Below are positions 1-64,000 of a stretch of DNA of 64,000 nt, in pieces. How positions within the stretch are numbered: the first letter of the stretch is position 1; every line of letters starts with the position of its first letter. The notes below the pieces were generated by a model, which worked only from the letters and a program-made list of their open reading frames with translations, did no database searches and was not told the origin of the DNA. A program made the position numbers and the translations under genes. Source of the DNA: a virus; IMG/VR virus record IMGVR_UViG_3300050821_003720, positions 952 to 64,951 of that record; one strand, 5' to 3'.

Positions 1-82
1 ATATTTCGCCTACCTCTGTGGATGAAAATTACCGCTTAGTACGTACCGTCAAGCCAATCGTTATTTAATTTTAGGACTGTGG

Positions 83-2146
83 ATGGGACAGTTTAAAGAC
101 ATAGCTCTACCTCTAATTGCACGAGGCATTCCAGTAATGCCACTGTTGCCTAAAGCTAAGAATGCTTTCCTTTCCGGGTGGCAGAATTTAGCTAGTTTTG
201 ATTTAGGGCAGATTGAAGCGTGGGATGCTCAATATCCGGAGCACAATTGTGGATCGGTGGCTAAAGCTACGCCTAGCGGTTATTGGTTTTTGGAGTTAGA
301 TCGTCCGGAAGCAGGACAACGGATTGAAGCTGAAACCGGGCATAGTGTCCCTCAGACATTTCGTGTACGTTCGTCTCCTGGTAGAGGGCATCTTTACTGG
401 AAACAGAATGCAAAGTCGTTGGCGATGGGGAATATTTCGCAAAATTTTGTCAGAGACACAGATTGGTCAGCCCGTGTCGACAATGAATATGTGGTCAGTC
501 CGGGCAGCTGGCACCCAAAGTCAGGTCGGCAATATGAGATTGTCAGCAACGCTGAAATTGTTGAAGCACCAGATTGGTTAATAGATTGGTGCATTAGTCA
601 GAAACTTGACAAAAAAGTTGTCCAGAAAACTATTGAAGAGGGTGGTGTCATCCCTCATGGTGCTCGCAATGTAACTTTGGCTTCACTTGCCGGTAAGATG
701 CGGCACCGAATGCGAGCAGATGAAGATGAGATTTATGCCTATCTGAAAGAAGTAAATAGAAAACAGTGTCAGCCGCCCCTTGCGGATGAGGATATAAGGG
801 TCATTGCAGCTTCAATAGCCCGTTATCCTGTAAAGAATGATATTCCCCTTGTCCGTGGAGTTCCAATTGACGTACGGGCTTCCCAGGCTCAGCAAACAGC
901 ATCACAGACATCTCCAGCAGAAGAGGTTGAGTTACCTGAGATAGCCAGTGTACCCTATCCTAAGTTTCCGGAATGGGTTATGAACGGCACGAGTTTGTAC
1001 GAGGGCTTCGTTAAGCCAGTTTGTGAAGTTAATAGCCGATATCCTGAATATATGTGGATGTCTGCTATGGTTATCTTGATGAATTTCCTGGCTTTAAAAG
1101 TAGCTGTCAATAAAAAGCGACTAATACCATCGTTTTTCCTGATTAATATCGGTATGAAAGGACGCTTGCATAAGTCAGCGTCAGTTGAAGATGCAATTCG
1201 CTATTTTGCTTGTATGGGTGTGTGTGATAACGGTGGTGTGATGACCAGGAATGCTGAAGGAAAGAGTCTGATCTATAGTCCTGGTTCACCTGAAGGTCTA
1301 GGCATAGAGATGCAGAGAACGCAGTGCAAAAATGCTATTCTCTACTATGATGAATTTATGACAGTAGTAAATAAAGCTGGAATAGATACGTCAGACCTTG
1401 TATCTACGTTGTTGAAGCTTTATGAATCCGGTAAGTTTTCTAATCTGATCAAGGCTCGTAAGGATAGTTTTTCTCTAGAATTCGGCACGTATTGTGTAAG
1501 TTTTATCGCCAATACAACTGACAAAAATTTCATTCGTTTGTGGAGTAAGTTGCTTGGTAACGAAAGTTCTGGTTTGAAGGATCGATTCTTTTTCTTATAT
1601 CAGCCGCAGCGCTTGAAGGATCAGAAGCCATTTGTTGATGTGAATTGGGGTGAAGGTGTAGTCAAGACTAGAAAGTTGATCGACGTAGCTTTAGCTAAGA
1701 AAACTTATGACATTATTTATCCAGAGATGCTTGATAATATTTCAAAGCGTATGGATGATCGGCAAGAGCAAAGAGTAGAGCGTCTTGCCCTAGCTTTTGC
1801 GGTAGATTTGGGGTTGGATGTTATCGATGATGAGTGTATTGAGCGTGCCATAGCCATTGTAGATTACGAGCAAGCTGTAAAGAAATATTTGAAGACATTT
1901 GAAACACAGACTAAAGAAGCTCAAATTCAAATGGAAGTGATTGGCTATTTGATGCGACATAACGGCGTTGCTTTACAAAGAGACGTTGAACGAGCTTTAC
2001 ATCCTGTCGAGCAGCACGGTACGTTTCTGTGGACTCGGTCTTGGCAGGGACTAGTTATGTCTGGAAAGATTCAAGTCCTAGGAAGCGGTAAAAAAGCGGA
2101 CCCTAAACAATGGCAGCTTCTGTGGGTCCCCGAGGAAGAGGAATGA
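83..2146 (+). CDS. DNA primase-polymerase (PrimPol-type N-terminal domain + PriCT_1-like helix bundle + C-terminal domain)
   Basis: 687 aa ORF with SD AGGA 6 nt upstream. The N-terminus fits the bifunctional primase/polymerase pattern (GIPVMPLLPKAK..SGW..L..D..QIEAWDAQYPEHNCG..A..SGYWFLELD). A PriCT_1-like segment follows (GARNVTLASLAGKMRHRM...DEDIRVIAASIARY). No clear Walker A motif is visible. Confidence 0.6.
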   Translation: MGQFKDIALPLIARGIPVMPLLPKAKNAFLSGWQNLASFDLGQIEAWDAQYPEHNCGSVAKATPSGYWFLELDRPEAGQRIEAETGHSVPQTFRVRSSPGRGHLYWKQNAKSLAMGNISQNFVRDTDWSARVDNEYVVSPGSWHPKSGRQYEIVSNAEIVEAPDWLIDWCISQKLDKKVVQKTIEEGGVIPHGARNVTLASLAGKMRHRMRADEDEIYAYLKEVNRKQCQPPLADEDIRVIAASIARYPVKNDIPLVRGVPIDVRASQAQQTASQTSPAEEVELPEIASVPYPKFPEWVMNGTSLYEGFVKPVCEVNSRYPEYMWMSAMVILMNFLALKVAVNKKRLIPSFFLINIGMKGRLHKSASVEDAIRYFACMGVCDNGGVMTRNAEGKSLIYSPGSPEGLGIEMQRTQCKNAILYYDEFMTVVNKAGIDTSDLVSTLLKLYESGKFSNLIKARKDSFSLEFGTYCVSFIANTTDKNFIRLWSKLLGNESSGLKDRFFFLYQPQRLKDQKPFVDVNWGEGVVKTRKLIDVALAKKTYDIIYPEMLDNISKRMDDRQEQRVERLALAFAVDLGLDVIDDECIERAIAIVDYEQAVKKYLKTFETQTKEAQIQMEVIGYLMRHNGVALQRDVERALHPVEQHGTFLWTRSWQGLVMSGKIQVLGSGKKADPKQWQLLWVPEEEE

Positions 2147-2277
2147 GAGAAATAGACTGGAGTATTGAATTAGATTGGCGGAAGTTTTGGTCAGAAATTG
2201 ACGGTCCTAGAGGAACGGATACAGGCGGTCCAAATGAAGAAGTTAAGAAAATGAGGGACGATGAGTATAGAGATTAA
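2143..2277 (+). CDS. hypothetical small protein (44 aa), overlaps the primase stop (ATGA) and the thyX start
   Basis: Translated by eye as MREIDWSIELDWRKFWSEIDGPRGTDTGGPNEEVKKMRDDEYRD. Not in the ORF track because it is below the length cut-off. Coding status is uncertain. Confidence 0.2.
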   Translation: MREIDWSIELDWRKFWSEIDGPRGTDTGGPNEEVKKMRDDEYRD

Positions 2278-2947
2278 AGTTCTAGATCACGGCTTCGTGA
2301 GCTTAGAAGATTCCTGCGCCGACGATTTAAGCGTTGTTAATTCGGCACGAGTTTCCTTTAACAAGTATCATGAAAAGATGGAAGAGGGTGATGATAAACT
2401 GATCGGTTTCTTGATGAAGAACCGGCATGGTACACCATTTGAGCAGAATTTCTTCCGGTTCCGAGTCAAAGCACCAATCTTCGTGTTTCGTGAGTGGCAC
2501 CGGCACCGAATCGGAGTGAGTATTAATGAATGGAGTGCCCGGTACTCTGAACTGAAGCCGGAATTTTATGTTCCAGAGTTAGAGAATTTTAGAGTTCAAA
2601 TTGGAAAACCGGGAAATTATTCTTATGAACAAGCCTCTCCCGAGATAGCAAATTGGATGAGAGTTGAATTGTTGGATAATAATTGGGATGCATTCGATAG
2701 GTATAAAACGGCACTAGAGAAAGGAATAGCAAAAGAGCAGGCTCGATTCTTCTTGCCGGTCAACATCTACAGCGAGATGTACTGGTCCTGCAACGCTCGT
2801 AGTCTGATGAACTTTCTATCACTTCGCAATGCTCCAAAAGCTATGTGGGAAATTCGTGAGTACGCTAAGACAATGGAAGAGATTTTTCGAGCAGCGATGC
2901 CTATCACACATGAGTACTTTGTGGGGAACAATAGGGTAGCACCATGA
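2261..2947 (+). CDS. thyX: flavin-dependent thymidylate synthase ThyX
   Basis: ThyX signature RHRxxxxxxxS is present (EWHRHRIGVSINEWSARYSE). The 228 aa size is typical. Confidence 0.9.
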   Translation: MSIEIKVLDHGFVSLEDSCADDLSVVNSARVSFNKYHEKMEEGDDKLIGFLMKNRHGTPFEQNFFRFRVKAPIFVFREWHRHRIGVSINEWSARYSELKPEFYVPELENFRVQIGKPGNYSYEQASPEIANWMRVELLDNNWDAFDRYKTALEKGIAKEQARFFLPVNIYSEMYWSCNARSLMNFLSLRNAPKAMWEIREYAKTMEEIFRAAMPITHEYFVGNNRVAP

Positions 2948-3477
2948 TGTACAGCGGCAGCGGAATATGCCTCGGGATCACAGGTCACCGGCCGGATAAA
3001 CTAGGTGGATATCATGACCTTTCTAATCTCTCGGCTCCGATTAAGTATCACATGCAGTGTTTCTTTGCTGAAAAGAATCCTCTACGAGTTGTATCAGGGA
3101 TGGCTCTTGGCACTGATCAATGGGCCGTCGAGATGGCCTTAGACCTAGGGATCAAGGTTCTAGCATTGATCCCGTGCACTAATCACGATTCTATGTGGCC
3201 ACTTCACGCTCAAAACAAGTACCGAGAGTTGCTCAGTCGAGTAGAGAAGTCAGGTGGTCAGGTTGAGTATGTCAGTAGTGGGCCATATGACCCTCGATGT
3301 ATGCACAGACGAAATGTAGAGATTGTTGAGCGGTCTACTGAGATGTTGGCAGTTTGGAATGGTTCCAAGGGTGGTACAAGTGATTGCGTAAGGCTAGCAC
3401 GAAATGCATGTTTGCCAATCACAGTTTTGAATCCAATAACAATGAAGTTCGAAAAGGATGAAGAAGATGATAATTGA
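2944..3477 (+). CDS. SLOG-superfamily Rossmannoid protein (YpsA/YoqJ, DUF1273-like)
   Basis: GITGHRP ... GMALGTDQWAVEMALDLGIKV pattern typical of DUF1273/YpsA. ATGA overlap with thyX. Confidence 0.5.
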   Translation: MMYSGSGICLGITGHRPDKLGGYHDLSNLSAPIKYHMQCFFAEKNPLRVVSGMALGTDQWAVEMALDLGIKVLALIPCTNHDSMWPLHAQNKYRELLSRVEKSGGQVEYVSSGPYDPRCMHRRNVEIVERSTEMLAVWNGSKGGTSDCVRLARNACLPITVLNPITMKFEKDEEDDN

Positions 3478-3982
3478 GCAGAATGCTTTTGAGAACGGTA
3501 GAACCCAATATGAGAAATGGTTGGAGAAGTGGGACCGACGTTTTCTTAACTTGGCAGCACACATTTCGACCTGGTCTAAAGACCCATCGACGAAAGTAGG
3601 TGCTGTTCTAGTGAACGATCTTAAACAGGTCGTAGGTATGGGTTACAATGGATTTGCTCGTGGTGTTCAGGATACTGATGAGCGTTTAAATGACCGTGAA
3701 ACGAAGTATAAGTTAGTTGTTCACGCTGAAGTTAATGCAATCATTCAAGCCGGTCATGCGGCTCGTAATTCAACACTATATGTTTATCCGTCGTTTATGA
3801 TTCCCCCTATTTGTCATGAGTGCTGTAAATCGGCTATTCAGGCGGGTATTAGAAAGATTGCTGGCTATGTACCGAATGAAGCGGACCCCCGTGTTCAACG
3901 ATGGAAGGATTCAATAATGACTTCACGGGAAATGTGGCTTGAAGCAGGATGTGTGTGGAGAACTTACGAGGAGAAAGTATGA
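3458..3982 (+). CDS. dCMP (deoxycytidylate) deaminase
   Basis: Zinc-binding HAE motif (VVHAEVNAI) and PCxxCC motif (PICHECCKSAIQAGI). Size is about that of dCMP deaminase. Confidence 0.8.
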   Translation: MKKMIIEQNAFENGRTQYEKWLEKWDRRFLNLAAHISTWSKDPSTKVGAVLVNDLKQVVGMGYNGFARGVQDTDERLNDRETKYKLVVHAEVNAIIQAGHAARNSTLYVYPSFMIPPICHECCKSAIQAGIRKIAGYVPNEADPRVQRWKDSIMTSREMWLEAGCVWRTYEEKV

Positions 3983-4416
3983 AGTCAATTTACGTAATTG
4001 GAAGTCTACGTAATCCTAACATTCCGTTGTTAGCGAACGATCTTAGAAAACTCGGTCTGGATGTTTTCGACGATTGGTTTAGCTCTGGTCCAGAGACAGA
4101 TGATTACTGGCAGAAATATGAAAAGATCAGAGGACGTACCTACGGAGAAGCTCTTGCCGGAACTATGGCTGATCACATATTTTCTTATGACAAGTCCCAC
4201 CTTGACCGTACTGACGCTGCTGTCCTGATGGCACCCGCTGGTAAGTCCGGACACATGGAATTGGGCTACACTATCGGGAAGGGAAAGCCTGGATTCGTCC
4301 TGTTTGATAAAGAACCAGAGCGATACGATGTAATGTATTTGTTCGCTACGAAAGTTTTCTTTGATCGACAAGAGTTTATGGATCATCTTGTTAAAAATTA
4401 TATGACAGGTAAATAA
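3979..4416 (+). CDS. nucleoside 2-deoxyribosyltransferase-like protein
   Basis: [10 protein letters not shown] ... [18 protein letters not shown] fits the NDT-family catalytic Glu motif. The start was chosen at ATG 3979 with SD AGGAG; the track ORF starts at 3949. Confidence 0.6.
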
Positions 4417-5384
4417 TGCGTCTTGAAACCGATCTTAAATTAGATTTTAGCGACGTTCTCCTGAAACCGAAACGATCTACTTTGTCGAGTCGGTCGCAGG
4501 TTGAATTGACCAGAGTATTCAGATTTAAACATTCTGACCAAGTGTGGGCTGGTATCCCGATTATTTCAGCAAACATGACTAGTGTAACTAATGTGGAAGT
4601 TTTAAAAGTTATGGCTGAGCATTTGATGTTAGCGGCTTTTCCTAAACATTCAGGAAAACAATACGATGTATCTTGTTGTCCTCTACAGGCTATTATTCAT
4701 ACAATTGGTTTAGACGATAATCCTGAGATAATTTTGAATATGCTCTGTGTGGATGTCGCCAATGGCTATATGGAAAAGTTTGTTCAAAAGATTTCTCAAT
4801 TACGTTTGCAGTGGCCACACGTGACTATCATAGCTGGAAACGTGGTCACAGCCGAAATGACAGAAGCTTTGATCTTAGCCGGTGCCGACGTAGTTAAAGT
4901 CGGGATAGGTTCCGGCAGCGCTTGCTCGACGAGATTAAAGACGGGCGTGGGTTACCCGCAACTGAGCGCCATAGCCGAGTGTGCCGATGCAGCGCATGGT
5001 TTAGGAGCACATATTATATCTGATGGTGGGTGTACTACTCCGGGTGATGTTGTCAAGGCATTCGCTGCTGGTGCTGATTTTGTTATGTTAGGTGGAATGC
5101 TTGCGGGTTGTCAGGAAAATGGTCCTGATTTCTACGGTATGTCATCTAGACGAGCCAACTATGAAATGGCTGGAGGCTTAAAGGACTATAAAGCTGCTGA
5201 AGGATGGGAGATGACTCTTCCCCCTAAGGGTCCTTTGAAAGATGTTCTACAAGATATTAAAGGTGGATTGCGAAGTGCCTGTGCTTACGTCGGTGCTAAG
5301 CGGCTGAAAGATTTACCTAAATGTGCTACTTTCATTAGAGTGAATAATCAGATCAATAGATCACTATGGGGTTATCGAACTTGA
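4416..5384 (+). CDS. guaC: GMP reductase (GuaC)
   Basis: Near-collinear with bacterial GuaC. N-terminus [23 protein letters not shown]. Active-site region [69 protein letters not shown]. Confidence 0.9.
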
Positions 5385-6625
5385 TGGAACTGTTCCACAT
5401 AGACTACGAATCTCAGAGTGAAGTTGAAATCGGAGATAAAGGTAATCGTGAAGGCGTAGGCCTTTACAATTACATGCATCATCCGACAACTAAGCCTTTG
5501 ATGCTGGCATACGCTCTTGGTAGTGCCAAGCCCCAATTGTGGGAGATAGCTCAGGGCGAGCCCATGCCCCAATTTGTTCGGGAAAGATTCATGGACCCGA
5601 ATCAATTAATGGCGGCGTGGAATTCTCCTTTTGAACGGGGAATGACTCTTGTGAAACTCGGTATTGATATTCCAATTGAGCGATGGCAGGACCCGCAAGC
5701 TAGTTCTCGATACCTATCATTGACCGGTAAATTGGAAATAGATGGTCAAGTCTTGAATCTTGGGCAAGAATTTGCCAAGGATGAACGTGGTGAAGATTTG
5801 ATTCACCTGTTTAGTCGATTGACGGTTCTGAAAGCTACTAAGAAACGAGAAGCAGCGAGCTTCTTTAATGACTGGAATTCACATCCTAAGGAGTGGCAGG
5901 AATTTGGAGAATATTGTCGTCAAGATATCGTTGCAGAACGAGAAATTATGCGCCGACTTCAACTTTTGGGAGTATTTCCTCTGCCCGAGCGAGAGCGAAG
6001 AATTTGGGTATTTGATCAAAAAGTCAACGACAGAGGGCTTCCAGTCAACATGGAGTTTGTTACTAAAGCATATAAATTAGCCTGTCGAGCTAAAGAAGCG
6101 GCTGTTGAAAATCAGCAACGATTGACTGGTTTAGAAAATGCTAATTCACCGTTGCAAATGCTTGAGTGGGCACAGGGACAGGGTTATAAGCCTAACACAC
6201 TACGTAAAGAACGAGTCACTGCTACATTAAAGTTTGAAAGAGAAGGATTGACGCCATTATGCATTCGAGTTTTAGAAGCACGAGCAGCAGCCAGTTCTAC
6301 AACATATAAGAAACTTGCTGCAATTATTAGACAGGTTTGTCCAGATAATCGTTTACGAAATCAGTTTATTTATTATGGATCGGCACGGTGTGGCCGCTGG
6401 ACAGGAAATGGATTTCAATTTCAAAATTTAGCTCGTCCGGATAAACGATTTGAAGATCAAGATAACGTTAAGAAGGCCCGAGCATTGATTTTTGCCGAAG
6501 ATTATGATGGTATTATTCGAGAGTTCGGCAAGAAGTCAGAAGATAATAACGGTGACGTTGATTACGGTTCAGTTTTGACCGTAGTGAAAAATTTGATCAG
6601 GACGGTTGTCGAGGTCGCTAAGTGA
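5366..6625 (+). CDS. family A DNA polymerase, N-terminal part (3'-5' exonuclease + thumb/fingers up to the TGR..PNLQNIP-like motif)
   Basis: Exo I motif [11 protein letters not shown]. Exo II-like [30 protein letters not shown] matches the TGRLSS..PNLQNIP region. Ends at a TGA stop (6623-6625). Confidence 0.85.
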
Positions 6626-7611
6626 AAACTCGCCTAAACGTTGCGGATTTAGCTGGAATAGAAACTCGGGTTTCCGCTTGGATCGCTGGATGCGAGCCTC
6701 TTTTAGAAGTATTTCGACTGAATCGTGATCCATATTTAGATTTCGCTTCAAAAATGTATCACATACCTTATGAGACATTAGAAGCCGATCTTCATTCAAG
6801 TGATCCTGTCAAGAAAGCCGCAGCGAAGTTCATGCGGCAGATGGCGAAGCCGGGAGTTCTTGCGGCGGTGTATCGTCAAGGTGCCGGTGGAATGGGTAAG
6901 GATAAAAAGACTGGTGATCCTAAGAAATTAGGTTTGTGGGGATATGCCGCAAATATGGGCATTGAGATGACGCTTGAACAGGCCCAAGATATCACTAGAA
7001 TTTTTAGAGAATCTTATCCTGAAATTGTCAGTATGTGGTATGCCTTAGAGATAGTTATTAAGTCTGTTCTGCAAGATCGGCCAATTAAGACTGAAAAGCC
7101 GGATATTATTTTCGCTTTAAATCGATTAAATCAAATCGGAATTAAATTCGACAAGATTGTCATAGATGATAAAGGAAACAAAAGAGTAATTCTTAGAACT
7201 CAATTGCCGTCTGGTCGATATCTTCATTATGTAGATGCTCACATTGATGATATTCGGATGCCCTGGAGTACTGAAGATAATGAAGTTTTCAAACCGGGTC
7301 TGATTTACAGTGGAGTTGATCAAGAAACTAAGCAATGGAAGAATGGAATCGTTAGTCACGGCGGAAAGATATTTGAGAATGATGTGCAAGGAATAGCTAG
7401 AGATATTTTCTGCGACAAGCTTTTAGAGATCGATCAAATTGGTTGCTGGATATGTGGACATGCACACGATGAAGGCATCGGAGAGACTCCCAATGATCCG
7501 TTTTTTCCGGGTTATAGAGAGATGGTTCACATTATGTCACAGCCGGTTAATTGGGCGAAAGATTTACCGTTAGGAGCAGATGGTTTTGAGAGTGAATTTT
7601 ACCATAAGTAG
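6622..7611 (+). CDS. family A DNA polymerase, C-terminal part (motifs A, B, C)
   Basis: GTG start overlapping the upstream stop (TAAGTGA). Motif A VADLAGIETRV at residues 6-16. Motif B KFMRQMAKPGVLAAVYRQGAGGMG. Motif C CGHAHDEG. Confidence 0.85.
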   Translation: MKTRLNVADLAGIETRVSAWIAGCEPLLEVFRLNRDPYLDFASKMYHIPYETLEADLHSSDPVKKAAAKFMRQMAKPGVLAAVYRQGAGGMGKDKKTGDPKKLGLWGYAANMGIEMTLEQAQDITRIFRESYPEIVSMWYALEIVIKSVLQDRPIKTEKPDIIFALNRLNQIGIKFDKIVIDDKGNKRVILRTQLPSGRYLHYVDAHIDDIRMPWSTEDNEVFKPGLIYSGVDQETKQWKNGIVSHGGKIFENDVQGIARDIFCDKLLEIDQIGCWICGHAHDEGIGETPNDPFFPGYREMVHIMSQPVNWAKDLPLGADGFESEFYHK

Positions 7612-7614
7612 AAT

Positions 7615-7953
7615 ATGAAAAATATTCCAATTATTTATTTTATACAATGTGAACAAACGAAATTTATAAAGATAGGAATAACAACTGATTTATCTAGACG
7701 ATTGGAAGTTTTACAAACGGGAAATGCTGAAAAATTAGAAGTTTTAGCAATAATTTCTTATCCCAGGGAGCGAGGACTTTCTAAACTTTGTCCTTTACCA
7801 GATGAGCGAATAGTACGGGCCTATATTACACGTTTAGAACGAGAACTTCATGATAAGTTTTTTAAGTTTCATGTTCGTGGAGAGTGGTTTAAGCCAGAAA
7901 AAGAGTTAACAGATTTTATAAGTGAGAGGAAAGGATGGGTGCCTATAGCGTAG
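7615..7953 (+). CDS. T5orf172/MUG113-domain (GIY-YIG-related) endonuclease-like protein
   Basis: IYFIQCEQTKFIKIGITTDLSRRLEVLQTGN fits the T5orf172 domain pattern. Confidence 0.6.
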   Translation: MKNIPIIYFIQCEQTKFIKIGITTDLSRRLEVLQTGNAEKLEVLAIISYPRERGLSKLCPLPDERIVRAYITRLERELHDKFFKFHVRGEWFKPEKELTDFISERKGWVPIA

Positions 7954-8342
7954 CTTATTATCGGGCGAATGAAGAAAAGATAAAAGAACAAAACAAGCTG
8001 TATTATCAGCGAAATAAGCAGAAGGTGATTGACAGGGCTGCCCGAGATAGACCAAAAAGAGTAAGGGCTGTTAAACGTCACTTAGTAGAATATTTAAAAT
8101 GTCACCCTTGTGTTGATTGTGGAGAAAGAGATATTGTGGTTCTTCAATTTGATCATGTGAGAGGACGAAAGAAATTCCAAATTTCGAGTATGATCATGAA
8201 TGGATACTCATGGTTAACAATTTTAAAGGAAATTCAGAAGTGTGAAGTTCGTTGTGCAAATGATCACATTAGACGCCATCGAAAAGGTGGCTATAGGATG
8301 AAAAATAATGCGGTGGGATATAAAATTAGACCTCACAATTAG
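7935..8342 (+). CDS. HNH homing endonuclease
   Basis: CHPCVDCG ... VLQFDHVRG ... CEVRCANDHIRRH (Cys pairs plus DH...N...H). Confidence 0.7.
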   Translation: MGAYSVAYYRANEEKIKEQNKLYYQRNKQKVIDRAARDRPKRVRAVKRHLVEYLKCHPCVDCGERDIVVLQFDHVRGRKKFQISSMIMNGYSWLTILKEIQKCEVRCANDHIRRHRKGGYRMKNNAVGYKIRPHN

Positions 8343-8586
8343 TCGTGGTAGAAAACGTGTCTTTGTTCTTGAGAGGATTTTTCCGTTTCTTAAACGATGG
8401 AAAGAGAATCATAAAACGGCTTATTATTCCTGTTTTCGAAAGACTCGTTTCACTAGTCACGGTGCAGCGATGAATGCAATGTGGTTCAAGAAACATCCGG
8501 AAGCACCAGCATTTTCGGCATACAATTGCGAGATTTGCGAGGGTTTCCACATAACAACAGAGAAAGGCAATGAAAGAGAAAGTTAA
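8308..8586 (+). CDS. hypothetical Cys-containing protein (CEICEGFH)
   Basis: ORF tiling between HNH and LAGLIDADG genes. No assignable domain. Confidence 0.3.
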   Translation: MRWDIKLDLTISRGRKRVFVLERIFPFLKRWKENHKTAYYSCFRKTRFTSHGAAMNAMWFKKHPEAPAFSAYNCEICEGFHITTEKGNERES

Positions 8587-8917
8587 AATTGCTTGGGCGG
8601 CAGGTTTGTTTGAAGGCGAGGGAAGCATTGTTCTTATTCAAGAATCTAGGGATAGGCGTCCGTACCCACGTTTACAACTTACAACGACAGATTCAGATGT
8701 GGCATATAAATTTAAACGATATATCAAAGCTGGTTGTATTTATGAGCGAAAGAGGAAAACAGTCACAGGAAAAAGAGTTTTCTTCTGGGTAATTAAATGT
8801 AAATTTGAGGTAAAACGAGTTTTGAAATTATTCATGCCATATTTTGGAGTTAGGAGAAGAAAAAAGGCGAAAGAAGCTTTGAAATTTACAAAATACATGA
8901 TTAGGAGATGGAGATGA
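8570..8917 (+). CDS. LAGLIDADG homing endonuclease (single-motif type)
   Basis: WAAGLFEGEGSI near the N-terminus. Size matches a homodimeric single-motif enzyme. Confidence 0.75.
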   Translation: MKEKVKIAWAAGLFEGEGSIVLIQESRDRRPYPRLQLTTTDSDVAYKFKRYIKAGCIYERKRKTVTGKRVFFWVIKCKFEVKRVLKLFMPYFGVRRRKKAKEALKFTKYMIRRWR

Positions 8918-10101
8918 GTGATAGAAAATTTATTCCAATGTTTGACTTAGATCGCCTGTCAAGTGATGAACTTCGTCAATATTATCTTGATGCATGTGCC
9001 TTCCACGGTGTGCCGCCTGAGCTAAATGTGCTGGCATTCACTTACATGGATTCCGGAGACGGAGCACGTCGTCGAGTCCTGTACGCTAAGAAAGGTGCCA
9101 CGGATATCATTCGTGAACGTTTGGGAATCTCTGTCGCCGATCTTCGCAAGGAAATTTTCAACGGCACATTGACTTATACTTGCTTCGGCAAGAATAAAGA
9201 TGGTCGATTTGAGATAGCTGTCGGTGCGTCTTATATCGATGGCTTAATTGGTAGAGCATTGGAAGTCGCCATTATGGTCGCTCAGACTCGGGCTATCCGA
9301 AGAATGACCTTGCAATTTGCTGGTGCTGGTCTGATCGATGAAACTGAGCTTCAGGCGGATTCAAAGACAACAGACGTTAAGGAAGCTTTGACAGCACCGC
9401 AGCCGACAGTCAGACCCAATACAGAGCCGGGTAAGGATATTACACAAAATCCCCCAATTGAGGGGGTTTTGTTACAAGAAATATCACCTACTCCGGCTCA
9501 ATTAGAGGCTCAACAAGCTCTGTCTAAGGTGCCTGAGGCTGTTCTAGCCGAGAAAGCCGAGGAAACGGTCCCTGAGGCTCCTAAACGTCGGCAACGGGCT
9601 AAGCCGGTAGAACTGGATACTCCGTTCTCGTTTGATAACCCTGTTCCAGTGCCAAAGTCAGTGAACGCCGACATTCCGGAAAGTAAGCTAACGCCGACAT
9701 CTTCTCTTATTCCTAAAGAAGTTTTAGATGCAGTTCCGGCACCTATAATAGCTAAAGCAGCGTTTGAATTTTTAGACGGCGTTCAAAAGGCGACTGAAGC
9801 GGTGACAGCCTCTGTACCAAAATCTATTCCTGAATTACCAAATGATCAGCAGATGAAAACATTTCGTGATCGGTTGTTCACATATACGAATACAATCTTG
9901 CCTCAGGCCGGGATGGTTCCGACAGAGAATATTGGCGGTATCGGCATGAAGGTTCGCTTGTTTGCTCAAGCAAAATACGGTCAAGTTTTGAATCAATTGA
10001 CGGTTAGTCAGTGGGAAGAGATGTTTCAATGGTTTGATAGTTTGAAGCCAGCTGAGTTGGTTAAATTGATTGATGAGACGGCTTTGAAAACAAAAGCATG
10101 A
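8908..10101 (+). CDS. hypothetical protein with a Pro/Ala-rich central linker; position suggests a recombination/replication accessory role
   Basis: 397 aa ORF coupled to the downstream helicase (ATGA overlap). No confident domain match; a ssDNA-annealing role is a guess only. Confidence 0.4.
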   Translation: MEMSDRKFIPMFDLDRLSSDELRQYYLDACAFHGVPPELNVLAFTYMDSGDGARRRVLYAKKGATDIIRERLGISVADLRKEIFNGTLTYTCFGKNKDGRFEIAVGASYIDGLIGRALEVAIMVAQTRAIRRMTLQFAGAGLIDETELQADSKTTDVKEALTAPQPTVRPNTEPGKDITQNPPIEGVLLQEISPTPAQLEAQQALSKVPEAVLAEKAEETVPEAPKRRQRAKPVELDTPFSFDNPVPVPKSVNADIPESKLTPTSSLIPKEVLDAVPAPIIAKAAFEFLDGVQKATEAVTASVPKSIPELPNDQQMKTFRDRLFTYTNTILPQAGMVPTENIGGIGMKVRLFAQAKYGQVLNQLTVSQWEEMFQWFDSLKPAELVKLIDETALKTKA

Positions 10102-11678
10102 TACTTAATGATGAACAGCAGGCAGTAGTTAAGGCTATCGATGGAACATGGGTTACTGTAGCGGGTCCAGGTTCGGGAAAGACGACTGTCTTAATTCAAC
10201 GATATTTGAATATGTTGATGGGCGGTATTAAGTCTAAGGATATCCTTAATCTAACATTTACTGCTGCCGCAGCAGAAGAGATGGTTAATAGAGTCGGTTT
10301 GTTGAATGCTAGCAAAGTATTCAGAACGTTCCACAGTTATGCTTTAGAATTGATCAAGAACGAGCGACGGCATTTACCTTTTAAACTGTGTGATACGGTC
10401 ATCCCGGTTGCTTTGGAAGATTACAAGTTGATATTTAAGCTTGTAGAATCTTATAAAGCGATCAATAATTACCAATTGCTGAAAGAAGCAATCAGTGGTT
10501 GGAAACGTTCCAACATGGAACCAGATCAAGTTATAGCGGAGAGCAATAATGAGCGAGAATACTTCTACGCAATGGCATATAGAGATTACGAACGCAGATG
10601 TAGAGAAGAAGGCTGGCTCGATTTCGATTCGCTTATGCGGGAAACGAATCAATTACTTGAATCAAATTCCGAGATTCGTGCTCGCTATCAGCGGCCCTAC
10701 ATCAGCGTGGATGAAGCCCAAGACACCGATATTATTCAATTCCGACTGCTCCAGCTTATTTTCGCAGGAAACATCTTCGTTGTCGGAGATGAGAATCAGC
10801 TTATATACGAATGGCGAAGTGCTCAGCCAGGAAGCCTCTCAAACTTTGAAAGATTGTTTCCGGGCGCTAGAAAGTTGTATCTTGGAGAAAATTTCCGTTC
10901 TACCGGAGAGCTTGTCAACTTTTTCCGGGCGATTCTCCCCGTCGATAACGGGATCGCTTCTCACATGGTCACTAGAAATGTTATCGGAGAAAAACCAACT
11001 TTTACGAGATTCTTTGACGACTTCTCGGAAGCGAGTTGGATCGTTGACCACATACTCGTACCACCACAAACAGTAATCTTAGCTCGTACAAATCGTCAGC
11101 TATTTATTTATCAGCGATTAATGTCGAGTCGTGGTGTCAAGTATGTCTTTCTAGGTAAGAAGGACTTCTGGGATCAAAAAGAGATTAAGCAGATGTTGTC
11201 TTTGGCTAAGGGATACATTGAGGACCCTACTCCGGCTAATAAGGTATTAGCGACAATCATGAGGGAGCATAATCTTCCGGCACTGTTTCAGCGTTTCAAT
11301 CCGGATGAAGCCGATCCTATCAATAATATGAATGGTTTAGTGAAGATAGCGGCTGAGAAAGGCGGGAATACTAAAGAGTTCCTTGATTTCGTACGTAAGT
11401 TAATGTACGGTCGAAAATCAACTAAGAAGGTCAAGACGGTCACGTTGAGTACTGTTCACCAAGCGAAGGGGCGGGAGTGGGATCACGTCTATGTAATAGG
11501 AGTGAATGAGGGTAGAATGCCTCACTCAAATGGCGATCTTAATGAGGAACGACGAATATTTTTCGTGGCGTGTAGTCGAGCCGCCAAGACTTTGCACATT
11601 AGTTATAATGGAAATCGTTCAATGTTCTTGAATAATTTCATAGATCAGATTAAAGTTCATACAACGGGTGAAGCATGA
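10098..11678 (+). CDS. UvrD/Rep/PcrA-like SF1 DNA helicase
   Basis: Motif I VTVAGPGSGKTTVLIQRY. Motif III VVGDENQLIYEWRSAQP. Motif VI TVHQAKGREWDHVYVIG. Confidence 0.85.
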   Translation: MILNDEQQAVVKAIDGTWVTVAGPGSGKTTVLIQRYLNMLMGGIKSKDILNLTFTAAAAEEMVNRVGLLNASKVFRTFHSYALELIKNERRHLPFKLCDTVIPVALEDYKLIFKLVESYKAINNYQLLKEAISGWKRSNMEPDQVIAESNNEREYFYAMAYRDYERRCREEGWLDFDSLMRETNQLLESNSEIRARYQRPYISVDEAQDTDIIQFRLLQLIFAGNIFVVGDENQLIYEWRSAQPGSLSNFERLFPGARKLYLGENFRSTGELVNFFRAILPVDNGIASHMVTRNVIGEKPTFTRFFDDFSEASWIVDHILVPPQTVILARTNRQLFIYQRLMSSRGVKYVFLGKKDFWDQKEIKQMLSLAKGYIEDPTPANKVLATIMREHNLPALFQRFNPDEADPINNMNGLVKIAAEKGGNTKEFLDFVRKLMYGRKSTKKVKTVTLSTVHQAKGREWDHVYVIGVNEGRMPHSNGDLNEERRIFFVACSRAAKTLHISYNGNRSMFLNNFIDQIKVHTTGEA

Positions 11679-12022
11679 ACGAAAGAGAATGGACAGCAGT
11701 CGTATTAGCTTTCACGGATTTATTTGATAAACTGAAACAGATAGCGCCGGAACAAATAAACATTGATAAGGCATATATGGCTGGAAAAATTCTTCAGGAT
11801 GAACTTAAACAAATTAGGGCTAAAGAAGTTCCAGAGTCTATTATTAGGAATTGGACAAGCTATAGATTTAAGAACGGAGTACGGATTAGTAATAATTGGC
11901 AGAAACAAAATGAAGAATTAGAGAAAAAGAAAGAGGCACAACGTGCTGAAGAGTTAGGTGATTTGACACAAGTATTAAAGTTGTCGATTGAAAAAGCCGA
12001 TAAGGATCGGCAGGGGGAGTAG
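11675..12022 (+). CDS. hypothetical coiled-coil protein
   Basis: 115 aa ORF, translationally coupled on both sides. Confidence 0.4.
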   Translation: MNEREWTAVVLAFTDLFDKLKQIAPEQINIDKAYMAGKILQDELKQIRAKEVPESIIRNWTSYRFKNGVRISNNWQKQNEELEKKKEAQRAEELGDLTQVLKLSIEKADKDRQGE

Positions 12023-13149
12023 TGGCATATCTCTATATTAATACGAAAGGAAAACCTCATAAACGGCACAGTTATAGTGCAGGGAATGAATATGATCAGT
12101 GTCCACTTAAGTACTATCTACGCCGCATTAATGGCTGGCGTGAAAACGAAAACAAAGCACGTTTTCTTTTCGGACGTGCGCTTGAAGAATCTATTCAATG
12201 GCATCATGACCATGAAGGAATAGGTGCTCTTGAGGATTTTCAGCATCGATGGGCGCAACATAAAGATCGGAAAGATTTGTTGTATACCGCCACGGAAAAG
12301 GATTGGCAGACATTGAATCTTGATGGTCAAGAAATGATCATGTTGTATAAGATTATGCAGCCTAAGTTGCCTATTCCTCTTGGTGGTTGTTCTGTCTTTC
12401 AACGAGAGATAGCTAAGGAAGTGTTCCCTGGTGATCCTAATTACGGGGAAATCGAAGATGCTGGCAAACTGGATATTATAGCTTATGTTCAACCTAATCA
12501 TCCGATGCTTGAGCCTGTTACGTGGAATCCGCAGGATGGAGTATATCGTCCTCTGATCGTCGACATCAAGACTAGTGGTGTTGATTTTCCAGAGCAATCC
12601 GGCATAGCCTCATTTGATACGCAGCTTAGACGGTATTCTTGGTTATCAGGGATTCGAGATGTGGCTTTGTTAGTCTTTAAGAAAACAGGTCGGTCATTAC
12701 GTAAAGGAAGCCGAGTGACTCTTCTAGGCGATGCTCATTCAGGTGCAAAGTCATTCAAGATAGATTACGAAGCCGGTCAGGAAGTTTTTATCGCTGAAGC
12801 AGGAGACGATACAAGCTTGATTGTACCTAGTGAAAATTTAGGAAAAGAATACGGTATTCCAGTACCGAATTCTGTCTTGACTCGACAGCGATTACAGTTT
12901 CTGACAGGTCGAGTTACTAAAGAATCGGCTGATGAAGCTGGAGAAATAGCAGCACGACAGATAGTTCAAATTGTAAATTCGTGGAAGAATAAATCGTGGC
13001 CGAATACTTTTGGTATAAGATATCCGCATGATGATCGAAATGATCCTTATTTTCGAGCATTTGTTCTTGAGGATGAAATGTTTAAAGAGCAAAATTTTAC
13101 AAAGACAGATGAAGAAAATTTTGACGACCTATTAGAGGATAACGAATGA
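12022..13149 (+). CDS. PD-(D/E)xK nuclease, Cas4/RecB-like exonuclease
   Basis: N-terminal YSAGNEYDQCPLKYYL. D...IVDIKTS core. QLRRYSWL (QhxxY) motif. Confidence 0.7.
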   Translation: MAYLYINTKGKPHKRHSYSAGNEYDQCPLKYYLRRINGWRENENKARFLFGRALEESIQWHHDHEGIGALEDFQHRWAQHKDRKDLLYTATEKDWQTLNLDGQEMIMLYKIMQPKLPIPLGGCSVFQREIAKEVFPGDPNYGEIEDAGKLDIIAYVQPNHPMLEPVTWNPQDGVYRPLIVDIKTSGVDFPEQSGIASFDTQLRRYSWLSGIRDVALLVFKKTGRSLRKGSRVTLLGDAHSGAKSFKIDYEAGQEVFIAEAGDDTSLIVPSENLGKEYGIPVPNSVLTRQRLQFLTGRVTKESADEAGEIAARQIVQIVNSWKNKSWPNTFGIRYPHDDRNDPYFRAFVLEDEMFKEQNFTKTDEENFDDLLEDNE

Positions 13150-13436
13150 AAATTCAATGTAGAATTAAAGATTGTCCATCATTTATTGAAGTAGAGAACG
13201 CCACGGAGAATACTACTTATCTATGTAGTAAACATCCGGAGCACGATCAAAATAAGGCTATAGGACGTAAACGAAAAACACAGGAAGAAATTTTATTTCA
13301 AGATCGCCAATTTGATCCTGATCTTCGACGATCAGTTAAACCTTTGGGTACAAATCATATTCGTCGTCAGGGAAATCAGACTAACGAGTTTGTTGGACGA
13401 CAATTGCATGAATTATTTTTAACTAATTTGATCTAA
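13146..13436 (+). CDS. hypothetical zinc-finger protein
   Basis: CRIKDCP ... CSKHPEH. Confidence 0.4.
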   Translation: MKIQCRIKDCPSFIEVENATENTTYLCSKHPEHDQNKAIGRKRKTQEEILFQDRQFDPDLRRSVKPLGTNHIRRQGNQTNEFVGRQLHELFLTNLI

Positions 13437-13437
13437 T

Positions 13438-13941
13438 ATGCCCAATCTAAGAGACACATTTAGTGAATTACGAACGGTCATGGATGGTTCTGATCCATTC
13501 ATGACTGACGGGCATCAAATTATATCGCCTCGCTCAGATTCAAGAAAGAAGGTTCCAGCATGGGCTAAGGACGATAACGCTGTTAAAAAGTTGTTATTAT
13601 GTTCTTTCCCTAAGTTGAAGACCAATGTAAATCATCGGGCGAGGGCTGCTCGTTGGATGCGAATAATTCATATGTATTATCGGGTTGGATTGACTGTCGG
13701 TCACATAGCCGAGGAATTACATGCTAAACCTAATGTAATTAAGAGAGTTTTGATCAGTATACGGCGAGCGGCAAATGGAAAGAGTGCCGCCAAGGGACTA
13801 ATGCGAGGAAAAAGGGGGCGACCAGCTAAAATTAATCGTGTACCTACTGCGACCACTATGGGAAGGATGCTAAAGCTTCCTCTAGGAGAAGTGTGCAAGA
13901 ATGGGTGTCATTGTAAAGTCTGTATTAGTTCATTCGTGTGA
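13438..13941 (+). CDS. putative HTH/sigma-region-4-like transcription regulator
   Basis: YYRVGLTVGHIAEELHAKPNVIKRVLISIRR looks like a helix-turn-helix. Confidence 0.35.
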   Translation: MPNLRDTFSELRTVMDGSDPFMTDGHQIISPRSDSRKKVPAWAKDDNAVKKLLLCSFPKLKTNVNHRARAARWMRIIHMYYRVGLTVGHIAEELHAKPNVIKRVLISIRRAANGKSAAKGLMRGKRGRPAKINRVPTATTMGRMLKLPLGEVCKNGCHCKVCISSFV

Positions 13942-14647
13942 AAAGGAAGCTATAAGTTATCCCGAGGCGAGTCTTCAGGTCGGTAAAAAGTATGTTCTTG
14001 ATGGTATCGATCCGAAAGAAATGAGCATCATCCCGTTAGATGGAACCAAATTCTACTTTGCTTTAGACGAAAATAGAACAGTTAACGGGGTTAAAATTAG
14101 AGGAAAATGTAACTGTCGTAAGTTTGAGACGTACTCTTATTCGGAGAGTTTGTTTGCAATCGGTGGAGCTAAAGCAGTTTGGACTCTAAACTTAAAGAAA
14201 CACCGAATGGAGTTGTTTACTGAACGAAGATATGAGACAGAAACCGTAAATGGGGAAAAGCATAGAACCGGTTCGATGCAACTTATTTTCCATGTGTGGC
14301 GACGACAGCAGCCGAGAGTACCCAGAGTTGATTTAATTACACAAGAGGATATAGAACGAGCTTATATAGACGGTCGACATTTTTACATAGATCATATTGA
14401 AAATGTTCACGATATGTATATGCAAAATAGACTAGATTTGTTTGCTCCCGAAGTCGCCGTGGATTTAAAACGTCTTTATCATGCAGATCAAAACAAAACT
14501 AGAGTTGTCACCGGTAAAGAAAGAAAACAATTAGAAAATAAGGCTGACGAAATTAAACGAAAAGGGTTCAAGACCGATCCAACAAATGGACGACTTATCT
14601 TCCCGTTCCCAAGTGACGAACGGACCAAAGGTGGACATAGTGAATAA
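13901..14647 (+). CDS. protein with C-terminal HNH-type nuclease motif
   Basis: HFYIDHIENVHDMYMQNRLDLFAPEVAV resembles HNH H-N-(N) spacing. Preceded by a CNCRKFE zinc motif. Confidence 0.45.
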   Translation: MGVIVKSVLVHSCEKEAISYPEASLQVGKKYVLDGIDPKEMSIIPLDGTKFYFALDENRTVNGVKIRGKCNCRKFETYSYSESLFAIGGAKAVWTLNLKKHRMELFTERRYETETVNGEKHRTGSMQLIFHVWRRQQPRVPRVDLITQEDIERAYIDGRHFYIDHIENVHDMYMQNRLDLFAPEVAVDLKRLYHADQNKTRVVTGKERKQLENKADEIKRKGFKTDPTNGRLIFPFPSDERTKGGHSE

Positions 14648-15065
14648 CGATGAATTCGAAATAAAATCAGAAATAGCAAAAGCTATTGCTGATATCAGAG
14701 AAAAGCAAAAAGATAAATCATTTTCAGAGAGACATCCCGAACTTGGAAAAATGATCAATTGTCCTATGTGTGATCGTCGGCATAGAACATCTGAAATCTG
14801 TCTACAGAGATTTGCTAAGACTGAGGAAGATGTTGAGTTAGTAGCCCGAGGGCACGGTCACGGAAAAGGTAGAATCAACCGGCACTGGAATAAACGAAGT
14901 CTTGAACTGGTTGATTTGACACGTAGATTGATTATCTTCTATCCTAATGAGGACATTAAGAAAGCTCGTTCCGCTGCCATGAATATACTTCGAAGAAAAT
15001 GGCACGCACGCAGTCATAAAATTCAGGTGCAGCAAAAGTTGTCCCGTAAGATTAGTAGAGGGTAG
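14586..15065 (+). CDS. hypothetical zinc-binding protein
   Basis: CPMCDRRHRTSEIC ... GHGHGKGR. The true start may lie downstream of 14586 (possible GTG at 14637). Confidence 0.4.
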   Translation: MDDLSSRSQVTNGPKVDIVNNDEFEIKSEIAKAIADIREKQKDKSFSERHPELGKMINCPMCDRRHRTSEICLQRFAKTEEDVELVARGHGHGKGRINRHWNKRSLELVDLTRRLIIFYPNEDIKKARSAAMNILRRKWHARSHKIQVQQKLSRKISRG

Positions 15066-15066
15066 A

Positions 15067-15294
15067 ATGTCCGTGACAGAGCATGAGTTTGAAGTTAGAG
15101 AAATGCACGCTAAACAAGAGGCTGAAGGTCTTGGCGTGATAGGTAAGACAGGCAAGCCTGACCACTGGTTTAATCAACAACTCAAGGAGTGCTTCGCTCG
15201 TGATAAGAAGTCCGGAGCTATTAATTGGCAGCAGACTTTAGAGCTTCGAAAGAAGTTAGTTGCTGGATATGAAAAGAGGAAAGAGCGTGGCTAG
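15067..15294 (+). CDS. hypothetical protein
   Basis: 75 aa ORF in the operon tiling. Confidence 0.35.
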   Translation: MSVTEHEFEVREMHAKQEAEGLGVIGKTGKPDHWFNQQLKECFARDKKSGAINWQQTLELRKKLVAGYEKRKERG

Positions 15295-16063
15295 CCCATT
15301 TACAAATATTGCTATTGGTATAAAAACATTCCTCAGAGATGAGCACTTGTACAACGCTGTGAAGGGAATACTTCATACTCTTCCCGGCGCTCAGATTATC
15401 ATTGCGGATGACGGAAGGATGACTCCTGCTAAGTCTTTATTTTATGCACGGCTTCGGGAATCGGGTCACGTAACGGGATATCTTCCGTATGACTCTGGAT
15501 TTGGTTTTAAGAGTAACTGGATAGTTCAATCTAATACTCGTCCCTATCTTTTAATAGGGTCAGATGATTTTGATTTCACTCAAGATGTCGCTGAAGGAAT
15601 TCTTAAACTGCAAAGCGTATTGGATAACAATCCAGAAATTAGTATAGCAAGTGGTCGAGTTAGAAATCGTTCGTATGAATTTCTTTTAGAGGAAAAGGGT
15701 GGAGTTGTCAAAGAGCATCCTATTGATGTGGATATTAATGGGCGGGGGCAATCGTTTATTGAATGTGATCTGACAGTAAATTACTCCTTAATTAGGAGAG
15801 AAGTTTTCAAGTTTGTCCGATGGGACGATGACGTGAAGATCGGAGGGGGTGAACATGGAAGTTGGTTCTTAGATGTCAAGAGAGCCGGATTTAAAGTGGC
15901 ATATGTACCGGGAGTCAATATAAATGAGCAGAATCGGGCTAGTTCTCAGGAATATAGGAAATATCGTGCTAGAGCTAATTCTCCGGAGCGTCCTTGCTTT
16001 GGGCGAAGAGGTATCAAGTGTTATGTACTTGGAGACGGGAGAGTAGATTATGGCGAGCTGTAA
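15260..16063 (+). CDS. GT-A fold glycosyltransferase (first gene of the glycan island)
   Basis: IAIGIKTF ... AQIIIADDG and GSDDFDF (DxD-like) motifs. Confidence 0.5.
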   Translation: MLDMKRGKSVASPFTNIAIGIKTFLRDEHLYNAVKGILHTLPGAQIIIADDGRMTPAKSLFYARLRESGHVTGYLPYDSGFGFKSNWIVQSNTRPYLLIGSDDFDFTQDVAEGILKLQSVLDNNPEISIASGRVRNRSYEFLLEEKGGVVKEHPIDVDINGRGQSFIECDLTVNYSLIRREVFKFVRWDDDVKIGGGEHGSWFLDVKRAGFKVAYVPGVNINEQNRASSQEYRKYRARANSPERPCFGRRGIKCYVLGDGRVDYGEL

Positions 16064-16277
16064 ATCATATAGAAACCGCTTGAAAGAAATCGCTATGTTA
16101 AGAGAACTTCTTGGTCTTGCTCAACAGGAATTAGATAGTTTAAGTCTTAGAGTTAGATTGTATCGAGAATATATTCTAAAAACTTATCACGACGCCGATT
16201 TTATCGATCTTGTAGATATTCCTAGTTGCTTGAAACCCTTGGATTCAATTAAATATGTCACGAAGAATATTAAATAA
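16050..16277 (+). CDS. hypothetical protein
   Basis: 75 aa ORF. Confidence 0.3.
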   Translation: MASCKSYRNRLKEIAMLRELLGLAQQELDSLSLRVRLYREYILKTYHDADFIDLVDIPSCLKPLDSIKYVTKNIK

Positions 16278-16710
16278 ACTTAATGCTGCTTATCTATCTG
16301 GTTTAATCGATGGAGAAGGATGTATTTTTATAAATAAGAGTAAAGGACATCGAGAGAACTGTGGTAAAAGAGGCTTTACATATCATTCTGGCATCGCTGT
16401 AGCAATGACAAGTTATGAAATGCTTCTGTGGGCTAAAAGAATTACTGGAGTAGGACAAATTAGAACTTATAAAGCTAAAAAGCGCTATAAGCAAGCGTGG
16501 CGCTGGTCGGTTTGGAGTAATGAAGCATCAACTCTCTTGAAAAATTTATTACCATTTTTGAAATTAAAACGTCCGCAAGCTAGAAATCAGATTAAATTTC
16601 AAGAGTTAACAAGATTAACTGGTCGTTTTGGTTATACGAAGAGAGAATGGAAACAACAAACTCGTCTTTATAAAATGAATAAGAAATTAAATAAAAGAGG
16701 ACGACCATGA
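16255..16710 (+). CDS. LAGLIDADG homing endonuclease (single-motif type)
   Basis: LSGLIDGEGCIFI near the N-terminus. Confidence 0.75.
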   Translation: MSRRILNKLNAAYLSGLIDGEGCIFINKSKGHRENCGKRGFTYHSGIAVAMTSYEMLLWAKRITGVGQIRTYKAKKRYKQAWRWSVWSNEASTLLKNLLPFLKLKRPQARNQIKFQELTRLTGRFGYTKREWKQQTRLYKMNKKLNKRGRP

Positions 16711-17702
16711 ATTTAATTATTACTCATCGTTCATGTCCGGACGGCTTCTGTGCATCGTTCATTGCACACAAGAAATATCCTCAAGCTGAAATTCTACCGT
16801 TGAATCATGGCGATCCTTTACCGTTAGATCAGGTTCGAGGAAAAGATATCCTTGTTCTAGATTTTTCGTGGAAGCGTCGAGAAGATAATGAAGCAGTCGC
16901 TCAAGCAGCTAAATCAATATGGATTTTAGATCATCACAAATCGTCACTTGAAGCTTGCCAAGGACTATCGTATGCCACATTTGATATGAACAGAAGTGGC
17001 GCAGGGTTAGCGTGGGACTATCTTTTTGGAAAAGATAGTAACTACGTAGACCCCTATGTAAGACAACGTAATTCTGAAATGGAAAGTACTTATTTGCGTC
17101 ACAGAGGAAATTTTTCACCTAGACCTTGGTATGTTGATTATATCGAAGATTATGATCTTTGGAATCATTATTTAATTTCTACGAAAGAAGTCAATGCATT
17201 TCTTCATTCACTAAACTTCGATTTCGCTGAGTGGGAAGAACTGGATAAAATTACTTATCTGGATGCGGCAGAACGAGGAAAATATGTAGTTCGTAATAAT
17301 GAGCGCTATGTTAAACTGGCTTTAAAACAAGCTTTCACAGGCCAATTAATTATTCCTCAGTCTATTACCGATCCAGAAGGAAAATATTTTTCGTGTGATT
17401 ATTCAATTAAAATTGTTAATTCTTTATATACCTATGCTTCAGAGATCGGAGCCGCTTTAGTTGAGTCTGGTGCTGATATCGGCATGACGTGGTTTGAACG
17501 TGGCGACGGAATGATTCAGTTTAGTCTTCGATCTTTGAAAGGTGGTCCTGTAGATGTTTCTAAAATTGCTTCCATAATAGCACCTGGAGTCGGTGGTGGG
17601 CATCAGTCGGCATCCGGAGCGCCATTACCAATTTATCAGGGGCGAGCATTGATCGACTCGATCTTGAATCGGAAGTGCGGATTGGGAGTAAAGTTTCAGT
17701 GA
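16707..17702 (+). CDS. DHH-family phosphoesterase (NrnA/RecJ-like; possibly oligoribonuclease/pAp phosphatase)
   Basis: HRSCPDGFCASF (H-x-x-PDGD-like motif) and ILDHHKS (DHH motif). Confidence 0.75.
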   Translation: MNLIITHRSCPDGFCASFIAHKKYPQAEILPLNHGDPLPLDQVRGKDILVLDFSWKRREDNEAVAQAAKSIWILDHHKSSLEACQGLSYATFDMNRSGAGLAWDYLFGKDSNYVDPYVRQRNSEMESTYLRHRGNFSPRPWYVDYIEDYDLWNHYLISTKEVNAFLHSLNFDFAEWEELDKITYLDAAERGKYVVRNNERYVKLALKQAFTGQLIIPQSITDPEGKYFSCDYSIKIVNSLYTYASEIGAALVESGADIGMTWFERGDGMIQFSLRSLKGGPVDVSKIASIIAPGVGGGHQSASGAPLPIYQGRALIDSILNRKCGLGVKFQ

Positions 17703-18403
17703 GAACGTTGATAGCAGTTAAATCTTGCCAGGATGATAAACGTTTAGGATGCCATGATACTATTCGACGAACGTGGGGATTTAATACTTTACCAGCAGAT
17801 TTATATTTCTTTCAAGGACGATTTAGCGGATTTGAATGTGGTGTGATAGATAAAGATCGTGATGAAATAACATTGCCGGTTTTAGACGATTATGATCATC
17901 TGCCTTTTAAAACTCGTGAAATTCTTGAGTATTCTTTAAATGCTGGATATGATTTCACATTTCTGTGTGATGTAGACACATTTTTGATTACGTCTAAATT
18001 GTTTAAAACAGGCTACGAAAAGTTTGATTATTCAGGACGGTTCGGTTCTTCACCTAAGATAGGTAGTCAGTTTAAATTTAAAGATGGACGAGGAATTAGA
18101 CATCTTTATTGTCATCCGTGGGCGTCAGGTGGATTTGGTTATTTCTTGTCTCGTAAGGCGGCTCAGATAGTAATCAATACAGAGCCTATCTTTTGGGCAG
18201 AAGATATGTACGTAGGGCAGTGTCTAGGACCGGAAATACAATCAGGTAACGTGACAGCAGTTGATTTGAGAAGATTTGAAAATGAAGCTTCGTGGCATTA
18301 TCCAGCACATCGTTTTGGTTGGAGTAGAGAACGAATGCAGAAATGGATGCGAGAGATGCATGGACTATACAATGATCCGAACCATAAATGGGTTGAGATA
18401 TGA
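17699..18403 (+). CDS. GT31/Fringe-like GT-A glycosyltransferase, paralog 1
   Basis: YDFTFLCDVDTF (DxD). It is a paralog of 23899..24606 and 26204..26866. The GTG start at 17699 was chosen by alignment with the paralog N-termini (MKTLIAV / MKILIAI). Confidence 0.6.
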   Translation: MRTLIAVKSCQDDKRLGCHDTIRRTWGFNTLPADLYFFQGRFSGFECGVIDKDRDEITLPVLDDYDHLPFKTREILEYSLNAGYDFTFLCDVDTFLITSKLFKTGYEKFDYSGRFGSSPKIGSQFKFKDGRGIRHLYCHPWASGGFGYFLSRKAAQIVINTEPIFWAEDMYVGQCLGPEIQSGNVTAVDLRRFENEASWHYPAHRFGWSRERMQKWMREMHGLYNDPNHKWVEI

Positions 18404-19155
18404 TCGCTAGACTTACTGGCGGAATGGGCAACCAGTTGTTCATGTACGCATTCGGAAGATCAGTTGCAGCTATAGCTAACGAGCCTTTGAAGTTTCACTG
18501 GTGTCGTTCAACATGGGATTATGCTCTTGAACCATTTCATCTTCCGATAGTACTAGGCTCTCCTGACGGAACGGAGTCTATATATGAAGAGTCAGGATTC
18601 TTTTACGATTCAAAAATAGCTAATGGAATAATGGTGTCTTCCAGACCTTATCCATGTGAAAGAATTTATTTTCGTGGGTATTGGCAGAGTGAAAAATATT
18701 TCAATGTTGATTTACTTAGAAGAGATTTTGATTGGTGGGTTAACTCCCCTTTGAGAGTACAGTTTAGAAACAAGGCTTTCCTACATGTTCGTCGAGGTGA
18801 CTATTTAAATAGAGGTACCAAAGAATTCCACGGATTGCTTCCATTGGAATATTACCAAGCGGCAGTTGCGTATATTAAAGAGCGTGTTCCCGATATCACT
18901 TTTGAAGTCTTTACAGATGATCCTGATATGCGAGAATTCATGGGTTATCCTGTAGTTTCAACGGGAAATCAGCATTTAGATTTGCATACAATGACGAAGT
19001 ATTCTCATGCAATCTTGGCTAACTCTACGTTTGGGTGGTGGGCGGCATGGTTAGGAGAGCACTCTAGTCAGATTGTCATAGCTCCGAAACAGTGGTTTGC
19101 CGATCCTAAAATTAACACGAGCGATATTGTGCCTGAGCGGTGGGTGAGATTATGA
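18400..19155 (+). CDS. GT11 alpha-1,2-fucosyltransferase (FutC-like)
   Basis: [19 protein letters not shown] and [14 protein letters not shown] ... IVIAPKQW match GT11 signature motifs. Confidence 0.9.
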
Positions 19156-20093
19156 AAAGAGCACTTGTGACCGGTTGTACTGGGCAAGATGGAAGTTATC
19201 TTTGTGAACTTCTATTAGAAAAAGGATATGAAGTTCATGGAATAATTCGTAGATCATCGAGCATCAATACAAATCGTATAGATCACATTTTTAGTGATTT
19301 ACATCTTCATTATGGGGATTTGACCGACTCTAACTCACTTCGAAACATTTTGACGTTATCAAAACCCGATGAAGTTTATAATTTGGGAGCACAGTCGCAT
19401 GTTCGTGTTTCATTTGAAATTCCTATTTATACTTCGATGGCAACTGGTTTAGGTGCTTTAAACTTGTTAGATGCAGTCAAGGATTATGGCAACGCTAAAT
19501 TTTATCAAGCCTCATCGAGTGAATTATTCGGTTCCGCACCTGCACCTCAGTTGGAATCGACACCTTTTCACCCAAGAAGTCCATACGGTATCGCTAAACA
19601 ATTTGCATATTGGAGTACGGTGAACTATCGTGAAGCTTATAATATGTATACTTGTAACGGGATTCTTTTTAATCATGAGTCGCCTCGTCGAGGTGATACG
19701 TTCGTCACGCAGAAAATAGTCAAAGCAGCCGTTCGAATAAAACGAGGGCAACAAGACAAATTATTTCTAGGTAATCTAGAAGCGAAACGAGATTGGGGAT
19801 ATGCTAAAGATTATGTAGAAGCAATGTGGTTAATGCTTCAACAAGATAAACCAGATGATTATGTAATAGCAACAGGTGAAACGCATACGGTGCGTGAATT
19901 TGCTGAAGAAGTATTTAGATTACTTGATTTACCTTGGATTTATGTGTACATCGATCCTAAATATTATCGTCCTGCTGAAGTAGATATTTTGCTTGGAGAT
20001 GCCTCAAAAGCAAAACGACAGTTAGGGTGGAATCCTAAAGTGAAATTCAAAGAACTTGTCAGAATCATGGTCAATGCGGAGTTAGCAAAATGA
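19152..20093 (+). CDS. gmd: GDP-mannose 4,6-dehydratase
   Basis: [36 protein letters not shown] ... [11 protein letters not shown]; near-collinear with GMD. Confidence 0.9.
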
Positions 20094-20674
20094 CAGCCCA
20101 AGAATTGATCGACTTCGAGAAAGAGATAGCCAATCTATATAACCAGAAGAAAATTCCAGCCGTGATTCATCTAGCGAGTGGCGGCGAGGAAGAACTTATC
20201 AATATCTTTAAGGAAATTAAACGAAACGATTGGGTACTCGGTAGTTGGCGGTCACACTATCATTGCCTTTTGAAGGGTGTTCCACGAGAACAATTAAAAC
20301 AGAGCATCATTGACGGACACTCAATCGCCTTATGTTTTCCTGAGTATCGTATATTATGCTCTGGTATTTTTGGCGGCGTGCTTCCGATTGCTGTTGGATT
20401 AGCTATGGGAATTAAACGAACTGGAGAACGTTCTACAGTACATTGTTTTATGGGGGACATGACAGCTGAAAGTGGTATAGCTTACGAGTGTGTACAATAC
20501 TCACAAGGTCATGAACTTCCTATACGGTTTTATGTCGAAGATAACGGTTTATCGGTTTGTACTAAAACTCAAGATGTGTGGGGAACATCTTGGGATACGG
20601 CATTGGTAAAAAGATACTCATATGAACCGGGACGCTACCCGCACGCCGGTTCTGGAGTAAGGGTGCCATTTTAA
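20090..20674 (+). CDS. TPP-dependent dehydrogenase E1 alpha-like subunit (short form)
   Basis: HLASGGEE ... [11 protein letters not shown] and [34 protein letters not shown] resemble the E1-alpha TPP-binding region. Confidence 0.5.
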
Positions 20675-21210
20675 TGAGATACCAAGAAGCTTTAACTCAG
20701 GCCATGAATTATCTGGGTCAAGATCAACGGACAATCTTTATCGGTCAAGCTGTGGCGGTCCCAGGAACAATAATGTCCCCTACATTAGTCACCGTTCCTG
20801 CTGAAAAGAAAATTGAATTACCCGTGGCCGAAGAGATGCAGATGGGGATGTCTCTAGGCTTAGCCTTGAATAAATTTATTCCAGTTTCTATTTATCCGAG
20901 ATGGAACTTTATGCTTCTGGCAATAGGACAGCTTGTTAATCACCTGGATAAGATCAAGGAAATGTCAAGTGGTGGATATAAACCAAAGGTGATCATCCGT
21001 ACCGGAATCGGAGCTAAGAAGCCTGTAAACCCGCAGTGTCAGCATTTAGGAGACTTTACAGAGGCTTTCCGGATGATGCTGACTAATATCCAGGTAATCC
21101 GACTAGACGAGCCTGAGGACGTTCTACCAGCTTATCAGAGGGCACTGCAACGGGAAGATGGGAAGAGTACAATCTTGGTAGAGTGGGGAGATTTCTATCA
21201 TGAGAAATAA
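20674..21210 (+). CDS. TPP-dependent enzyme E1 beta/transketolase pyrimidine-domain-like subunit (short form)
   Basis: Adjacent to and coupled with the E1-alpha-like gene. GQDQRTIFIGQAV ... is a weak E1-beta-like pattern. Confidence 0.4.
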   Translation: MRYQEALTQAMNYLGQDQRTIFIGQAVAVPGTIMSPTLVTVPAEKKIELPVAEEMQMGMSLGLALNKFIPVSIYPRWNFMLLAIGQLVNHLDKIKEMSSGGYKPKVIIRTGIGAKKPVNPQCQHLGDFTEAFRMMLTNIQVIRLDEPEDVLPAYQRALQREDGKSTILVEWGDFYHEK

Positions 21211-22198
21211 AATGAGTCTAACTAACTGCGATGCTTTTGATGTTGCGCACTCTGTGGATTTCAGTTCTCTTGATGGAGCAAGAGTAACGATTTCTGGTGT
21301 GACTGGTTTGTTAGGTACGCATTTTCTGGCGTCATTATGCTTAGCTAAAGAAATCTACAATCTTAATTTAGATGTTGTAGGAGTCTGCCACTCAAAACCT
21401 GCAGATTATACTACAGCTTTGGCTGAGCGTGGAAGTTTTAAACTACAATCATATGCTCCACGAAAATCTGATTTGATAATTCATGCAGCAGGATACGCTC
21501 AGCCATCTGTTTTTCTTGCTAACCCGGCTGAAACAATCAAACTTAATACTGAATTAACACACGATCTTTTGCAGAGTTTAGAAAAAAGTGGCAGATTTTT
21601 ATTTATTAGTTCCAGCGAAGTTTATAGCGGACTGACTGGCGTGGTTGATGAGTCGCAAATCGGATTAACAAATCCTTATCACCCCCGGTCCTGCTACATC
21701 GAGGGCAAGCGCTGCGGAGAAGCCATTTGTAATGCATATTATCAGGCTGGAGTGAAAGCTAAATCAGCTAGACTATCCTTAGCTTATGGACCAGGAACTA
21801 GACGTGATGATAAACGAGCCATGAGTCAATTTATTAATCAGGCTCTATCGACGGGTATAATTAGCATGAATTATTTAGGAAGAGAGCAGCGTACGTTTTG
21901 TTATATAAGAGACGCTATAGAAACTTTGTGGCAAATTTGTTTACACGGCAAAGAACAAGTATATAATGTTGGTTCTCCTATGACGGCTAGTATGTTTGAT
22001 GTGGTTCGATTGATAGCTAAGATAACTGGAGCCAAAGTTTTAATTCATCATGAAGCTGAAGAACTTGTTGGTTCTCCTGAGGGTACGGTGATGGATATCA
22101 GTTTAGCGGAAAAAGAATTCAGTAAGGGTTCTTACATAAGTTTAGAGCAGGGTTTAATACGTACAATCAAGTGGCATGAGGCTCTTTATGCCGTTTAA
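21200..22198 (+). CDS. NAD-dependent sugar epimerase/reductase (SDR; candidate GDP-4-keto-6-deoxymannose epimerase/reductase)
   Basis: Rossmann GVTGLLGTHF and YxxxK (YIEGKRCGE). Confidence 0.7.
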   Translation: MRNKMSLTNCDAFDVAHSVDFSSLDGARVTISGVTGLLGTHFLASLCLAKEIYNLNLDVVGVCHSKPADYTTALAERGSFKLQSYAPRKSDLIIHAAGYAQPSVFLANPAETIKLNTELTHDLLQSLEKSGRFLFISSSEVYSGLTGVVDESQIGLTNPYHPRSCYIEGKRCGEAICNAYYQAGVKAKSARLSLAYGPGTRRDDKRAMSQFINQALSTGIISMNYLGREQRTFCYIRDAIETLWQICLHGKEQVYNVGSPMTASMFDVVRLIAKITGAKVLIHHEAEELVGSPEGTVMDISLAEKEFSKGSYISLEQGLIRTIKWHEALYAV

Positions 22199-22736
22199 AA
22201 TTGTTGAAGAATATTTCCAGGGCGAAGTTAAAGTCATCTCGTCTCAGCCAGTCTTGGAAGACAAGAGAGGATTTTTCGGTGTAGAATATCGTTCAGACGA
22301 ATTCTGGAGACTAGGTTTGCCTTCGTCCTTCGTCCAAGACAACCGTTCATCATCTGTTAAAGGAACCATCCGAGGGTTACATTTTCAACCCGAGATGGGA
22401 AAGTTGATGAAGGTTACTAAGGGCATAGCGTGGTTTGTCTCTGTAGACCTACGGCAATCGTCACCGACATTTTTAGATTGGCAAAGTACGTTAGTGTCGG
22501 CTGAGAATCGTGTACAGGTTTGGGCACCGTGGTATTTTGCTCGTGGTTTCGCCGCTTTGACGGATATCGAAATAGAGTACAAATGCACACAGTTATTCGA
22601 TCCGGCTAAAGACTACGGAATTTGTTGGAATGATAAATTTATAGACGTAAGATGGCCTATTAAGCATCCGATTGTTTCTGTAAAAGACGATAACGGTCCA
22701 ACTGTTCTTCAATTTAGGGAGAAATTGCCTCGATGA
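22188..22736 (+). CDS. RmlC-like cupin sugar-nucleotide 3,5-epimerase
   Basis: FFGVEYRSDEF ... KGTIRGLHFQ ... KLMKVTKGIAWFVSVDLR. Confidence 0.65.
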   Translation: MPFKIVEEYFQGEVKVISSQPVLEDKRGFFGVEYRSDEFWRLGLPSSFVQDNRSSSVKGTIRGLHFQPEMGKLMKVTKGIAWFVSVDLRQSSPTFLDWQSTLVSAENRVQVWAPWYFARGFAALTDIEIEYKCTQLFDPAKDYGICWNDKFIDVRWPIKHPIVSVKDDNGPTVLQFREKLPR

Positions 22737-23902
22737 GAAAAATTACTTTAGGTTATTTGAACATCAGTAAACAAGGAAAGCGCTATGTAAATGAGGCTCT
22801 TAATGAAAACCGACTTAGTCGGGGACGGTTCACGGATCGTTTTGAACAAGATTTCGCTCAATTACATCAAGTTAAACATGCTTTGTTCTGTAACAGTGGA
22901 ACATCGGCTTTACAAATCGCTTTAGCTGCATTGAAAGAAGTCTATGGATACAAAGATGGCGACGAGGTGATCGTTCCGGCCACGACATTTATCGCTACGT
23001 CAAATATAGTTCTCCAGAATAATCTTAAGCCAGTCTTCGTAGATGTCGATCCTGAAACCTATAATATCGATCCATATAAAATTTCCAAAGCTATCACTGA
23101 TCGAACTCGGTGTATCCTACCGGTTCACTTGTTTGGTTTGCCAGCAGATATGTACAACATAATGATTCAAGCTAAGTCTCATGGATTGCAAGTTCTTGAG
23201 GATTCTTGCGAAACTATGTTTGCATCTCAGAACAGTAAATCCGTTGGAAGTTTTGGAGACTTAGCTTGTTTCAGTACTTATGTTGCTCATTTGATTGTCG
23301 GTGGAGTCGGCGGCATTGTGACTACATCGAATGCTAAACTATACGACATATGCCGCAGCCTAATGAATCATGGTCGCAGCACAGACTACATCACAATAGA
23401 CGATGATGATAATCCTGCGGATATTTCAGACATGGTTGAACGTCGATATCAATTCGACCGAGTGGGTTACTCTTATAGAGCAACAGAATTGGAAGCAGCT
23501 ATCGCTCTATCTGAATTAGAAAATTATGAAATAAATATCAACCGACGCAGAAAAAATGCCACGCTGTTAACTAATCTTCTTAAAGACGTAAATTGGTTAC
23601 AACTTCCAAAAATTCCAAACAACATGACGCACTCTTTTATGATGTATCCGATAGTCGTTAAGTCTCATACAAAGACACGAAACGATTTTCTTATTTACCT
23701 AGAACGAAATGGAGTCGAGACGAGATACATGTTTCCTCTGTTGAGTCAACCCGTTTATCAGAAATTGTTTCCACGTGAGGAATCTAAACACTATCAAGCA
23801 GAGGGATTGGCTGAAAGAGGATTCTTTATCGGTATTCATCAAGGCTTGACAGACGAAGATATTCAGTATGTAGCTAAGGTGATCAAGGATTATCAGAAAT
23901 GA
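22733..23902 (+). CDS. DegT/DnrJ/EryC1-family PLP-dependent sugar aminotransferase (or 3-dehydratase)
   Basis: FCNSGTSALQIALAAL and the overall DegT fold pattern. Confidence 0.85.
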   Translation: MRKITLGYLNISKQGKRYVNEALNENRLSRGRFTDRFEQDFAQLHQVKHALFCNSGTSALQIALAALKEVYGYKDGDEVIVPATTFIATSNIVLQNNLKPVFVDVDPETYNIDPYKISKAITDRTRCILPVHLFGLPADMYNIMIQAKSHGLQVLEDSCETMFASQNSKSVGSFGDLACFSTYVAHLIVGGVGGIVTTSNAKLYDICRSLMNHGRSTDYITIDDDDNPADISDMVERRYQFDRVGYSYRATELEAAIALSELENYEININRRRKNATLLTNLLKDVNWLQLPKIPNNMTHSFMMYPIVVKSHTKTRNDFLIYLERNGVETRYMFPLLSQPVYQKLFPREESKHYQAEGLAERGFFIGIHQGLTDEDIQYVAKVIKDYQK

Positions 23903-24606
23903 AAACCTTGATAGCTGTTTTGTCTTACGACGGAGACGCAGGCAACGGTAGTCATGACGTTATCCGAGAAACGTGGGGCAAAGATGTCGCAGCAGCTGGT
24001 GCCGAATTACGTTTCTTTGTTGGTCGGCGTGGACCGGAGTTCTGTCCTAAGCGAGACGAAACCTGCATTCCGTGGCAACAGAATAGAACATGCAATCATC
24101 CATTTTTTCATTCACAAGAAGGATGTTGTGAAGATTTCTGGCAATTCTTGACTAAAGAAATTATCCGATGGGGTTTAAATCGAGCTTACGACTTTACATT
24201 TTTGTGTGAAAATGATACATTCCTGATACCACAAAAGTTGATGCAGTCAGGATTTGAAAAGTTCGATTTCTGTGGATCATTCCGTCCTGTGGGAATTCCC
24301 CTAGGAACCAAAACTCCGTATGAAATTTACGGACATCCTCTCTATGCTTGGCCTGATCCTGGGGTTGGTTATTTTGTTTCTGAAAAAGCAGCACGAGTAA
24401 TATCTAATGCTAGACTCGATCATTGGTCTGTTGGTATGTATGCTGGTCAAGTCTTAGGACCCGGTATAGAGCTAGGTGAAATTAAAGCGATGAATTTTCC
24501 CGAAGATATCTCATGGCACTATCGAGAAGTCAAGGGAAAGGGCTACACAACTCCGCTTCGTGAAGGGCATCAGTGGATGCGGGAGATGTACCGAAATGCA
24601 AAATGA
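23899..24606 (+). CDS. GT31/Fringe-like GT-A glycosyltransferase, paralog 2
   Basis: YDFTFLCENDTF. Paralogous to 17699..18403 and 26204..26866. Shares a C-terminal WHY..QWMREM motif with paralog 1. Confidence 0.6.
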   Translation: MKTLIAVLSYDGDAGNGSHDVIRETWGKDVAAAGAELRFFVGRRGPEFCPKRDETCIPWQQNRTCNHPFFHSQEGCCEDFWQFLTKEIIRWGLNRAYDFTFLCENDTFLIPQKLMQSGFEKFDFCGSFRPVGIPLGTKTPYEIYGHPLYAWPDPGVGYFVSEKAARVISNARLDHWSVGMYAGQVLGPGIELGEIKAMNFPEDISWHYREVKGKGYTTPLREGHQWMREMYRNAK

Positions 24607-25438
24607 CGCTGGATATACACCTGTTATCTACGCTAACTATGATGTTAAGTTGCCTAATCTGAATTGGCAATGCTCTGTTTCTGTAGACATTTTTAATTTC
24701 TCTGATACGACTCCTTATAAAGTGTTCTGGCAGATGGAACCTGATGAAATTATACCCGGCACTGAAGAGAAACTGATCAAGAATCATAAATTTTATGATC
24801 TGATTTTGACTTGGAATCACATGGTACTGAGCGAATGCGGTAACGCTCGATTCTTTGCTCCAGGTTCGGTATGGACTCAGGAAGCCGATGTAAGTCAGAA
24901 GAAATTCGCCATATCTTATTTGACAAGTTCTAAGACCGGTTGTCCTGGCTATGAGTTGCGGCACAGAATATTCAGAGGACTTCCGCCGTCCATCAATAGA
25001 ATTCCAATAACGAAACATCAATCACCGCCATATCTTCTTAATAAACGAGAAATGTTGGTACCATTCCAATATACTATCGTGATTGAAAATGCTTACCGGC
25101 ACAATTACTTTACTGAGAAATTGTTAGATGCATTTGCAACTAAGACGATTCCGATTTATTGGGGTTGCCCTCGATCCTTTGATAAGGATGGAGTAGGCGA
25201 ATTTTTTAATACGGACGGCGTGATAGCCATTAAAGATTATAAAGACCTTTTTCAAGTTATCGCTTCATTGACACCAGACTTCTACCAATCTCGACAAACT
25301 GTGATAGAAGAAAACTATAAAAAGAGCTTGACATATGTAGATAGAACTGGTAATCTAGTCAAAGCGATCAATGCTTCGTGGACTCCCACGATCATGAGGG
25401 TCCATAGCGGAGAACCGAATGTCGCTCCCGAAAGTTAG
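24596..25438 (+). CDS. GT10 alpha-1,3(/4)-fucosyltransferase
   Basis: FQYTIVIENAYRHNYFTEKL matches the GT10 FxxxFENSxxxxYxTEK motif. Start set at ATG 24596; the track ORF starts at 24560. Confidence 0.8.
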   Translation: MQNDAGYTPVIYANYDVKLPNLNWQCSVSVDIFNFSDTTPYKVFWQMEPDEIIPGTEEKLIKNHKFYDLILTWNHMVLSECGNARFFAPGSVWTQEADVSQKKFAISYLTSSKTGCPGYELRHRIFRGLPPSINRIPITKHQSPPYLLNKREMLVPFQYTIVIENAYRHNYFTEKLLDAFATKTIPIYWGCPRSFDKDGVGEFFNTDGVIAIKDYKDLFQVIASLTPDFYQSRQTVIEENYKKSLTYVDRTGNLVKAINASWTPTIMRVHSGEPNVAPES

Positions 25439-26207
25439 CCTCGTTTGTCCGACTTATAATCGGGCACGCTACATGCCTATAGTTCTGAGATGTTTTACTC
25501 AACAGACTTACTCAAATGTAGAATTGATTATTGTGGACGATGGCGAACAAACTTTATCCCTGCCAGCAGATGATCGCATTAAATATTATAAACTGGAAAA
25601 AAGAACACCCACCGGCACAAAAAGAAATATCGGAGCGGATATAGCCACTGGAGAAATCGTGGCGAATTTGGATGATGATGATTGGAGTTCGCCACATAGG
25701 ATTGAGGAACAAGTTGAACGTCTTGCTTTTACCGGTAAAGCTGTCACAGGCTATAATGTTACAATTTCTTATGATGAAGCAACTGGATTGTTTTATAGGA
25801 ATCAAGGTGGACCACCTTATTTAGCATCCGGTACAAGTCAATGTTATTTGAAGTCGTGGTGGGAAAAACACCCATTTCTAGATGTAACTTATGGAGAAGA
25901 TAGCGTATTCGCTAGAGAAGCGAGATTAGCTGATCAGTTAGCTATTGCGGACCCTGGTAAAATGATGGTCGCCAGAAAACATGCTAACAATACCGATTAT
26001 GTACAAATTAAATGGCTCAAATCGTGGTCAAGAGAAAATATAGCTCTAGAATTTTTCAAGGCTATTCATAACCCTAGACCATCTTTAGACTACATATGGG
26101 AAAAACACGATTGTACTCGTGAGTGTGCTATCGATGCTGAATCTCGTTTCAGAGCACCTATCGTAGAATATAAGACACAGTGGATTCCGGAGATTAAAAC
26201 CCAATGA
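25419..26207 (+). CDS. GT2 glycosyltransferase
   Basis: VSLVCPTYNRARY ... ELIIVDDG ... DDDD. Confidence 0.8.
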   Translation: MSLPKVSLVCPTYNRARYMPIVLRCFTQQTYSNVELIIVDDGEQTLSLPADDRIKYYKLEKRTPTGTKRNIGADIATGEIVANLDDDDWSSPHRIEEQVERLAFTGKAVTGYNVTISYDEATGLFYRNQGGPPYLASGTSQCYLKSWWEKHPFLDVTYGEDSVFAREARLADQLAIADPGKMMVARKHANNTDYVQIKWLKSWSRENIALEFFKAIHNPRPSLDYIWEKHDCTRECAIDAESRFRAPIVEYKTQWIPEIKTQ

Positions 26208-26866
26208 AGATTTTAATAGCTATTGAAAGCTGTGCAGCAAATAGAAACTTGCATCAGGCTATGCTTGACACGTGGCTTGGTGCTTTGTCTATTATGGACG
26301 TAGATTGTCGTTTCTTCATTGGCGGATTGAGTGAGCCTAAAAATCATCTTGAAGTATGGGTTCCTTGTTTAGACACGTATGATAATTTAGCTGTTAAGAC
26401 CAGAGGAATTTGTCGATGGGCTGCAGCTAACAATTATGATTTTCTTTTCAAATGTGACACAGACACGGTCGCTAATCCAAAGCGTCTCCTAGAAAGTGGA
26501 TTCGAATCGTTTTATTATATGGGCGCATTTAATGAAGACATTCTTCCAGTAAGTTTGAATAGCACTCTACCTCAATTTAAAGGTCAGAAGATTCAATTTG
26601 CTAGCGGTGGAGCTGGTTATTGGTTAAATCAGCGAGCTATGATTACCGTCGCAAACGGCTTAGTCGCATCGTCTCCGGCTGAAGATGTCTATGTAGCTGG
26701 AGTGTTACATCAAAATATGCGTCCTGTTTGGAACGAAGGTTATCGCTGGCGACCAGGATCGAAGATTAAAGGTGCCACGACTTTTCACCTATCTAGCGCC
26801 CTTCAAGTGAAATACCGTCCGGAATTGATGTATGAATATTATCAAAAAATAATGCTTGACAAATAA
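26204..26866 (+). CDS. GT31/Fringe-like GT-A glycosyltransferase, paralog 3
   Basis: YDFLFKCDTDTV ... GGAGYW. N-terminus MKILIAIESC is parallel to the other paralogs. Confidence 0.55.
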   Translation: MKILIAIESCAANRNLHQAMLDTWLGALSIMDVDCRFFIGGLSEPKNHLEVWVPCLDTYDNLAVKTRGICRWAAANNYDFLFKCDTDTVANPKRLLESGFESFYYMGAFNEDILPVSLNSTLPQFKGQKIQFASGGAGYWLNQRAMITVANGLVASSPAEDVYVAGVLHQNMRPVWNEGYRWRPGSKIKGATTFHLSSALQVKYRPELMYEYYQKIMLDK

Positions 26867-26884
26867 ACCCAAGTTTGCTATTCT
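26856..26884 (+). promoter_or_regulatory. sigma70-like promoter, member of a repeated family (AATAATGC-TTGACA-17nt-TATTCT)
   Basis: TTGACA at 26856-26861, a 17 nt spacer and TATTCT at 26879-26884. SD GTGAGG and an ATG at 26902 lie downstream. Confidence 0.5.
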
Positions 26885-26901
26885 AGAAAAGTGAGGTCGT
26901 G

Positions 26902-27072
26902 ATGGCTAGACTGACAGTTAACTTAAAAGACGTGACCGTTTCCGATATGCGTCGAAACTTAGCTCGTGTTTTGTCAAAGATGGACGGCTCGTTAATGGTT
27001 GAACAAGCTTCTTTTTCAGTGGAAATTCTGTTTCCAAAACGGAAACTCCCTAATTTTCCTAAGGGCGATTAA
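26902..27072 (+). CDS. small hypothetical protein (56 aa)
   Basis: SD GTGAGG with 5 nt spacing. TAATG overlap with the next small ORF. Confidence 0.35.
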   Translation: MARLTVNLKDVTVSDMRRNLARVLSKMDGSLMVEQASFSVEILFPKRKLPNFPKGD

Positions 27073-27251
27073 TGAAACGATACGTCATAATTGATCATTT
27101 AATAGATACCACAGAAGGAACATCTAAACTGGAACTCGAAATTGAGGCGTATGCTAATCGTGGTTTTAGGGTTCATACTTTTAATAATTACAGATCAGCT
27201 GGTCATTGTGGAAGAGTTCATGCATTCGTTTTATTGGAGATCGATAAATGA
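27072..27251 (+). CDS. small hypothetical protein (59 aa)
   Basis: MKRYVIIDHLIDTTEG... Coupled on both sides by TAATG/ATGA overlaps. Confidence 0.3.
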   Translation: MKRYVIIDHLIDTTEGTSKLELEIEAYANRGFRVHTFNNYRSAGHCGRVHAFVLLEIDK

Positions 27252-27424
27252 AAGATGAACGTACAGGACAGAAAAAGCCATCTTATCAAAGAAAGAATCC
27301 ACGTAGCAATGATTTGTACATTGAACGAAAACAAGCACGAAATCAGGCTAGACCAAAGCAACAATTTCTAGGTATCGATCCTCAAACTGGATTAGGACTA
27401 GGGTGGACTCGTGCGGCTAATTAA
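27248..27424 (+). CDS. small basic hypothetical protein (58 aa)
   Basis: MKDERTGQKKPSYQRKNPRS...; coupled ORF. Confidence 0.3.
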   Translation: MKDERTGQKKPSYQRKNPRSNDLYIERKQARNQARPKQQFLGIDPQTGLGLGWTRAAN

Positions 27425-27722
27425 CAAGGATTTGGAACGAGCCTTTCGTAAATTCAACAAAGATTATTTTAACGATGAACTTCCCCCCGTGACGATTAAA
27501 TTTGATACCGACAAAGAATTAGACGTGGAGACTTACGGAGAGTTTACCGTCGACGGAGAAATTCTAATCAACGAATGTCTCCGAGAGATTCCAGAGTATT
27601 GCTTTATAGTCGTCTTGCATGAGATGTCACACGTGAAGCATCCGATGAATAGCCACGGGATCGCTCACAAAGCAGTCTTGTTTGATTTGTTTATGCAGGG
27701 AGCATATGATCCATATCTTTAA
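27411..27722 (+). CDS. SprT-like zinc metalloprotease domain protein
   Basis: LERAFRKFNKDYF N-terminus and VVLHEMSHVKHPMNSHGIAH (HExxH...H). Confidence 0.6.
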   Translation: MRLINKDLERAFRKFNKDYFNDELPPVTIKFDTDKELDVETYGEFTVDGEILINECLREIPEYCFIVVLHEMSHVKHPMNSHGIAHKAVLFDLFMQGAYDPYL

Positions 27723-27984
27723 ACTTCTGTTTGCATTTTTGATAGTCTTATTTTGGATTTTATTTATAGTAGCTTTGAGTGCCGCACCAGCTAAGATGTT
27801 AACTTTGCCACTGGATTGCCGCCAGTCTAGCATTCAAGCTGGCGTTCCTGTCCGAAGAAACAGTGACGGTCGAATTACCAAGGTGGATGTTTGCGGAGCA
27901 GCCGATTCAGGAGACGATACATTTCGAGATATTCCCTATCAGGCGCAGTGTGAACAATTCGACACAGGACAAATTTGCCGATGA
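27706..27984 (+). CDS. small membrane protein (N-terminal TM helix)
   Basis: MIHIFKLLFAFLIVLFWILFIVALSAA hydrophobic stretch. Confidence 0.35.
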   Translation: MIHIFKLLFAFLIVLFWILFIVALSAAPAKMLTLPLDCRQSSIQAGVPVRRNSDGRITKVDVCGAADSGDDTFRDIPYQAQCEQFDTGQICR

Positions 27985-28199
27985 TACTACCTAATGGAAA
28001 AGAAACTATGTCAGTTGGCGACCTTCGAAAAGTTTTAGAAGGCCTAGACGACAATCTACCCGTCGAAATTTTCCCAGAAATAACATGCTGTTGTGACGGC
28101 CCTCACGGTTATTATGTACCGAAAGCGAAGGTCCATCCAGATTCGGGAATAAGTTCCAAGGCACTTAATATTTATCTAGGAGAAGGATACCGGTTATAA
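27975..28199 (+). CDS. hypothetical protein
   Basis: 74 aa ORF. Confidence 0.35.
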   Translation: MPMILPNGKETMSVGDLRKVLEGLDDNLPVEIFPEITCCCDGPHGYYVPKAKVHPDSGISSKALNIYLGEGYRL

Positions 28200-28200
28200 A

Positions 28201-28665
28201 ATGATCAACGGATTCACAGGTCGATACGGTTTCTTATCGAATTTCTATGTCTATCCGATTCAATGGCGGGATAGAATTCTTAGATCGGCTGAGCACGCTT
28301 ACCAGTCGGAGAAAACAACCGACGAATTAGAACGGGAGACGATCTATCGTGCAGGGACTCCTGCCGATGCTAAACGATTAGGCGGAAAGAAACATCTTAA
28401 ACACTTAGCTCCCGATTGGGATAGTATTAAAGACGGCATTATGCTACAAGTTCTTCGGGCAAAATTTCAAGACTCTGAATTAAGAAAACTTTTTCTGGAA
28501 ACACGGAATGAAGAGTTAATCGAAACGAATTGGTGGGGTGATATTTATTGGGGAGTTTGCAACGGACGTGGTAAGAATAAACTAGGCTATATTTTAATGC
28601 AAGTTAGAGGCGAGATTCAACGAGAGAATCAAAGATTGTCCTTTGAATTATTAGGAGACTCATGA
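28201..28665 (+). CDS. NADAR (YbiA/DUF1768) domain protein
   Basis: GFLSNFY ... SAEHAYQSEK ... WD..K...M..VLRAKF ... WGDIYWGVCNGRGKNKLGYILMQVR follows the NADAR consensus closely. Confidence 0.85.
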   Translation: MINGFTGRYGFLSNFYVYPIQWRDRILRSAEHAYQSEKTTDELERETIYRAGTPADAKRLGGKKHLKHLAPDWDSIKDGIMLQVLRAKFQDSELRKLFLETRNEELIETNWWGDIYWGVCNGRGKNKLGYILMQVRGEIQRENQRLSFELLGDS

Positions 28666-28807
28666 ACTACATTTGCCTTAAATGTCGTGTTCGTCAGCCT
28701 GTCAAAGAGGATGCGCCTGCACCGAAATGTGAATGCGGGGAGCAAATGCAGCCGGATGTATTAAATGATCAGGAAGCCATTAAGAAAGGAATTTATCGGC
28801 GATGGTA
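28661..28807 (+). CDS. small zinc-ribbon protein (48 aa)
   Basis: CLKCRVRQ ... CECGEQ. ATGA overlap with NADAR and ATGGTAG overlap with the next ORF. Confidence 0.35.
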
Positions 28808-29080
28808 GAATTAAGCCATAAAAGGGACCCGTTATGGTCCGGAGTTAATGTTTGGGAAGTTGAGTATAAAGTGTATTATAACAAACATTGGGAAGTCCGA
28901 AAGAAACTTGTCATAGGTTTAAATTCTACATCAGGCTGTGAAATGGAAGCGTTCATGTCAGTGGCCGCTGTTTATGGTGGTAAGAAGATTAAAGCTTTGT
29001 CAGCAAGATTTCTCGGAACCGGTGTATTAGCTGGACACCCTTGGGAGCTTCAAAAGAAACATTGGCAGAATTTTAAATAA
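28802..29080 (+). CDS. hypothetical protein
   Basis: 92 aa ORF. Confidence 0.4.
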   Translation: MVELSHKRDPLWSGVNVWEVEYKVYYNKHWEVRKKLVIGLNSTSGCEMEAFMSVAAVYGGKKIKALSARFLGTGVLAGHPWELQKKHWQNFK

Positions 29081-29095
29081 AGTGATAAAGGATTT

Positions 29096-29362
29096 ATGAT
29101 GGTAGATGAAAGAAAAGATAGACAAGATTTAGAAGATTTTCTAAAAGAGTACCAAGTTGATTTTACTAAAAGAAGCGTATTCTCCTATGCATTAGAATTT
29201 TTAAAGACTGAGCGTGCTAATGCGAAACATTATCAGACACTTTTAAACCTGCAAAGTGCCACAAATAGCTTTAGTCAAGCGTGTGAATACTTAAAAAGTA
29301 CACAACGATGGCTAGATGAATCTACAGAGAAATTAAAGAAAATTTCAGAAAATAAAGCTTGA
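29096..29362 (+). CDS. hypothetical protein
   Basis: 88 aa ORF with SD AAAGGA. Confidence 0.4.
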   Translation: MMVDERKDRQDLEDFLKEYQVDFTKRSVFSYALEFLKTERANAKHYQTLLNLQSATNSFSQACEYLKSTQRWLDESTEKLKKISENKA

Positions 29363-29378
29363 CAATCTTCTGAAAGTT
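29350..29378 (+). promoter_or_regulatory. sigma70-like promoter of the repeated family (AAATAAAGC-TTGACA-17nt-TAGACT)
   Basis: TTGACA 29350-29355 and TAGACT 29373-29378. Followed by a 14-codon mini-ORF and the CAGCAGgttCTGCTG hairpin (29464-29478). Confidence 0.45.
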
Positions 29379-29500
29379 TGATAGACTTTAAAAGTGAGAA
29401 CAAATGACTGAACTTGAACGGCTGTATGCATTAGAAGCTTCTCTTTGAGAACCTAATCGACAGCAGGTTCTGCTGGAAATTAAAAGAATAGAGGAAGAAA

Positions 29501-29818
29501 ATGCCTGAATTAAGCAAGACAGCACGAGCAAGCATGGGTAAGCAGGTTAAGGAAGTCCACATTGAGACTACGGAAGAGGCGATCCAAGCCATCCGGAACA
29601 ATCGAGCCGCCGGATTGCATATTGGAGACATGAGCCGAGTCGATAAGCTTCTAGCTGCTTACGATGAAGCGATGCTAGAGCTTAAGGATATGGCCGAAGC
29701 CGGTATAGGGTTGGTAAAGGCTATTATTCCTGAGGCTATCGTATCGATGGCCTCGATTCCGGCTCAAGAAGAGGACCCTAATCACCTGTCTGATTTCGAG
29801 CTTGATCGGAGAGCTTAA
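29501..29818 (+). CDS. hypothetical protein
   Basis: 105 aa ORF with SD GAGGAAGAAA. Confidence 0.45.
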   Translation: MPELSKTARASMGKQVKEVHIETTEEAIQAIRNNRAAGLHIGDMSRVDKLLAAYDEAMLELKDMAEAGIGLVKAIIPEAIVSMASIPAQEEDPNHLSDFELDRRA

Positions 29819-29991
29819 TGAGGCTGAAGTTAAGAGAAAAGATCGGTTTAGGAATGATATTAGTTCCGTTTTCGTTCGCCGTGATTGCTGTTCTAATAAA
29901 AATGCTATTCAACGCAGACGGCAGATTTGTATTAGGAATGGTATCTTACGTAATTTTAATCTGTTACTTGCTGAGAAATTGAAAGGAAAAA

Positions 29992-30218
29992 TGAGCTACA
30001 TAAGCTTTACAGAAATTCCGAATCAGACTCGAAAGACCAAGCGTTGGAACATCAGCAATAGTCAAGATGGATCACAGCTTGGAATAATCGTGTTCAGCGG
30101 TGCGTGGCGTAAATATGTCGTACATTTTAATGACGCCGCTCAATTCGACGCTGGATGCTTGGATGAAATTTCGAACTTTTTGAAAGAGCAGACTGGCTTG
30201 TGGAGAAATAGTTTATGA
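29992..30218 (+). CDS. hypothetical protein (75 aa)
   Basis: Start chosen at MSYISF with SD GAAAGGAAAA; the track ORF starts upstream at 29802. Confidence 0.35.
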
Positions 30219-30424
30219 CAAGTTTCCGGTGTAAATTTTCTAAACGTGCTTTTAGATACAATCATCCGGAAAACGTAGGTTACTGGTATGCAGGCGTAAA
30301 TTTGGAAATTGTCGTCAAAGTATGGGAGTTGGAAGAAGCCATTTCAAACGGAAAAAAGGTCATCAAAGATTTAGGAATTCCTGCTGATCTTTTGACACTA
30401 GTTGAAGTAGAGGAAATAAAGTGA
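30215..30424 (+). CDS. hypothetical protein
   Basis: 69 aa coupled ORF. Confidence 0.35.
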   Translation: MTSFRCKFSKRAFRYNHPENVGYWYAGVNLEIVVKVWELEEAISNGKKVIKDLGIPADLLTLVEVEEIK

Positions 30425-30924
30425 GAATTAATCTGTTTGGCGGGCCGGGGAGTGGCAAGAGTACAACAGCGGCGTGGCTGTTCTCGGAATTGAAGCGTCG
30501 TCTTGTCAGTGTTGAACACGTCAACGAATACGTTAAGGCGTGGGCTTACGCTAAGCGACCAGTGGATCACTATGATCAGATTTATATTATGGCGAAGCAA
30601 ATGCAGTACGAGTATCGGTTTCTGAAGAATGGTATCAAGAACATCGTCACGGATTCTCCGGTTGATCTGAGCATCGTTTACTCGCCAGAACATTTGAAAC
30701 CGGCAATGCGTTTATTGAGTCAGACGTACAATCAAGATTTCGCTTACGAGAACATATTCATTCGACGGGGAGATAAGCCGTACGTTCAGGAAGGCCGGTA
30801 TCAGGACAAGGCCCGAGCCTTAGAAGTCGATCAGAAGATTCAGCAGGAGCTTGGAGCGATGATTTCATTTGACTTTGGCGATCCGGCTGTGTTAGACTAT
30901 GTTCTAGCGAGGGTCAAGCAATGA
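30421..30924 (+). CDS. P-loop NTPase, nucleoside/nucleotide (or polynucleotide) kinase-like
   Basis: Walker A NLFGGPGSGKSTTA. Walker B-like IVTDSP. Confidence 0.6.
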   Translation: MRINLFGGPGSGKSTTAAWLFSELKRRLVSVEHVNEYVKAWAYAKRPVDHYDQIYIMAKQMQYEYRFLKNGIKNIVTDSPVDLSIVYSPEHLKPAMRLLSQTYNQDFAYENIFIRRGDKPYVQEGRYQDKARALEVDQKIQQELGAMISFDFGDPAVLDYVLARVKQ

Positions 30925-31130
30925 AGTGGACGACACCTGTACTTCCAGAAGAGGGCGATACACGCCGTCGTAAAAAGTTTGCATGGTTTCCAATTCAGTG
31001 TGACGATGGAACTACTCGTTGGTTGGAAACAATTACCATAGAAGAACGTTGGTTTCAAAGCTTTACCGATAAAAACTGTCATTACTGGAGTACACAGAAT
31101 AGAAAGTTTATCTCCAAGGATTCAAAATGA
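30921..31130 (+). CDS. hypothetical protein
   Basis: 69 aa coupled ORF. Confidence 0.35.
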   Translation: MKWTTPVLPEEGDTRRRKKFAWFPIQCDDGTTRWLETITIEERWFQSFTDKNCHYWSTQNRKFISKDSK

Positions 31131-31372
31131 GTTTGGAAAAACTGATAGCTCAGGCGACATGCGAAGGTTGCAAAAACAACTGGCCGAAAGCTAAGCGTGG
31201 TGGTCATTTGTTTTGGTGCGGAACGCCCGGATGCCAGCCGAGTACTAATTCTGGACATGTTCGATCCTGTGACTCTCAGGCCGATAACAAGGATTTGATC
31301 AAAGCACTCAAGGCATACATTAAGGAAAGAGTTAAACGAGCAACGAGAAAGCACATTGCGGTGAGCAAATGA
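31127..31372 (+). CDS. hypothetical Cys-rich (zinc-finger-like) protein
   Basis: CEGCKNNW ... WCGTPGC ... C. Confidence 0.35.
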   Translation: MSLEKLIAQATCEGCKNNWPKAKRGGHLFWCGTPGCQPSTNSGHVRSCDSQADNKDLIKALKAYIKERVKRATRKHIAVSK

Positions 31373-32097
31373 AAACTTGGTTGATCAGCGACACACATTT
31401 TAATCACGATAAGATCGCCACTTACTGCCGTCGTCCGGACAACTTCACAGAGTTGATCATTCGGAACTGGCAAAATAAGGTTCAGGCTGATGATATGGTC
31501 ATCCACGTTGGCGACGTATTCATCGGCAAGCCTGATGGCTGGCGTCAGATTTATCCACTGTTGCCCGGTCGAAAGGTGCTTGTACGTGGTAATCATGATA
31601 AGCATCCGTCTTTGTGGTGGATGGAGAATGGCTTTGATATCGCCGTAGATGCGATGATCTTCCGTCACACATGGATCACGCATCGACCGGCACAATCATT
31701 GCCGAAACATACTTATTTGAACATTCACGGTCACTTGCACAATATCTGGCACGGTTTTCACAAAGACGAGCCGGATACTCGGGTGATCAACAATCAGGGA
31801 AAACTTCACAATCGTTGGCAGCGTTTGTTTGCTGTCGAGTACACTGACTATGGTCCAGTTGAATTTGAGCAGTTTTTGGCTCATCCGGATAAGTATCAGG
31901 CTCGTGGTCCTGCAGCTGAAGCCGAAGCGGACTACGAAGCGCAAGTTTATCAAGACGAGAAAGAAGCAAAACGTAGAGATAGACTTGCAAGTCATATCTG
32001 TAAATCTGATAAGTGCCGTTGCCCAAAAGCAGAGGCGAATAGAACTCCTGAAGCGATTGCTGAGAACTATTCGCCTTCTCCTATGGAGTGGGACTAG
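31369..32097 (+). CDS. calcineurin-like metallophosphoesterase
   Basis: ISDTHFNH, VIHVGDVF and VRGNHD motifs. C-terminal CKSDKCRCP. Confidence 0.75.
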   Translation: MKTWLISDTHFNHDKIATYCRRPDNFTELIIRNWQNKVQADDMVIHVGDVFIGKPDGWRQIYPLLPGRKVLVRGNHDKHPSLWWMENGFDIAVDAMIFRHTWITHRPAQSLPKHTYLNIHGHLHNIWHGFHKDEPDTRVINNQGKLHNRWQRLFAVEYTDYGPVEFEQFLAHPDKYQARGPAAEAEADYEAQVYQDEKEAKRRDRLASHICKSDKCRCPKAEANRTPEAIAENYSPSPMEWD

Positions 32098-32525
32098 TGA
32101 GAAAATATACTAGTATTTTCGCTACTCCGGAGCATAAATTAATTACCTCTATTAAAGATATGAGAGGTAAGTGGAACTATGATACGATGGGGTTCTTTTT
32201 GAACGGAGTGACTATTGGGCACGGTTCGTTAAATTTAATAAGCAAAAGACATAAAATTTTCGAAACTAGTTCCACAGAAATTTTCAAAAAGTTTAGAAAT
32301 AAAGGACACGGAATTCATCTTTACATAGCTCTGATTGAAACAGCCAGGAGCATCGGAGCTACGCAAATTCAGTCCGATAATACGTTGAATAAATTTTCTC
32401 GACGTATGTGGCAGGAGAAGTTAGCAAGAATTTACACTGTTAAAATAAGAAAAACTAGACGACCGTGCAATAGCTGCGACCGGGATGGATTAAGACGAAA
32501 ATATTTTTACATAGACCTAACATGA
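32088..32525 (+). CDS. GNAT-fold acetyltransferase-like protein
   Basis: FRNKGHGIHLYIALIETARSIGATQIQ resembles a GNAT motif A region. GTG start. Confidence 0.45.
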   Translation: MGLVRKYTSIFATPEHKLITSIKDMRGKWNYDTMGFFLNGVTIGHGSLNLISKRHKIFETSSTEIFKKFRNKGHGIHLYIALIETARSIGATQIQSDNTLNKFSRRMWQEKLARIYTVKIRKTRRPCNSCDRDGLRRKYFYIDLT

Positions 32526-32645
32526 ATTGGGATACGTTAACTGTTCCACAATGGGCTGTCGTGTTTGGTGTTCTTCTGATCGTTGTAGTCTTGATTGCAG
32601 CTGATTTAATAAATGACGAGCCGTGGGGAGGATTTAAGCTATGAA
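32523..32645 (+). CDS. small membrane peptide (40 aa)
   Basis: MNWDTLTVPQWAVVFGVLLIVVVLIAADLI hydrophobic helix. Below the ORF track cut-off. Confidence 0.3.
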
Positions 32646-32886
32646 AGGCATTACAACGTTGCAATATTTTGACAAGCATAAGCGGGATGAAGTTTACGAC
32701 CGGCTACGAAAATCAGAAGAGCCTAATGAGCGTCAAGTCGTCCGTTATTCGGACCCGGTGCCCGTGATGGTAAATGATGAAGAGTTTCGGTTGGATACTT
32801 CAAATAGAGTCGTCTATCGGACTGCTTATTATCTTGCTTATCCGCAGGAATGCACCTGGAAACGTTTGAAAGAAAAGAATGCATAA
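32641..32886 (+). CDS. hypothetical protein
   Basis: 81 aa ORF. Confidence 0.35.
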   Translation: MKGITTLQYFDKHKRDEVYDRLRKSEEPNERQVVRYSDPVPVMVNDEEFRLDTSNRVVYRTAYYLAYPQECTWKRLKEKNA

Positions 32887-33027
32887 GCCGCTCCTAGATC
32901 ATGCAAGATTTGATCGCTGGAAAGATATACTAGATCGGTTCGAAGCCGGAGAACTAATCGATACGACAGCCGCTAAAATGCTCATGGATTTAAGAGACAA
33001 AGAACGTAAAGAGTTTGAGGAATCATT

Positions 33028-33273
33028 ATGCCGGGAAAAATCATCCTGACGGATTGTCCTAAGCCTAAAAGTATAATAGCGCACGTTAGAGGCGTCGAGA
33101 CGGAAAAGCTTCAACAGATTAATCAGGATATGTTTCATTTTATGATGTGTAGTCACACGGAATCAGCCGGTGGATATTCAATCACGTATTATGCCGATGA
33201 AGTCGCCGCAGAATTAAAATTTAGAAAAGCCAAATTGCATCCAGCACATGGGAGTTGCAATGGAATCGACTGA
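33028..33273 (+). CDS. hypothetical protein
   Basis: 81 aa ORF. Confidence 0.35.
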   Translation: MPGKIILTDCPKPKSIIAHVRGVETEKLQQINQDMFHFMMCSHTESAGGYSITYYADEVAAELKFRKAKLHPAHGSCNGID

Positions 33274-33586
33274 GAAAACAAACGTCCCGTGGTCTGATGA
33301 GTTCAAAGAAGCTCTGATTAAGAAAGCTGCTGAAATAGAGGCGCAACAAAAGCAGGACAGAATAACTGAACAGGGAAATTATCGCTTCAGTTATACGCCC
33401 TATTCTAATTCAAGTCGTCAAGTTTATTCAAATGGTTTCGGTGGTATTGGCTACGATCCTCCTGAGCCGAAACCAGAGCCAATTTTACCTAGAAAGATTA
33501 GTTTCTGTCAGCGTGTTTTGAAACAACACAGCGATTTTTGGAAGAAATTTTTAAATGCACTTAAATTGCGAATCAAAGAGGGTTAA
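33248..33586 (+). CDS. hypothetical protein
   Basis: 112 aa ORF. Confidence 0.35.
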   Translation: MGVAMESTEKTNVPWSDEFKEALIKKAAEIEAQQKQDRITEQGNYRFSYTPYSNSSRQVYSNGFGGIGYDPPEPKPEPILPRKISFCQRVLKQHSDFWKKFLNALKLRIKEG

Positions 33587-33855
33587 TGTTTAGTCGAGAT
33601 GATCTTGTAATACCAGTCAGCGGTTGGGTACCTAATATCGAGCCGGGTAAGAAATGCCAACATGGAGTTTATCTGCCGTCTACTCAAGAGCAGCAATTGT
33701 TTGCAGATAATTGTCAAGTTTGTACTGGTTTGATAGTATATTTAACCAGGACGGGAAAGACGTTGGAAGAGGCAAATGCAAGGGTCAAATTTTTGTGGAA
33801 TCGTTTAGATAAGAAGGAGAAAGAAGATGGCAGACAGCAAGATATCGATAGCTAA
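33586..33855 (+). CDS. hypothetical protein
   Basis: 89 aa ORF. Confidence 0.35.
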   Translation: MFSRDDLVIPVSGWVPNIEPGKKCQHGVYLPSTQEQQLFADNCQVCTGLIVYLTRTGKTLEEANARVKFLWNRLDKKEKEDGRQQDIDS

Positions 33856-34294
33856 GACTCTTATTAATGAGGGTGGGTATGTCGATAACAAAAACGACTC
33901 TGGTGGTCCTACAAAGTACGGTATCACACAGAAGGATATGCCCGGAGTAAATATTCAGGATATCACTCCAGAACAAGCTACTGAATATTACGCAGAGCAC
34001 TATTGGAAAGCGTTGTACAGTCAAATCGACAGTCAAGTTGTAGCTGATAAACTATTCGACATGGGCGTTTTGTTCGGCGTAGGTGAGGCCGTCAAGCTGC
34101 TTCAGATTCTCCTAGGCGTCCAGGTGGACTGCGACTTCGGTCCCCATACCCTAGCCTGCTTGAATCAAATTGATCCTGCAAATTTGTTGACAACGTACAA
34201 GACGGCTCTAGTTACATATGCTATCGGTATCGCTAACGATAAGCCACAGGATCGAGAATTTCTGAATGGGTGGATACGTCGAGTGAATAGTTAA
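33827..34294 (+). CDS. GH108-family lysozyme-like domain + PG_binding_3 peptidoglycan-binding domain protein
   Basis: LINEGGYVDNKNDSGGPTKYGITQ (GH108 N-terminal pattern) followed by HYWKALY ... VDCDFGPHTLACL (PG_binding_3 pattern). Confidence 0.8.
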   Translation: MADSKISIAKTLINEGGYVDNKNDSGGPTKYGITQKDMPGVNIQDITPEQATEYYAEHYWKALYSQIDSQVVADKLFDMGVLFGVGEAVKLLQILLGVQVDCDFGPHTLACLNQIDPANLLTTYKTALVTYAIGIANDKPQDREFLNGWIRRVNS

Positions 34295-34588
34295 ATGATC
34301 TATGATTTTGAATTTAAAAAGTTGACTCCGAAGGATCGAGAAATACTCCGAGTAAATTCCCGTCTGATAGATCAACTATTAGAGCGTTGTCCTGGTGAAT
34401 GCGGCAATCCAGATTGCAAATACCCATTGCCGTCAGTAGATAATTATCGCACTGTGGAATTCGGTGAAGTTTGTGAACTGTGCTATTATATGTATAAAAT
34501 TTTATATGAAAAAGCATACTTTCTAAAACTACACCGAGAGTGGAAACGAGATCATCCAGATAAAAACGGGAACACAGAAATATATTAA
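34295..34588 (+). CDS. hypothetical Cys-containing protein
   Basis: CPGECGNPDCKYP ... CELC. Confidence 0.4.
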   Translation: MIYDFEFKKLTPKDREILRVNSRLIDQLLERCPGECGNPDCKYPLPSVDNYRTVEFGEVCELCYYMYKILYEKAYFLKLHREWKRDHPDKNGNTEIY

Positions 34589-34595
34589 ATAAAGC

Positions 34596-34624
34596 TTGAC
34601 AAACCCGACAGGGTTTGATAATCT
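34596..34624 (+). promoter_or_regulatory. sigma70-like promoter of the repeated family with a palindromic spacer (AAATAAAGC-TTGACA-AACCCGACAGGGTTTGA-TAATCT)
   Basis: TTGACA 34596-34601. Perfect 16 bp palindrome AAACCCGACAGGGTTT at 34601-34616. TAATCT at 34619-34624. SD AGAGGA and ATG 34641 downstream. Confidence 0.5.
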
Positions 34625-34640
34625 AACAATAGAGGACAAC

Positions 34641-34859
34641 ATGGAAAAAGAAACAAAAGAGCAGCGATTCACCCGGCTAGCCACGGCCCGAGTTCAAAAG
34701 GCGCTCAAGGCAATCCGAGTTGTCGGTAAGTTGGCGAGTCAGAACACAAATCCGGAGTACGCTACTAAAATCGTCAGTGCGTTGGTAGCGGCTGTGGATG
34801 TTGTCGAGGCTCAGTTCCAGCCCAAGACAAACGAGGACGCAGGGGGATTCGCACTCTAA
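34641..34859 (+). CDS. hypothetical protein (72 aa)
   Basis: Start moved to ATG 34641 (SD AGAGGA). The track ORF start at 34596 lies inside the promoter. Confidence 0.45.
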   Translation: MEKETKEQRFTRLATARVQKALKAIRVVGKLASQNTNPEYATKIVSALVAAVDVVEAQFQPKTNEDAGGFAL

Positions 34860-34861
34860 AC

Positions 34862-34920
34862 CGGACCGGGAAAGTGAAGGTGTGCGGCAGAACCGCCACT
34901 TTCGGCGAGTACCGGTCTAA
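34862..34920 (+). promoter_or_regulatory. structured intergenic RNA element (nested hairpins)
   Basis: GACCGG/CCGGTC and GAAAGTG/CACTTTC arms enclose a GCGGcagaacCGCC hairpin. There is no U-tract. It sits between ORFs 34641..34859 and 34936..35145. Confidence 0.3.
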
Positions 34921-34935
34921 CTTTAAGGAGATACG

Positions 34936-35145
34936 ATGAAATACGAAGAAGGTGAACAGGTAATTATTCACAGTCTAGGTCCTTCGTATCCCAACAAGGA
35001 ATATCGTGCGATTATACGAGGAATTTCCGTAGACGGACCAGCACGAATTTATATCGTGGAGATGGTTGACAAGATCGATATTTTGAACTATATTTATAGT
35101 CACTGCACGATGCCGGAAGCGTGCATTAGAAAAGGATGGAGATAA
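34936..35145 (+). CDS. hypothetical protein
   Basis: SD AAGGAG; 69 aa. Confidence 0.45.
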   Translation: MKYEEGEQVIIHSLGPSYPNKEYRAIIRGISVDGPARIYIVEMVDKIDILNYIYSHCTMPEACIRKGWR

Positions 35146-35511
35146 ATGTGCCTAGAAGAAGTTAGTCCAAAGAAACCTGCACCAAGTGGTTATGGTTATA
35201 AAGTCTATCGTATTTATAATGGCGTTTTGTACTCTGCGTACATGGATACGCTGAATCCTGGGAATCAATGGCTCAAAGCAGAGGGTAACGGTCCCGATAA
35301 AGGATTTCACATCTATGCTACACGAGAAAAAGCCTACCAATGTGTTCGTTGGTATGATGAAGTTTTATGCAAAAGAGAGTTACCAGAAAAACGCTCAATT
35401 TATAAAGTTTTCAAAGTTAGATATCGCAAGGCTACAAAACAAGGAATTGGAGACGGAGGATTCACTAAGAATGCCCGAGTGATCCTGGCGCAAGAAATAT
35501 ACATTCTATAA
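35146..35511 (+). CDS. hypothetical protein
   Basis: 121 aa ORF. Confidence 0.4.
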   Translation: MCLEEVSPKKPAPSGYGYKVYRIYNGVLYSAYMDTLNPGNQWLKAEGNGPDKGFHIYATREKAYQCVRWYDEVLCKRELPEKRSIYKVFKVRYRKATKQGIGDGGFTKNARVILAQEIYIL

Positions 35512-35522
35512 ACTGAGGAAAC

Positions 35523-36164
35523 ATGAAAACTATCCTACTGACAATAATCATGTTGTTCGGAGCTTCCCTGCTGGCGCAAACACCGCCGCTCCCCGATTTC
35601 TACGGTGTGCCTCATTTGCAAGAGGCGCTGCAAAATGCCGAAGCACGGTATCAAGCTGGTGGTCCAGGCGTGACTGAAGAAGAAATCGTCACCTTTCATA
35701 ACCACTTGGTTGAGATACTCGGTATGCCGGAGTATGCTAAGCTAAGCCAAGAGCAATTGCGAACCAGCCGTATGTATCTTTCACCTATGAAGGTGTTCGG
35801 TGATCTAACACCAAAGTCTGGAGAAAATCCCAATGAAGTTACGCATATCCTCTCCCCGATGGCGGCAGCGTATCTGGAAGATCACATGATTCTTCAGAAA
35901 CGTTTTAACCCTGGCTATCAAATGGCTCCTGGTGAGTGGACTACACAAAAGCTATGGGAGCACCGTCAATTGGCACATACTGATCAAATTGAAGGCAAAG
36001 ATAGTGGTGTCAGCCGTACAAGTGAAATTCATAAGATTTTGCGAGCCAAAAAAGGATTGACCAATATCGAGGCGGCTAAATTGCTATACTATTTGACCGA
36101 AACATTCAAACTATCAGACACAGATGCGGCTAAAATCGCAGTAGCTGCCCTGGAGGGACAATGA
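35523..36164 (+). CDS. secreted protein (N-terminal signal peptide)
   Basis: MKTILLTIIMLFGASLLAQTPP signal-peptide-like N-terminus. SD GAGGAAA. Confidence 0.5.
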   Translation: MKTILLTIIMLFGASLLAQTPPLPDFYGVPHLQEALQNAEARYQAGGPGVTEEEIVTFHNHLVEILGMPEYAKLSQEQLRTSRMYLSPMKVFGDLTPKSGENPNEVTHILSPMAAAYLEDHMILQKRFNPGYQMAPGEWTTQKLWEHRQLAHTDQIEGKDSGVSRTSEIHKILRAKKGLTNIEAAKLLYYLTETFKLSDTDAAKIAVAALEGQ

Positions 36165-37624
36165 AAACTAAATTACCGTTAACGTTACTAGCATTGCTGT
36201 CTTTCGTTCTATTCTCAGGATTTACCTGCCCACCTATCAATGGCACCGGATTAGGCACTTGCTTTCTAAATGGTGAAGGCACTGGGTGTGTTGGCGGCGC
36301 ACCGCCATCTACTGTACAAGCACAGGAGGCCCAAGGCCGAGGCGGTTTTGACGTTTACACTGAATTTGAAATTGTGGACATTCCAGAAGTTTTCCGTGCC
36401 GATGCAATAAACGGTGTAACTGGAAAGTTCTACCAGTCAGGCGGTACAACCTACGGCAGTGAAACAACGTTTGGTCCGACAACGTCGGGTGCTCAAGTGG
36501 GAGTCACACCGCCAGCTGTTACTGTCAACTCGGGTTTAATTATATCAGCTGACGGTATGACTCCGGGGCAATGGTTTTTTACGTGGGGTACGACAGGCAC
36601 CGGTTATAATTCACAGTGGGCCGGATACCTTCAAAAAACGTTCGGACCACTACAAGATGAATCCGGTAAGCAGTATCCGCAATTTTGCAACGGTGGAGGA
36701 TACGTTGCGTTAACTAATGTGGATGTGGCCGATACGGTTAGTTTTGTATGCATACTCACATCTTGCGGCTGCAAGACGCAACTTGCGGGAGTAATCACGC
36801 CTAGCAATATCGTACAGCCACTTGTTGAAGAAGCTGGAAATTTTGTCGACCTAATTGTAACACCTAACCAGCGCCCATCCGGAGGATTCGTACAAAGTCA
36901 AACAGGTGTTATGATCTTTGACGCCTCTGGTAAAGAACAAAATTGTTTCGGATACAATGGGTCTTGTCGTGCTTTAACCGTCGGCGGTACGGGAAATGGT
37001 CAGATAACCATTCCTGCCGGTTGGTTTGCTTATGCTGATGATGAAGAGCCGGGAGATTACTACGCACAAATTCAAACACTTGTTAATGGAACATGGAAAA
37101 ACTTTGACACCTTCGGATTTGAAATTCGCCTAGGTGGAGTTCCCGTTTTCCGCTCCTACTCTCCTAGTCACGGCACACACTACTGGAGTCAAACACGTGA
37201 CGAAGGAAGTATCTGGCCATATGATTACAGATATGAAGGGATCGGTTTTTGGTCTTATGACCATGGGGTAGCCTTTCAGCCAGCAGGTAGTGCTTTGTCA
37301 CTATATAGAATGTCGTGCTGCAATAACGGCTATCCGTCAAACGGTGCGTGGCTACTAACCGACAACAGCACTGAGATACAAAATGCGGAGAACGTAGGGT
37401 GGATACCAGCAGGACTAGTTGGTAACATTATGCCTACACAAAATACTTATTGTGGTGGCATCAGTCCGTGTTACACGCCACTTGTACCTCTCTATCGCAT
37501 ATACATAGAGACTAACGGCAATTCCAACTTTTTCTACACAGCTAATTACACCGAATATCAATACGACATAACGCATGGCTGGATTAGTCAAGGAATTCAA
37601 GGGTACGTTCCTACTCAACCGTAA
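36161..37624 (+). CDS. large secreted Gly/Thr-rich protein (signal peptide; Cys-containing)
   Basis: MKTKLPLTLLALLSFVLFSGFTCPP signal peptide. 487 aa, G/T/N-rich. Confidence 0.5.
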   Translation: MKTKLPLTLLALLSFVLFSGFTCPPINGTGLGTCFLNGEGTGCVGGAPPSTVQAQEAQGRGGFDVYTEFEIVDIPEVFRADAINGVTGKFYQSGGTTYGSETTFGPTTSGAQVGVTPPAVTVNSGLIISADGMTPGQWFFTWGTTGTGYNSQWAGYLQKTFGPLQDESGKQYPQFCNGGGYVALTNVDVADTVSFVCILTSCGCKTQLAGVITPSNIVQPLVEEAGNFVDLIVTPNQRPSGGFVQSQTGVMIFDASGKEQNCFGYNGSCRALTVGGTGNGQITIPAGWFAYADDEEPGDYYAQIQTLVNGTWKNFDTFGFEIRLGGVPVFRSYSPSHGTHYWSQTRDEGSIWPYDYRYEGIGFWSYDHGVAFQPAGSALSLYRMSCCNNGYPSNGAWLLTDNSTEIQNAENVGWIPAGLVGNIMPTQNTYCGGISPCYTPLVPLYRIYIETNGNSNFFYTANYTEYQYDITHGWISQGIQGYVPTQP

Positions 37625-37639
37625 ATCAAAGGAGAGCAC

Positions 37640-38146
37640 ATGAGAAAATTAGTCCCGATTCTCCCGTTTGTTATCTTGAGTATATTTTTTATCCCGGCAT
37701 TTACTCAGCCTGCCGTGGTGAATCTTAGTCCGTATGATGTTCCTGCGTATCGGCAAGCTTTCTTCGATGCAGCTAAAATCTACGGCAAGGCAGGTTGTGG
37801 TAATATAACTCTTGCTGAAATGACAGCCGAGAACTCACTCAAAACTGGAGTACCGGCAAATTTGATCGCAGCTATAGTCAGTGTAGAAAGTTCCTGTAAC
37901 CCACTGGCGATCAGTAAAAAGGGCGCTGTAGGCTTAATGCAAATCAACGTTGACGTACAATCCAAAGCGTACGATTTCTCATTGATTAACCTGTTTAACT
38001 CTAGACAAAGCATGGAAATCGGAACGAAGATATTAGCTGGTATGATCAAGCAATACGGTATGAAATCCGGCATCCAACATTACGACGGCGTCGGAGAGGA
38101 AGCTGATGCCTATGTTATTAAGGTGTTGGCACTAGCAGGCAAATGA
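37640..38146 (+). CDS. lytic transglycosylase (SLT domain) with signal peptide
   Basis: Signal-peptide-like N-terminus. ESSCNPLAISKKGAVGLMQI is typical of an SLT catalytic region. SD AAGGAG. Confidence 0.65.
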   Translation: MRKLVPILPFVILSIFFIPAFTQPAVVNLSPYDVPAYRQAFFDAAKIYGKAGCGNITLAEMTAENSLKTGVPANLIAAIVSVESSCNPLAISKKGAVGLMQINVDVQSKAYDFSLINLFNSRQSMEIGTKILAGMIKQYGMKSGIQHYDGVGEEADAYVIKVLALAGK

Positions 38147-38310
38147 AACCTTTAAAAGATATGACCACAGATGAACTTGTAAGTTATGTCGCAGGTAGAC
38201 TGATCATATCTATCGGTCGAGGCGATTTCCGCAGTGAAGTAGCTCTTTGGGTTCTCTCGTTGCAACAATTAGGAAGTGATAACGCCAAGAAAAACGTTAA
38301 GAAAAGATGA
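38143..38310 (+). CDS. small hypothetical protein (55 aa)
   Basis: ATGA overlap with the SLT gene. Below the ORF track cut-off. Confidence 0.3.
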   Translation: MKPLKDMTTDELVSYVAGRLIISIGRGDFRSEVALWVLSLQQLGSDNAKKNVKKR

Positions 38311-38377
38311 GTAATATTCTTGAGTTCCTGTTCTGTCCGATTCACGGTATCTTCCGACCGGATAACATTGCTCCACT

Positions 38378-38617
38378 ATGGGCGACTATTCAAGTAGGAG
38401 CATCACATTTGCGAATTTACTTGACAAAATGGTTCGGCATATGAGAGAAGAATTGCATAAAGCTGGAATTACTTTTGACGGACACGTAACAAATGGGAGC
38501 CTCAACGCTCAAATAAAAACCATTGTTGCATTCTTAGAATCCGAACGGGGTCCTGATGGGGGAGCAGAGTACACTAAAGAAGATTTTGACAATATGATAG
38601 AAAGGATTAAAGCATGA
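38378..38617 (+). CDS. hypothetical protein
   Basis: 79 aa ORF. The true start may be at a downstream ATG. Confidence 0.35.
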   Translation: MGDYSSRSITFANLLDKMVRHMREELHKAGITFDGHVTNGSLNAQIKTIVAFLESERGPDGGAEYTKEDFDNMIERIKA

Positions 38618-39087
38618 CTAGCATCAAACAGTTTTATCTTTTGAAATTAATAGAAGAATGTTCCGAAGTAGCTCAACAAGCTGCTAAACAAATGCAATTC
38701 GGACATTTCTCAACAAGTCAGACAACTGGCAAGAGATATGATAATACAGCGTTGTTACGTGCTGAAGTTAACGATATTCTCGCCACGCTAGATGTACTAA
38801 TGGACCTAGGAGAACTTCCCGAAATTTCTCCACAAGAATTGCTTGAAGCTAAAAATAAGAAACGAAATCGAATCATGGAGTATTTACGGCACTCACAAGC
38901 ACTCGGTCTAGTTGAAAAAGATTATCAAAAACTTGAACGGAGATATTGCGGTTGTAGAGAGTATCCTGATGGAGACGCTTGTCTTCTGCCGAATAATCAC
39001 GATGGTCCGCATGGCTGGCAAATGCAGCCTTGCGCTGTTCACCACTGGATTCAACCATGCCCGGTGTGCAGAGAATTTAAAAAATAA
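38614..39087 (+). CDS. MazG-like nucleotide pyrophosphohydrolase-like N-terminal domain + C-terminal Cys-rich zinc-binding tail
   Basis: LLKLIEECSEVAQ ... EVNDILATLDVL (ExxE...E..D pattern). C-terminus CGCREYPDGDAC ... C..C. Confidence 0.4.
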   Translation: MTSIKQFYLLKLIEECSEVAQQAAKQMQFGHFSTSQTTGKRYDNTALLRAEVNDILATLDVLMDLGELPEISPQELLEAKNKKRNRIMEYLRHSQALGLVEKDYQKLERRYCGCREYPDGDACLLPNNHDGPHGWQMQPCAVHHWIQPCPVCREFKK

Positions 39088-39089
39088 AC

Positions 39090-39118
39090 TTGACAAGCTA
39101 TCTAGAGCGTGCTATTCT
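39090..39118 (+). promoter_or_regulatory. sigma70-like promoter of the repeated family upstream of the integrase gene (AAAATAAAC-TTGACA-17nt-TATTCT)
   Basis: TTGACA 39090-39095 and TATTCT 39113-39118. ATG 39125 follows. Confidence 0.5.
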
Positions 39119-39124
39119 TTGTTT

Positions 39125-40048
39125 ATGAAGCTAAGCGAACAGTCTGAAAGGTTCATCCGTCAAATCGCTAACCGAAAGCGTGCCCCCGCCCGTTTAGCTA
39201 CGCTAAAGACCTTCCAAAACCGGTTAGATAGTGTCATCCTTCCTAGACTTGGCGAGATGGACCTTAAAGACATTGAAAATGGCGTCGTACGGCAGTTCAT
39301 AGCCGACATTTCACAAGAGTTGGCTCCGAGCACCGTAACAGCTACCCTCAGTCTCCTGAAGGCTGTAGTAGCGTCTGCCGTAGACGAAAACGGCAACCGG
39401 ACATATAACCGGACCTGGAATGCTGACTTTATCGATGCCCCTTTGATCTCTAAGGCGAACCTAAATGCTCCGATAATGCCCTCTGGGACGCTACAGGAAG
39501 CTCTAGGACAGGCGCAGGAAGCGGATAAGGCACTCTACAGCCTATTAGCCGGAACGGGGCTTAGAATCGGCGAGGCGCTGGCTTTAGGAACAGGACAGGG
39601 AACCGGTCTAAACATCTGGAATCCGGATAAGGCTACTTTGAGCATTCGGAGCACTGTTTTGCAAAACGGGGAAATTCAACCGATGCCTAAGACTGAAGCA
39701 GGCATACGAGAGGTCGATATTCATCCAGAATTAAATTCCTTCCTGCGACGTAGACCCATAGAGAGTGGCTTATTGTTTCAAAATGACAGTAAGCCACTGG
39801 TCTACTCGACGGTGCTTCGACGGATGCACAAGCTTGGAATTAAAGAGGCATTTCATGCTTTCCGTCGCTTCCGTGTGACACATCTTGAAGCTAATAATGT
39901 GCCGCATACTCTGATTCAATTTTGGACCGGTCATGCTGCCGGAGACATAACAGATCGATACACTCGGATCGGCTCCGATATACAAGTCCGAAAAGAATGG
40001 TGCGAAAAAGCCGGTCTAGGATTCCAACTTACACAGGAGAAAATATGA
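39125..40048 (+). CDS. int: tyrosine recombinase/integrase
   Basis: N-terminal SAM-like domain. Box I Arg in LLAGTGLRIGEALAL. Box II HAFRRFRVTH ... GHAAGDITDRYTRI with the catalytic Tyr. Start set at ATG 39125; the track ORF starts at 38912 inside the previous gene. Confidence 0.85.
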   Translation: MKLSEQSERFIRQIANRKRAPARLATLKTFQNRLDSVILPRLGEMDLKDIENGVVRQFIADISQELAPSTVTATLSLLKAVVASAVDENGNRTYNRTWNADFIDAPLISKANLNAPIMPSGTLQEALGQAQEADKALYSLLAGTGLRIGEALALGTGQGTGLNIWNPDKATLSIRSTVLQNGEIQPMPKTEAGIREVDIHPELNSFLRRRPIESGLLFQNDSKPLVYSTVLRRMHKLGIKEAFHAFRRFRVTHLEANNVPHTLIQFWTGHAAGDITDRYTRIGSDIQVRKEWCEKAGLGFQLTQEKI

Positions 40049-40224
40049 AACGAGTATTTAGTGTCCGTTTAAAAAATAAGAGCACTAGTTACCCTGATGA
40101 CACGATTCACTATTGGGTGCTGGCTAAAACTGCTCAGGAAGCGGCAAGTAAAGCGTTAAAGAAAACTGGATCAATTTATCGAATTACTGAAGTAAAAGAT
40201 GAAGGAACTATAGACATATATTAA
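40046..40224 (+). CDS. small hypothetical protein (59 aa) directly downstream of the integrase
   Basis: ATGA overlap with the integrase stop. Confidence 0.3.
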
Positions 40225-40261
40225 AAATTTAAATCGCTGTTAAACAAAGAGAGGAAAATAA

Positions 40262-41149
40262 ATGGGCATACTATTTGCAATTCTGTTCATCGTGGGACTC
40301 GTGCTAGCCGTGACGCTTCCCATTGTTACATTCGTTCAGACAGAAAAAGTTAAACTGGGCAAAAGCCTACCGGGAGTCGGCTTAGCTCTATTCTTCCTTA
40401 GCTTGGCTCTGTCTTTCACTACAATCGATGCTGGCAGTGTCGGTATTGTCAAACGATTCGGACAAGCCACACGCCAACTACAACCAGGAGCACACTTTGT
40501 CCTGCCTTATGCAGACACCGTTACTCCTGTGGCAGTACAAACTAGAATTGTCAAGCCAAGTGAAGAGGCTTCGAGCCGTGATCTTCAAATGGTTAATTTT
40601 GAAGTTACGTTCGCTTATCACGTTGACTCAGCACATGCGACGGAAATCCTGACTCAATTGAACGATGATGCTGAATCCCGTGTGATCACTCCAGCTATTC
40701 TTGAAGCTATCAAGTCTGTCACAGCACAATATGACGTGCAAGAATTAGTTGGCAAACGACCAGAAGTTCGAGATAAGATCGAATCATTCGTCAAAACTCG
40801 ACTACTTCCTTATCACATCGTGGCGGAAACTGTCAGCATCACTAACTTCAAGTTCTCTGAGCAGTACGAACAGAGTATTGAAGCTAAGGTGACTGCTCAA
40901 CAGAATGCTGAGAAAGCCTTGAACGATCTACAGCGTATTAAGACTGAAGCGCAACAAAAGATCGAACAAGCTAAGGGAGAAGCCGAAGCATTGAAGTCTC
41001 AGAAGGAACAGATCACTCCTGAACTTCTTCAGCTTCGTACAATTGAAATGATGTCAAAGAATTGGGACGGTCATCTGCCGACTACTATCGTTGGTGGTAA
41101 CGGAGCACTCCCAATGTTGGATGTTCTAGAAGCGGCACGGAAGAAGTAG
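40262..41149 (+). CDS. SPFH/band-7 (HflK/HflC/stomatin-like) membrane protein
   Basis: N-terminal TM helix, then VDAGSVGIVKRFGQATRQLQPGAHFVLPYADTV ... a coiled-coil C-terminus. SD GAGAGGAAAA. Confidence 0.75.
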   Translation: MGILFAILFIVGLVLAVTLPIVTFVQTEKVKLGKSLPGVGLALFFLSLALSFTTIDAGSVGIVKRFGQATRQLQPGAHFVLPYADTVTPVAVQTRIVKPSEEASSRDLQMVNFEVTFAYHVDSAHATEILTQLNDDAESRVITPAILEAIKSVTAQYDVQELVGKRPEVRDKIESFVKTRLLPYHIVAETVSITNFKFSEQYEQSIEAKVTAQQNAEKALNDLQRIKTEAQQKIEQAKGEAEALKSQKEQITPELLQLRTIEMMSKNWDGHLPTTIVGGNGALPMLDVLEAARKK

Positions 41150-41199
41150 ATGAGGAAAAGGGGCCGGAGCCATCCGGCTCCGATCCCAGAAGGACTAAA

Positions 41200-41520
41200 A
41201 TGATAGAAGGAATTGTCTGGACAAAGAAGGATGACAGGTGGGAAATGACCGATAACTGGCCTGCTGGTAGCCGCAGTGCCCGAATTATTATAGATGATCA
41301 ACCTGAGGCATTTGGTAATTACAGTCAGTCCGAAGCTATGAGAATTATCGCTGACGCTATAGTAAAGAAACAGACTAAGGATCACTATAAATACACGATC
41401 ATTCCAGGCAAAGAAATGACGCAGGAATCGAAAGAAAAGTTAGTTGAATTTACAAAACGAAAGAAGCAGGAACGTGGTGAGATCGAGCCTGTAGAATCTT
41501 ACATTTCAAAGGAAGAGTAA
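41200..41520 (+). CDS. hypothetical protein
   Basis: 106 aa ORF. Confidence 0.4.
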   Translation: MIEGIVWTKKDDRWEMTDNWPAGSRSARIIIDDQPEAFGNYSQSEAMRIIADAIVKKQTKDHYKYTIIPGKEMTQESKEKLVEFTKRKKQERGEIEPVESYISKEE

Positions 41521-41708
41521 TGGAAACTTATACCCTAAGATTGTTTTACAATGGCCAGCGGGAGATTCAAGAAGAGGAATTTCAAGCGGCCAGTCTGACA
41601 GCGGCCCACACATACGCTGTTGATACGACGAAACAATTTCGAGCAAATCATTTTAACATCAATTTAGGAAAGATTGAGCGAGAGGAATATGGAAAACAAA
41701 GGCGGTGA
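41520..41708 (+). CDS. hypothetical protein
   Basis: 62 aa ORF with ATGG overlap. Confidence 0.35.
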   Translation: METYTLRLFYNGQREIQEEEFQAASLTAAHTYAVDTTKQFRANHFNINLGKIEREEYGKQRR

Positions 41709-41890
41709 TGTATTAGCTAGCGGTGGAATTAAGTGTCAATTTCCCCCCGCAGGAGGCGGCGTTACTCAAAAACGTTGGGATGAAATGTGGAAGGATTACG
41801 TTCCTGAGAAGAGTTTCATTAAACCAAAACGTAAAAGAAAACAATAAATGCACGATTGATTGTACTCGTAACAGAAACAAAGGAGTTAGC

Positions 41891-42283
41891 ATGGGCAAAC
41901 CAAAATTTGAAATCGGGCAAGTAGTCATCGAATACGGAACGACTCAGAGAACTATATTGAGACGATTGCATGACGTACACGACGGCTGGATTTATGACGT
42001 GGGAGACGGAATCCGCTGGCGATTTGAAGAGGTTCTAAGTCCTGTGCTAGACGGTGAAAACGAAAGGCACGCTGATTGCACCGGAGGAAACGTGAAAGCC
42101 TTCAATAAGGAGTGTGACTGTTCAGACCGATACAGCATTTCGATATCCGACGAGGCTATTTGCGAACTCTGTGGACGAGGGTTCTGTAGCACGAAATGCG
42201 GCTGGATAGAAGGGCACACGACAAGAGACGGAAAGCCCTGTCAAGGCAGATGGAAAACCGTTTTTGTGAAACAAGTATTTTGA
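41891..42283 (+). CDS. hypothetical Cys-rich protein
   Basis: SD AAAGGAG. Start chosen at MGKPKFEIG. Multiple Cys clusters. Confidence 0.45.
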   Translation: MGKPKFEIGQVVIEYGTTQRTILRRLHDVHDGWIYDVGDGIRWRFEEVLSPVLDGENERHADCTGGNVKAFNKECDCSDRYSISISDEAICELCGRGFCSTKCGWIEGHTTRDGKPCQGRWKTVFVKQVF

Positions 42284-42313
42284 AAAGTATCGAACACGCA
42301 ATTGATTGTAATT

Positions 42314-45300
42314 TTAAGAAGCCTTTCTTTGAGCAGCCTGTCTATATTGTTCTCGGCTCTTTTCTAACTGTTGTTGAACAGCTTCTTTTGTAACCTTATC
42401 AACTGGTAGCGCCAAAGTCGATCCAGATGTAGGATCGTGAAATAAAGCCATATCCGGAATATTCAATTCTTTATCACCCTTCCAAATTCCGCCCGGTATG
42501 GCACCAGCTTCCTTGATCGGAGTATCATACTGACCGGTTGTTCGCTCCGGAGGCAAAACTTCCGTTGTTTCGAGATTCACCAGAGTACCAGTAGGGCCAG
42601 TTCCTTTTGGCGGTGGCTTATACGGATGCCGCAAAGATTCGAATAACTCTCTCTTAAAAGCCTCTTCATCAGTTTCTTTTACTTCGTCGGCGGTAGTTCC
42701 CGCAGCTTTTTCTGTATCGCTTGCCGCAACACTCGTCTCTCTGTCGGATTCGCCTGCCGGATTGTGTTCCGTACCGACTCCATGAGTTCCTTCAGGGTTG
42801 TTTGCATTTTTTCCTCTCAAACTATCTAATCTATCTTTAAATTCCATCAAACGGATTGTACTGTAATGATGTGACTCAGGAAGACCACGTTCTCGTGTAT
42901 CCGAAAATTCATTAATAAGATTTTCTACATCTGGGTCCGACAGGGTAGCCTTAGCTCGTGTTATTCCCCACTCAATAAACTTATCTTTTTCTTCTTCTGA
43001 CAAACCAAGCAAATCTAATGCATCTTTAACTTCCTTAAGATCGGCTCCTAGAGCTTTATTATCTTCTATCTTAACACCGTCGTATAATTCATTCGCAGCA
43101 CCGCCAGCTAAATACATAGATAAAACATCAGGAAGGTGTTCTCTTAGTCCTCTAGGCTCTAATGTGCCATCCGATCTTTTAACTAAATCCTCAGGTAAGC
43201 TAACACGTAAAGCAGCTATCGTTCGAGGCTGAGCAGCCGCATGTTCACCGCTAATAATATCGTGAACTTCAAAACCGGCCATGTGTGCTAATACAGCATG
43301 AGCTAATTCATGATTCAGAATGGCTTTTGTATCTAATCCTGTCTGACTTTTAATTTCACCAGGATACTCAAATCTTGATCCTTCGCCAACGTCAATATAA
43401 TGAGTTTGCACTAATTTCGGCGCAGGCTCAGCTGCGCCCTGCCCTTTTGGGCGTTTAAAGCCCTCGGGAATAGCCCCACCAAATATTCTCTCAATTTGAT
43501 GCTGTGCTGCATCTTTTTCAACAGACGTAGCCGTAGGGTCATTCAGAGCTTCTCTAAGTTTATTAATATATCCGCTGATCTTTTCTAGTTGTTCCGGTCG
43601 CATTTCCAAAGGCGTAGCTCCACCTTGATTCATACCGAATACTTCAGGTGGACCGAAAGGAACTTCCTGCTGTCCCTTAGGAGCAGGAGCTTCCGGACGC
43701 TGAATTCTTCCTCTGATCCGCTGTTCTTCCGGAGTCTCTGTAACGAACTTATCCGCTTCCGGATGATTCAAAGCACGATCAAGCAACTCTGATCGAGTCA
43801 AATCCTCAGGAACTTCTGGCGGCGGAAGAAGCTTTTCTCCGGCTTCTCTTCCTAGATAAGCTCCAGCCGCAGCACCCAAAGCACCGGATTTAGAACCCGC
43901 TAAAGCACCGGCAACCGGAGCTACGCCTCGTGCTACTCTACGTGTTAAAGATTCTTCAGGTGCTTCCGGTGCCGTTCCCTTAACCTGCTGATCAGCACCG
44001 TAAACCTTATCCAACATAGCGTTCTTAAACGAAATTAAGTTACCGATAATGTCTCGACGGAAATCACGTGCAGTAACGCCTTTATCCAAACCGTGAGCGT
44101 CAATCGTATCGTAAACTCCATCTCTGAGCACATCTTTTGCTACTTGCAAAGCGGCGTACTTAGGATCGACGTTTTCAATTCGAACTTGTTGATAATCCGG
44201 TTTCTTTTCTATCGCCGTTGTTTGATCATTCAACTGCCGACGAATTCTGTCTGCATCGCTAACCGTCACGGACTTGCCCTTAATTAAACCAAATTTTTCC
44301 AATTCGTCCATAGCCTTATCAACGAATCCAGACTCGGCGTAATTTCTAGAATCTAATTCATTCTTAACTTCATCCCAAACACTCACGGGTTTGTTATTCT
44401 TTAAGATAGGCTCATCTGGAACCTGCTTAATAGCCTGTTCCATAACCTTATCTTCAGCTTTGGTAATTTGGCTCTGGAGAGCTTCTGCCGCCTCTGTAGG
44501 ATCATGTATGGTATTTAGCTTGTGTTCAGCCGCAAGAGCGTTATAAGCGACCTGAGGTGCCTTCTCAGCATCATAAGGATTGGTCTTAGAAGGCGGAAAA
44601 GCAGCTTTCAAATCCTCGATAGGATTCGACTTTACTTCTGCTTCGGGTGCTGTTAATTTGCCCTTAACAGCCGCAGCCGCTTTGCCTGGAGCTTCTTTAA
44701 CTGCTGTAACCGTCTTACCAGCTACTTCAGCAACCTTTCCGGCGACAGCACGATCTGTCGGAGAAGCAACTTCCAGCGGCTTACCAGCCATATCGTACAT
44801 ACCAGCGACAGTCAACGCACCGCTAAGCAAAAGATGAGTTCCTTCATACAAAACTTTCGAAGAGTCACCCTTATCCCAAGCTTTCTTAACCTCAGGGAAC
44901 CGATTGTACATATCTACAATCTGTTGTGAAGTCAAGCCGAGATTCGCCAACTGATGCACTGCATAAATTTTTGCCGCAGAATCTATCATTCCTAAACCAC
45001 CAGATGCGGCAATCAAACCAAGATTAATCGGAGAAGTCATTCCTTCAGCGAATTCTAATCCAGCTTTCAAGATCGGATGTTTCTGTCCGTCAATTTGTTC
45101 TGAACCTTTTGTCAACGAAGCGGTAGCCATCTTCTTATAACCTTGGGCCGCTTGCTTAGCTCCACCGACAATATCTCCCTGAAGCATTCGACGAATACCC
45201 TCACCGGCTGCAGGAGCTTCTCCTAGAACAGTACCGGGACCGGCTACTTCCTGCTTCAGTTGTTCAATAATCCCCTGTTGTTTCTGAACATCTTCAGGAA

Positions 45301-45478
45301 CGGCTTCAGCTTTACCCGTCTGCTGAAGTACACTATCCAAAGTTCCGATATGTTCTGGATTAGTCAATGTTGTAGGTTGTAAAGCCGGAGCAGGCGCAGG
45401 AGACGGAGTATCAGACGAGTCGGGAGAGTCGGCTGGTTTACCTGTCGCTCTTAAAATGTCATCTAAATTTTGAGCCAT
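42314..45478 (-). CDS. large virion-associated (internal/ejection-like) protein carrying a zincin HExxH + E..AN (ImmA/IrrE-like) motif
   Basis: 1054 aa, last gene of the structural operon. NHELAHAVLAHMAG ... GGAANELY. Pro/Ser-rich N-terminus. Confidence 0.45.
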   Translation of the reverse strand: MAQNLDDILRATGKPADSPDSSDTPSPAPAPALQPTTLTNPEHIGTLDSVLQQTGKAEAVPEDVQKQQGIIEQLKQEVAGPGTVLGEAPAAGEGIRRMLQGDIVGGAKQAAQGYKKMATASLTKGSEQIDGQKHPILKAGLEFAEGMTSPINLGLIAASGGLGMIDSAAKIYAVHQLANLGLTSQQIVDMYNRFPEVKKAWDKGDSSKVLYEGTHLLLSGALTVAGMYDMAGKPLEVASPTDRAVAGKVAEVAGKTVTAVKEAPGKAAAAVKGKLTAPEAEVKSNPIEDLKAAFPPSKTNPYDAEKAPQVAYNALAAEHKLNTIHDPTEAAEALQSQITKAEDKVMEQAIKQVPDEPILKNNKPVSVWDEVKNELDSRNYAESGFVDKAMDELEKFGLIKGKSVTVSDADRIRRQLNDQTTAIEKKPDYQQVRIENVDPKYAALQVAKDVLRDGVYDTIDAHGLDKGVTARDFRRDIIGNLISFKNAMLDKVYGADQQVKGTAPEAPEESLTRRVARGVAPVAGALAGSKSGALGAAAGAYLGREAGEKLLPPPEVPEDLTRSELLDRALNHPEADKFVTETPEEQRIRGRIQRPEAPAPKGQQEVPFGPPEVFGMNQGGATPLEMRPEQLEKISGYINKLREALNDPTATSVEKDAAQHQIERIFGGAIPEGFKRPKGQGAAEPAPKLVQTHYIDVGEGSRFEYPGEIKSQTGLDTKAILNHELAHAVLAHMAGFEVHDIISGEHAAAQPRTIAALRVSLPEDLVKRSDGTLEPRGLREHLPDVLSMYLAGGAANELYDGVKIEDNKALGADLKEVKDALDLLGLSEEEKDKFIEWGITRAKATLSDPDVENLINEFSDTRERGLPESHHYSTIRLMEFKDRLDSLRGKNANNPEGTHGVGTEHNPAGESDRETSVAASDTEKAAGTTADEVKETDEEAFKRELFESLRHPYKPPPKGTGPTGTLVNLETTEVLPPERTTGQYDTPIKEAGAIPGGIWKGDKELNIPDMALFHDPTSGSTLALPVDKVTKEAVQQQLEKSREQYRQAAQRKAS

Positions 45479-45479
45479 T

Positions 45480-47525
45480 TTACTGTGCTCCTTGTTGCTT
45501 CTCTAATGCCATCTTAGCTTGCATGTATCGTGCTAATGGAGCTACTTCTGTAAATGTGTATGGTCTACCCTGAGAGTCTTTTATTGTAACCTTACCATCA
45601 TCGGCAACTAATTGAAGCGAAGCATAAGCTTCTGGACTTAGATCAGAATACTTTGTTTCATAAGCCGGAGACGGCGCTGCCTGCTTATATCGAGTCTTAT
45701 ATTCATTAATACCATCAGTCATTAAACTAGCAACTTTTCTGAGAGATGCTTTAGCGTTCCATGTGGCTGAAAATGTACCGCCCAATGTTTCTTTAGCATC
45801 AGCTATTTCCGTCTGAGACGGAGCGTTAGATTGAGCATTAAACGAAGCTAATTCTTGAGCCAACTGATTGTAGACAGTTTCTTTTTCATGCAGTGACTCT
45901 GTACCAGGAATTAAAGCACCTAATGTAGTACCCTGATAAAGTTGTAACAAGTGCTTAGCAGCGATACCAGCTGATCTCAACCGAATATTATCCTTACCGG
46001 CAGTCATGCTATCAACTGCCTTTGCGTATCCTGCAACTTTCGAATTATCAAAGTTTGGGTAGAAGAAATTAACAGAATCGGCTAACGCTGGACCGTTCGC
46101 TCCTCTTAATAGAAAAGCTATTCGTCCAACATCCCCTCTACCCGTGCCGATAGAATCAATTGTCGCCATTTCATTTGCAGGAAATGAAGCACGATAAGCC
46201 TGCTTTGCCATAACTTTTTCTGCAGGATCAGATGTATCTTCATACTTTTGCAATAGTTCAAGATTACCTTCATATCGGTTCTTAGCCGCATCCTTCAACT
46301 TATTATTAGCTTCCAAAATTCGTTCTGTCTCTGCATCATGAGTTTCTCGTTCTGTTTCTCGTCGAGCATCTTCAGCATCTTTCTGCTGCTTCTCCAAAGC
46401 TGTAGTATAACCACTCTGACCTGTTGGGTCTTCTTTAGTAGCAAACATTCTGACAATATCTTGATGCAAATTAGGAAACTTCTGTTGCATATTCTTATCT
46501 TTATTCCAATCACCCATCATGTGCTTTTCAGCCTGACCGATATCGCCTTTTGCCGCACCGAGATATTTCGTCCACTCACCCGACGGAGCAAAAGTGTTAT
46601 ATTCATTTGTCAATTGCAAATCAGAGGCAGCCTTCTTAGTGGCGGCAGTTTGAGCCTGAATAGTCTGAGACTGCTTAAACAAACTGTTAGCCACATACCC
46701 AGGCATTCTATCGCTCTTGTTTTCACTCCCATCGTATCTAATATTATATTGATTACCGCCAGGAATCTTGTTGACAACATCAATCCAAGGTTGATCTTCC
46801 TTTGTCAACTGATATTCCGCTGGAACCGACATCACAGTATAAGTCAAAGCATACTGTGGTTTCCCTTGCTTATCTTCACCAACATATTTCTTTCCAGTAG
46901 GAAACGCTGTATGTGTCGAAGCGTAGGTTCCGGGTTTATCATTTCTGGCAGCATCTCTTGTCTTTATCAAATTTGTCAATTCAGACGCAGTAACATTCTC
47001 AGCATCTACTTGAGACTGCGCTTTAGGTAACGACGACCACTGATCAGCCATTTGACTTCCGCTCTGAATAGACTTATCCATCTGTTCTTCGCCAAGCTGC
47101 CAAGTCAAAGCCTGCTCGTGCCGCATTTGAGCATTAGCTGTCGCCACGTTAGCCATAGCACGGTAATCTTCACGTGTGTTCTCTCGTGCCTGTTGCTCTA
47201 ATACTTCTTTGTGAGCCTGTTCTTCTTTCAAACGTTGATTTCTAGCCTGCATAGTTTTTTGAATACCATACAGAGCGCCTGCACCCTGAGGAACTTGTCC
47301 TACGTTACCAGCGTCTCCCATAGCGGCTGTAAATCCCTTCAAAGCGTTAGCTAGCTTTGCACCGAAACTTCCTGGTTTTACCGCAGGCTCTTGTGGAATC
47401 GGAGTCGCAGGTGCAGGTTTATAAGGCGGAATCTGGTCCGACTGATCTGACTGCATACCCGGCATTTGTTGACTTAAAGTATCCAATCCCGCTTGTTCGG
47501 GAGTAACTGCATTTCCATCTGCCAT
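45480..47525 (-). CDS. large virion internal protein (hypothetical; T7 gp15-like by size and position only)
   Basis: 681 aa, coiled-coil/Gln-rich. Confidence 0.4.
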   Translation of the reverse strand: MADGNAVTPEQAGLDTLSQQMPGMQSDQSDQIPPYKPAPATPIPQEPAVKPGSFGAKLANALKGFTAAMGDAGNVGQVPQGAGALYGIQKTMQARNQRLKEEQAHKEVLEQQARENTREDYRAMANVATANAQMRHEQALTWQLGEEQMDKSIQSGSQMADQWSSLPKAQSQVDAENVTASELTNLIKTRDAARNDKPGTYASTHTAFPTGKKYVGEDKQGKPQYALTYTVMSVPAEYQLTKEDQPWIDVVNKIPGGNQYNIRYDGSENKSDRMPGYVANSLFKQSQTIQAQTAATKKAASDLQLTNEYNTFAPSGEWTKYLGAAKGDIGQAEKHMMGDWNKDKNMQQKFPNLHQDIVRMFATKEDPTGQSGYTTALEKQQKDAEDARRETERETHDAETERILEANNKLKDAAKNRYEGNLELLQKYEDTSDPAEKVMAKQAYRASFPANEMATIDSIGTGRGDVGRIAFLLRGANGPALADSVNFFYPNFDNSKVAGYAKAVDSMTAGKDNIRLRSAGIAAKHLLQLYQGTTLGALIPGTESLHEKETVYNQLAQELASFNAQSNAPSQTEIADAKETLGGTFSATWNAKASLRKVASLMTDGINEYKTRYKQAAPSPAYETKYSDLSPEAYASLQLVADDGKVTIKDSQGRPYTFTEVAPLARYMQAKMALEKQQGAQ

Positions 47526-47537
47526 TTTATTTCCTCT

Positions 47538-48308
47538 TTAATAAGCGCCTTCTGCTGCGCCCATGTTCAACCAGTCTGTACCGAACCCTGCTTCTGAAGC
47601 TCCTAAATTCTGTGGAGTAGTGCTAGAAAATACGCCGGGATCGGCAAAAGAACCTATACCACCGTCACCGGAACTACCACCGCCTTGAGCCATCTTTCCA
47701 AGCAAGCCTTGGCCACCGCTAAGAACACCCAATCCAGCCGAAGCGAAACTAGCTATATCAGACCATTTCTGATTCTTTTGTTGATTAATATCCTTGGCTT
47801 GATTAAACGCTTGAGCATTAGCACTTGTTGAACCACCAGAAAATCCTAACGGGTCTTGTGCTCCTGCTAACGCTTGTAAACCGCCGATAGACTGCAAAAG
47901 ATTCTCTCTTCCAAGATCGAAACTCTTAATGTTAAGAGCATTCAAAAGATCAGCTTGTTTAGTAGCTCCAGCTGCGGCTATCTCGCCCTGAATCTCTTGT
48001 TGAGGACCGCTAACCAAAGCACTACCTGCACCACCACCTTCGCCTGCAATAGCATTTCCAGCAGCTTGACGTGCTGATCTTGTTGCACCAGCTACGTTAT
48101 TCAATACACTAGTTTGTAATTGTGACATAACTGCAGGAGAGTAACCCGGCGGAAAGTTGCCTGATCTCAATTGTCCAATGGCGTCCTGCACCTGACCTAG
48201 TATTTGACTCTGCGTGGCGAAACGTTCTTTATAAGCGTTGTCAAGCGCAGTTGATAGAGAGGCTTCCTGATTAGCTAACTGTTCTTCTTGTCCACTCGGG
48301 CCGCACAT
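47538..48308 (-). CDS. Gly/Ala/Ser-rich virion protein (hypothetical)
   Basis: 256 aa with low-complexity G/A/S composition. Confidence 0.4.
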   Translation of the reverse strand: MCGPSGQEEQLANQEASLSTALDNAYKERFATQSQILGQVQDAIGQLRSGNFPPGYSPAVMSQLQTSVLNNVAGATRSARQAAGNAIAGEGGGAGSALVSGPQQEIQGEIAAAGATKQADLLNALNIKSFDLGRENLLQSIGGLQALAGAQDPLGFSGGSTSANAQAFNQAKDINQQKNQKWSDIASFASAGLGVLSGGQGLLGKMAQGGGSSGDGGIGSFADPGVFSSTTPQNLGASEAGFGTDWLNMGAAEGAY

Positions 48309-48709
48309 AGTTTGTACTCTCCAACAGATTCCTCTACAGGACGAAATCCTTTTGAAACCACAAATCTAACCAAACTAGGGTTAGTTGAATTAAAAACAAC
48401 GCTCTTTTGTTTACTCAGTAAATGCATCAAAAGAGGTGGTAATCCCTCATTCATTGCTAAAAGTAAACGTCGACGACTAACTTCACTTCGTGGTGCAAAT
48501 TGACAGTGAAGTCTAAATTGCTCAGCCTCTTCTTCTACTTTAATATAGACAACCGGCCCTGTTTCATCTTGGATACAGGCACAAACATACGCTTCGCTGC
48601 CAGTTAGCCACCAATCGGGTTGCTTCTGATTTTGATGAAACGGATCGGCTTCTGTCCATTCTCTAATTTGATCTATATCTTCTTTAACTGATGGAATAAA
48701 TTTAATCAT
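48275..48709 (-). CDS. hypothetical structural-module protein
   Basis: 144 aa ORF. Confidence 0.4.
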   Translation of the reverse strand: MIKFIPSVKEDIDQIREWTEADPFHQNQKQPDWWLTGSEAYVCACIQDETGPVVYIKVEEEAEQFRLHCQFAPRSEVSRRRLLLAMNEGLPPLLMHLLSKQKSVVFNSTNPSLVRFVVSKGFRPVEESVGEYKLCAARVDKKNS

Positions 48710-49569
48710 TAGATAATCTTTTCGGCGGCGACATTAAATGTAAATGCTCTACCAGCTGCCGGAAGGAAAAATTTCTTTCTCTTCTGAGGAACCAAGAAAG
48801 AATAAGGTTCTATACTCAACCACTGCATTTCGGAAGCATTCAAAGGACGATTCCATATTCCTAAGTAATAGACATTTCCTAAAATCGGAACAACGTTAGC
48901 TGTCGATTCTGCTCCGCTGACAATCAAACGACCAGTAGATGTGGTATCATACTTAATACCCGTCATACCTGTTATCGTGCTAGATACACCGACAATTCCA
49001 TCTAAATAAATTTTAGCTACTCCATCTGCTCCAGATGGTCCAACAGAAAGGCCATAAGTATGAGCATTTTTTAACGACGGAGTCGCCGTAAAATTTGGAG
49101 CGTGCAGTGTTCCACCTTGATCTGCGACGTAAGCCCCAACTACTTGCTGACCTGCACTAGCGGGATTCCAGTTTATACCGTGGCTAACGAACGGAGGATT
49201 AGCTGCGTTTTGATAAGCTTTTCTATAAATAGAAGCATCTCCCCCTTCTGTCCCTGTCTGCTTTGCTCGACAAACGGCACTAACCCAATTTGGTTCCACC
49301 CACACTCCACGTTCATACCAAATTCCCCAATTACCCTCCCATCTATGTGACCGGGCCGCATCTGCTGAAATCCAACTTTGATTAGGCTCTGTACCACCTG
49401 TCACGACTGTAGCTGGAAGTGCCGCAGGTAATAATGCTCTTTGTAAACCGGCACCGGCATTAAATAACGTATAGAACGTCAAACCACGAGCCAGAGGATG
49501 CCCAAAGTCTATTTGAACACCCGCTGGCGGTTGATCTGTCCAATATTTAGGTTGATGAACGATAGCCAT
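48709..49569 (-). CDS. hypothetical structural protein
   Basis: 286 aa ORF. Confidence 0.4.
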   Translation of the reverse strand: MAIVHQPKYWTDQPPAGVQIDFGHPLARGLTFYTLFNAGAGLQRALLPAALPATVVTGGTEPNQSWISADAARSHRWEGNWGIWYERGVWVEPNWVSAVCRAKQTGTEGGDASIYRKAYQNAANPPFVSHGINWNPASAGQQVVGAYVADQGGTLHAPNFTATPSLKNAHTYGLSVGPSGADGVAKIYLDGIVGVSSTITGMTGIKYDTTSTGRLIVSGAESTANVVPILGNVYYLGIWNRPLNASEMQWLSIEPYSFLVPQKRKKFFLPAAGRAFTFNVAAEKII

Positions 49570-49572
49570 TAT

Positions 49573-50052
49573 TTATACGCTCTGTCCAAGAATTCCTTGG
49601 TAATAAGCAAAAGCTGTAGTGCCATCAAAAGTTCCACCTGATTGATTCTCTACAAAAATGCCCCATTTCTCAGGAAGTATTCCGCCAAAAGCCGCAGCTA
49701 CAGACATAGGTTCACTAACATACGTGATGGCATTCGCAACCATGTTTAAAGTACCAATTAATCTGGCATTAGTAGGTACAGTAAGAGTGATAGATTGATC
49801 TGTTCCTGTTGATCCTTCTGTATACAAAGAATCAGCAGCGTCGACTGTACCATAAGCGTATATATTTACGTAACCTGTGGCCGATGTACTAGCTGCACCA
49901 GATTTAATCTGCACCTGGACAAGAGCATCCAAAAATAGATTACTCGTATTATCCACAACTAACGATCCTCGCACGCTAGTGTTAGTCAGAGAAGCTATCG
50001 TGATAGTAATACTTTGTTTCTCTGTTCCGTACTTTGTTTCAAATGTTGACAT
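49573..50052 (-). CDS. hypothetical structural protein
   Basis: 159 aa ORF. Confidence 0.4.
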   Translation of the reverse strand: MSTFETKYGTEKQSITITIASLTNTSVRGSLVVDNTSNLFLDALVQVQIKSGAASTSATGYVNIYAYGTVDAADSLYTEGSTGTDQSITLTVPTNARLIGTLNMVANAITYVSEPMSVAAAFGGILPEKWGIFVENQSGGTFDGTTAFAYYQGILGQSV

Positions 50053-50062
50053 TAAAATCTCC

Positions 50063-52369
50063 TTAAATTAGATTAATAGCGTATGAAATATCATGAATTC
50101 CATCTGATATTACTACTATATCAAATTGAGCGAATGTTCCTTGAACAGTAGTTGAAATGTTTGATGGTGAAAAAGTTTGAGACGCAGTACCGTCATTCCA
50201 TGTAATAGTCATGGAGAGATTTCCGGCACCTGCGGTTGTCACGACCACATACATTGAAACACTATAAAAACCAGCCGGTAGAACAGCACCGCATAGTCTC
50301 AAGTTTCCGCTTTGGTTTGTTGTTACACCGACTCCCGTCGCTGAAGCTATATTAAGATTTACAAAATCTGTACCTTGTGGTTGACGAAATGTTGGCTGAG
50401 CCGGGGCCGAACATGCCACTGGACCCATCAGGGCAGTTTTTGCATTCTGATTAGCTAAACCGATAGTTACGTTTCCTGATCCGTCAGGACCAGAAGCAGT
50501 TAAAAACGACGGAACAGTTATTCGATTCACATTATGCCATGTTAGATAATTTGTCCCATTTGTAAAAATAAGTATACCTTGGTTTTGACCAAGAGTAAGA
50601 TTACCTGACGAACCATCGATCAACAATCCATTAGGTGAAATCGTCAAGATACCAGCACCGATATTTTGAACTAAAATCCACCAACCTGAATCTGACATTC
50701 CTATCAACTGAGGATGAGCCGGAACAGGATTTGGAAGAGTCAATGTAACTGCAGATGCTGAGTTAAATGATAAAAGAGTACCTTCATCTCCTCGAACCGC
50801 CAGATAACTTCCAGCCTTTTCTTGAGCGAATCCTGTAGCTGGTCCCAACAACGCCCAACTTGACGGAGCCGTGAAAGCATCTCCGCTAGTCTCCGCTAAG
50901 CATACAAAAACTGATCCTCTAAACTCAACCACATCATAAGGAAGAAATTTCACTGTATTTTGAACTGAACCCGGTAACTCAAGACCTAGAGCGTTGGAAG
51001 ATAGCTGTAGTCCACTTCCCGTGGGAAGAATGGTTGGAGTACTTAAAGCACCTCCATTTTGTGCAGCGGCTAATGCTGCACCGTCATCTGTGCTCGCAAA
51101 CTGATAGACGTTAGAAGGAACGTTATTGTCACCAACGTGTGTTACTTGTCCAGTTCCACCTGTATGCCCTTCCCAAAAATCTGTATATAGAAAAGTACTT
51201 CCTTTTGTAGTAGCTTGAGTAAATCCTACAGCATTTGGACCGCCTCCTCCTGACACTAAGGCTGTCACTTGAAAAATTTGCAACGACGCTATACCTGTAT
51301 CGGCAGTTGGACCGTAATTAGGATTTCCAAAAACACTATTGACAGTAAATTGAGTCGGAGATGCTGACGCCACTACTCCCTGCTGCCCATTTAAAAATGC
51401 GGCACTTGTCAAACCAGAAAAAGTAACAATATTTCCTGCTACTAAACTATTTGCTGCGGTAACTGTCAAAACTGAAGGTGAAGTTTGAACACTTGTAATA
51501 GAAAAAGGCGCAAATCCCCCAAAACCAAAGAGTGCTATACAAGCTTCCCAGTCATCTATAGAACTCAAAGTTCCTGTAAAAGTTACTGAACTACCACCAG
51601 TAACTTGTTTCCAATATAAATGAGCGAATGAAGAAACATTGTATAATAAGTTCCAGCCTGACGGAGGAGTAAATGAAAAAGTATCATTAGTAACAAACAC
51701 TACGGCTATCTCATTTGCAAAAGTACCACTAGAGTTAATTGTAACCGTAGGAAACTGAGTAACACCAGAATTTCCAACAACACCAGCCGCATCTATGGGA
51801 CCTAATCCTCCAACCGAAAATTGGGGGCTAAAACTACCATTAAACACCAAGTTCTCTGACACTAAAGTCCAAGCAGAAGGAGTGAGAGGTTGGTTAGTTG
51901 ATTCCCCTATTTCCCCTATGGCGTTTAAATCTGGTTGCAAACCTATGCTTGTTGAATTTGCAACATACGTTGACACGTTAAAAATTACCACATCGCCTGC
52001 ATTATATGTCACAAAACCAAGCCAATATCCCCGAAATCTCATCCCCGAACCAGACGTTATAACTGTCGTTGACGATGATCTGTTCTCTATAATGCTACTT
52101 TGAATGGCAGCATTATTTTGTGGATTAGCCGATGGCGCAGTAGGCATGATCGGAATGCTTGTAACTCGGGGCGTACGATCTGTCCCGACAAGATAGGCAT
52201 CATGCTGCAAATTAGCCGGAATACTTCCCCGATAATATGGTGGAAGAACTATCGGAGTTGACGAAATCGGAGCAGGAGATTCCCCTGGAACGATTGGCTT
52301 AGTTTCCACTTCTTGCCAATTTTCAGGAATGTCTGCTTCATTTATAAAGTTTAATTTCTGTTCTGCCAT
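50063..52369 (-). CDS. tail fibre/spike-like protein
   Basis: 768 aa, very T/S/G/N-rich with many N-x-S/T triplets. Confidence 0.45.
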   Translation of the reverse strand: MAEQKLNFINEADIPENWQEVETKPIVPGESPAPISSTPIVLPPYYRGSIPANLQHDAYLVGTDRTPRVTSIPIMPTAPSANPQNNAAIQSSIIENRSSSTTVITSGSGMRFRGYWLGFVTYNAGDVVIFNVSTYVANSTSIGLQPDLNAIGEIGESTNQPLTPSAWTLVSENLVFNGSFSPQFSVGGLGPIDAAGVVGNSGVTQFPTVTINSSGTFANEIAVVFVTNDTFSFTPPSGWNLLYNVSSFAHLYWKQVTGGSSVTFTGTLSSIDDWEACIALFGFGGFAPFSITSVQTSPSVLTVTAANSLVAGNIVTFSGLTSAAFLNGQQGVVASASPTQFTVNSVFGNPNYGPTADTGIASLQIFQVTALVSGGGGPNAVGFTQATTKGSTFLYTDFWEGHTGGTGQVTHVGDNNVPSNVYQFASTDDGAALAAAQNGGALSTPTILPTGSGLQLSSNALGLELPGSVQNTVKFLPYDVVEFRGSVFVCLAETSGDAFTAPSSWALLGPATGFAQEKAGSYLAVRGDEGTLLSFNSASAVTLTLPNPVPAHPQLIGMSDSGWWILVQNIGAGILTISPNGLLIDGSSGNLTLGQNQGILIFTNGTNYLTWHNVNRITVPSFLTASGPDGSGNVTIGLANQNAKTALMGPVACSAPAQPTFRQPQGTDFVNLNIASATGVGVTTNQSGNLRLCGAVLPAGFYSVSMYVVVTTAGAGNLSMTITWNDGTASQTFSPSNISTTVQGTFAQFDIVVISDGIHDISYAINLI

Positions 52370-55300
52370 TATAGTTCAACAATTAGTTTTCCAAAAATAG
52401 TTAAATTATACAACTCATCTCCAGTTGAAGTCGTGCCTAAATCAACCTTAATCTGAAGATGGCGACAAACAGCCAATGAAGCATTGCTCGCAAAATAATA
52501 TCGATTAGGACTATACGATGTAGGAGTTATACTCGTTCCGTAAATTGAAGGAGGATCAAACACTTCCGCATCTGGTGCAAATGAAGTAAACGATCCTGAT
52601 ATTTCATTCAATAAGTATGAAATTGTTGGATTAAAATCCACGCCACTGAAATCTATTTCTATAAACTTCAACAATGCTCGTTGACCAGGGTGAGCTAGCA
52701 TAATTCCACCCATAGTGAAGTTTGCGTCATATGGTGTTCCGTTATCTGTAAAAACAGACAAACTTCTCTTCAAAATATTATGTCCACCGGTTGAAGCGCC
52801 AACCAACAAAGCCTTGATACCCGGAGTATATTCAATACTTTGAACCATATGACAACCACCGGTAATAGCGGCGAAAGGACTCCAGATAGGTTCAGCACCA
52901 GCCAAGCCACCAGGAACCTGTCTCGGATTCAATCGATACCAACCCGTGGCTCCGTCCGCAACAAAGATACAGTTATCTATTCCACTCTGATGAACAGCTA
53001 CGTATCCAGTCGCTGGATTCCACGTCGTATCCGAAACGCCAGAAGACGGCAAATTTGCGAATTGATCTCCCAATGGAAAACCAAAGTTAGCCAAATTCAA
53101 GCTAGGACTCAATACCATGAATTCGTTATCGGCGCTAAAGAAGAATATTTCTCCCGCATAAACATCCAGGAAATTGAAACTTAATAATCCGACACCCGGA
53201 CTCAATGTGACTGAGTAGAAAGTTGCCGTTGCCGGTCCTCCAGCTATCAACTCAATAGAATCAACAGTAAAAGTAATAATTCCTTGCGGAGTTCGAACTA
53301 AACGAGTTACAGTAGCCAGAAACGGCAACGAATTAATAGCCGGAAATGCAAAGTTAGCGTTACCAGTTGGTGTATCAGGACCACCACTAAACAAAACATT
53401 TTGTCCTACAGTTCCCCAAATTCTTTGAAAATTAAATACCATCGGCAAAAAATTTGACGGCGCAGGGTTATTAATTCCATTTATCGGAGCGATAATTTGA
53501 GGATTCAAACCCGGAAACTGGTTTGTGGCAACGCTAGGGAGAAAGTCTTGAAACACCCAATCATACTTTACTCCATTAACTGTATACTTACCCGATCCCG
53601 CCTGAGATGGAATATTAGGAATTTCTGTCAATTCAAACATCTGCGTGGGGCCACCGCCGTCAGAAGAACGCCATATCACAATTGTATCGAATTGAGTATC
53701 GGGAGAATATTGACCATAAATAGAGAACACGGCTCCCGCATTAGCTCCTGTCAACGTCGTCGCAGGAGATGCAGTGGTAATAAAACCTGTCTCACTTCCA
53801 GTAGGAGCCGGAAGTGCTCCATTAAATGGTGGACCTGGAGGAGGAATATTTTGCGGAGTGTTAGTTCCTGGTATTAATACCGAATAAAAATCTGTCAGAG
53901 TTCGTGCTTTGTACGAATACGCCCATGAAAGAGATGTAGAGAATGACAGAGAATTCTGCTTAAAAGGTCCGTTATTATACCACACTACACCGCCTGCTGC
54001 CGCAGGAGACGGATCATATGTCTCATTTGAACCCGGTGCTGTCGACGTATTCCATGTTGGAGTCGAACTTCCCGAAACTCCTGTTTGAACTACGTACTCT
54101 ATATTCGTTCCATCATTAACATTCGCACCACCAAGAGGAACAGAAATAGGAGCAAAGAATCCTGCGTTAGGCAAATAATACTTTTGACTTGCGATCCAGA
54201 CGGCGCTTCGTCCTACGTTTACCCATGTAAGACCATTAGTTCCATCCGGAACAGGGCCGAAACCATACGCCGATCCCAAATTCTGCCATCGCAACGTACC
54301 GTTATCAACCGTAATACCACCTTGATTTCTATTCCAAACCGGAGCCGAACCTCCTGACGTTCCTGAAACTGTCACCTGCTGACGATTCGAATTAGAATCT
54401 ATGATAATCGTTCCAACACCGTAAACGTGACCACCAGTCTGATAGTATAATTGAGCGCCAGAGTTTCCAAATGGATCGGACGCACCAGAAGTTCCTGAAC
54501 TTGCCGCAACCCATAAACTTCCATTATTATCCTTAACAACACCGAATGCTGAACCCGGAGAAGACCAACCTATGTACGGTGTTCCCGACTGCCATAATCC
54601 AGTTCCATTATTAGTTGCTGTCACACACAGCCACTTTAATGTACTTCCATCTGAACCTGCTGGTTCTGTTGTAGTCTGACCAGCAGCTTGTTGCCATGTT
54701 ATAGAAGTATTACTTGCTGCAGTTGTACCAGAGCTAGTATTTTCCTGCAAGTAAATAGTTCCCGCAGGTAGTGGATGACCCGGCTGCGGTAGTGTAAACG
54801 GCTCCAGAATTCGAACAGACGGCGGAGGAGTAGCGATTACTTGTGAAGGTCGCCATATGCCTTGACAATATCCGTTTGGAATATTGTTTATATTTCCTAA
54901 ACTCATCCAAGTTACTTGACGATCCGGAATAACAGTACCTGGAGGTGGAGGATTTGCCGTATTATATCCCGCCGCAGCAAATGGATTTGAAAGACCGGTA
55001 TTCGCCGTTGCCTGACTTGAAATGTTTACAAAGAAACAGCCAGTTGCTTGATCATAACAAATACATCGAAGCGTGTTTGTACTGAAAGCCTGAGTTTCTG
55101 TTTCGAACGGAAAATTTGGCAACCACGGTATAACATCACTTAAATTTCTCCATGTAACCGTGTTATCTGTTGTAGTGTTGCCTGGAGTTTGATTCCAAGT
55201 AGGACCACCTGTACTCGATGTACCTAAAACGGCCACTGAACCTATCGTTACAGACGGGTTATTTATGAAATTCAATTGCTGAATATTACCGTTAGGATCA

Positions 55301-56142
55301 ACAATCAACCCCATTGTAGAAAACCACGTACTTGCTTGCCATGTTCCCGCTGCCGTACCTGAAGGTGTCGCTACAACTGCTGGAGCATTTACAGGACCAA
55401 AAGCTCCAAAACTAAAAATCGTTCCGTTAGGATTTAATGGAGTGTATATTCTAGTTTCTACTCCGTCACCCATATACAAAATACCAGCAACAGCTAAGAA
55501 GTAAGTCTGACCAGCACCAACACCTTTCCCAAACAAAAACGTGGTAATTCCATTTTGTTGATCCCAATAAACAGCCCCTGCTGACACTCCGGTAGCAGTG
55601 TGAGTTTCTGCAACGGCGACAGAATTAGAAACAGTCAAAGTTGTCGTAGTTGAAGCTGTGACTGTAAAGGTTCCATTGTTCCCAGGGTTTGTCGCAAATC
55701 CAGCGATCTGGAAAATAAATCCTTGATAAGCATTATTTCCACCGTTAGGAAAAACTCCGGTATAAACAGCTGTAGAACCGACAGAGGACGCAACAGAAGA
55801 GATAACTAATGGCCCCGTACTTCCTGTATCTATGATAACTCGGATTGTTCCGTCTGTTAATTGAAAAGAAAATGCTCGCAAAGGAGCGGTAGGATATATG
55901 TCAGCCGAAAAAGGAACCAGACCAGGACGACGCTGAAGAGTCAATCGATTTGTTAATTCGATATTCTTTCCCATCCACAATGCGTCTGGACGACCGCCAT
56001 AAAATCTAGCTGTGGCGACATCGGAAGGATCATGCAACACGTTTCTCTGAGTGTACAATCCAGTAAAAGCCCGATCCATAAAGATAGGCGTATACCGAGG
56101 CTGTTTTTGAGGCTGTGCTCCATGTGCCTGAAGTAAATTCAT
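52369..56142 (-). CDS. very large tail/adsorption-apparatus protein
   Basis: 1257 aa, G/T/S/N-rich with repeat-like beta-rich composition. Confidence 0.45.
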   Translation of the reverse strand: MNLLQAHGAQPQKQPRYTPIFMDRAFTGLYTQRNVLHDPSDVATARFYGGRPDALWMGKNIELTNRLTLQRRPGLVPFSADIYPTAPLRAFSFQLTDGTIRVIIDTGSTGPLVISSVASSVGSTAVYTGVFPNGGNNAYQGFIFQIAGFATNPGNNGTFTVTASTTTTLTVSNSVAVAETHTATGVSAGAVYWDQQNGITTFLFGKGVGAGQTYFLAVAGILYMGDGVETRIYTPLNPNGTIFSFGAFGPVNAPAVVATPSGTAAGTWQASTWFSTMGLIVDPNGNIQQLNFINNPSVTIGSVAVLGTSSTGGPTWNQTPGNTTTDNTVTWRNLSDVIPWLPNFPFETETQAFSTNTLRCICYDQATGCFFVNISSQATANTGLSNPFAAAGYNTANPPPPGTVIPDRQVTWMSLGNINNIPNGYCQGIWRPSQVIATPPPSVRILEPFTLPQPGHPLPAGTIYLQENTSSGTTAASNTSITWQQAAGQTTTEPAGSDGSTLKWLCVTATNNGTGLWQSGTPYIGWSSPGSAFGVVKDNNGSLWVAASSGTSGASDPFGNSGAQLYYQTGGHVYGVGTIIIDSNSNRQQVTVSGTSGGSAPVWNRNQGGITVDNGTLRWQNLGSAYGFGPVPDGTNGLTWVNVGRSAVWIASQKYYLPNAGFFAPISVPLGGANVNDGTNIEYVVQTGVSGSSTPTWNTSTAPGSNETYDPSPAAAGGVVWYNNGPFKQNSLSFSTSLSWAYSYKARTLTDFYSVLIPGTNTPQNIPPPGPPFNGALPAPTGSETGFITTASPATTLTGANAGAVFSIYGQYSPDTQFDTIVIWRSSDGGGPTQMFELTEIPNIPSQAGSGKYTVNGVKYDWVFQDFLPSVATNQFPGLNPQIIAPINGINNPAPSNFLPMVFNFQRIWGTVGQNVLFSGGPDTPTGNANFAFPAINSLPFLATVTRLVRTPQGIITFTVDSIELIAGGPATATFYSVTLSPGVGLLSFNFLDVYAGEIFFFSADNEFMVLSPSLNLANFGFPLGDQFANLPSSGVSDTTWNPATGYVAVHQSGIDNCIFVADGATGWYRLNPRQVPGGLAGAEPIWSPFAAITGGCHMVQSIEYTPGIKALLVGASTGGHNILKRSLSVFTDNGTPYDANFTMGGIMLAHPGQRALLKFIEIDFSGVDFNPTISYLLNEISGSFTSFAPDAEVFDPPSIYGTSITPTSYSPNRYYFASNASLAVCRHLQIKVDLGTTSTGDELYNLTIFGKLIVEL

Positions 56143-57071
56143 TAAATCCCTCTACCTTGAACTCCCTGTTGAAGTTTCAACGTTACCGAATTTTGCTCTC
56201 TGCCCTGAGCAAGCCATTGTTGGGCAAATATGTTCTTTTGAGTGTCGGACAGCCCTTCGGCTTTCGCCAAGAAAGCTGCGACTCCACGTTGTCTGTAAAT
56301 CTGCGATCTAGTATCATCGACAACTGCCAGAGACTCACCCAAAAAGAGATTATTGTAAATATCCGAGTACGAATCCGGAATTGGTGCCCAACTTTGATTT
56401 AGAGCAAGACCTGGATCGGTTTCAGCTTGACCATTTGGATTATTAAGTATCAAAGTTGTAGCATTGACGGATACGATAGTGAAAGCACCGTTATTTGAAG
56501 CCGTCTTAAGACCAGATATAGACGCACTCTGTCCTACCAAAAATGACAGCGGATCAAACGTTCCTATATATTCTGTAGTTCCACCCGAAGCATTCATAAC
56601 CGATGTAATTGAAAACGAACCAAATTGAACAGCTAACTTCTGATAAGTCAGGACAATTGTATAGACTTGATCAGGAATTCCCATAAATCGAATCTTAAAA
56701 CCAACTCCAGGGGTATTCAAAATAACTGCCACAGCGTGAGGCTGCTGCTGATCTCCACCTAATGACAAAGCTGCTGTATTGTAAACATCCTTAATTTCTA
56801 TCACTTGATTATTTGAATCTATCAAAGATGCTTTTTCCAAAAAGCCGAAATCAGTATTTGTATATGTGTAATCTTGAACACCAACTTGAGTTGACTTGGT
56901 AGAATCCTCAATCCGGTTAAAAGCCCACCCAATAGGTGGAAGAAACAACATAGAGTTTCTAATCATCGAGCAAATTGAAACCGCAGGCTCATTACTCGTG
57001 CCTGCAGTCATAGGACTATATTCTATATATGGTAAAGACCAATTTAAAGTCGATGTAAGCGTATTCGCCAT
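56142..57071 (-). CDS. hypothetical structural protein
   Basis: 309 aa ORF. Confidence 0.4.
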   Translation of the reverse strand: MANTLTSTLNWSLPYIEYSPMTAGTSNEPAVSICSMIRNSMLFLPPIGWAFNRIEDSTKSTQVGVQDYTYTNTDFGFLEKASLIDSNNQVIEIKDVYNTAALSLGGDQQQPHAVAVILNTPGVGFKIRFMGIPDQVYTIVLTYQKLAVQFGSFSITSVMNASGGTTEYIGTFDPLSFLVGQSASISGLKTASNNGAFTIVSVNATTLILNNPNGQAETDPGLALNQSWAPIPDSYSDIYNNLFLGESLAVVDDTRSQIYRQRGVAAFLAKAEGLSDTQKNIFAQQWLAQGREQNSVTLKLQQGVQGRGI

Positions 57072-57478
57072 TAACTCACCAAAAGAAAGGCAGGAGCCGT
57101 CAATGTCTCAGTGAATAGCACCTGTTGTGTCTGCTGTGGAGTATTTGTCACATTCGGTCCACCGACACTTTGAGAAACCGTCTCCACGTTTGTAACCAAG
57201 CAAATGAATTGAAAACCATTATCCGAAACACTTAATATCGGCGTAGTATAACTAGCGCCTTGCGCTCCAGTGATCTGCCAGAAGCCGTCTGCTTCTGCTC
57301 CTGGTAAAGGAGTAAATCCGGAAGCTATAGAGATAGCATGATCCGTTGTAAACCACTGATACGACAACACGCCGTCTGCTTTAGCTGTGACGAAAAATGT
57401 TGCCATACTTCCATGGAGGACAGATTGATTCTGCGGTTGTACAGTAATTATAACAGGAGATTCTGGCATAGACACCAA
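57071..57478 (-). CDS. Ig-like domain protein (possible virion decoration)
   Basis: VIITVQPQNQSVLHGSMATFFVTAKADGVLSYQWF is Ig-like. Confidence 0.4.
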   Translation of the reverse strand: MVSMPESPVIITVQPQNQSVLHGSMATFFVTAKADGVLSYQWFTTDHAISIASGFTPLPGAEADGFWQITGAQGASYTTPILSVSDNGFQFICLVTNVETVSQSVGGPNVTNTPQQTQQVLFTETLTAPAFLLVS

Positions 57479-57530
57479 TAGAAAAGCCGCCCATAAAATC
57501 AGACGACTATGAAACTATGATAAAATTTAA

Positions 57531-58154
57531 TTATTTACAATACTGACAAGAAGGATTAATGACGTTGCGATTTATGTGCCAACGAATATGAAGATAACGT
57601 TTAGAACCTACGACGTGTTCTTCTTTATTTAGACCACCAAATTTCTTACCTAATTCGGACATATAACCAGATTCAACGTTTCTTTTACCAACTAAAACAC
57701 CAGCGACCTTTCCGCCTGCTGAAGATATATTTTGAAGGTGTCCAGACTCAACATTCTTCAAGCCACTTCTTTTACTGTTTTCTCTACAGACATCTCCATA
57801 TTCAGAAGAGTGAATTCCTGTTTTATTTATTACGGCCAATCTACCGCTAACTTTTCCTGCCTTACTTTGATGTTCAAAAGTAGGAATAATGCCCGAGACT
57901 CCATCGCCGCCATTAGTAAGATTACGAAGACAACCGGTCCCTAAATCTTTTCGTCCCCAATTTGCAATTAATTCTTTCTCGGTTTCAAATGCCTCTTGTT
58001 CTGAATCTCTATTTAAAATTAAAATTCGTGAATCGTCTACAGGTTTGTGGCACGTATGATCCTTACTCGTAAATGCCCGTTTACCATGACCTTTGCCCAC
58101 ATAGTACGGTGTCCCATCTTCTCGTAACCATAAATAAACGTAAAATTGCGGCAT
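57531..58154 (-). CDS. GIY-YIG homing endonuclease with C-terminal Gly/Lys-rich repeats
   Basis: FYVYLWLREDGTPYYVGKGHGKR (GIY...YIG). Own promoter and SD AAGGAG upstream. Confidence 0.75.
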   Translation of the reverse strand: MPQFYVYLWLREDGTPYYVGKGHGKRAFTSKDHTCHKPVDDSRILILNRDSEQEAFETEKELIANWGRKDLGTGCLRNLTNGGDGVSGIIPTFEHQSKAGKVSGRLAVINKTGIHSSEYGDVCRENSKRSGLKNVESGHLQNISSAGGKVAGVLVGKRNVESGYMSELGKKFGGLNKEEHVVGSKRYLHIRWHINRNVINPSCQYCK

Positions 58155-58170
58155 TGTTTCTCCTTATAAC

Positions 58171-58199
58171 AATATACCACAACATTGTGTCCTTGTCAA
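58171..58199 (-). promoter_or_regulatory. strong sigma70-like promoter for the GIY-YIG gene (minus strand: TTGACA-17nt-TATATT)
   Basis: Minus-strand reading: gataataaagaatagttcTTGACAaggacacaatgttgtggTATATTgttatAAGGAGaaacaATG. Confidence 0.5.
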
Positions 58200-58215
58200 G
58201 AACTATTCTTTATTA

Positions 58216-59310
58216 TCAGCGAGTTGGGTACTGAAACGGCCAAGTTGGCCCAAACCAACGTTGTCGACCAACTACTCCACCCATGATTCCACGATCCGGA
58301 ACAAAACTGTTCTCTTCTAATTCGAAGTCTTCTTTGGCTCGCATCGAGTATGCAGCCGCTTGCCACAACGCCCACTCTTCTTTAAACTTCGCTCTAATCT
58401 TCGCTTCTGGAGAGTATCGGTAACACTGAGCGATGAATCCTTGTCGGAAGATAGGTTCGTATTCATCCGGCAACGGAGCCAATGTTTGTGAAAGACTTGT
58501 GAATCTAACTGGCACTGCCTGTCCGCATAAGCTAAACTGCCACACGACACCAGTCTGAGACGGAGCAGGGAGAATTCTAAATCCAGCACCATTTGGATCG
58601 ACTACAGTCCAAACTGTCGTTGAAGCATCCTGACGAGTTGCTGCCGTAACCAAGAAACCTGGAACAGAATTTGGAGGCGCTACAGGAGGATTCACACCCT
58701 CAGTTCCGAAAACTGTCAAGACCAAAAGATTGTTATTTGAATCTCTAATTTGTAAAATAGGATTAAACGGCATCGCTGTCAAATTAGGACTAACCAGCGG
58801 TTGATATACGGAACCCGCAACAGGGTTATTACCGAAAGAGGTGCTTCCAGTATTTCCTTTACCCCATTGACCATAATACAACGTACGATTTGGAAACCAG
58901 TTACACAAAAACAATGGAGAATTCGTGGCTGAATTAAAAAGCTGACCCGTTTGTTGTGGTAACTGTCGACCTACTTCAGCTTGACGCCACGGCTTAGGAA
59001 CAGCGGTATTGTTAATATCGACTACAATTCCTCGCTCTAACCACGACAAATTAAAAATAGACGAACCATCAAGATTTATACCAGCATAGTCCTGTTGAAA
59101 CGAATTTGTATAAAACTGAGGTAAATTAATCTCATTCCACTTATGAGGAAAAGGTAGAGCGCAGATAGCATTCATTACGTCATTTGCAATTGTTTTAGCG
59201 GGTTGACCAGAAGACTGAGGAACGTTAAGGACAGGTGCAATATCACCAAATCCCTGCGCTATCGTGACTATATCCTGAAGCTTGACAGTACTTAAAGAAG
59301 ATGTGGGCAT
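58216..59310 (-). CDS. hypothetical structural protein
   Basis: 364 aa ORF. Confidence 0.4.
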   Translation of the reverse strand: MPTSSLSTVKLQDIVTIAQGFGDIAPVLNVPQSSGQPAKTIANDVMNAICALPFPHKWNEINLPQFYTNSFQQDYAGINLDGSSIFNLSWLERGIVVDINNTAVPKPWRQAEVGRQLPQQTGQLFNSATNSPLFLCNWFPNRTLYYGQWGKGNTGSTSFGNNPVAGSVYQPLVSPNLTAMPFNPILQIRDSNNNLLVLTVFGTEGVNPPVAPPNSVPGFLVTAATRQDASTTVWTVVDPNGAGFRILPAPSQTGVVWQFSLCGQAVPVRFTSLSQTLAPLPDEYEPIFRQGFIAQCYRYSPEAKIRAKFKEEWALWQAAAYSMRAKEDFELEENSFVPDRGIMGGVVGRQRWFGPTWPFQYPTR

Positions 59311-59320
59311 CTAGGCCTCA

Positions 59321-59352
59321 AATAAAAAATCCGGTTGTTATCGCACAACCGG
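59321..59352 (-). terminator. rho-independent terminator (minus strand)
   Basis: Minus-strand CCGGTTGtgcgataaCAACCGG hairpin followed by ATTTTTTATTT. Confidence 0.55.
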
Positions 59353-59376
59353 TAAAGCGGTAGAAGACACCTTTAT

Positions 59377-60066
59377 TTATACTGCGGGTTGGTCTTTAGT
59401 TCGTTCCAAGAACGCTCTACCTTCAGGGCTACTCAATAGCGCTGAGATAAAGGATGGATCACGGCCTTGCAACAACAAGGCGATATCGCCGTCCACGTGC
59501 AACGGAGCTTCCGAACTAGACTCTTTATCCGTCGACTGCTTAGTCATTTCGACGGCTTCCGCCCAACCGACTTTTGTGTGATTTGTAACTTGCTTTCCGC
59601 TGATCATCAAGAATTCCTTGGTGTCGCCCGGACGCCACGACATCTTACAAATTCGGCACTTAATAGTTTGAGAGTGATCAATAAAGGTATGAAGATAAAC
59701 GGCGTAATCGACAACTGGACCCTTGATACTGCCCTTACCTAAACCTTTCTGGTGCTTACACTGCGCCTGAGTCAACAACCGAGTTCTATCAAATTCTCGG
59801 GCATTCAATCGGCGCTGCTTGTCTCTCTGTTCAATTCTTTCAATTAATGCTCGTTCTTCAACTTCTTTTCGAGCTTCTCGCTGAAACATCATCTGTGTCA
59901 GTTTTTGGTTTTCCACCTGCATTTGCATCAACATGGCAACAGCTTGCTCTAAGTTCATAGGAGCGGCTGGCGTTGCTGGTGGAATCACTGCCGGTACTTG
60001 TTCAACCGGTTTTTCCTTTTTATCTACAGACAAAAGGAAATCTGCAACTTCTTGTTTCTTATCCAT
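59377..60066 (-). CDS. hypothetical protein with Cys motifs
   Basis: 229 aa; CKHQKG ... CRICK. Confidence 0.4.
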   Translation of the reverse strand: MDKKQEVADFLLSVDKKEKPVEQVPAVIPPATPAAPMNLEQAVAMLMQMQVENQKLTQMMFQREARKEVEERALIERIEQRDKQRRLNAREFDRTRLLTQAQCKHQKGLGKGSIKGPVVDYAVYLHTFIDHSQTIKCRICKMSWRPGDTKEFLMISGKQVTNHTKVGWAEAVEMTKQSTDKESSSEAPLHVDGDIALLLQGRDPSFISALLSSPEGRAFLERTKDQPAV

Positions 60067-60131
60067 ATATCATCCTTCTCAGGCTAAACTTCTTCTGAGA
60101 ACTAATCCGGATTACGTTCCGGTGACGAAAT

Positions 60132-60785
60132 TTACAACTTGGGGAATTCTTGCCGCTTTCGATTTCTGTGAAAGTACAACGTTCTCCGATAAACACGACT
60201 AATCTTATTCAGGACAGGCTTACCAAATATTTGATGTGCCCGTTCCTCGCTAAGAATATCCTTTATTATTAACTGACTTACGACTGTACGCCATCCCCTA
60301 AAATCTTCACCCGAGGGAACATTGTGGCGATCTAACTTCAAAACAGACCACTCGTACATAGCCGGAACTTGAAGATAGCAAACATAAATAGCCTCATCGG
60401 AACCGGGGCGAATAGCCCACAAAGCGACAGTCTGAGGAGGAAATCCATTATCTATTGTGAAACATCTTACGCCGTTATCTCTGAGCTTCTGAATGAAGGC
60501 ACGAGTCGGTGTGGCGTTTACTTTTCTACCTTCTGGATTTGCCAAGATATCTTGATCTTCGATTTGATAGGCTTTAGCCATCGTATCTGAAATTTCTTTT
60601 TCTCTGGCAAAACTTTCCTTCACGAACGCTTTATAATCTTGCGGAAAACGAACCCAATTAGGAGTACCGTTCGCAAGAAGCTGCTTGATAGTTTCCCGTG
60701 TAGTTTTCAAATCATGAACACTATTGATAGGATTTTCTGCTGGTGCTAGAAAGTCCTCATACTGACGACCATTGATATTTTTCAT
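60132..60785 (-). CDS. hypothetical protein
   Basis: 217 aa ORF. Confidence 0.4.
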   Translation of the reverse strand: MKNINGRQYEDFLAPAENPINSVHDLKTTRETIKQLLANGTPNWVRFPQDYKAFVKESFAREKEISDTMAKAYQIEDQDILANPEGRKVNATPTRAFIQKLRDNGVRCFTIDNGFPPQTVALWAIRPGSDEAIYVCYLQVPAMYEWSVLKLDRHNVPSGEDFRGWRTVVSQLIIKDILSEERAHQIFGKPVLNKISRVYRRTLYFHRNRKRQEFPKL

Positions 60786-61234
60786 TGTTCCTTCTTATAA
60801 CTATTGACGTACTGAATAGCATTTGCTAATACCGTCGTATCGTCCTTGAAACGACCTAAACCTAAATTACAATCTTCACACAATAAACCACGACGACATT
60901 TGTCACAACTCTTCAACTGAGGACAGCACTCGTGATTGTGATCGATGTGCGGTGTATCTGTAAAAGGTTTATGGCAAATAGCACATTTGCTATCTTGTTC
61001 AATCATCTTAGCGTCAAACCATTCTTGCGTTATGCCGTGACGATTATTACGATGACGTTTTGCTTGTACTTCTTTATTGTCCCGATAATACTGAGCGTTA
61101 CGAGCTAATTCTGCCGCCTTATGATTTTCATAAAAACGTTTGTTACGCTCTGATTCTGTTAACGGTCTTTCCGCAAATATTCTTCTCATTTTCTCTCCCT
61201 TAAAGAGATGAGTCAGGGAGTGTGTTAAGGGCAC
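60782..61234 (-). CDS. endonuclease VII-like (Holliday-junction resolvase/recombination endonuclease) protein
   Basis: CAICHKPF ... HIDHNHECC ... CDKCRRGLLCEDCNLGLG is typical of T4 endo VII-family zinc/HNH-like nucleases. Confidence 0.65.
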   Translation of the reverse strand: MPLTHSLTHLFKGEKMRRIFAERPLTESERNKRFYENHKAAELARNAQYYRDNKEVQAKRHRNNRHGITQEWFDAKMIEQDSKCAICHKPFTDTPHIDHNHECCPQLKSCDKCRRGLLCEDCNLGLGRFKDDTTVLANAIQYVNSYKKEQ

Positions 61235-61240
61235 ACTCCC
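61216..61240 (-). promoter_or_regulatory. 5'UTR stem-loop (GGGAGTGTG / CACACTCCC, 9 bp) upstream of the endo VII SD
   Basis: Perfect 9 bp inverted repeat. Its CUCCC arm is complementary to the downstream SD GGGAG. Confidence 0.35.
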
Positions 61241-61248
61241 TCACTCTA

Positions 61249-61278
61249 ATCTTAGCATAAGTTGCAACTTATGTCAAG
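61249..61278 (-). promoter_or_regulatory. sigma70-like promoter (minus strand) with a perfect 16 bp palindromic spacer
   Basis: Minus-strand TTGACA-taagttgcaacttatgc-TAAGAT. The spacer contains ATAAGTTGCAACTTAT. It drives the endo VII gene and downstream genes. Confidence 0.45.
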
Positions 61279-61425
61279 AGTTAATTTACTGAATAGCAGG
61301 CACGCTATCAATGTATCGAATACGCTGTGTATTCAATCCGGTTGCTGGAGGCAAAGTCACTGTTTGATGGAACTTATCCTTTTGTGACATCAACTTACGT
61401 TGAAGGGTTGGTCATTTCTGCCAAC

Positions 61426-61575
61426 CTCTCATGATTTCTATTCTCATGAGAGCAGACTATCGCATCGCCTTGCGGCGTTCTCTCGCTTAGTCGTTCAGGC
61501 TGCTTTCGCTTGCCCCTTGTTCCCGTTTCAGGGTTCAAGTCAATCAGAGAGAATTCTCACTCTTGCGAGTGACCC
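61426..61575 (-). terminator. cluster of hairpins downstream of the putative capsid gene (terminator region, T7 T-phi-like position)
   Basis: CTCTCATGA/TCATGAGAG 9 bp stem. GGTTGG/CCAACC stem. GTCACTC-GCAA-GAGTGA stem and CGCC-GCAA-GGCG stem, both with GNRA loops on the minus strand. No clean U-tract. Confidence 0.35.
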
Positions 61576-61582
61576 AATTTTC

Positions 61583-62548
61583 TTAAGCGGCTAGTAAAAC
61601 CAACTCAGAATCTAAGGAAGCCCATCCACCAATTGTACCGGTTGGATCAAAAGAACTTTGTGGTGCGTCTGTAACAACACGGCACTCAATTGTTCTCCAA
61701 TCGCCTTCGTCTAGGTCTGTGTCACCAGGAACTTCCAACCACACGCCGATGAAAGCGTAGTTACCGTACACGTATGTACGATACGCTGTCTTACCGGTAG
61801 CGTTGAAGTTAGCTGTTGTTGTCACAAACGGTGTCTGTCGCAGCACGATGTTTGTGCCGGGAAGTTCAATATCCTGTGTCTGGTCAGAGCCAGCCATCTT
61901 GTCGAACTTCTCCATATTGGCGTACTTCCACAAATCAACAATGCTGTTATTAACAGTTGTTGCGTTGTAGATATCTCCCAACACGTTAGGACTTACCGAA
62001 CCACCGAACTTGCCACGCTTGCAAGGCAACACGTTGTGCGAAACTAACTGCTGTTTCAATTCACGAACTGTTCCTAGGTCAAGAGTGTAAGGAGCCGATA
62101 GCAAACCGCTCTGGTTAACGTTAGCGTCAACTGTCGATGCCGAGTCAACTACGGCGCTATACAATTCAGAAATCGACTGACCAGCCTGATAGCCTAGTTC
62201 AACAGCCGAGTTTCCGACCAACTCGTCAATCGCTGCGGCAATCGCAAACGAAGAGAAGTTGGAATAATTATTCCATTCACCAATCTGCGCCGGTGCGCTC
62301 AACTGGCTGATCAGTTCCGGACTTCCAACTGTACCGTCGGCTCGCTGTGTTGTATCACCCGATAGCGTGTTGTACTGGAAGAAAGTTCGGTTGATGCCCA
62401 TGTGCAAAGGCTGCACACGTCGCTCTGCCCATGCTACGAAAGCATCGGTTTCGCCCTTTAAGTTGGGGATTAATTCCTTATCAAACAAAATCGCCTGCGC
62501 TGTTAGAACGTTCCCCACGTTCATTGCTGCAGGGTTTGGTCCGCTCAT
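61583..62548 (-). CDS. putative major capsid protein
   Basis: 321 aa. Lies immediately downstream of the scaffold-like gene and is followed by a hairpin-rich terminator region. Assignment is by position and size only. Confidence 0.5.
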   Translation of the reverse strand: MSGPNPAAMNVGNVLTAQAILFDKELIPNLKGETDAFVAWAERRVQPLHMGINRTFFQYNTLSGDTTQRADGTVGSPELISQLSAPAQIGEWNNYSNFSSFAIAAAIDELVGNSAVELGYQAGQSISELYSAVVDSASTVDANVNQSGLLSAPYTLDLGTVRELKQQLVSHNVLPCKRGKFGGSVSPNVLGDIYNATTVNNSIVDLWKYANMEKFDKMAGSDQTQDIELPGTNIVLRQTPFVTTTANFNATGKTAYRTYVYGNYAFIGVWLEVPGDTDLDEGDWRTIECRVVTDAPQSSFDPTGTIGGWASLDSELVLLAA

Positions 62549-62580
62549 AAATGTCCTTTGAAACTTACTGGTTTACGAAG

Positions 62581-63837
62581 TTATCGAGGCTGTGCAAGGA
62601 CTGCGTTAATCTCAGCCCGTGATTTCGGGTCTTTGACTAACCGCTTCAATTTTTCCTTGTCCATCTTCAAAATACCTTCTCTTGTGTATTTCGGTTCACC
62701 AGAAACCGTTGGTCGCTGTGCTGATAACGATCCCGGTTCGAGGCCACCGTTAATACCCGGTCTTGGCGTAGCAGGAGGTGTATTGTCTGCTGGCAAAGTT
62801 GCCGGTGGTACTGGTGCTGCTGGAGGAGCAGCCGCCGCTGCTTGTCTTGCCGCCAATTCAGCGGAAGGATGTTGCACGGCTGGTAACGCTTGTGGCACCG
62901 GAACCGGTGGATTGTCCACGGGCGGTACCTCTACTCGACTAGCTGGCACCGATACCGGGGCCAACTCGTGTTCCAATGCAATAAATGCTATTTCCAAATT
63001 GTCTAAAGTAAACTCAAGTTGATTTTCCTCAAGATACTTTCCGATCAAATCGGAGTTAGCTTTGCATGGATTAAAATCTTTCACATGTCGCTGCATGAAT
63101 TCATAACCGATCTGCTTGCCTCTAGCTTTAACTTCTGCTTCATGGGCAGCTTGTCGATCTTTAGCGACTTCACTTCCGGCGATCTTTCTAGCTGCCGCTA
63201 CAGCCTTAGCAGGGTCGTCGCCTTTCAAATCTTTCACTAATGCAGCCATATCTTCGTCGGTCAGAGGCTTATACTCTGGCTCTGCTGGCTGCTGTTGTTT
63301 AAATGAAACTTTCTGAGTCTTCAAACGATTAAAGGCTCTAGTTGCTTGAACGTGACATTCATCTTTCTTTGCGATAAACTCAGGCCAAGTTTTAGCCTCA
63401 AGATGAGTAGGTCGACCGATAGGATTACCAGTTTCGTCCTTAACCTGATATTCCTGAACAATTCTCAAAATTTTACCTTCAGCATCACGAGTAACATGTA
63501 TGCCATAAATAGCATAAGAAGCATCTTCCGCTTCCCACGGCTTAACTAATACTTGGTTTGCTGACGCTGCCGCCGTTGCTGCTTCTGATACTGCTTTGGC
63601 TGCTGCTGCATCCGCTGCGTCTTGTTCAGCTGCCGCCGCTTCTTTTGCCGCTTGATCAGCGGCTTCTTTTGCTGCCGCTTCTTCTGGGGTGACTACCGGA
63701 GTTTCTTCGGTCGCCTGAAGTGCTCTATTAATCTCAGCTATACCTTCCGCCGTCGACATCTTTTTCTTTAATTCTTCAGTACCGAGTTTATACACATCGG
63801 CCTTAGTACGCAGTATTTCTGACATATTAGTCTCCAT
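62581..63837 (-). CDS. putative scaffolding protein (Ala/Glu/Lys-rich, Pro-rich C-terminus)
   Basis: 418 aa with low-complexity helical composition. Position upstream of the capsid-like gene. Confidence 0.45.
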   Translation of the reverse strand: METNMSEILRTKADVYKLGTEELKKKMSTAEGIAEINRALQATEETPVVTPEEAAAKEAADQAAKEAAAAEQDAADAAAAKAVSEAATAAASANQVLVKPWEAEDASYAIYGIHVTRDAEGKILRIVQEYQVKDETGNPIGRPTHLEAKTWPEFIAKKDECHVQATRAFNRLKTQKVSFKQQQPAEPEYKPLTDEDMAALVKDLKGDDPAKAVAAARKIAGSEVAKDRQAAHEAEVKARGKQIGYEFMQRHVKDFNPCKANSDLIGKYLEENQLEFTLDNLEIAFIALEHELAPVSVPASRVEVPPVDNPPVPVPQALPAVQHPSAELAARQAAAAAPPAAPVPPATLPADNTPPATPRPGINGGLEPGSLSAQRPTVSGEPKYTREGILKMDKEKLKRLVKDPKSRAEINAVLAQPR

Positions 63838-64000
63838 CTTGTAATTTATTAGACAACACCACTGCTTGCGCTAGTGGATTACCCGGTCGAGCTTTAGATT
63901 CTGCCGCATTAATAACAGCACGAATTTCCTCTTCCGATACTTGCTGACTCAAAACAGCTACTCGCTCATGAAAATCAATTGACTTCATAACATCGGCACA
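63827..64000 (-). CDS. C-terminal end of an upstream structural gene (partial; possibly portal or protease)
   Basis: Open frame running off the window end, ...VINAAESKARPGNPLAQAVVLSNKLQDGD*. Overlaps the scaffold start by ~11 nt. Confidence 0.3.
   Translation of the reverse strand, partial: CADVMKSIDFHERVAVLSQQVSEEEIRAVINAAESKARPGNPLAQAVVLSNKLQDGD

Follow-up and report, generated by a model that had tools for sequence, protein, structure and literature searches.

Which sugar would a phage make with a contiguous 11.6-kb block of sugar-nucleotide and glycosyltransferase genes, and onto what would it be transferred? We addressed this question for such a block in a 64,000-nucleotide stretch of viral DNA (hereafter the window), beginning with whether the block belongs to a phage at all. 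The window encodes a primase, a DNA polymerase, a helicase, an integrase and a GH108 endolysin, its capsid gene has more than 110 relatives in IMG/VR, and terminase and portal genes adjoin the shared capsid gene in one relative (L009). The carrier is a tailed phage of an uncultivated lineage, and syntenic relatives and flanking phage genes show the island to be phage-borne, as the preliminary description had proposed, and not chimeric. That a host O-antigen fragment was mis-assembled onto a phage contig, an idea prompted solely by the cellular look of the genes and for which no support was found, is exceedingly improbable: neither GC content nor tetranucleotide composition breaks at either border, tetranucleotide usage correlates with that of the upstream phage genes at 0.94 (no intra-phage comparison gave a higher value), and start and stop codons overlap across both borders. 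In addition, the same gene order and flanking phage genes were recovered in independent assemblies (L001 from Logan, L089 from IMG/VR and L106 from ENA long reads), and the core sugar-gene order is repeated in a 2.5-kb fetched stretch of L008 (Logan).

The gene content listed in the preliminary description is genuinely there, confirming that observation. Sixteen plus-strand ORFs fill positions 15260-26866 (Table 1), overlapping by 1-47 nt at every junction and joined without gap, again through gene overlaps, to replication genes. Profile, structure and motif evidence back a GDP-mannose 4,6-dehydratase (GMD), a short-chain enzyme (SDR), an RmlC-like epimerase, a DegT-family enzyme, an E1-like thiamine enzyme split between two ORFs, and seven glycosyltransferases. 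Three further ORFs, absent from that list, fall outside glycan synthesis: a 75-aa ORF with no Pfam match, a homing endonuclease gene that represents a clean insertion of ~450 bp missing from L001 and L089, and a DHH phosphoesterase gene kept in 14 of 14 relatives, whether or not they carry glycan genes. The last of these belongs to the backbone of the phage lineage and interrupts the island, whose genes therefore lie on both sides of it.

Table 1. Open reading frames of the glycan island (window coordinates)
Coordinates	Strand	Feature	Evidence
15260..16063	+	GT-A fold glycosyltransferase (GT12/GT2-like), upstream arm of the island	Profile match to B4GALNT1
16050..16277	+	Intervening 75-aa ORF, not a glycan gene	Homologues in L001 and L089
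16255..16710	+	Free-standing LAGLIDADG homing endonuclease (mobile insertion)	LAGLIDADG_1 2.7e-8, above cut-off
16707..17702	+	DHH/DHHA1 phosphoesterase	phrog_4771 2e-59; weak DHH and DHHA1 matches
17675..18403	+	GT31-like glycosyltransferase, paralogue 1	Galactosyl_T 2.3e-5; DVD and EDMY motifs
18400..19155	+	GT11 alpha-1,2-fucosyltransferase-family enzyme (GDP-sugar donor)	Glyco_transf_11 8e-18; HVRRGDY motif
19140..20093	+	GDP-mannose 4,6-dehydratase (GMD)	PF16363 1e-134
20090..20674	+	Mini E1-alpha, thiamine-diphosphate PP domain only, 194 aa	E1_dh 1e-15
20674..21210	+	Mini E1-beta, Pyr domain only, 178 aa	Transket_pyr 7e-10
21200..22198	+	Extended SDR (UXS/dTDP-glucose-dehydratase-like), candidate ketoreductase	Epimerase 1e-33
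22176..22736	+	RmlC-like cupin 3,5-epimerase	dTDP_sugar_isom 1.7e-45; TIGR01221 above cut-off
22733..23902	+	DegT-family PMP-dependent 3-dehydratase (ColD/E1 type)	DegT 1e-96; best NCBIfam match RfbH
23899..24606	+	GT31-like glycosyltransferase, paralogue 2	36% identity to 17675-18403, E 1e-42
24560..25438	+	GT10 alpha-1,3-fucosyltransferase-family enzyme (GDP-sugar donor)	Glyco_transf_10 1.1e-6, above cut-off
25419..26207	+	GT2 glycosyltransferase	Glycos_transf_2 9e-22
26204..26866	+	GT31-like glycosyltransferase, paralogue 3	33% identity to 17675-18403, E 1e-24

A deoxy-sugar pathway starting from GDP-mannose is encoded, as proposed, with the GMD ORF scoring 498 bits against TIGR01472 (cut-off 415). 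Of the products suggested earlier, the branched deoxy sugar is plausible, and the two others fared less well. The SDR carries the GxxGxxG and YxxxK motifs, its top PDB match is a UDP-glucuronate decarboxylase (3e-27), and the Fcl model scores just 28 bits on it. Since it thus resembles UXS or dTDP-glucose dehydratase over Fcl, and no GDP-fucose synthase homologue was found in the island, the pathway is not predicted to end in GDP-fucose. The DegT protein has a histidine in place of the PLP lysine (Lys186 in perosamine synthase 3bn1), a substitution conserved in all lineage homologues that marks it as a ColD/E1-type 3-dehydratase and not an aminotransferase, so that an amino sugar is unlikely; no C-x-C Fe-S motif was found in its sequence. 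GDP-heptose epimerases, which share its fold, are among the PDB matches of the RmlC-like ORF.

The two-subunit thiamine-dependent enzyme is present, although not at full length: by profile coverage the pair is a half-length “mini” form. Mini E1-alpha covers positions 3-170 of 300 in the E1_dh profile and contains a GD-x28-N Mg/diphosphate motif, and its AF2 model superposes on human PDH E1-alpha with an rmsd of 2.2 Å over 175 columns, covering roughly half of that protein. Mini E1-beta covers positions 5-162 of 327 in the PDH E1-beta profile, with no transketolase-C domain; aligned to 1ik6 and 1um9_B, it retains the P-x-x-E glutamate that activates the cofactor. A single family, phrog_34187, matches the alpha subunit with its N-half and the beta subunit with its C-half. 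We found no characterised member of the mini-E1 family in the literature searched. Mini E1-alpha occurs on 271 IMG/VR contigs, and a DegT ORF lies no more than 6.3 kb away (median 1.5 kb) at 45 of 80 fetched viral loci (30 of the 44 untruncated ones), every one of the 45 being of the His type and none of the Lys type. Bacterial clusters show the same pairing. On contig L107, the mini-E1 genes accompany GMD and an Fcl-like enzyme with no DegT seen, hence a 3-deoxy substrate is not obligatory.

Judging from gene content, the island ranges within the lineage from absent, through glycosyltransferases only and fucose (GMD and Fcl-like) or colitose (GMD, Fcl-like and ColD-type) forms, to the present one. 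This content is hypervariable between close relatives, in an O-antigen-like manner, and structural genes are conserved with or without the island. In L089, the nearest relative, whose capsid is 99% identical, the island is the same but without E1-alpha/beta, which L096 lacks as well. Identity to L089 drops to 49% for the SDR and 45% for the RmlC-like protein, against 80-90% for the flanking genes; the comparison thus amounts to a natural “knock-in” of E1-alpha/beta in which exactly SDR and RmlC diverged.

The reading that best explains these data, which as a whole we hold tentatively and at somewhat less than even probability, is a long-resident accessory island producing a branched 3,6-dideoxy GDP-sugar and an oligosaccharide, with a virion protein as best-guess acceptor. 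The island would be transcribed along with the replication genes and should for this reason be active in lytic growth. By homology, GMD would convert host GDP-mannose to GDP-4-keto-6-deoxymannose, and the ColD-type PMP enzyme would take off the 3-OH. The mini-E1 pair may then decarboxylate a 2-keto acid, probably pyruvate, and add the acyl-anion equivalent to the C4 ketone by YerE or AviB1/B2 chemistry, with the RmlC-like enzyme inverting C5 and the SDR reducing the remaining ketone. The product is probably a C4-acyl-branched GDP-3,6-dideoxy-L-hexose, the predicted form being a GDP-linked 3,6-dideoxy-4-C-(1-hydroxyalkyl)-L-hexose, i.e., a branched colitose-like sugar. In a published precedent, NDP-4-keto-3,6-dideoxyhexoses are branched at C4 in a thiamine-dependent step and then reduced (PMC9306805), and AviB1/B2 and Pau11/12 are E1-alpha/beta-like branching enzymes (PMC4425429). 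The SDR is closer to UXS than to any known side-chain ketoreductase, which counts against a branched sugar. Alternatively, and with a clearly lower though appreciable probability, GMD, the ColD-type enzyme, RmlC and SDR would yield unbranched colitose or an epimer, and the mini-E1 would serve in another role such as acyl-group or electron supply from pyruvate. This would fit L089 and L096 managing without E1-alpha/beta, an SDR that is not demonstrably a side-chain reductase, and the fact that both island E1 subunits lack regions that AviB1/Pau11-type enzymes, being full-length, possess. However, the exclusive linkage of mini-E1 to 3-dehydratase-type DegTs mirrors the YerE substrate relationship, the DegT lacks the Fe-S motif that would need an electron donor, and divergence of SDR and RmlC goes along with the presence of E1.

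Profile, structure, motif and paralogy evidence bore out the count of seven glycosyltransferases. The GT12-like ORF has no Pfam match, but a profile of four lineage homologues finds human B4GALNT1 (GT12) through its catalytic GT-A domain (E 9e-10); the ORF also shows a weak TIGR04440 match and DDG and SDDFD motifs, and is confined to island-bearing relatives. The first GT31 paralogue is the island glycosyltransferase most widely kept, and its AF2 model (pLDDT 93.8) best matches human B3GNT2, B3GalT6, C1GalT1 and Fringe in the PDB (E down to 1.8e-12). The second has no Pfam match of its own, and the third falls just under the Galactosyl_T cut-off (1.6e-4), with DTD and EDVY motifs. All occurrences found of the GT31-like family are on contigs of at most 117 kb and none on long bacterial contigs, which argues for a phage-own function and against a recently captured host LPS gene. 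The GT11 ORF also matches phrog_2644 (2e-30), the GT10 match is to the C-terminal domain with the motif ENAYRHNYFTEK, and both enzymes contain GDP-donor motifs. They may thus transfer the branched colitose-like GDP-sugars, with the GT12-like, GT2 and three GT31 enzymes building the underlying chain from host UDP-sugars. No transmembrane segment was found in any of the seven, and assembly of the oligosaccharide is therefore expected to be cytoplasmic.

As for the acceptor, our best guess slightly favours a virion protein, by analogy with chloroviruses and mycobacteriophages, over the host envelope, with DNA unlikely. No polypeptide-initiating glycosyltransferase can be named, and structural genes are conserved regardless of the island; both observations count against a virion acceptor. 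The fibre proteins at 50063-56142, described as extremely N/S/T-rich, contain 19-21% S+T and 7% N, and are conserved in an island-less relative. The same sugars and enzymes may instead decorate a lipid-linked O-antigen, LOS, capsule or S-layer glycan, in infection or in a lysogen, and block superinfection or the sticking of progeny to debris (seroconversion in the broad sense), which we consider rather unlikely but a serious contender. A tyrosine integrase (38912-40048) keeps host-surface conversion possible, the GH108 endolysin with its PG_binding_3 domain suggests a Gram-negative host, the GT2 has a faint GtrB-like PHROG match, and the hypervariability noted above points the same way. Nonetheless, known converting phages use one to three genes and not seven glycosyltransferases, the enzymes lack membrane anchors, and close cellular homologues of the core GT31 family are lacking. 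The scanned ORFs include no Wzx, Wzy, ligase, initiating phosphoglycosyltransferase or Gtr-type membrane protein, and a capsid-gene search of 185,579 genomes found no prophage. Lysogenic serotype conversion, as originally suggested, retains its integrase but is weakened because the island is translationally coupled within the replication array, 12 kb from that gene, and not a separately expressed moron, and because its sugar module recurs in a contig of a T4-like phage, a virulent group. In favour of the envelope, GT10 and GT11 enzymes and sugars of the colitose or yersiniose type are typical of O-antigens (PMC4753412), and the authors describing similar cyanophage clusters prefer this acceptor (PMC9602691).

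Restriction evasion through a glycan built on a hydroxylated pyrimidine, like the 5hmC/5hoC glycan systems, is improbable. The island does lie among genes of replication and nucleotide metabolism (helicase, PD-(D/E)XK nuclease, DHH, ThyX and dCMP deaminase), and phage DNA glycans made by sequential GT-A and partner sugar enzymes are documented (bioRxiv 10.1101/2023.12.21.572611; PMC13326640). However, ThyX and dCMP deaminase fit ordinary dTMP supply, the GT31 fold matches glycan-extending enzymes and not DNA transferases, and a branched heptasaccharide-scale DNA adduct has no known precedent. Moreover, neither the scanned ORFs of the window nor the 10 kb upstream (on a contig with identical genes) encode a TET/JBP-type 5mYOX, a ThyA-family hydroxymethylase/hydroxylase or a C5-methyltransferase.

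Overall, the preliminary interpretation was partly supported, and its view that such gene content is atypical for a bacteriophage was overstated. Glycan-gene clusters are already known from cyanophages and chloroviruses: cyanophage S-SCSM1 encodes GMD, GDP-fucose synthase, three fucosyltransferases and five more glycosyltransferases (PMC9602691), and the sugar clusters of cyanophages P-TIM68 and S-SM2 carry a mini-E1 gene. From host GDP-mannose, the present block should make a rare 3,6-dideoxy sugar, probably with a carbon branch, and build an oligosaccharide; the sugar chemistry would resemble that of yersiniose, although carried out by enzymes non-homologous to the yersiniose ones.

Sixteen plus-strand ORFs occupy positions 15260–26866, each overlapping its neighbour by 1–47 nt. 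This makes the block contiguous and translational coupling possible, in line with the preliminary description. Profile searches confirmed the functions listed there, but three ORFs within the block had been overlooked, namely a 75-aa ORF, a LAGLIDADG homing endonuclease gene, and a DHH phosphoesterase gene (Table). The homing endonuclease gene forms a clean ~450 bp insertion between the small ORF and the DHH gene, and the same junction is empty in the related loci L001 and L089. Elsewhere in the window, further homing-endonuclease-like ORFs lie at 7615–7953 and 8570–8917, with a T5orf172/MUG113 gene directly following the split family-A DNA polymerase (5366–6625, 6622–7611) and a faint LAGLIDADG match (precomputed Pfam annotation). 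In the related locus L107, a NUMOD3 ORF (6955–7446) immediately follows the gene for the beta subunit of a half-length E1-like thiamine enzyme, hereafter mini-E1. Homing endonuclease genes seem abundant in this phage lineage.

Table. ORFs of the glycan-biosynthesis block, with window positions, strand, and supporting evidence
Feature	Position	Strand	Evidence
GT12-like GT-A glycosyltransferase	15260–16063	+	no Pfam match; profile with three lineage homologues matches human B4GALNT1 catalytic GT-A domain, 9e-10
75-aa ORF	inside block	+	not in the preliminary description
LAGLIDADG homing endonuclease	16255–16710	+	profile match 2.7e-8; free-standing gene
DHH phosphoesterase	16707–17702	+	phrog_4771, 2e-59; backbone gene
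GT31 (Galactosyl_T), copy 1	17675–18403	+	2e-5; PF01762 above cut-off
GT11	18400–19155	+	8e-18
GDP-mannose 4,6-dehydratase (GMD)	19140–20093	+	PF16363 1e-134; TIGR01472 498 bits (cut-off 415)
E1_dh (mini-E1-alpha, 194 aa)	20090–20674	+	1e-15
Transket_pyr (mini-E1-beta, 178 aa)	20674–21210	+	7e-10
Extended SDR	21200–22198	+	1e-33
RmlC	22176–22736	+	2e-45
DegT	22733–23902	+	1e-96
GT31-like, copy 2	23899–24606	+	no Pfam match; paralogue of GT31-like proteins, 36% identity, E 1e-42
GT10	24560–25438	+	1e-6
GT2	25419–26207	+	9e-22
GT31 (Galactosyl_T), copy 3	26204–26866	+	1.6e-4; paralogue, 33% identity, E 1e-24

The DegT-family enzyme, whose best curated match is the CDP-sugar 3-dehydrase RfbH, carries a histidine (FSTYVAH) where GDP-perosamine synthase has its Schiff-base lysine (K186; FSFFGNK). 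The same histidine is present in every lineage homologue and in the 26%-identical DegT proteins adjacent to mini-E1 in a Verrucomicrobiae MAG and another viral contig. Histidine at this position (ColD His188, E1 His220) marks PMP-dependent 3-dehydratases, not aminotransferases. Because the sequence lacks a C-x-C iron-sulfur motif, the enzyme is ColD-like, and its predicted activity is that of a ColD-type PMP 3-dehydratase. An amino sugar, which the preliminary description had left as an option, is therefore unlikely, and the perosamine type (the best PDB match) was rejected on the lysine-to-histidine replacement. Nor do we predict GDP-fucose, a product named in the same account, since the block has no Fcl/ColC homologue and its SDR is UXS-like. 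This SDR is closest to UDP-glucuronate decarboxylase (UXS; best PDB match) and dTDP-glucose dehydratases, and reached 28 bits against the Fcl model, whose cut-off is 500, vs about 284 bits for the Fcl-like SDRs of two related loci, L090 and L096.

Each mini-E1 subunit is only about half as large as a normal E1 subunit. Alpha covers profile positions 3–170 of 300 and its model superimposes on human PDH E1-alpha at 2.2 Å over 175 columns (about 40% of the target), while the beta subunit consists of the Pyr domain only (profile positions 5–162 of 327) and is missing the whole C-domain. The ThDP site is kept, with the GD-x28-N metal/diphosphate motif and the cofactor-activating glutamate. In dehydrogenase complexes, the missing C-terminal part of alpha and C-domain of beta serve the lipoyl-E2 partner, and their absence would fit a stand-alone decarboxylase or carboligase. 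A role as electron donor for an Fe-S E1-type dehydratase was set aside, as the DegT protein has no Fe-S cysteine motif.

This family is widespread, with 3167 database matches, and corresponds to PHROG 34187 (“unknown function”), whose 405-position profile extends over both halves. The two are fused into one gene (gp190) in a sugar cluster of cyanophage P-TIM68, and S-SM2 also has a homologue. A literature search that included O-antigen clusters found no paper characterising it, and as far as we can tell this large family is unstudied. Within IMG/VR, 271 contigs carry a mini-E1 relative. The beta subunit is present in 75 of 80 fetched loci and a DegT ORF in 45, at a median distance of 1.5 kb; counting only untruncated loci, DegT occurs in 30 of 44. 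All 45 of these DegT proteins are of the His type, i.e. with histidine replacing the PLP lysine. The E1-alpha/E1-beta/DegT trio recurs, together with a GHMP kinase and a B12-radical-SAM enzyme, in a T4-like phage contig (Gp23, UvsW) and in bacterial clusters, e.g. that of a Verrucomicrobiae MAG; these two enzymes and an SDR are frequent companions of the module. Since locus L107 has mini-E1 with GMD and an Fcl-like enzyme and no visible DegT, the mini-E1 acceptor may be any 4-keto sugar.

To our knowledge, a 3-dehydratase and a thiamine enzyme work in sequence in one established pathway only, the yersiniose/erwiniose route. In that route, YerE/ErwE add an acyl branch at C4 of an NDP-4-keto-3,6-dideoxyhexose, and a reductase then acts (PMC9306805). 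The full-length E1-alpha/beta-like proteins AviB1/B2 and Pau11/12 are proposed branching enzymes in two antibiotic pathways (PMC4425429). Based on these precedents and on the genomic pairing of mini-E1 with His-type DegT, we propose a five-enzyme sequence. GMD would convert GDP-mannose to its 4-keto-6-deoxy form and DegT would convert this to the 4-keto-3,6-dideoxy form, both steps being predicted from strong homology. We infer that mini-E1 would then add a C4 acyl branch from pyruvate or another 2-keto acid, that the RmlC-like enzyme would epimerise C5, and that the SDR would reduce the ketone. Mini-E1 points to an uncharacterised enzyme family with defined partner enzymes and a concrete candidate reaction, thiamine-dependent C-branching of GDP-3,6-dideoxy-4-ketohexose, which, if true, would represent a third, non-homologous route to branched sugars.

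Taken together, profile, paralogy, structure, and motif evidence, including the B4GALNT1 profile match and an AlphaFold model, support the seven glycosyltransferases counted in the preliminary description. The model of the first GT31 copy (pLDDT 93.8) has human B3GNT2, B3GalT6, C1GalT1, and Manic Fringe as best Foldseek matches, a likeness that confirms the predicted GT31 assignment and GT-A fold. DxD and ED(V/M)Y motifs typical of CAZy GT31 are present in the sequence, and the paralogue starting at 23899 is without the ED motif. GT11 (65 bits) and GT10 (28.9 bits) both exceed their family HMM cut-offs (23.9) and carry GDP-fucose-family motifs, HVRRGDY in GT11 and ENAYRHNYFTEK (EN-x6-Y-x-TEK) in GT10. 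This supports their assignment as fucosyltransferase-family enzymes with GDP-fucose-binding motifs and a predicted GDP-sugar donor. None of the seven has a hydrophobic segment (Kyte-Doolittle 19-residue mean, maximum <1.2), which suggests that assembly is cytoplasmic. The GT31-like family yielded 113 matches, only on contigs of at most 117 kb, and was absent from GenBank phages (tblastn, 50,697 genomes) and from long bacterial contigs; judging from this distribution, it appears to have diversified within these phages. In relative L106, a GT6 (ABO/alpha-Gal family) gene (6488–7234) lies between the GT31 and GT11 genes of the island, so that the lineage samples the whole set of GT families building animal ABH/Lewis-type glycans.

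Upstream of the island, a plus-strand array encodes a Prim-Pol/helicase, ThyX, dCMP deaminase, a GMP-reductase-like protein, the split family-A DNA polymerase, a UvrD-type helicase, and a PD-(D/E)XK nuclease. Its nucleotide-metabolism cluster (2261–5384) comprises ThyX, a YpsA/SLOG-DprA-like protein, dCMP deaminase, an unknown 155-aa ORF, and the GMP-reductase/IMPDH-like protein, and has no ThyA-type enzyme. Downstream of the island are a GH108 and PG_binding_3 endolysin, an SLT-domain protein, and a tyrosine integrase. Between the genes for the first two of these, an ORF at 36161–37624 encodes a 487-aa protein that ends in two DUF5648 repeats and may have a wall-binding or lysis-associated role. 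The minus-strand structural block (42314–63837) gave almost no database matches, and only weak ones, to Pfam and PHROGs; phage identity was hence settled through relatives. A putative major head protein (61583–62548, minus strand; weak major-head match) has more than 110 relatives at 75–99% identity, in IMG/VR contigs up to 117 kb. Identity is 75–99% over 80 IMG/VR loci and 78–99% in twelve compared relatives, in which neighbouring structural genes are mostly 30–60% identical, the near-identical L009 excepted. By this comparison, the putative capsid gene stands out within the virion module for its unusual conservation. In L009, whose capsid gene is 99% identical, a large terminase (TerL; phrog_38, 1.6e-39) and a portal (6e-22) adjoin the capsid, just past the position at which the window ends. 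With terminase, portal, and capsid (via L009), primase, polymerase, helicase, integrase, and GH108 endolysin, the sequence has the features of Caudoviricetes: it is a tailed phage, and the block belongs to it.

A composition break at 15260 or 26866, named in the preliminary description as a sign of a host-derived chimeric assembly, was not seen: neither GC content nor tetranucleotide usage steps at either border, and tetranucleotide usage of the island correlates with that of the upstream genes at r = 0.94. The same gene order recurs between the same phage genes in independent assemblies, namely L001 (Logan, 66 kb), L089 (IMG/VR, 109 kb), and L106 (ENA long-read, 107 kb), and the core order GMD/E1-alpha/E1-beta/SDR/RmlC is repeated on a 2.5-kb stretch fetched from L008 (Logan, 18.4 kb). 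A chimeric origin was ruled out on these two grounds. Promoter and terminator scans remained at the level of shuffled controls and say nothing on independent expression. Against 50,697 GenBank phages, megablast of the block recovered only a 118-bp GMD fragment, and tblastn of a 418-aa structural protein recovered nothing. The host search found no tRNA genes, and the capsid gene had a sole match in 185,579 reference genomes (CABMCB010000038.1), on a 36.7-kb contig of the “uncultured archaeon LFW-28” MAG. A GT31-like homologue likewise sits on a 99.9-kb contig labelled “uncultured archaeon”, and both are probably phage contigs mis-binned into archaeal MAGs. An 85,761-bp ENA contig (ERZ27253736 k141_237635) encodes E1-beta and primase proteins identical to those of the window. 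The offset is constant, position 31,671 of the contig matching window position 1, and the record would end at about window position 54,090; the window must therefore derive from a different assembly of this phage or from a circularly permuted one. Upstream of the window, this contig encodes DNA ligase, endonuclease VII, RNase H-like, and RNase T-like proteins.

Using the DHH gene as an anchor, we fetched 14 related loci and mapped the window proteins onto them. The backbone helicase, nuclease, and DHH genes are kept in all 14 and the flanks of DHH vary. Five relatives have no glycan genes, L094 has a single GT31-like gene only, and four have only the GT-A, GT31, and GT11 genes, with a GT2 match in two of the four. 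L090 adds GMD and an Fcl-like SDR (a GDP-fucose-type set), L096 has GMD, an Fcl-like SDR, and DegT (the canonical colitose-type set), and L089 has GMD, DegT, RmlC, and SDR without E1-alpha/beta. The window, L001, and L106 combine the L089 set with E1-alpha/beta, and L004 has the same cassette as the window, although its flanking backbone genes were not detected. Between L089 and the window, the capsid is 99% identical and most island genes about 70–90%, vs 49% for the SDR and 45% for RmlC. These identities look like the trace of a cassette exchange that would move the E1-alpha/beta, SDR, and RmlC functions jointly. Between its DegT and GT31/GT10 genes, L089 also contains a 216-aa ORF (16487–17137) and one more GT31 paralogue, neither of which occurs in the window. 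Such graded islands (none, fucose-type, colitose-type, branched) on a nearly constant capsid background offer an ideal comparative system for the purpose of phage glycans.

We favour the virion proteins as acceptor, with somewhat less than even confidence. Chlorovirus PBCV-1 builds its capsid glycans with virus-encoded soluble glycosyltransferases and GMD. Glycans are also found on mycobacteriophage capsids and tail tubes (Freeman et al. 2023, as cited in PMC12619734), and both precedents share with the predicted pathway the cytoplasmic building of an oligosaccharide on structural proteins by virus-encoded soluble enzymes, although their GT families and sugar differ. Seven glycosyltransferases and a private sugar further suggest a complete de novo glycan, the core GT family seems phage-specific, the genes lie within the lytic-cycle array, and the same sugar module occurs in a T4-like phage contig, T4-like phages being virulent. 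All structural genes are kept in island-less relatives, none co-varying with island presence, and hence no candidate acceptor emerged. In particular, the fibre-like proteins described earlier as extremely N/S/T-rich contain 19–21% Ser+Thr and 7% Asn, which is ordinary for fibres, and an island-less relative keeps them. If the glycan sits on the virion, glycan shielding would prove to be common among environmental phages.

A host envelope glycan is a possible but doubtful acceptor. The integrase, an endolysin type suggesting a Gram-negative host, and sugars and GT families typical of O-antigens argue for it, and the island would then be the most elaborate conversion module known. However, a flippase, polymerase, ligase, initiating transferase, and Gtr-type protein were not found among the ORFs scanned, and no prophage of the lineage was seen in the 185,579 genomes. 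Temperate O-antigen conversion modules (Gtr, Oac), in which a membrane-embedded GtrA/GtrB/GtrC or acyltransferase adjoins the integrase/att site, have little counterpart here, with no TM segments and only a faint GtrB-like match (2e-4). Nor is the position of the island that of a conversion moron, being 12 kb from the integrase and inside the replication array. That location among replication genes, and the well-documented glycan hypermodification of phage DNA, would suit DNA as the acceptor, which we nonetheless consider highly improbable. Known systems (Pyle et al., bioRxiv 10.1101/2023.12.21.572611; Lee et al., PMC13326640) similarly place sequential GT-A enzymes and sugar-nucleotide partners near replication genes, but adjoin a 5mYOX/TET enzyme or ThyA homologue making the hydroxylated base. 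The scanned window ORFs (all except about ten short ones) contain no TET/JBP dioxygenase, ThyA-type hydroxylase, or C5-methyltransferase, nor does any of these appear in the 10 kb further upstream on a contig with identical genes, and the GT31 fold is that of glycan-extending enzymes.

With virion proteins as the favoured acceptor, these observations would fit a joint reading that is tentative and unlikely to hold in full. Mini-E1 and His-type DegT would form an unrecognised and widespread two-enzyme module of hundreds of viral contigs, cultured cyanophages, and bacterial clusters, which adds C-acyl branches to NDP-3-deoxy-4-keto sugars convergently with YerE. Here, the module would cap a virion-attached oligosaccharide built by glycosyltransferases of the animal blood-group/glycolipid type (GT31, GT12-like, GT11, and GT10, with GT6 in a relative), and this coat would be swapped modularly between near-identical phages.

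Among known sugar systems, the GDP-L-colitose pathway (GMD, ColD, ColC; E. coli O55/O111 and Yersinia pseudotuberculosis, among others) likewise places GMD and a His-type DegT on a GDP-4-keto-6-deoxymannose scaffold, with fucosyltransferase-family enzymes for transfer. In contrast, the island is without ColC, has an RmlC-like epimerase and a UXS-like SDR instead, and includes a thiamine enzyme between GMD and SDR. The yersiniose/erwiniose/caryophyllose route (YerE/ErwE with YerF/ErwF; PMC9306805) follows the same predicted logic of 3-dehydratase, C4 acyl branch, and reductase. The island encodes a 3-dehydratase-type DegT, a kind of enzyme found next to mini-E1 (45/45), and the NDP-4-keto-3,6-dideoxyhexose acceptor that it would make is a predicted one. 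However, YerE, a flavoprotein resembling acetolactate synthase, has a single chain and acts on CDP-sugars, whereas the phage enzyme is a two-subunit, half-length PDH-E1-like protein that presumably acts on GDP-sugars, given GMD. The block contains no YerE-family (acetolactate-synthase-like) ORF, E1_dh and Transket_pyr forming its only thiamine enzyme, and no CDP-glucose (Ddh) enzymes. The relationship is one of analogy, not homology. AviB1/AviB2 (avilamycin) and Pau11/Pau12 (paulomycin; PMC4425429) are separate E1-alpha/beta-like subunits in deoxysugar clusters implicated in a two-carbon branch on a 4-keto sugar, and the phage pair shares the two subunits, the intact ThDP site, and the PDH E1-alpha fold. 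Yet Pau11 (325 aa) and Pau12 (345 aa) are full-length (PMC4425429), unlike the phage subunits, and these systems belong to actinomycete secondary metabolism on dTDP-sugars or glycosides, whereas phage mini-E1 is a separate widespread family. The predicted chemistry misses the colitose, yersiniose, and AviB families, each by one defining feature.

Large glycan clusters are themselves not new in phages. We know of no acceptor for any of the LPS-like clusters of the T4-like cyanophages S-SCSM1, S-SM2, and P-TIM68, and cyanomyoviruses of the S-SM2/P-TIM68 type are T4-like and virulent. As in the island, these clusters combine GMD and other nucleotide-sugar enzymes with several glycosyltransferases, including fucosyltransferases; S-SCSM1 encodes GMD, GDP-fucose synthase, GDP-mannose 3,5-epimerase, three fucosyltransferases, and five other glycosyltransferases (PMC9602691). 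Considering this cluster and the mini-E1 homologues of S-SM2 and P-TIM68, the initial view of the island as atypical for a bacteriophage was overstated. Compared with these cyanophages, S-SM2 and P-TIM68 having genomes of roughly 190–200 kb, the island belongs to a phage of middle size that has an integrase, relies on GT31/GT12-type enzymes and a ColD-type dehydratase, and differs between close relatives in a modular way. What is new is the predicted sugar chemistry, i.e. a ColD-type dehydratase with a mini-E1 thiamine enzyme on a GDP scaffold, the glycosyltransferase repertoire (three GT31, GT12-like, GT11, and GT10, with GT6 in a relative) without membrane anchors, and the way in which the island varies, modularly and like an O-antigen cluster, from phage to phage although the capsids are near-identical. 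Overall, the island extends large phage glycan clusters beyond the ~190–200-kb T4-like cyanophages to phages of roughly 65–117 kb with an integrase gene.

Follow-up and report, generated by a model that had tools for sequence, protein, structure and literature searches.

The locus studied here raises the question of which sugar a phage would attach, and to what, with transferases from the families responsible for the Lewis and blood-group antigens of humans. The window, that is the whole 64 kb stretch of DNA that was analysed, is phage DNA, since it carries genes for a prim-pol/helicase, PolA, a UvrD-like helicase, a GH108 endolysin, SLT and an integrase (38912-40048) and has relatives in IMG/VR. 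An earlier note had read its paired GT11 and GT10 genes, together with GT31-like paralogs and GDP-fucose precursor enzymes, as an enzyme set for Lewis b/Y or H-type epitopes, by which the phage could decorate itself or its host with host-mimicking fucosylated glycans. GT11 genes and joint GT10 and GT11 annotations are already known in phages; the novelty lies in the pathway chemistry.

Results

Positions 15260-26866 hold a self-contained module for glycan building, its proteins all soluble, in which a large, uncultured tailed phage packs 15 genes into one tight 11.6 kb operon-like block (Table 1). From the host it would draw only GDP-mannose and, presumably, common UDP-sugars as well. No promoter or terminator of its own was detectable, and the 64 kb window holds no gene for a polytopic membrane protein, flippase, polymerase, ligase, initiating phosphoglycosyltransferase or Gtr-type protein.

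Table 1. Genes of the sugar module and their positions in the window
Feature	Position	Strand	Evidence
GT-A-like glycosyltransferase, module head	15260..16063	+	TIGR04440 glycosyltransferase, weak, 24.7 bits
LAGLIDADG homing endonuclease, inserted in module	16255..16710	+	Pfam LAGLIDADG_1, 35.1 bits
DHH/DHHA1-like phosphoesterase inside module	16707..17702	+	DHH and DHHA1 ~20 bits each, sub-threshold
GT31-like (fringe/beta-1,3-transferase fold) paralog a	17699..18403	+	Pfam Galactosyl_T, 24.7 bits (cut-off 23)
GT11 alpha-1,2-(deoxy)hexosyltransferase using GDP-sugar	18400..19155	+	Pfam PF01531 Glyco_transf_11, 65.1 bits
GDP-mannose 4,6-dehydratase (GMD)	19152..20093	+	TIGR01472, 498 bits (cut-off 415)
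TPPa, mini thiamine-diphosphate enzyme, E1-alpha-like PP domain	20090..20674	+	Pfam E1_dh, 58 bits
TPPb, mini thiamine-diphosphate enzyme, E1-beta-like Pyr domain	20674..21210	+	Pfam Transket_pyr, 39.3 bits
Extended SDR, putative ketoreductase	21200..22198	+	Pfam Epimerase, 117 bits; GxxGxxG, YxxxK motifs
RmlC-like cupin sugar 3,5-/5-epimerase	22176..22736	+	TIGR01221, 159.5 bits (cut-off 155.75)
DegT-family PMP-dependent sugar 3-dehydratase (ColD/E1 type), putative	22733..23902	+	Pfam DegT, 325 bits
GT31-like glycosyltransferase paralog b	23899..24606	+	36% identical to paralog a
GT10 alpha-1,3/4-(deoxy)hexosyltransferase using GDP-sugar	24596..25438	+	Pfam PF00852, 28.9 bits
GT2 glycosyltransferase	25419..26207	+	Pfam Glycos_transf_2, 78.3 bits
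GT31-like glycosyltransferase paralog c	26204..26866	+	Pfam Galactosyl_T, 21.9 bits, just under cut-off 23

Synteny extends to at least 12 related phage contigs; the module is collinear in L089 (54-90% at the amino acid level) and recurs, varied, in L001, L003, L004, L016 and L092-L095. Sugar-tailoring genes differ among these relatives (a ColC-like enzyme, a methyltransferase or the thiamine pair), as do the capping transferases (GT10 or GT6). The GT-A-like head gene holds the equal position in L001 (83%), L089 (65%), L003 and L002, and the DHH/DHHA1-like gene is kept between it and GT31a in L001 (78%), L089 (74%), L004, L002 and L092. A counterpart of the LAGLIDADG gene is absent from all related loci compared, L001 and L089 among them.

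The motifs on which the two transferases had been named were recovered, all four of them, in ORFs 18400-19155 and 24560-25438, and both proteins pass their Pfam thresholds (cut-off 23.9 bits in each case). The GT11 protein (251 aa; E=8e-18) carries one motif at residues 7-18 and also HVRRGDY in its translation, matches phrog_2644 with 107 bits and shares 90% identity with its copy in L001. GT11 homologues are found in over 100 cyanophage records. The GT10 ORF (E=1e-6) carries the motif VIENAYRHNYFTEK in its translation, and homologues and gene calls suggest that it starts at the ATG at 24596 (280 aa), not at the GTG at 24560. Its closest solved relative by sequence is the H. pylori alpha-1,3-fucosyltransferase 2nzw (E=4.5e-9), in an alignment that spans the FEN...Y.TEK..DA motif. 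Residues E60, R134, N177 and D190 are invariant in its family of 238 proteins, and the AlphaFold model (pLDDT 88.9) has the GT10 fucosyltransferases AtFUT11, HpFucT, FUT9 and mango FT13 as top Foldseek matches in the PDB.

The GT31-like paralogs are indeed three, with pairwise identities of 27-36% (33% between c and a). At the DxD position they read DVD (a), END (b) and DTD (c), and a Pfam search with paralog b gave no match. The predicted model of paralog a (pLDDT 93.6) has the fold of B3GNT2 and B3GalT5: its best Foldseek matches are B3GNT2, B3GalT5, B3GalT6, C1GalT1 and Manic Fringe (E about 3e-12 and TM 0.67 for B3GNT2, B3GalT5 and C1GalT1). Fringe-like GT-A enzymes are found in giant viruses and phages. 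The head gene, which had no match in a Pfam search, shows the DxD-like motifs IIADDG and GSDDFDF and a weak relation to B4GALNT1 in the PDB (E=0.0065). The parallel with the Lewis/ABH toolkit holds for the GT11, GT10 and GT31-like families, their association with a GDP-sugar pathway is confirmed, and some relatives add a GT6 gene adjoining GT11.

As for the GDP-fucose precursor enzymes claimed earlier, one is present and the other is not. GMD is an equivalog-level match to TIGR01472 (449 bits with Pfam GDP_Man_Dehyd), with a start at 19152 suggested by homologues and gene calls. GDP-L-fucose synthase (Fcl) was found nowhere in the 64 kb, either by model search or by tblastn with Fcl-like proteins of relatives as queries. 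The SDR, considered as Fcl, was rejected at 28 bits against a model cut-off of 500; its closest PDB relative is a UDP-GlcA decarboxylase. The RmlC-like cupin scores 155 bits in Pfam.

In the DegT protein, His186 falls, by alignment, on Lys186 in perosamine synthase and on His220 in E1 dehydrase. This replacement of the Schiff-base Lys is the signature of ColD/E1 3-dehydratases; the protein lacks E1's Cys-rich Fe-S insert. With 185 bits to perosamine synthase, 176 to E1 and 143 to ColD, the protein is not closer to ColD than to the other two, so the 3-dehydratase call rests on the His signature. The His is kept in all 16 DegT copies detected in the related loci compared: 12 in close phage loci, beside GT11, two in distant ones and two in bacterial TPPa-TPPb-DegT triads. 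In TPPa (a phrog_34187 match with 3167 homologues), the Mg/TPP motif reads GD(M)...EDN, in alignment with GDG...ENN of human E1alpha, and the cofactor-activating Glu of TPPb (PVAEE) aligns with PLNEG of E1beta. The pair adjoins a DegT gene in both bacterial contexts, where the His was confirmed, and in phage contexts a His-type DegT is no more than one or two genes away.

Discussion

We propose that GMD, at the level of its family assignment, would yield GDP-4-keto-6-deoxymannose, from which the His-type DegT, ColD-like by its active-site signature, would take off the 3-OH to give GDP-4-keto-3,6-dideoxymannose. The cupin would epimerise C5, the TPP pair would act on the 4-keto sugar and the SDR would reduce the remaining keto group, giving a GDP-activated, colitose/yersiniose-like 3,6-dideoxyhexose. 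A colitose-like GDP-3,6-dideoxyhexose is the likeliest donor because Fcl is absent and the DegT His signature, the RmlC-like epimerase, the SDR and the TPP pair are all present; it probably carries a yersiniose-like two-carbon branch. Yersiniose-type branched octoses are 3,6-dideoxy sugars. PDH-E1-like pairs add two-carbon branches to 4-keto sugars (PMC4425429), and C-4 hydroxyethyl-branched octoses are described as natural in polysaccharides of several Gram-negative genera (PMC4753412). The three GT31-like enzymes, with the GT2 and GT-A enzymes, would build a beta-linked backbone, which GT11 and GT10 would then cap with the fucose analogue in alpha-1,2 and alpha-1,3/4 linkage. The glycan would have a Lewis-b/Y-like topology with a sugar other than fucose.

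The GT11 enzymes WbgN and FUT2 use GDP-Col and GDP-Fuc alike (PMC11987014), so the product would be set by donor supply. Since a probable dideoxy-sugar route is encoded, through a DegT that would divert the GMD product, true Lewis or H epitopes and animal-glycan mimicry are unlikely. Genuine L-fucose on Gal-GlcNAc chains built by the GT31-like enzymes is therefore an improbable outcome, even though the family and fold matches of GT10, GT11 and GT31 and the presence of GMD suit it, prophage GT11 enzymes make 2'-fucosyllactose (PMC12748750) and GT6 beside GT11 in relatives suits an H-antigen-like acceptor. Its GDP-fucose might come from phage GMD with a host Fcl, or from the cupin and SDR as a two-protein synthase, a 3,5-epimerase and a 4-reductase being in principle able to substitute for Fcl; the host may also supply GDP-fucose itself. 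Cupin and SDR could indeed turn the GMD product into GDP-L-fucose or another 6-deoxy-L-hexose, and thus two donors may coexist. Against L-fucose stand the absence of Fcl from the 64 kb, the 3-dehydratase that is always co-encoded and would draw on the same GMD product, the TPP pair and the supply-led donor choice of GT11. Moreover, there was no hint of an animal-associated source: among isolated-phage records, the sole near-DNA match covers 118 bases of the GMD gene and comes from a human faecal phage. UEA-I does not bind the colitose analogue, so this lectin or anti-Lewis probes could give false negatives.

Of the nearest known systems, colitose synthesis in E. coli O55 (GMD, ColD and ColC, with WbgN) likewise enters via GMD, uses a DegT-family enzyme with His for the catalytic Lys and no Fe-S cluster, and is linked to a GT11 transferase; V. 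cholerae O139 bears a colitose-capped, Lewis-b-like unit. L004 and L010 add a third enzyme of Fcl/ColC type, an Fcl-family SDR whose 284 and 278 bits lie under the equivalog cut-off and which is thus ColC-like; with GMD and His-type DegT this is, judged by sequence, the canonical colitose gene set. In contrast, the window has no ColC/Fcl-type enzyme and carries the RmlC-like cupin, the UXS-like SDR and the TPP pair instead; it is phage-encoded, without Wzx/Wzy context, and has GT10 and three GT31-like enzymes. In the yersiniose system (E1 dehydrase, YerE, YerF) the 3-dehydratase also adjoins a thiamine-dependent enzyme and a reductase, but YerE belongs to another TPP family. The PDH-E1-like pairs AviB1/AviB2 and Pau11/Pau12 share the E1 alpha/beta Pfam families, TPP motif and catalytic Glu with TPPa and TPPb, which at 194 and 178 aa, versus 325 and 345, have roughly half their length; two-carbon branching systems use CDP or dTDP, whereas GDP is used here. 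The reaction that we assign to the pair, whose family counts 3167 proteins, is a guess. The Lewis/ABH machinery (H. pylori FutA/B/C; mammalian B3GalT5/B3GNT2, FUT2, FUT3/9 and GT6) shares CAZy families and GDP-binding motifs with the module and gives its best structural matches. However, the module proteins are soluble, far shorter and 12-20% identical (GT10 has 280 aa versus 371-420 aa in the crystallised chains, full-length HpFucT being 478 aa), the donor pathway ends elsewhere than fucose, and a Gal-GlcNAc acceptor is hypothetical.

As acceptor, we rank virion proteins first, an Und-PP-linked host envelope glycan a close second and DNA last. Cytoplasmic glycosylation of phage structural proteins, before or during assembly, would be the weakest step of the scheme. 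Its precedents are the chloroviruses, PBCV-1 having GMD/GMER and soluble transferases that act on the capsid protein, and the mycobacteriophages, whose virion glycosylation Freeman is said to have described in 2023. The module likewise combines its own nucleotide-sugar enzymes with cytoplasmic, membrane-free transferases, the acceptor here being a proposed one, but its sugar chemistry is other and its transferases, unlike those of mycobacteriophages, lie away from capsid or tail genes. The structural arm is almost wholly without annotation, with a single marginal tail match: its ORFs gave no Pfam match, no PHROG match bar that one and no Ser/Thr-rich tail. Taken whole, from dideoxyhexose pathway through GT11/GT10 capping to structural-protein acceptor, we consider this explanation evenly poised between right and wrong.

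The same chemistry might, more doubtfully, serve O-antigen, capsule or core intermediates that the host carries on Und-PP, with a surface change in infection or lysogeny that would mask receptors, protect against grazing or exclude superinfection. Both colitose and yersiniose are well-known sugars of O-antigens, the integrase agrees with this role, and O-antigen transferases such as WbgN act on glycolipids and are typically soluble, so that the missing membrane proteins are compatible with a lipid-linked acceptor. Nevertheless, flippase, polymerase, ligase, initiating phosphoglycosyltransferase and Gtr-type genes are absent from the window, and one to three genes suffice for known seroconversion, compared with seven transferases and a six-enzyme pathway here. 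The module also lies within the replication arm, with no detectable promoter or terminator, and is kept across relatives of several unrelated samples. An envelope role is the customary reading of cyanophage cell-wall/LPS gene sets (PMC12801897), S-SCSM2R being annotated with GT10, two GT11 and RmlC (PMC12801897). These sets (P-SSM2, S-SCSM1, S-SCSM2R) and prophage futC have GT11 in common with the module, but a 3-dehydratase or TPP branching pair is not reported there, and the module is a complete GDP-sugar tailoring route in a single tight block.

The position amid replication and nucleotide-metabolism genes would also suit hypermodification of phage DNA, with an oligosaccharide built on a hydroxylated base, which we regard as very improbable. 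Phage sugar pathways with several transferases acting on DNA have precedent (PMC13326640; bioRxiv 10.1101/2023.12.21.572611): the polyarabinosyl-5-hydroxycytosine phages RB69 and DLP3 also encode a nucleotide-sugar pathway, and metaviromes hold GT-A/GT-B DNA glycosyltransferases, whose GT-A motif the R...DxD...EDxY pattern of the GT31-like paralogs resembles. However, a ThyA-type hydroxylase/hydroxymethylase, TET/5mYOX, C5-methyltransferase and hmU kinase are absent from the 64 kb window and 10 kb upstream, where only ThyX and dCMP deaminase occur. The GT10, GT11 and GT31 folds best match glycan-acting enzymes, T4 alpha-glucosyltransferase appearing only at rank 29 as a generic GT-B match.

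To conclude, our results point to a phage in which the transferase families of human Lewis and blood-group antigens would build into glycans a rare 3,6-dideoxy sugar that is related to fucose and probably has a carbon branch.

Results

Fifteen plus-strand ORFs, closely packed and frequently overlapping, occupy 15260-26866, a block that includes the region 18400-25438, where an earlier note had placed an alpha-1,2 (GT11) and an alpha-1,3/4 (GT10) fucosyltransferase. Both family assignments are borne out, since the four motifs quoted in that note all occur in the translations of the two ORFs and both proteins score above their Pfam gathering thresholds (Table). The GT11 translation carries a GDP-binding HVRRGDY sequence of the HxRRGD(Y) type and a C-terminal NSTFSWW-type motif; no relative of solved structure was found for it by sequence. 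The GT10 translation contains the motif VIENAYRHNYFTEK and the donor motif FxxxFEN...Y.TEK..DA, and its donor-binding FEN..Y.TEK..DA part aligns with residues 222-292 of the Helicobacter pylori alpha-1,3-fucosyltransferase (HpFucT). In an AlphaFold model built with 30 homologues as input (pLDDT 88.9), the GT10 protein is predicted to adopt a GT-B fold whose nearest solved relatives are GT10 enzymes: Arabidopsis AtFUT11, HpFucT, human FUT9 and mango FT13 held Foldseek PDB ranks 1-6 (E about 2e-6), with TM scores of only 0.41-0.54. Its residue E60 is invariant among 30 homologues; in HpFucT, the catalytic Glu of the N-terminal domain is Glu95. Homologues and public gene calls suggest corrected starts at 24596 for GT10 and 19152 for GMD.

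The three GT31-like ORFs also proved to be true paralogs, as the earlier note had it, with mutual identities of 27-36%. The model of paralog a (pLDDT 93.6) matched B3GNT2, B3GalT5, B3GalT6, C1GalT1 and Manic Fringe (E about 1e-12, TM 0.67), and its top 36 Foldseek PDB matches were GT31-type enzymes or chondroitin synthases; the predicted structure is a GT-A fold closest to GT31 structures. For the GT-A and DHH-like proteins encoded at the start of the block, PDB matches were insignificant only.

Table. Features of the window and the evidence on which they were assigned
Feature	Position	Strand	Evidence
ThyX, YpsA/SLOG (DprA-like), dCMP deaminase, 155-aa unknown ORF, IMPDH/GMP-reductase-family enzyme	2261-5384		Nucleotide-metabolism block
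Family-A DNA polymerase, seemingly split	5366-6625, 6622-7611		
Small ORFs after the polymerase	7615-7953, 8570-8917		L091 (related locus) gene calls; T5orf172/GIY-YIG-like, faint LAGLIDADG matches
LAGLIDADG homing endonuclease, free-standing	16255-16710	+	
DHH/DHHA1-like phosphoesterase	16707-17702	+	Sub-threshold Pfam
GT31-like a	17699-18403	+	PF01762 24.7 bits (threshold 23); DVD at DxD position
GT11	18400-19155	+	PF01531 Glyco_transf_11, 65.1 vs cut-off 23.9 bits, E=8e-18, profile positions 110-295
GMD	19140-20093	+	Equivalog TIGR01472, 498 vs cut-off 415 bits
TPPa	20090-20674	+	E1_dh 58 vs 22 bits; half-length PDH E1-alpha-like; TPP/Mg motif GD(x)...EDN kept
TPPb	20674-21210	+	Transket_pyr 39.3 vs 27 bits; half-length E1-beta-like; cofactor-activating Glu kept
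SDR	21200-22198	+	Best solved relative UDP-glucuronate decarboxylase
RmlC-like cupin	22176-22736	+	RmlC equivalog, barely above cut-off (159.5 vs 155.75 bits)
DegT-family	22733-23902	+	His186 at position of Schiff-base Lys186 of perosamine synthase (PerA)
GT31-like b	23899-24606	+	No PF01762 match; END at DxD position
GT10	24560-25438	+	PF00852 Glyco_transf_10, 28.9 vs cut-off 23.9 bits
GT31-like c	26204-26866	+	PF01762 21.9 bits, below threshold; DTD at DxD position
NADAR-domain protein	28201-28665		Downstream of the module
Tyrosine integrase, SPFH/Band-7 protein	38912-41149		Junction of plus and minus arms; integrase Pfam weak, above threshold
Plus arm: prim-pol/helicase, split PolA, ThyX, dCMP deaminase, UvrD-like helicase, PD-(D/E)XK nuclease, NADAR protein, GH108 endolysin, SLT, integrase	1-42 kb	+	
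Minus arm, presumed structural	42314-63837	-	17 large ORFs scanned: Pfam 0, PHROG 1 (marginal major-tail match)

It is at the genes lying between GT11 and GT10 that the fucose reading fails. The earlier note credited the phage with GDP-fucose precursor enzymes, and of these GMD is present, while a GDP-L-fucose synthase (Fcl/GMER/WcaG) was not found in the 64 kb, where tblastn with Fcl-like proteins from relatives gave no further candidate. The SDR was considered for this role and rejected, scoring 28 bits against an Fcl equivalog cut-off of 500. ColC, the Fcl-family C5-epimerase/C4-reductase of the GDP-colitose pathway, was likewise absent from the window by profile score and tblastn.

The best PDB score of the DegT-family protein would make it a perosamine-type aminotransferase, a reading that we rejected because His replaces the catalytic Lys. 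The His186 column corresponds to His220 in the CDP-sugar 3-dehydrase E1, whose H220K mutant (PDB) aligns there too. Like ColD of the GDP-colitose pathway, the protein lacks the Cys-rich Fe-S segment of E1, and it shows the ColD-type combination of a His at the Schiff-base Lys position with the absence of an Fe-S cluster. In the fetched loci, 16 DegT copies were detected and all carry this His, namely 12 close phage copies (59-83% identical), two distant ones on phage contigs (27%) and two bacterial ones. The same signature, in ColD and E1, marks PMP-dependent 3-dehydratases that convert NDP-4-keto-6-deoxyhexoses to 4-keto-3,6-dideoxy sugars.

TPPa and TPPb, small thiamine-diphosphate (TPP) proteins, are distinct subunits, an alpha (E1_dh) that keeps the TPP/Mg motif and a beta (Transket_pyr) that keeps the activating Glu. 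The full-length E1 architecture, including the beta C-terminal domain, is not found: TPPa (194 aa) covers positions 3-170 of the 300 of the E1_dh profile, and TPPb (178 aa) covers the Pyr domain only. The TPPa family counts 3167 members. In every context examined a DegT gene adjoins the pair or lies at most two genes away, and this DegT is His-type wherever checked.

Synteny of the module is conserved across a lineage of phage contigs of 17-112 kb, and GT11, GMD and a His-type DegT are combined in 12 of the fetched loci. Full collinearity was seen in locus L089 (amino-acid identity 54-90%). In L001, the flanking transferases are 80-90% identical, the TPP pair is absent, the SDR and RmlC genes are divergent and an FkbM methyltransferase is present. 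L004 and L010 encode GMD, a His-type DegT and an Fcl-family SDR (NF047922, 284 and 278 bits) that falls under the equivalog cut-off and is therefore a paralog such as ColC; together these genes are a textbook colitose gene set. The TPP pair occurs again in L003, L016, L002 and L092-L095. In L092 (12576-14002, 15042-16082) and L093 (9009-10552), the place of GT10 is taken by a GT6 gene directly behind GT11, with a collagen-like repeat protein downstream; GT6 is the family of the ABO blood-group transferases. Two bacterial loci (L084, 10001-12354; L086, 10001-12347) hold a TPPa-TPPb pair that is 59-66% identical and has a His-type DegT gene directly after it; one of these contexts is a Verrucomicrobiae MAG. 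The neighbours of the bacterial pair are a GHMP kinase, a nucleotidyltransferase, NUDIX, SDR and B12-radical-SAM enzymes and transferases, and the context looks like that of a widespread and so far uncharacterised rare-sugar pathway.

Two genes near the start of the block call for separate mention. The LAGLIDADG gene, between the GT-A and DHH-like genes, is missing from all the related loci that were fetched, among them the collinear L089 and L001, and so looks like a recent mobile insertion. The DHH/DHHA1-like gene is kept in the transferase block of L001, L089, L004, L002 and L092; its product could hydrolyse nucleotide by-products, or else the gene may belong to recombination and have become trapped there.

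The window is DNA of a phage with a strongly divergent virion module. An 85.8 kb ENA metagenome contig encodes proteins identical to the GT11 and the primase of the window; by its coordinates it cannot span the window in full, and it reaches about 31.7 kb beyond the window start on the upstream side, where the nearest 10 kb were covered by the analysis. When the cluster was compared at near-identity with the DNA of 50,697 phage records, the only match was 118 bases inside GMD, and there is thus no close isolated phage relative. No tRNAs were found. The scan of a genome collection for a host gave one match, L090 (CABMCB010000059.1, 99.9 kb), labelled 'uncultured archaeon isolate LFW-28'. On it lie genes for a helicase 60% identical to that of the window, for a GT31-like enzyme and for a GT11 enzyme, and mis-binning of a phage contig into an archaeal MAG is the probable explanation. 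The seemingly split polymerase gene and the small ORFs behind it suggest homing-endonuclease activity around the polymerase gene (5366-8917). The integrase and SPFH/Band-7 genes at the arm junction hint that the phage is temperate. NADAR proteins reverse ADP-ribosylation, and the NADAR gene, which L089 also has, may thus be anti-defence.

Discussion

The pairing of GT11 and GT10 is not in itself new, since many phages carry a GT11 gene (among cyanophages, more than 100 records) and a cyanomyovirus has already been annotated with GT10, GT11 and RmlC (PMC12801897); a prophage futC has proven activity (PMC12748750). The enzymes between the two transferases point to a sugar other than fucose. GMD, assigned at family level, would form GDP-4-keto-6-deoxymannose, which the His-type DegT, judging by its active-site signature, would deoxygenate at C3. 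The cupin may then epimerise C5, the TPP pair may add a pyruvate-derived two-carbon unit onto C4 and the SDR may reduce the remaining keto group. This would yield a GDP-linked sugar resembling colitose or yersiniose.

A transfer of two carbons to the keto-sugar is proposed for the TPP pair because its genes are linked to a His-type DegT. In yersiniose biosynthesis, a His-type 3-dehydrase acts before the TPP step. That step, catalysed by YerE, is one precedent for a two-carbon branch; the PDH-E1-like pairs AviB1/B2 and Pau11/12, which add such a branch at C4 of a 4-keto sugar, are others (PMC4425429). Like TPPa and TPPb these are alpha/beta subunit pairs, although the phage proteins are half-length, Pau11/12 having subunits of about 325 and 345 aa (PMC4425429). 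Our literature search found no report of a phage-borne GDP-3,6-dideoxyhexose route or of a mini-E1/3-dehydratase unit.

GT11 and GT10, both GDP-sugar enzymes, would transfer this product onto a backbone presumably built by the GT31-like, GT2 and GT-A enzymes. The topology of the glycan may well be Lewis-b/Y-like, for which the colitose-capped unit of Vibrio cholerae O139 is a known case, and the epitope would not be fucose. WbgN and human FUT2, both GT11, use GDP-Col and GDP-Fuc alike, and the conclusion of that study was that the glycan is dictated by which substrate is available (PMC11987014). Since the donor choice of GT11 follows supply, the combination of GT10, GT11 and GMD does not equal fucose or a Lewis antigen. 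A second product, fucose or another 6-deoxy-L-hexose, may also be formed: RmlC and the SDR could make either, and a host Fcl could provide GDP-fucose. UEA-I bound the fucose glycan and not the colitose glycan, which was recognised only by an anti-O55 antibody, so that the UEA-I and anti-Lewis test put forward in the earlier note could be falsely negative for a colitose/yersiniose-like cap.

As to the acceptor, virion proteins glycosylated in the cytoplasm are ranked first, since the machinery is complete and consists wholly of soluble enzymes; chloroviruses and mycobacteriophages provide the analogy. The structural arm was blank save for one marginal tail match, so no capsid or tail protein can be named as the candidate, and a scan for Ser/Thr-rich tails, as in glycosylated mycobacteriophage proteins, gave nothing notable. 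Remodelling of a host Und-PP-linked envelope glycan, the usual reading of cyanophage gene sets (PMC12801897), is ranked second; the window encodes no polytopic membrane protein, flippase, polymerase or initiating transferase. Hypermodified DNA comes third: it has precedents (PMC13326640, bioRxiv 10.1101/2023.12.21.572611), but no base-hydroxylating or methylating enzyme able to prime the glycosylation of DNA was seen among the sizeable plus-strand ORFs of the window and 10 kb upstream. Promoter and terminator scans around the module stayed at chance level, with no signal that sets it apart.

In its fullest form, which we put forward tentatively and consider rather unlikely to hold in every part, our proposal is that a widespread lineage of large phages from soil and freshwater carries out autonomous cytoplasmic glycosylation with transferases of the animal-type ABH/Lewis families (GT31, GT11, GT10 or GT6). 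Virion proteins would be capped with an undescribed GDP-activated 3,6-dideoxyhexose bearing a two-carbon branch at C-4, made by a new mini E1-like thiamine enzyme and a ColD-like 3-dehydratase, an uncharacterised pairing that thousands of genomes, bacterial and phage, also contain. Variation in the tailoring genes (ColC-like, methyltransferase, TPP pair) and in the capping transferases would then reflect an antigenic arms race over the glycan coat.

If the proposed pathway itself holds, a tempting annotation error is corrected, and the product would escape fucose lectins such as UEA-I. Nucleotide-sugar biosynthesis would gain a new route, in which C-branching of a 3,6-dideoxy-4-keto sugar is GDP-linked and TPP-dependent, and the enzyme family responsible numbers more than 3000 uncharacterised members. 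Short and soluble as they are, the GT10, GT11 and GT31 enzymes could serve as catalysts for deoxy-sugar analogues of Lewis glycans. Complete 13-enzyme glycan-assembly lines would then exist in phages beyond the cyanophage and mycobacteriophage groups, and would share transferase families with the synthesis of animal blood-group antigens.
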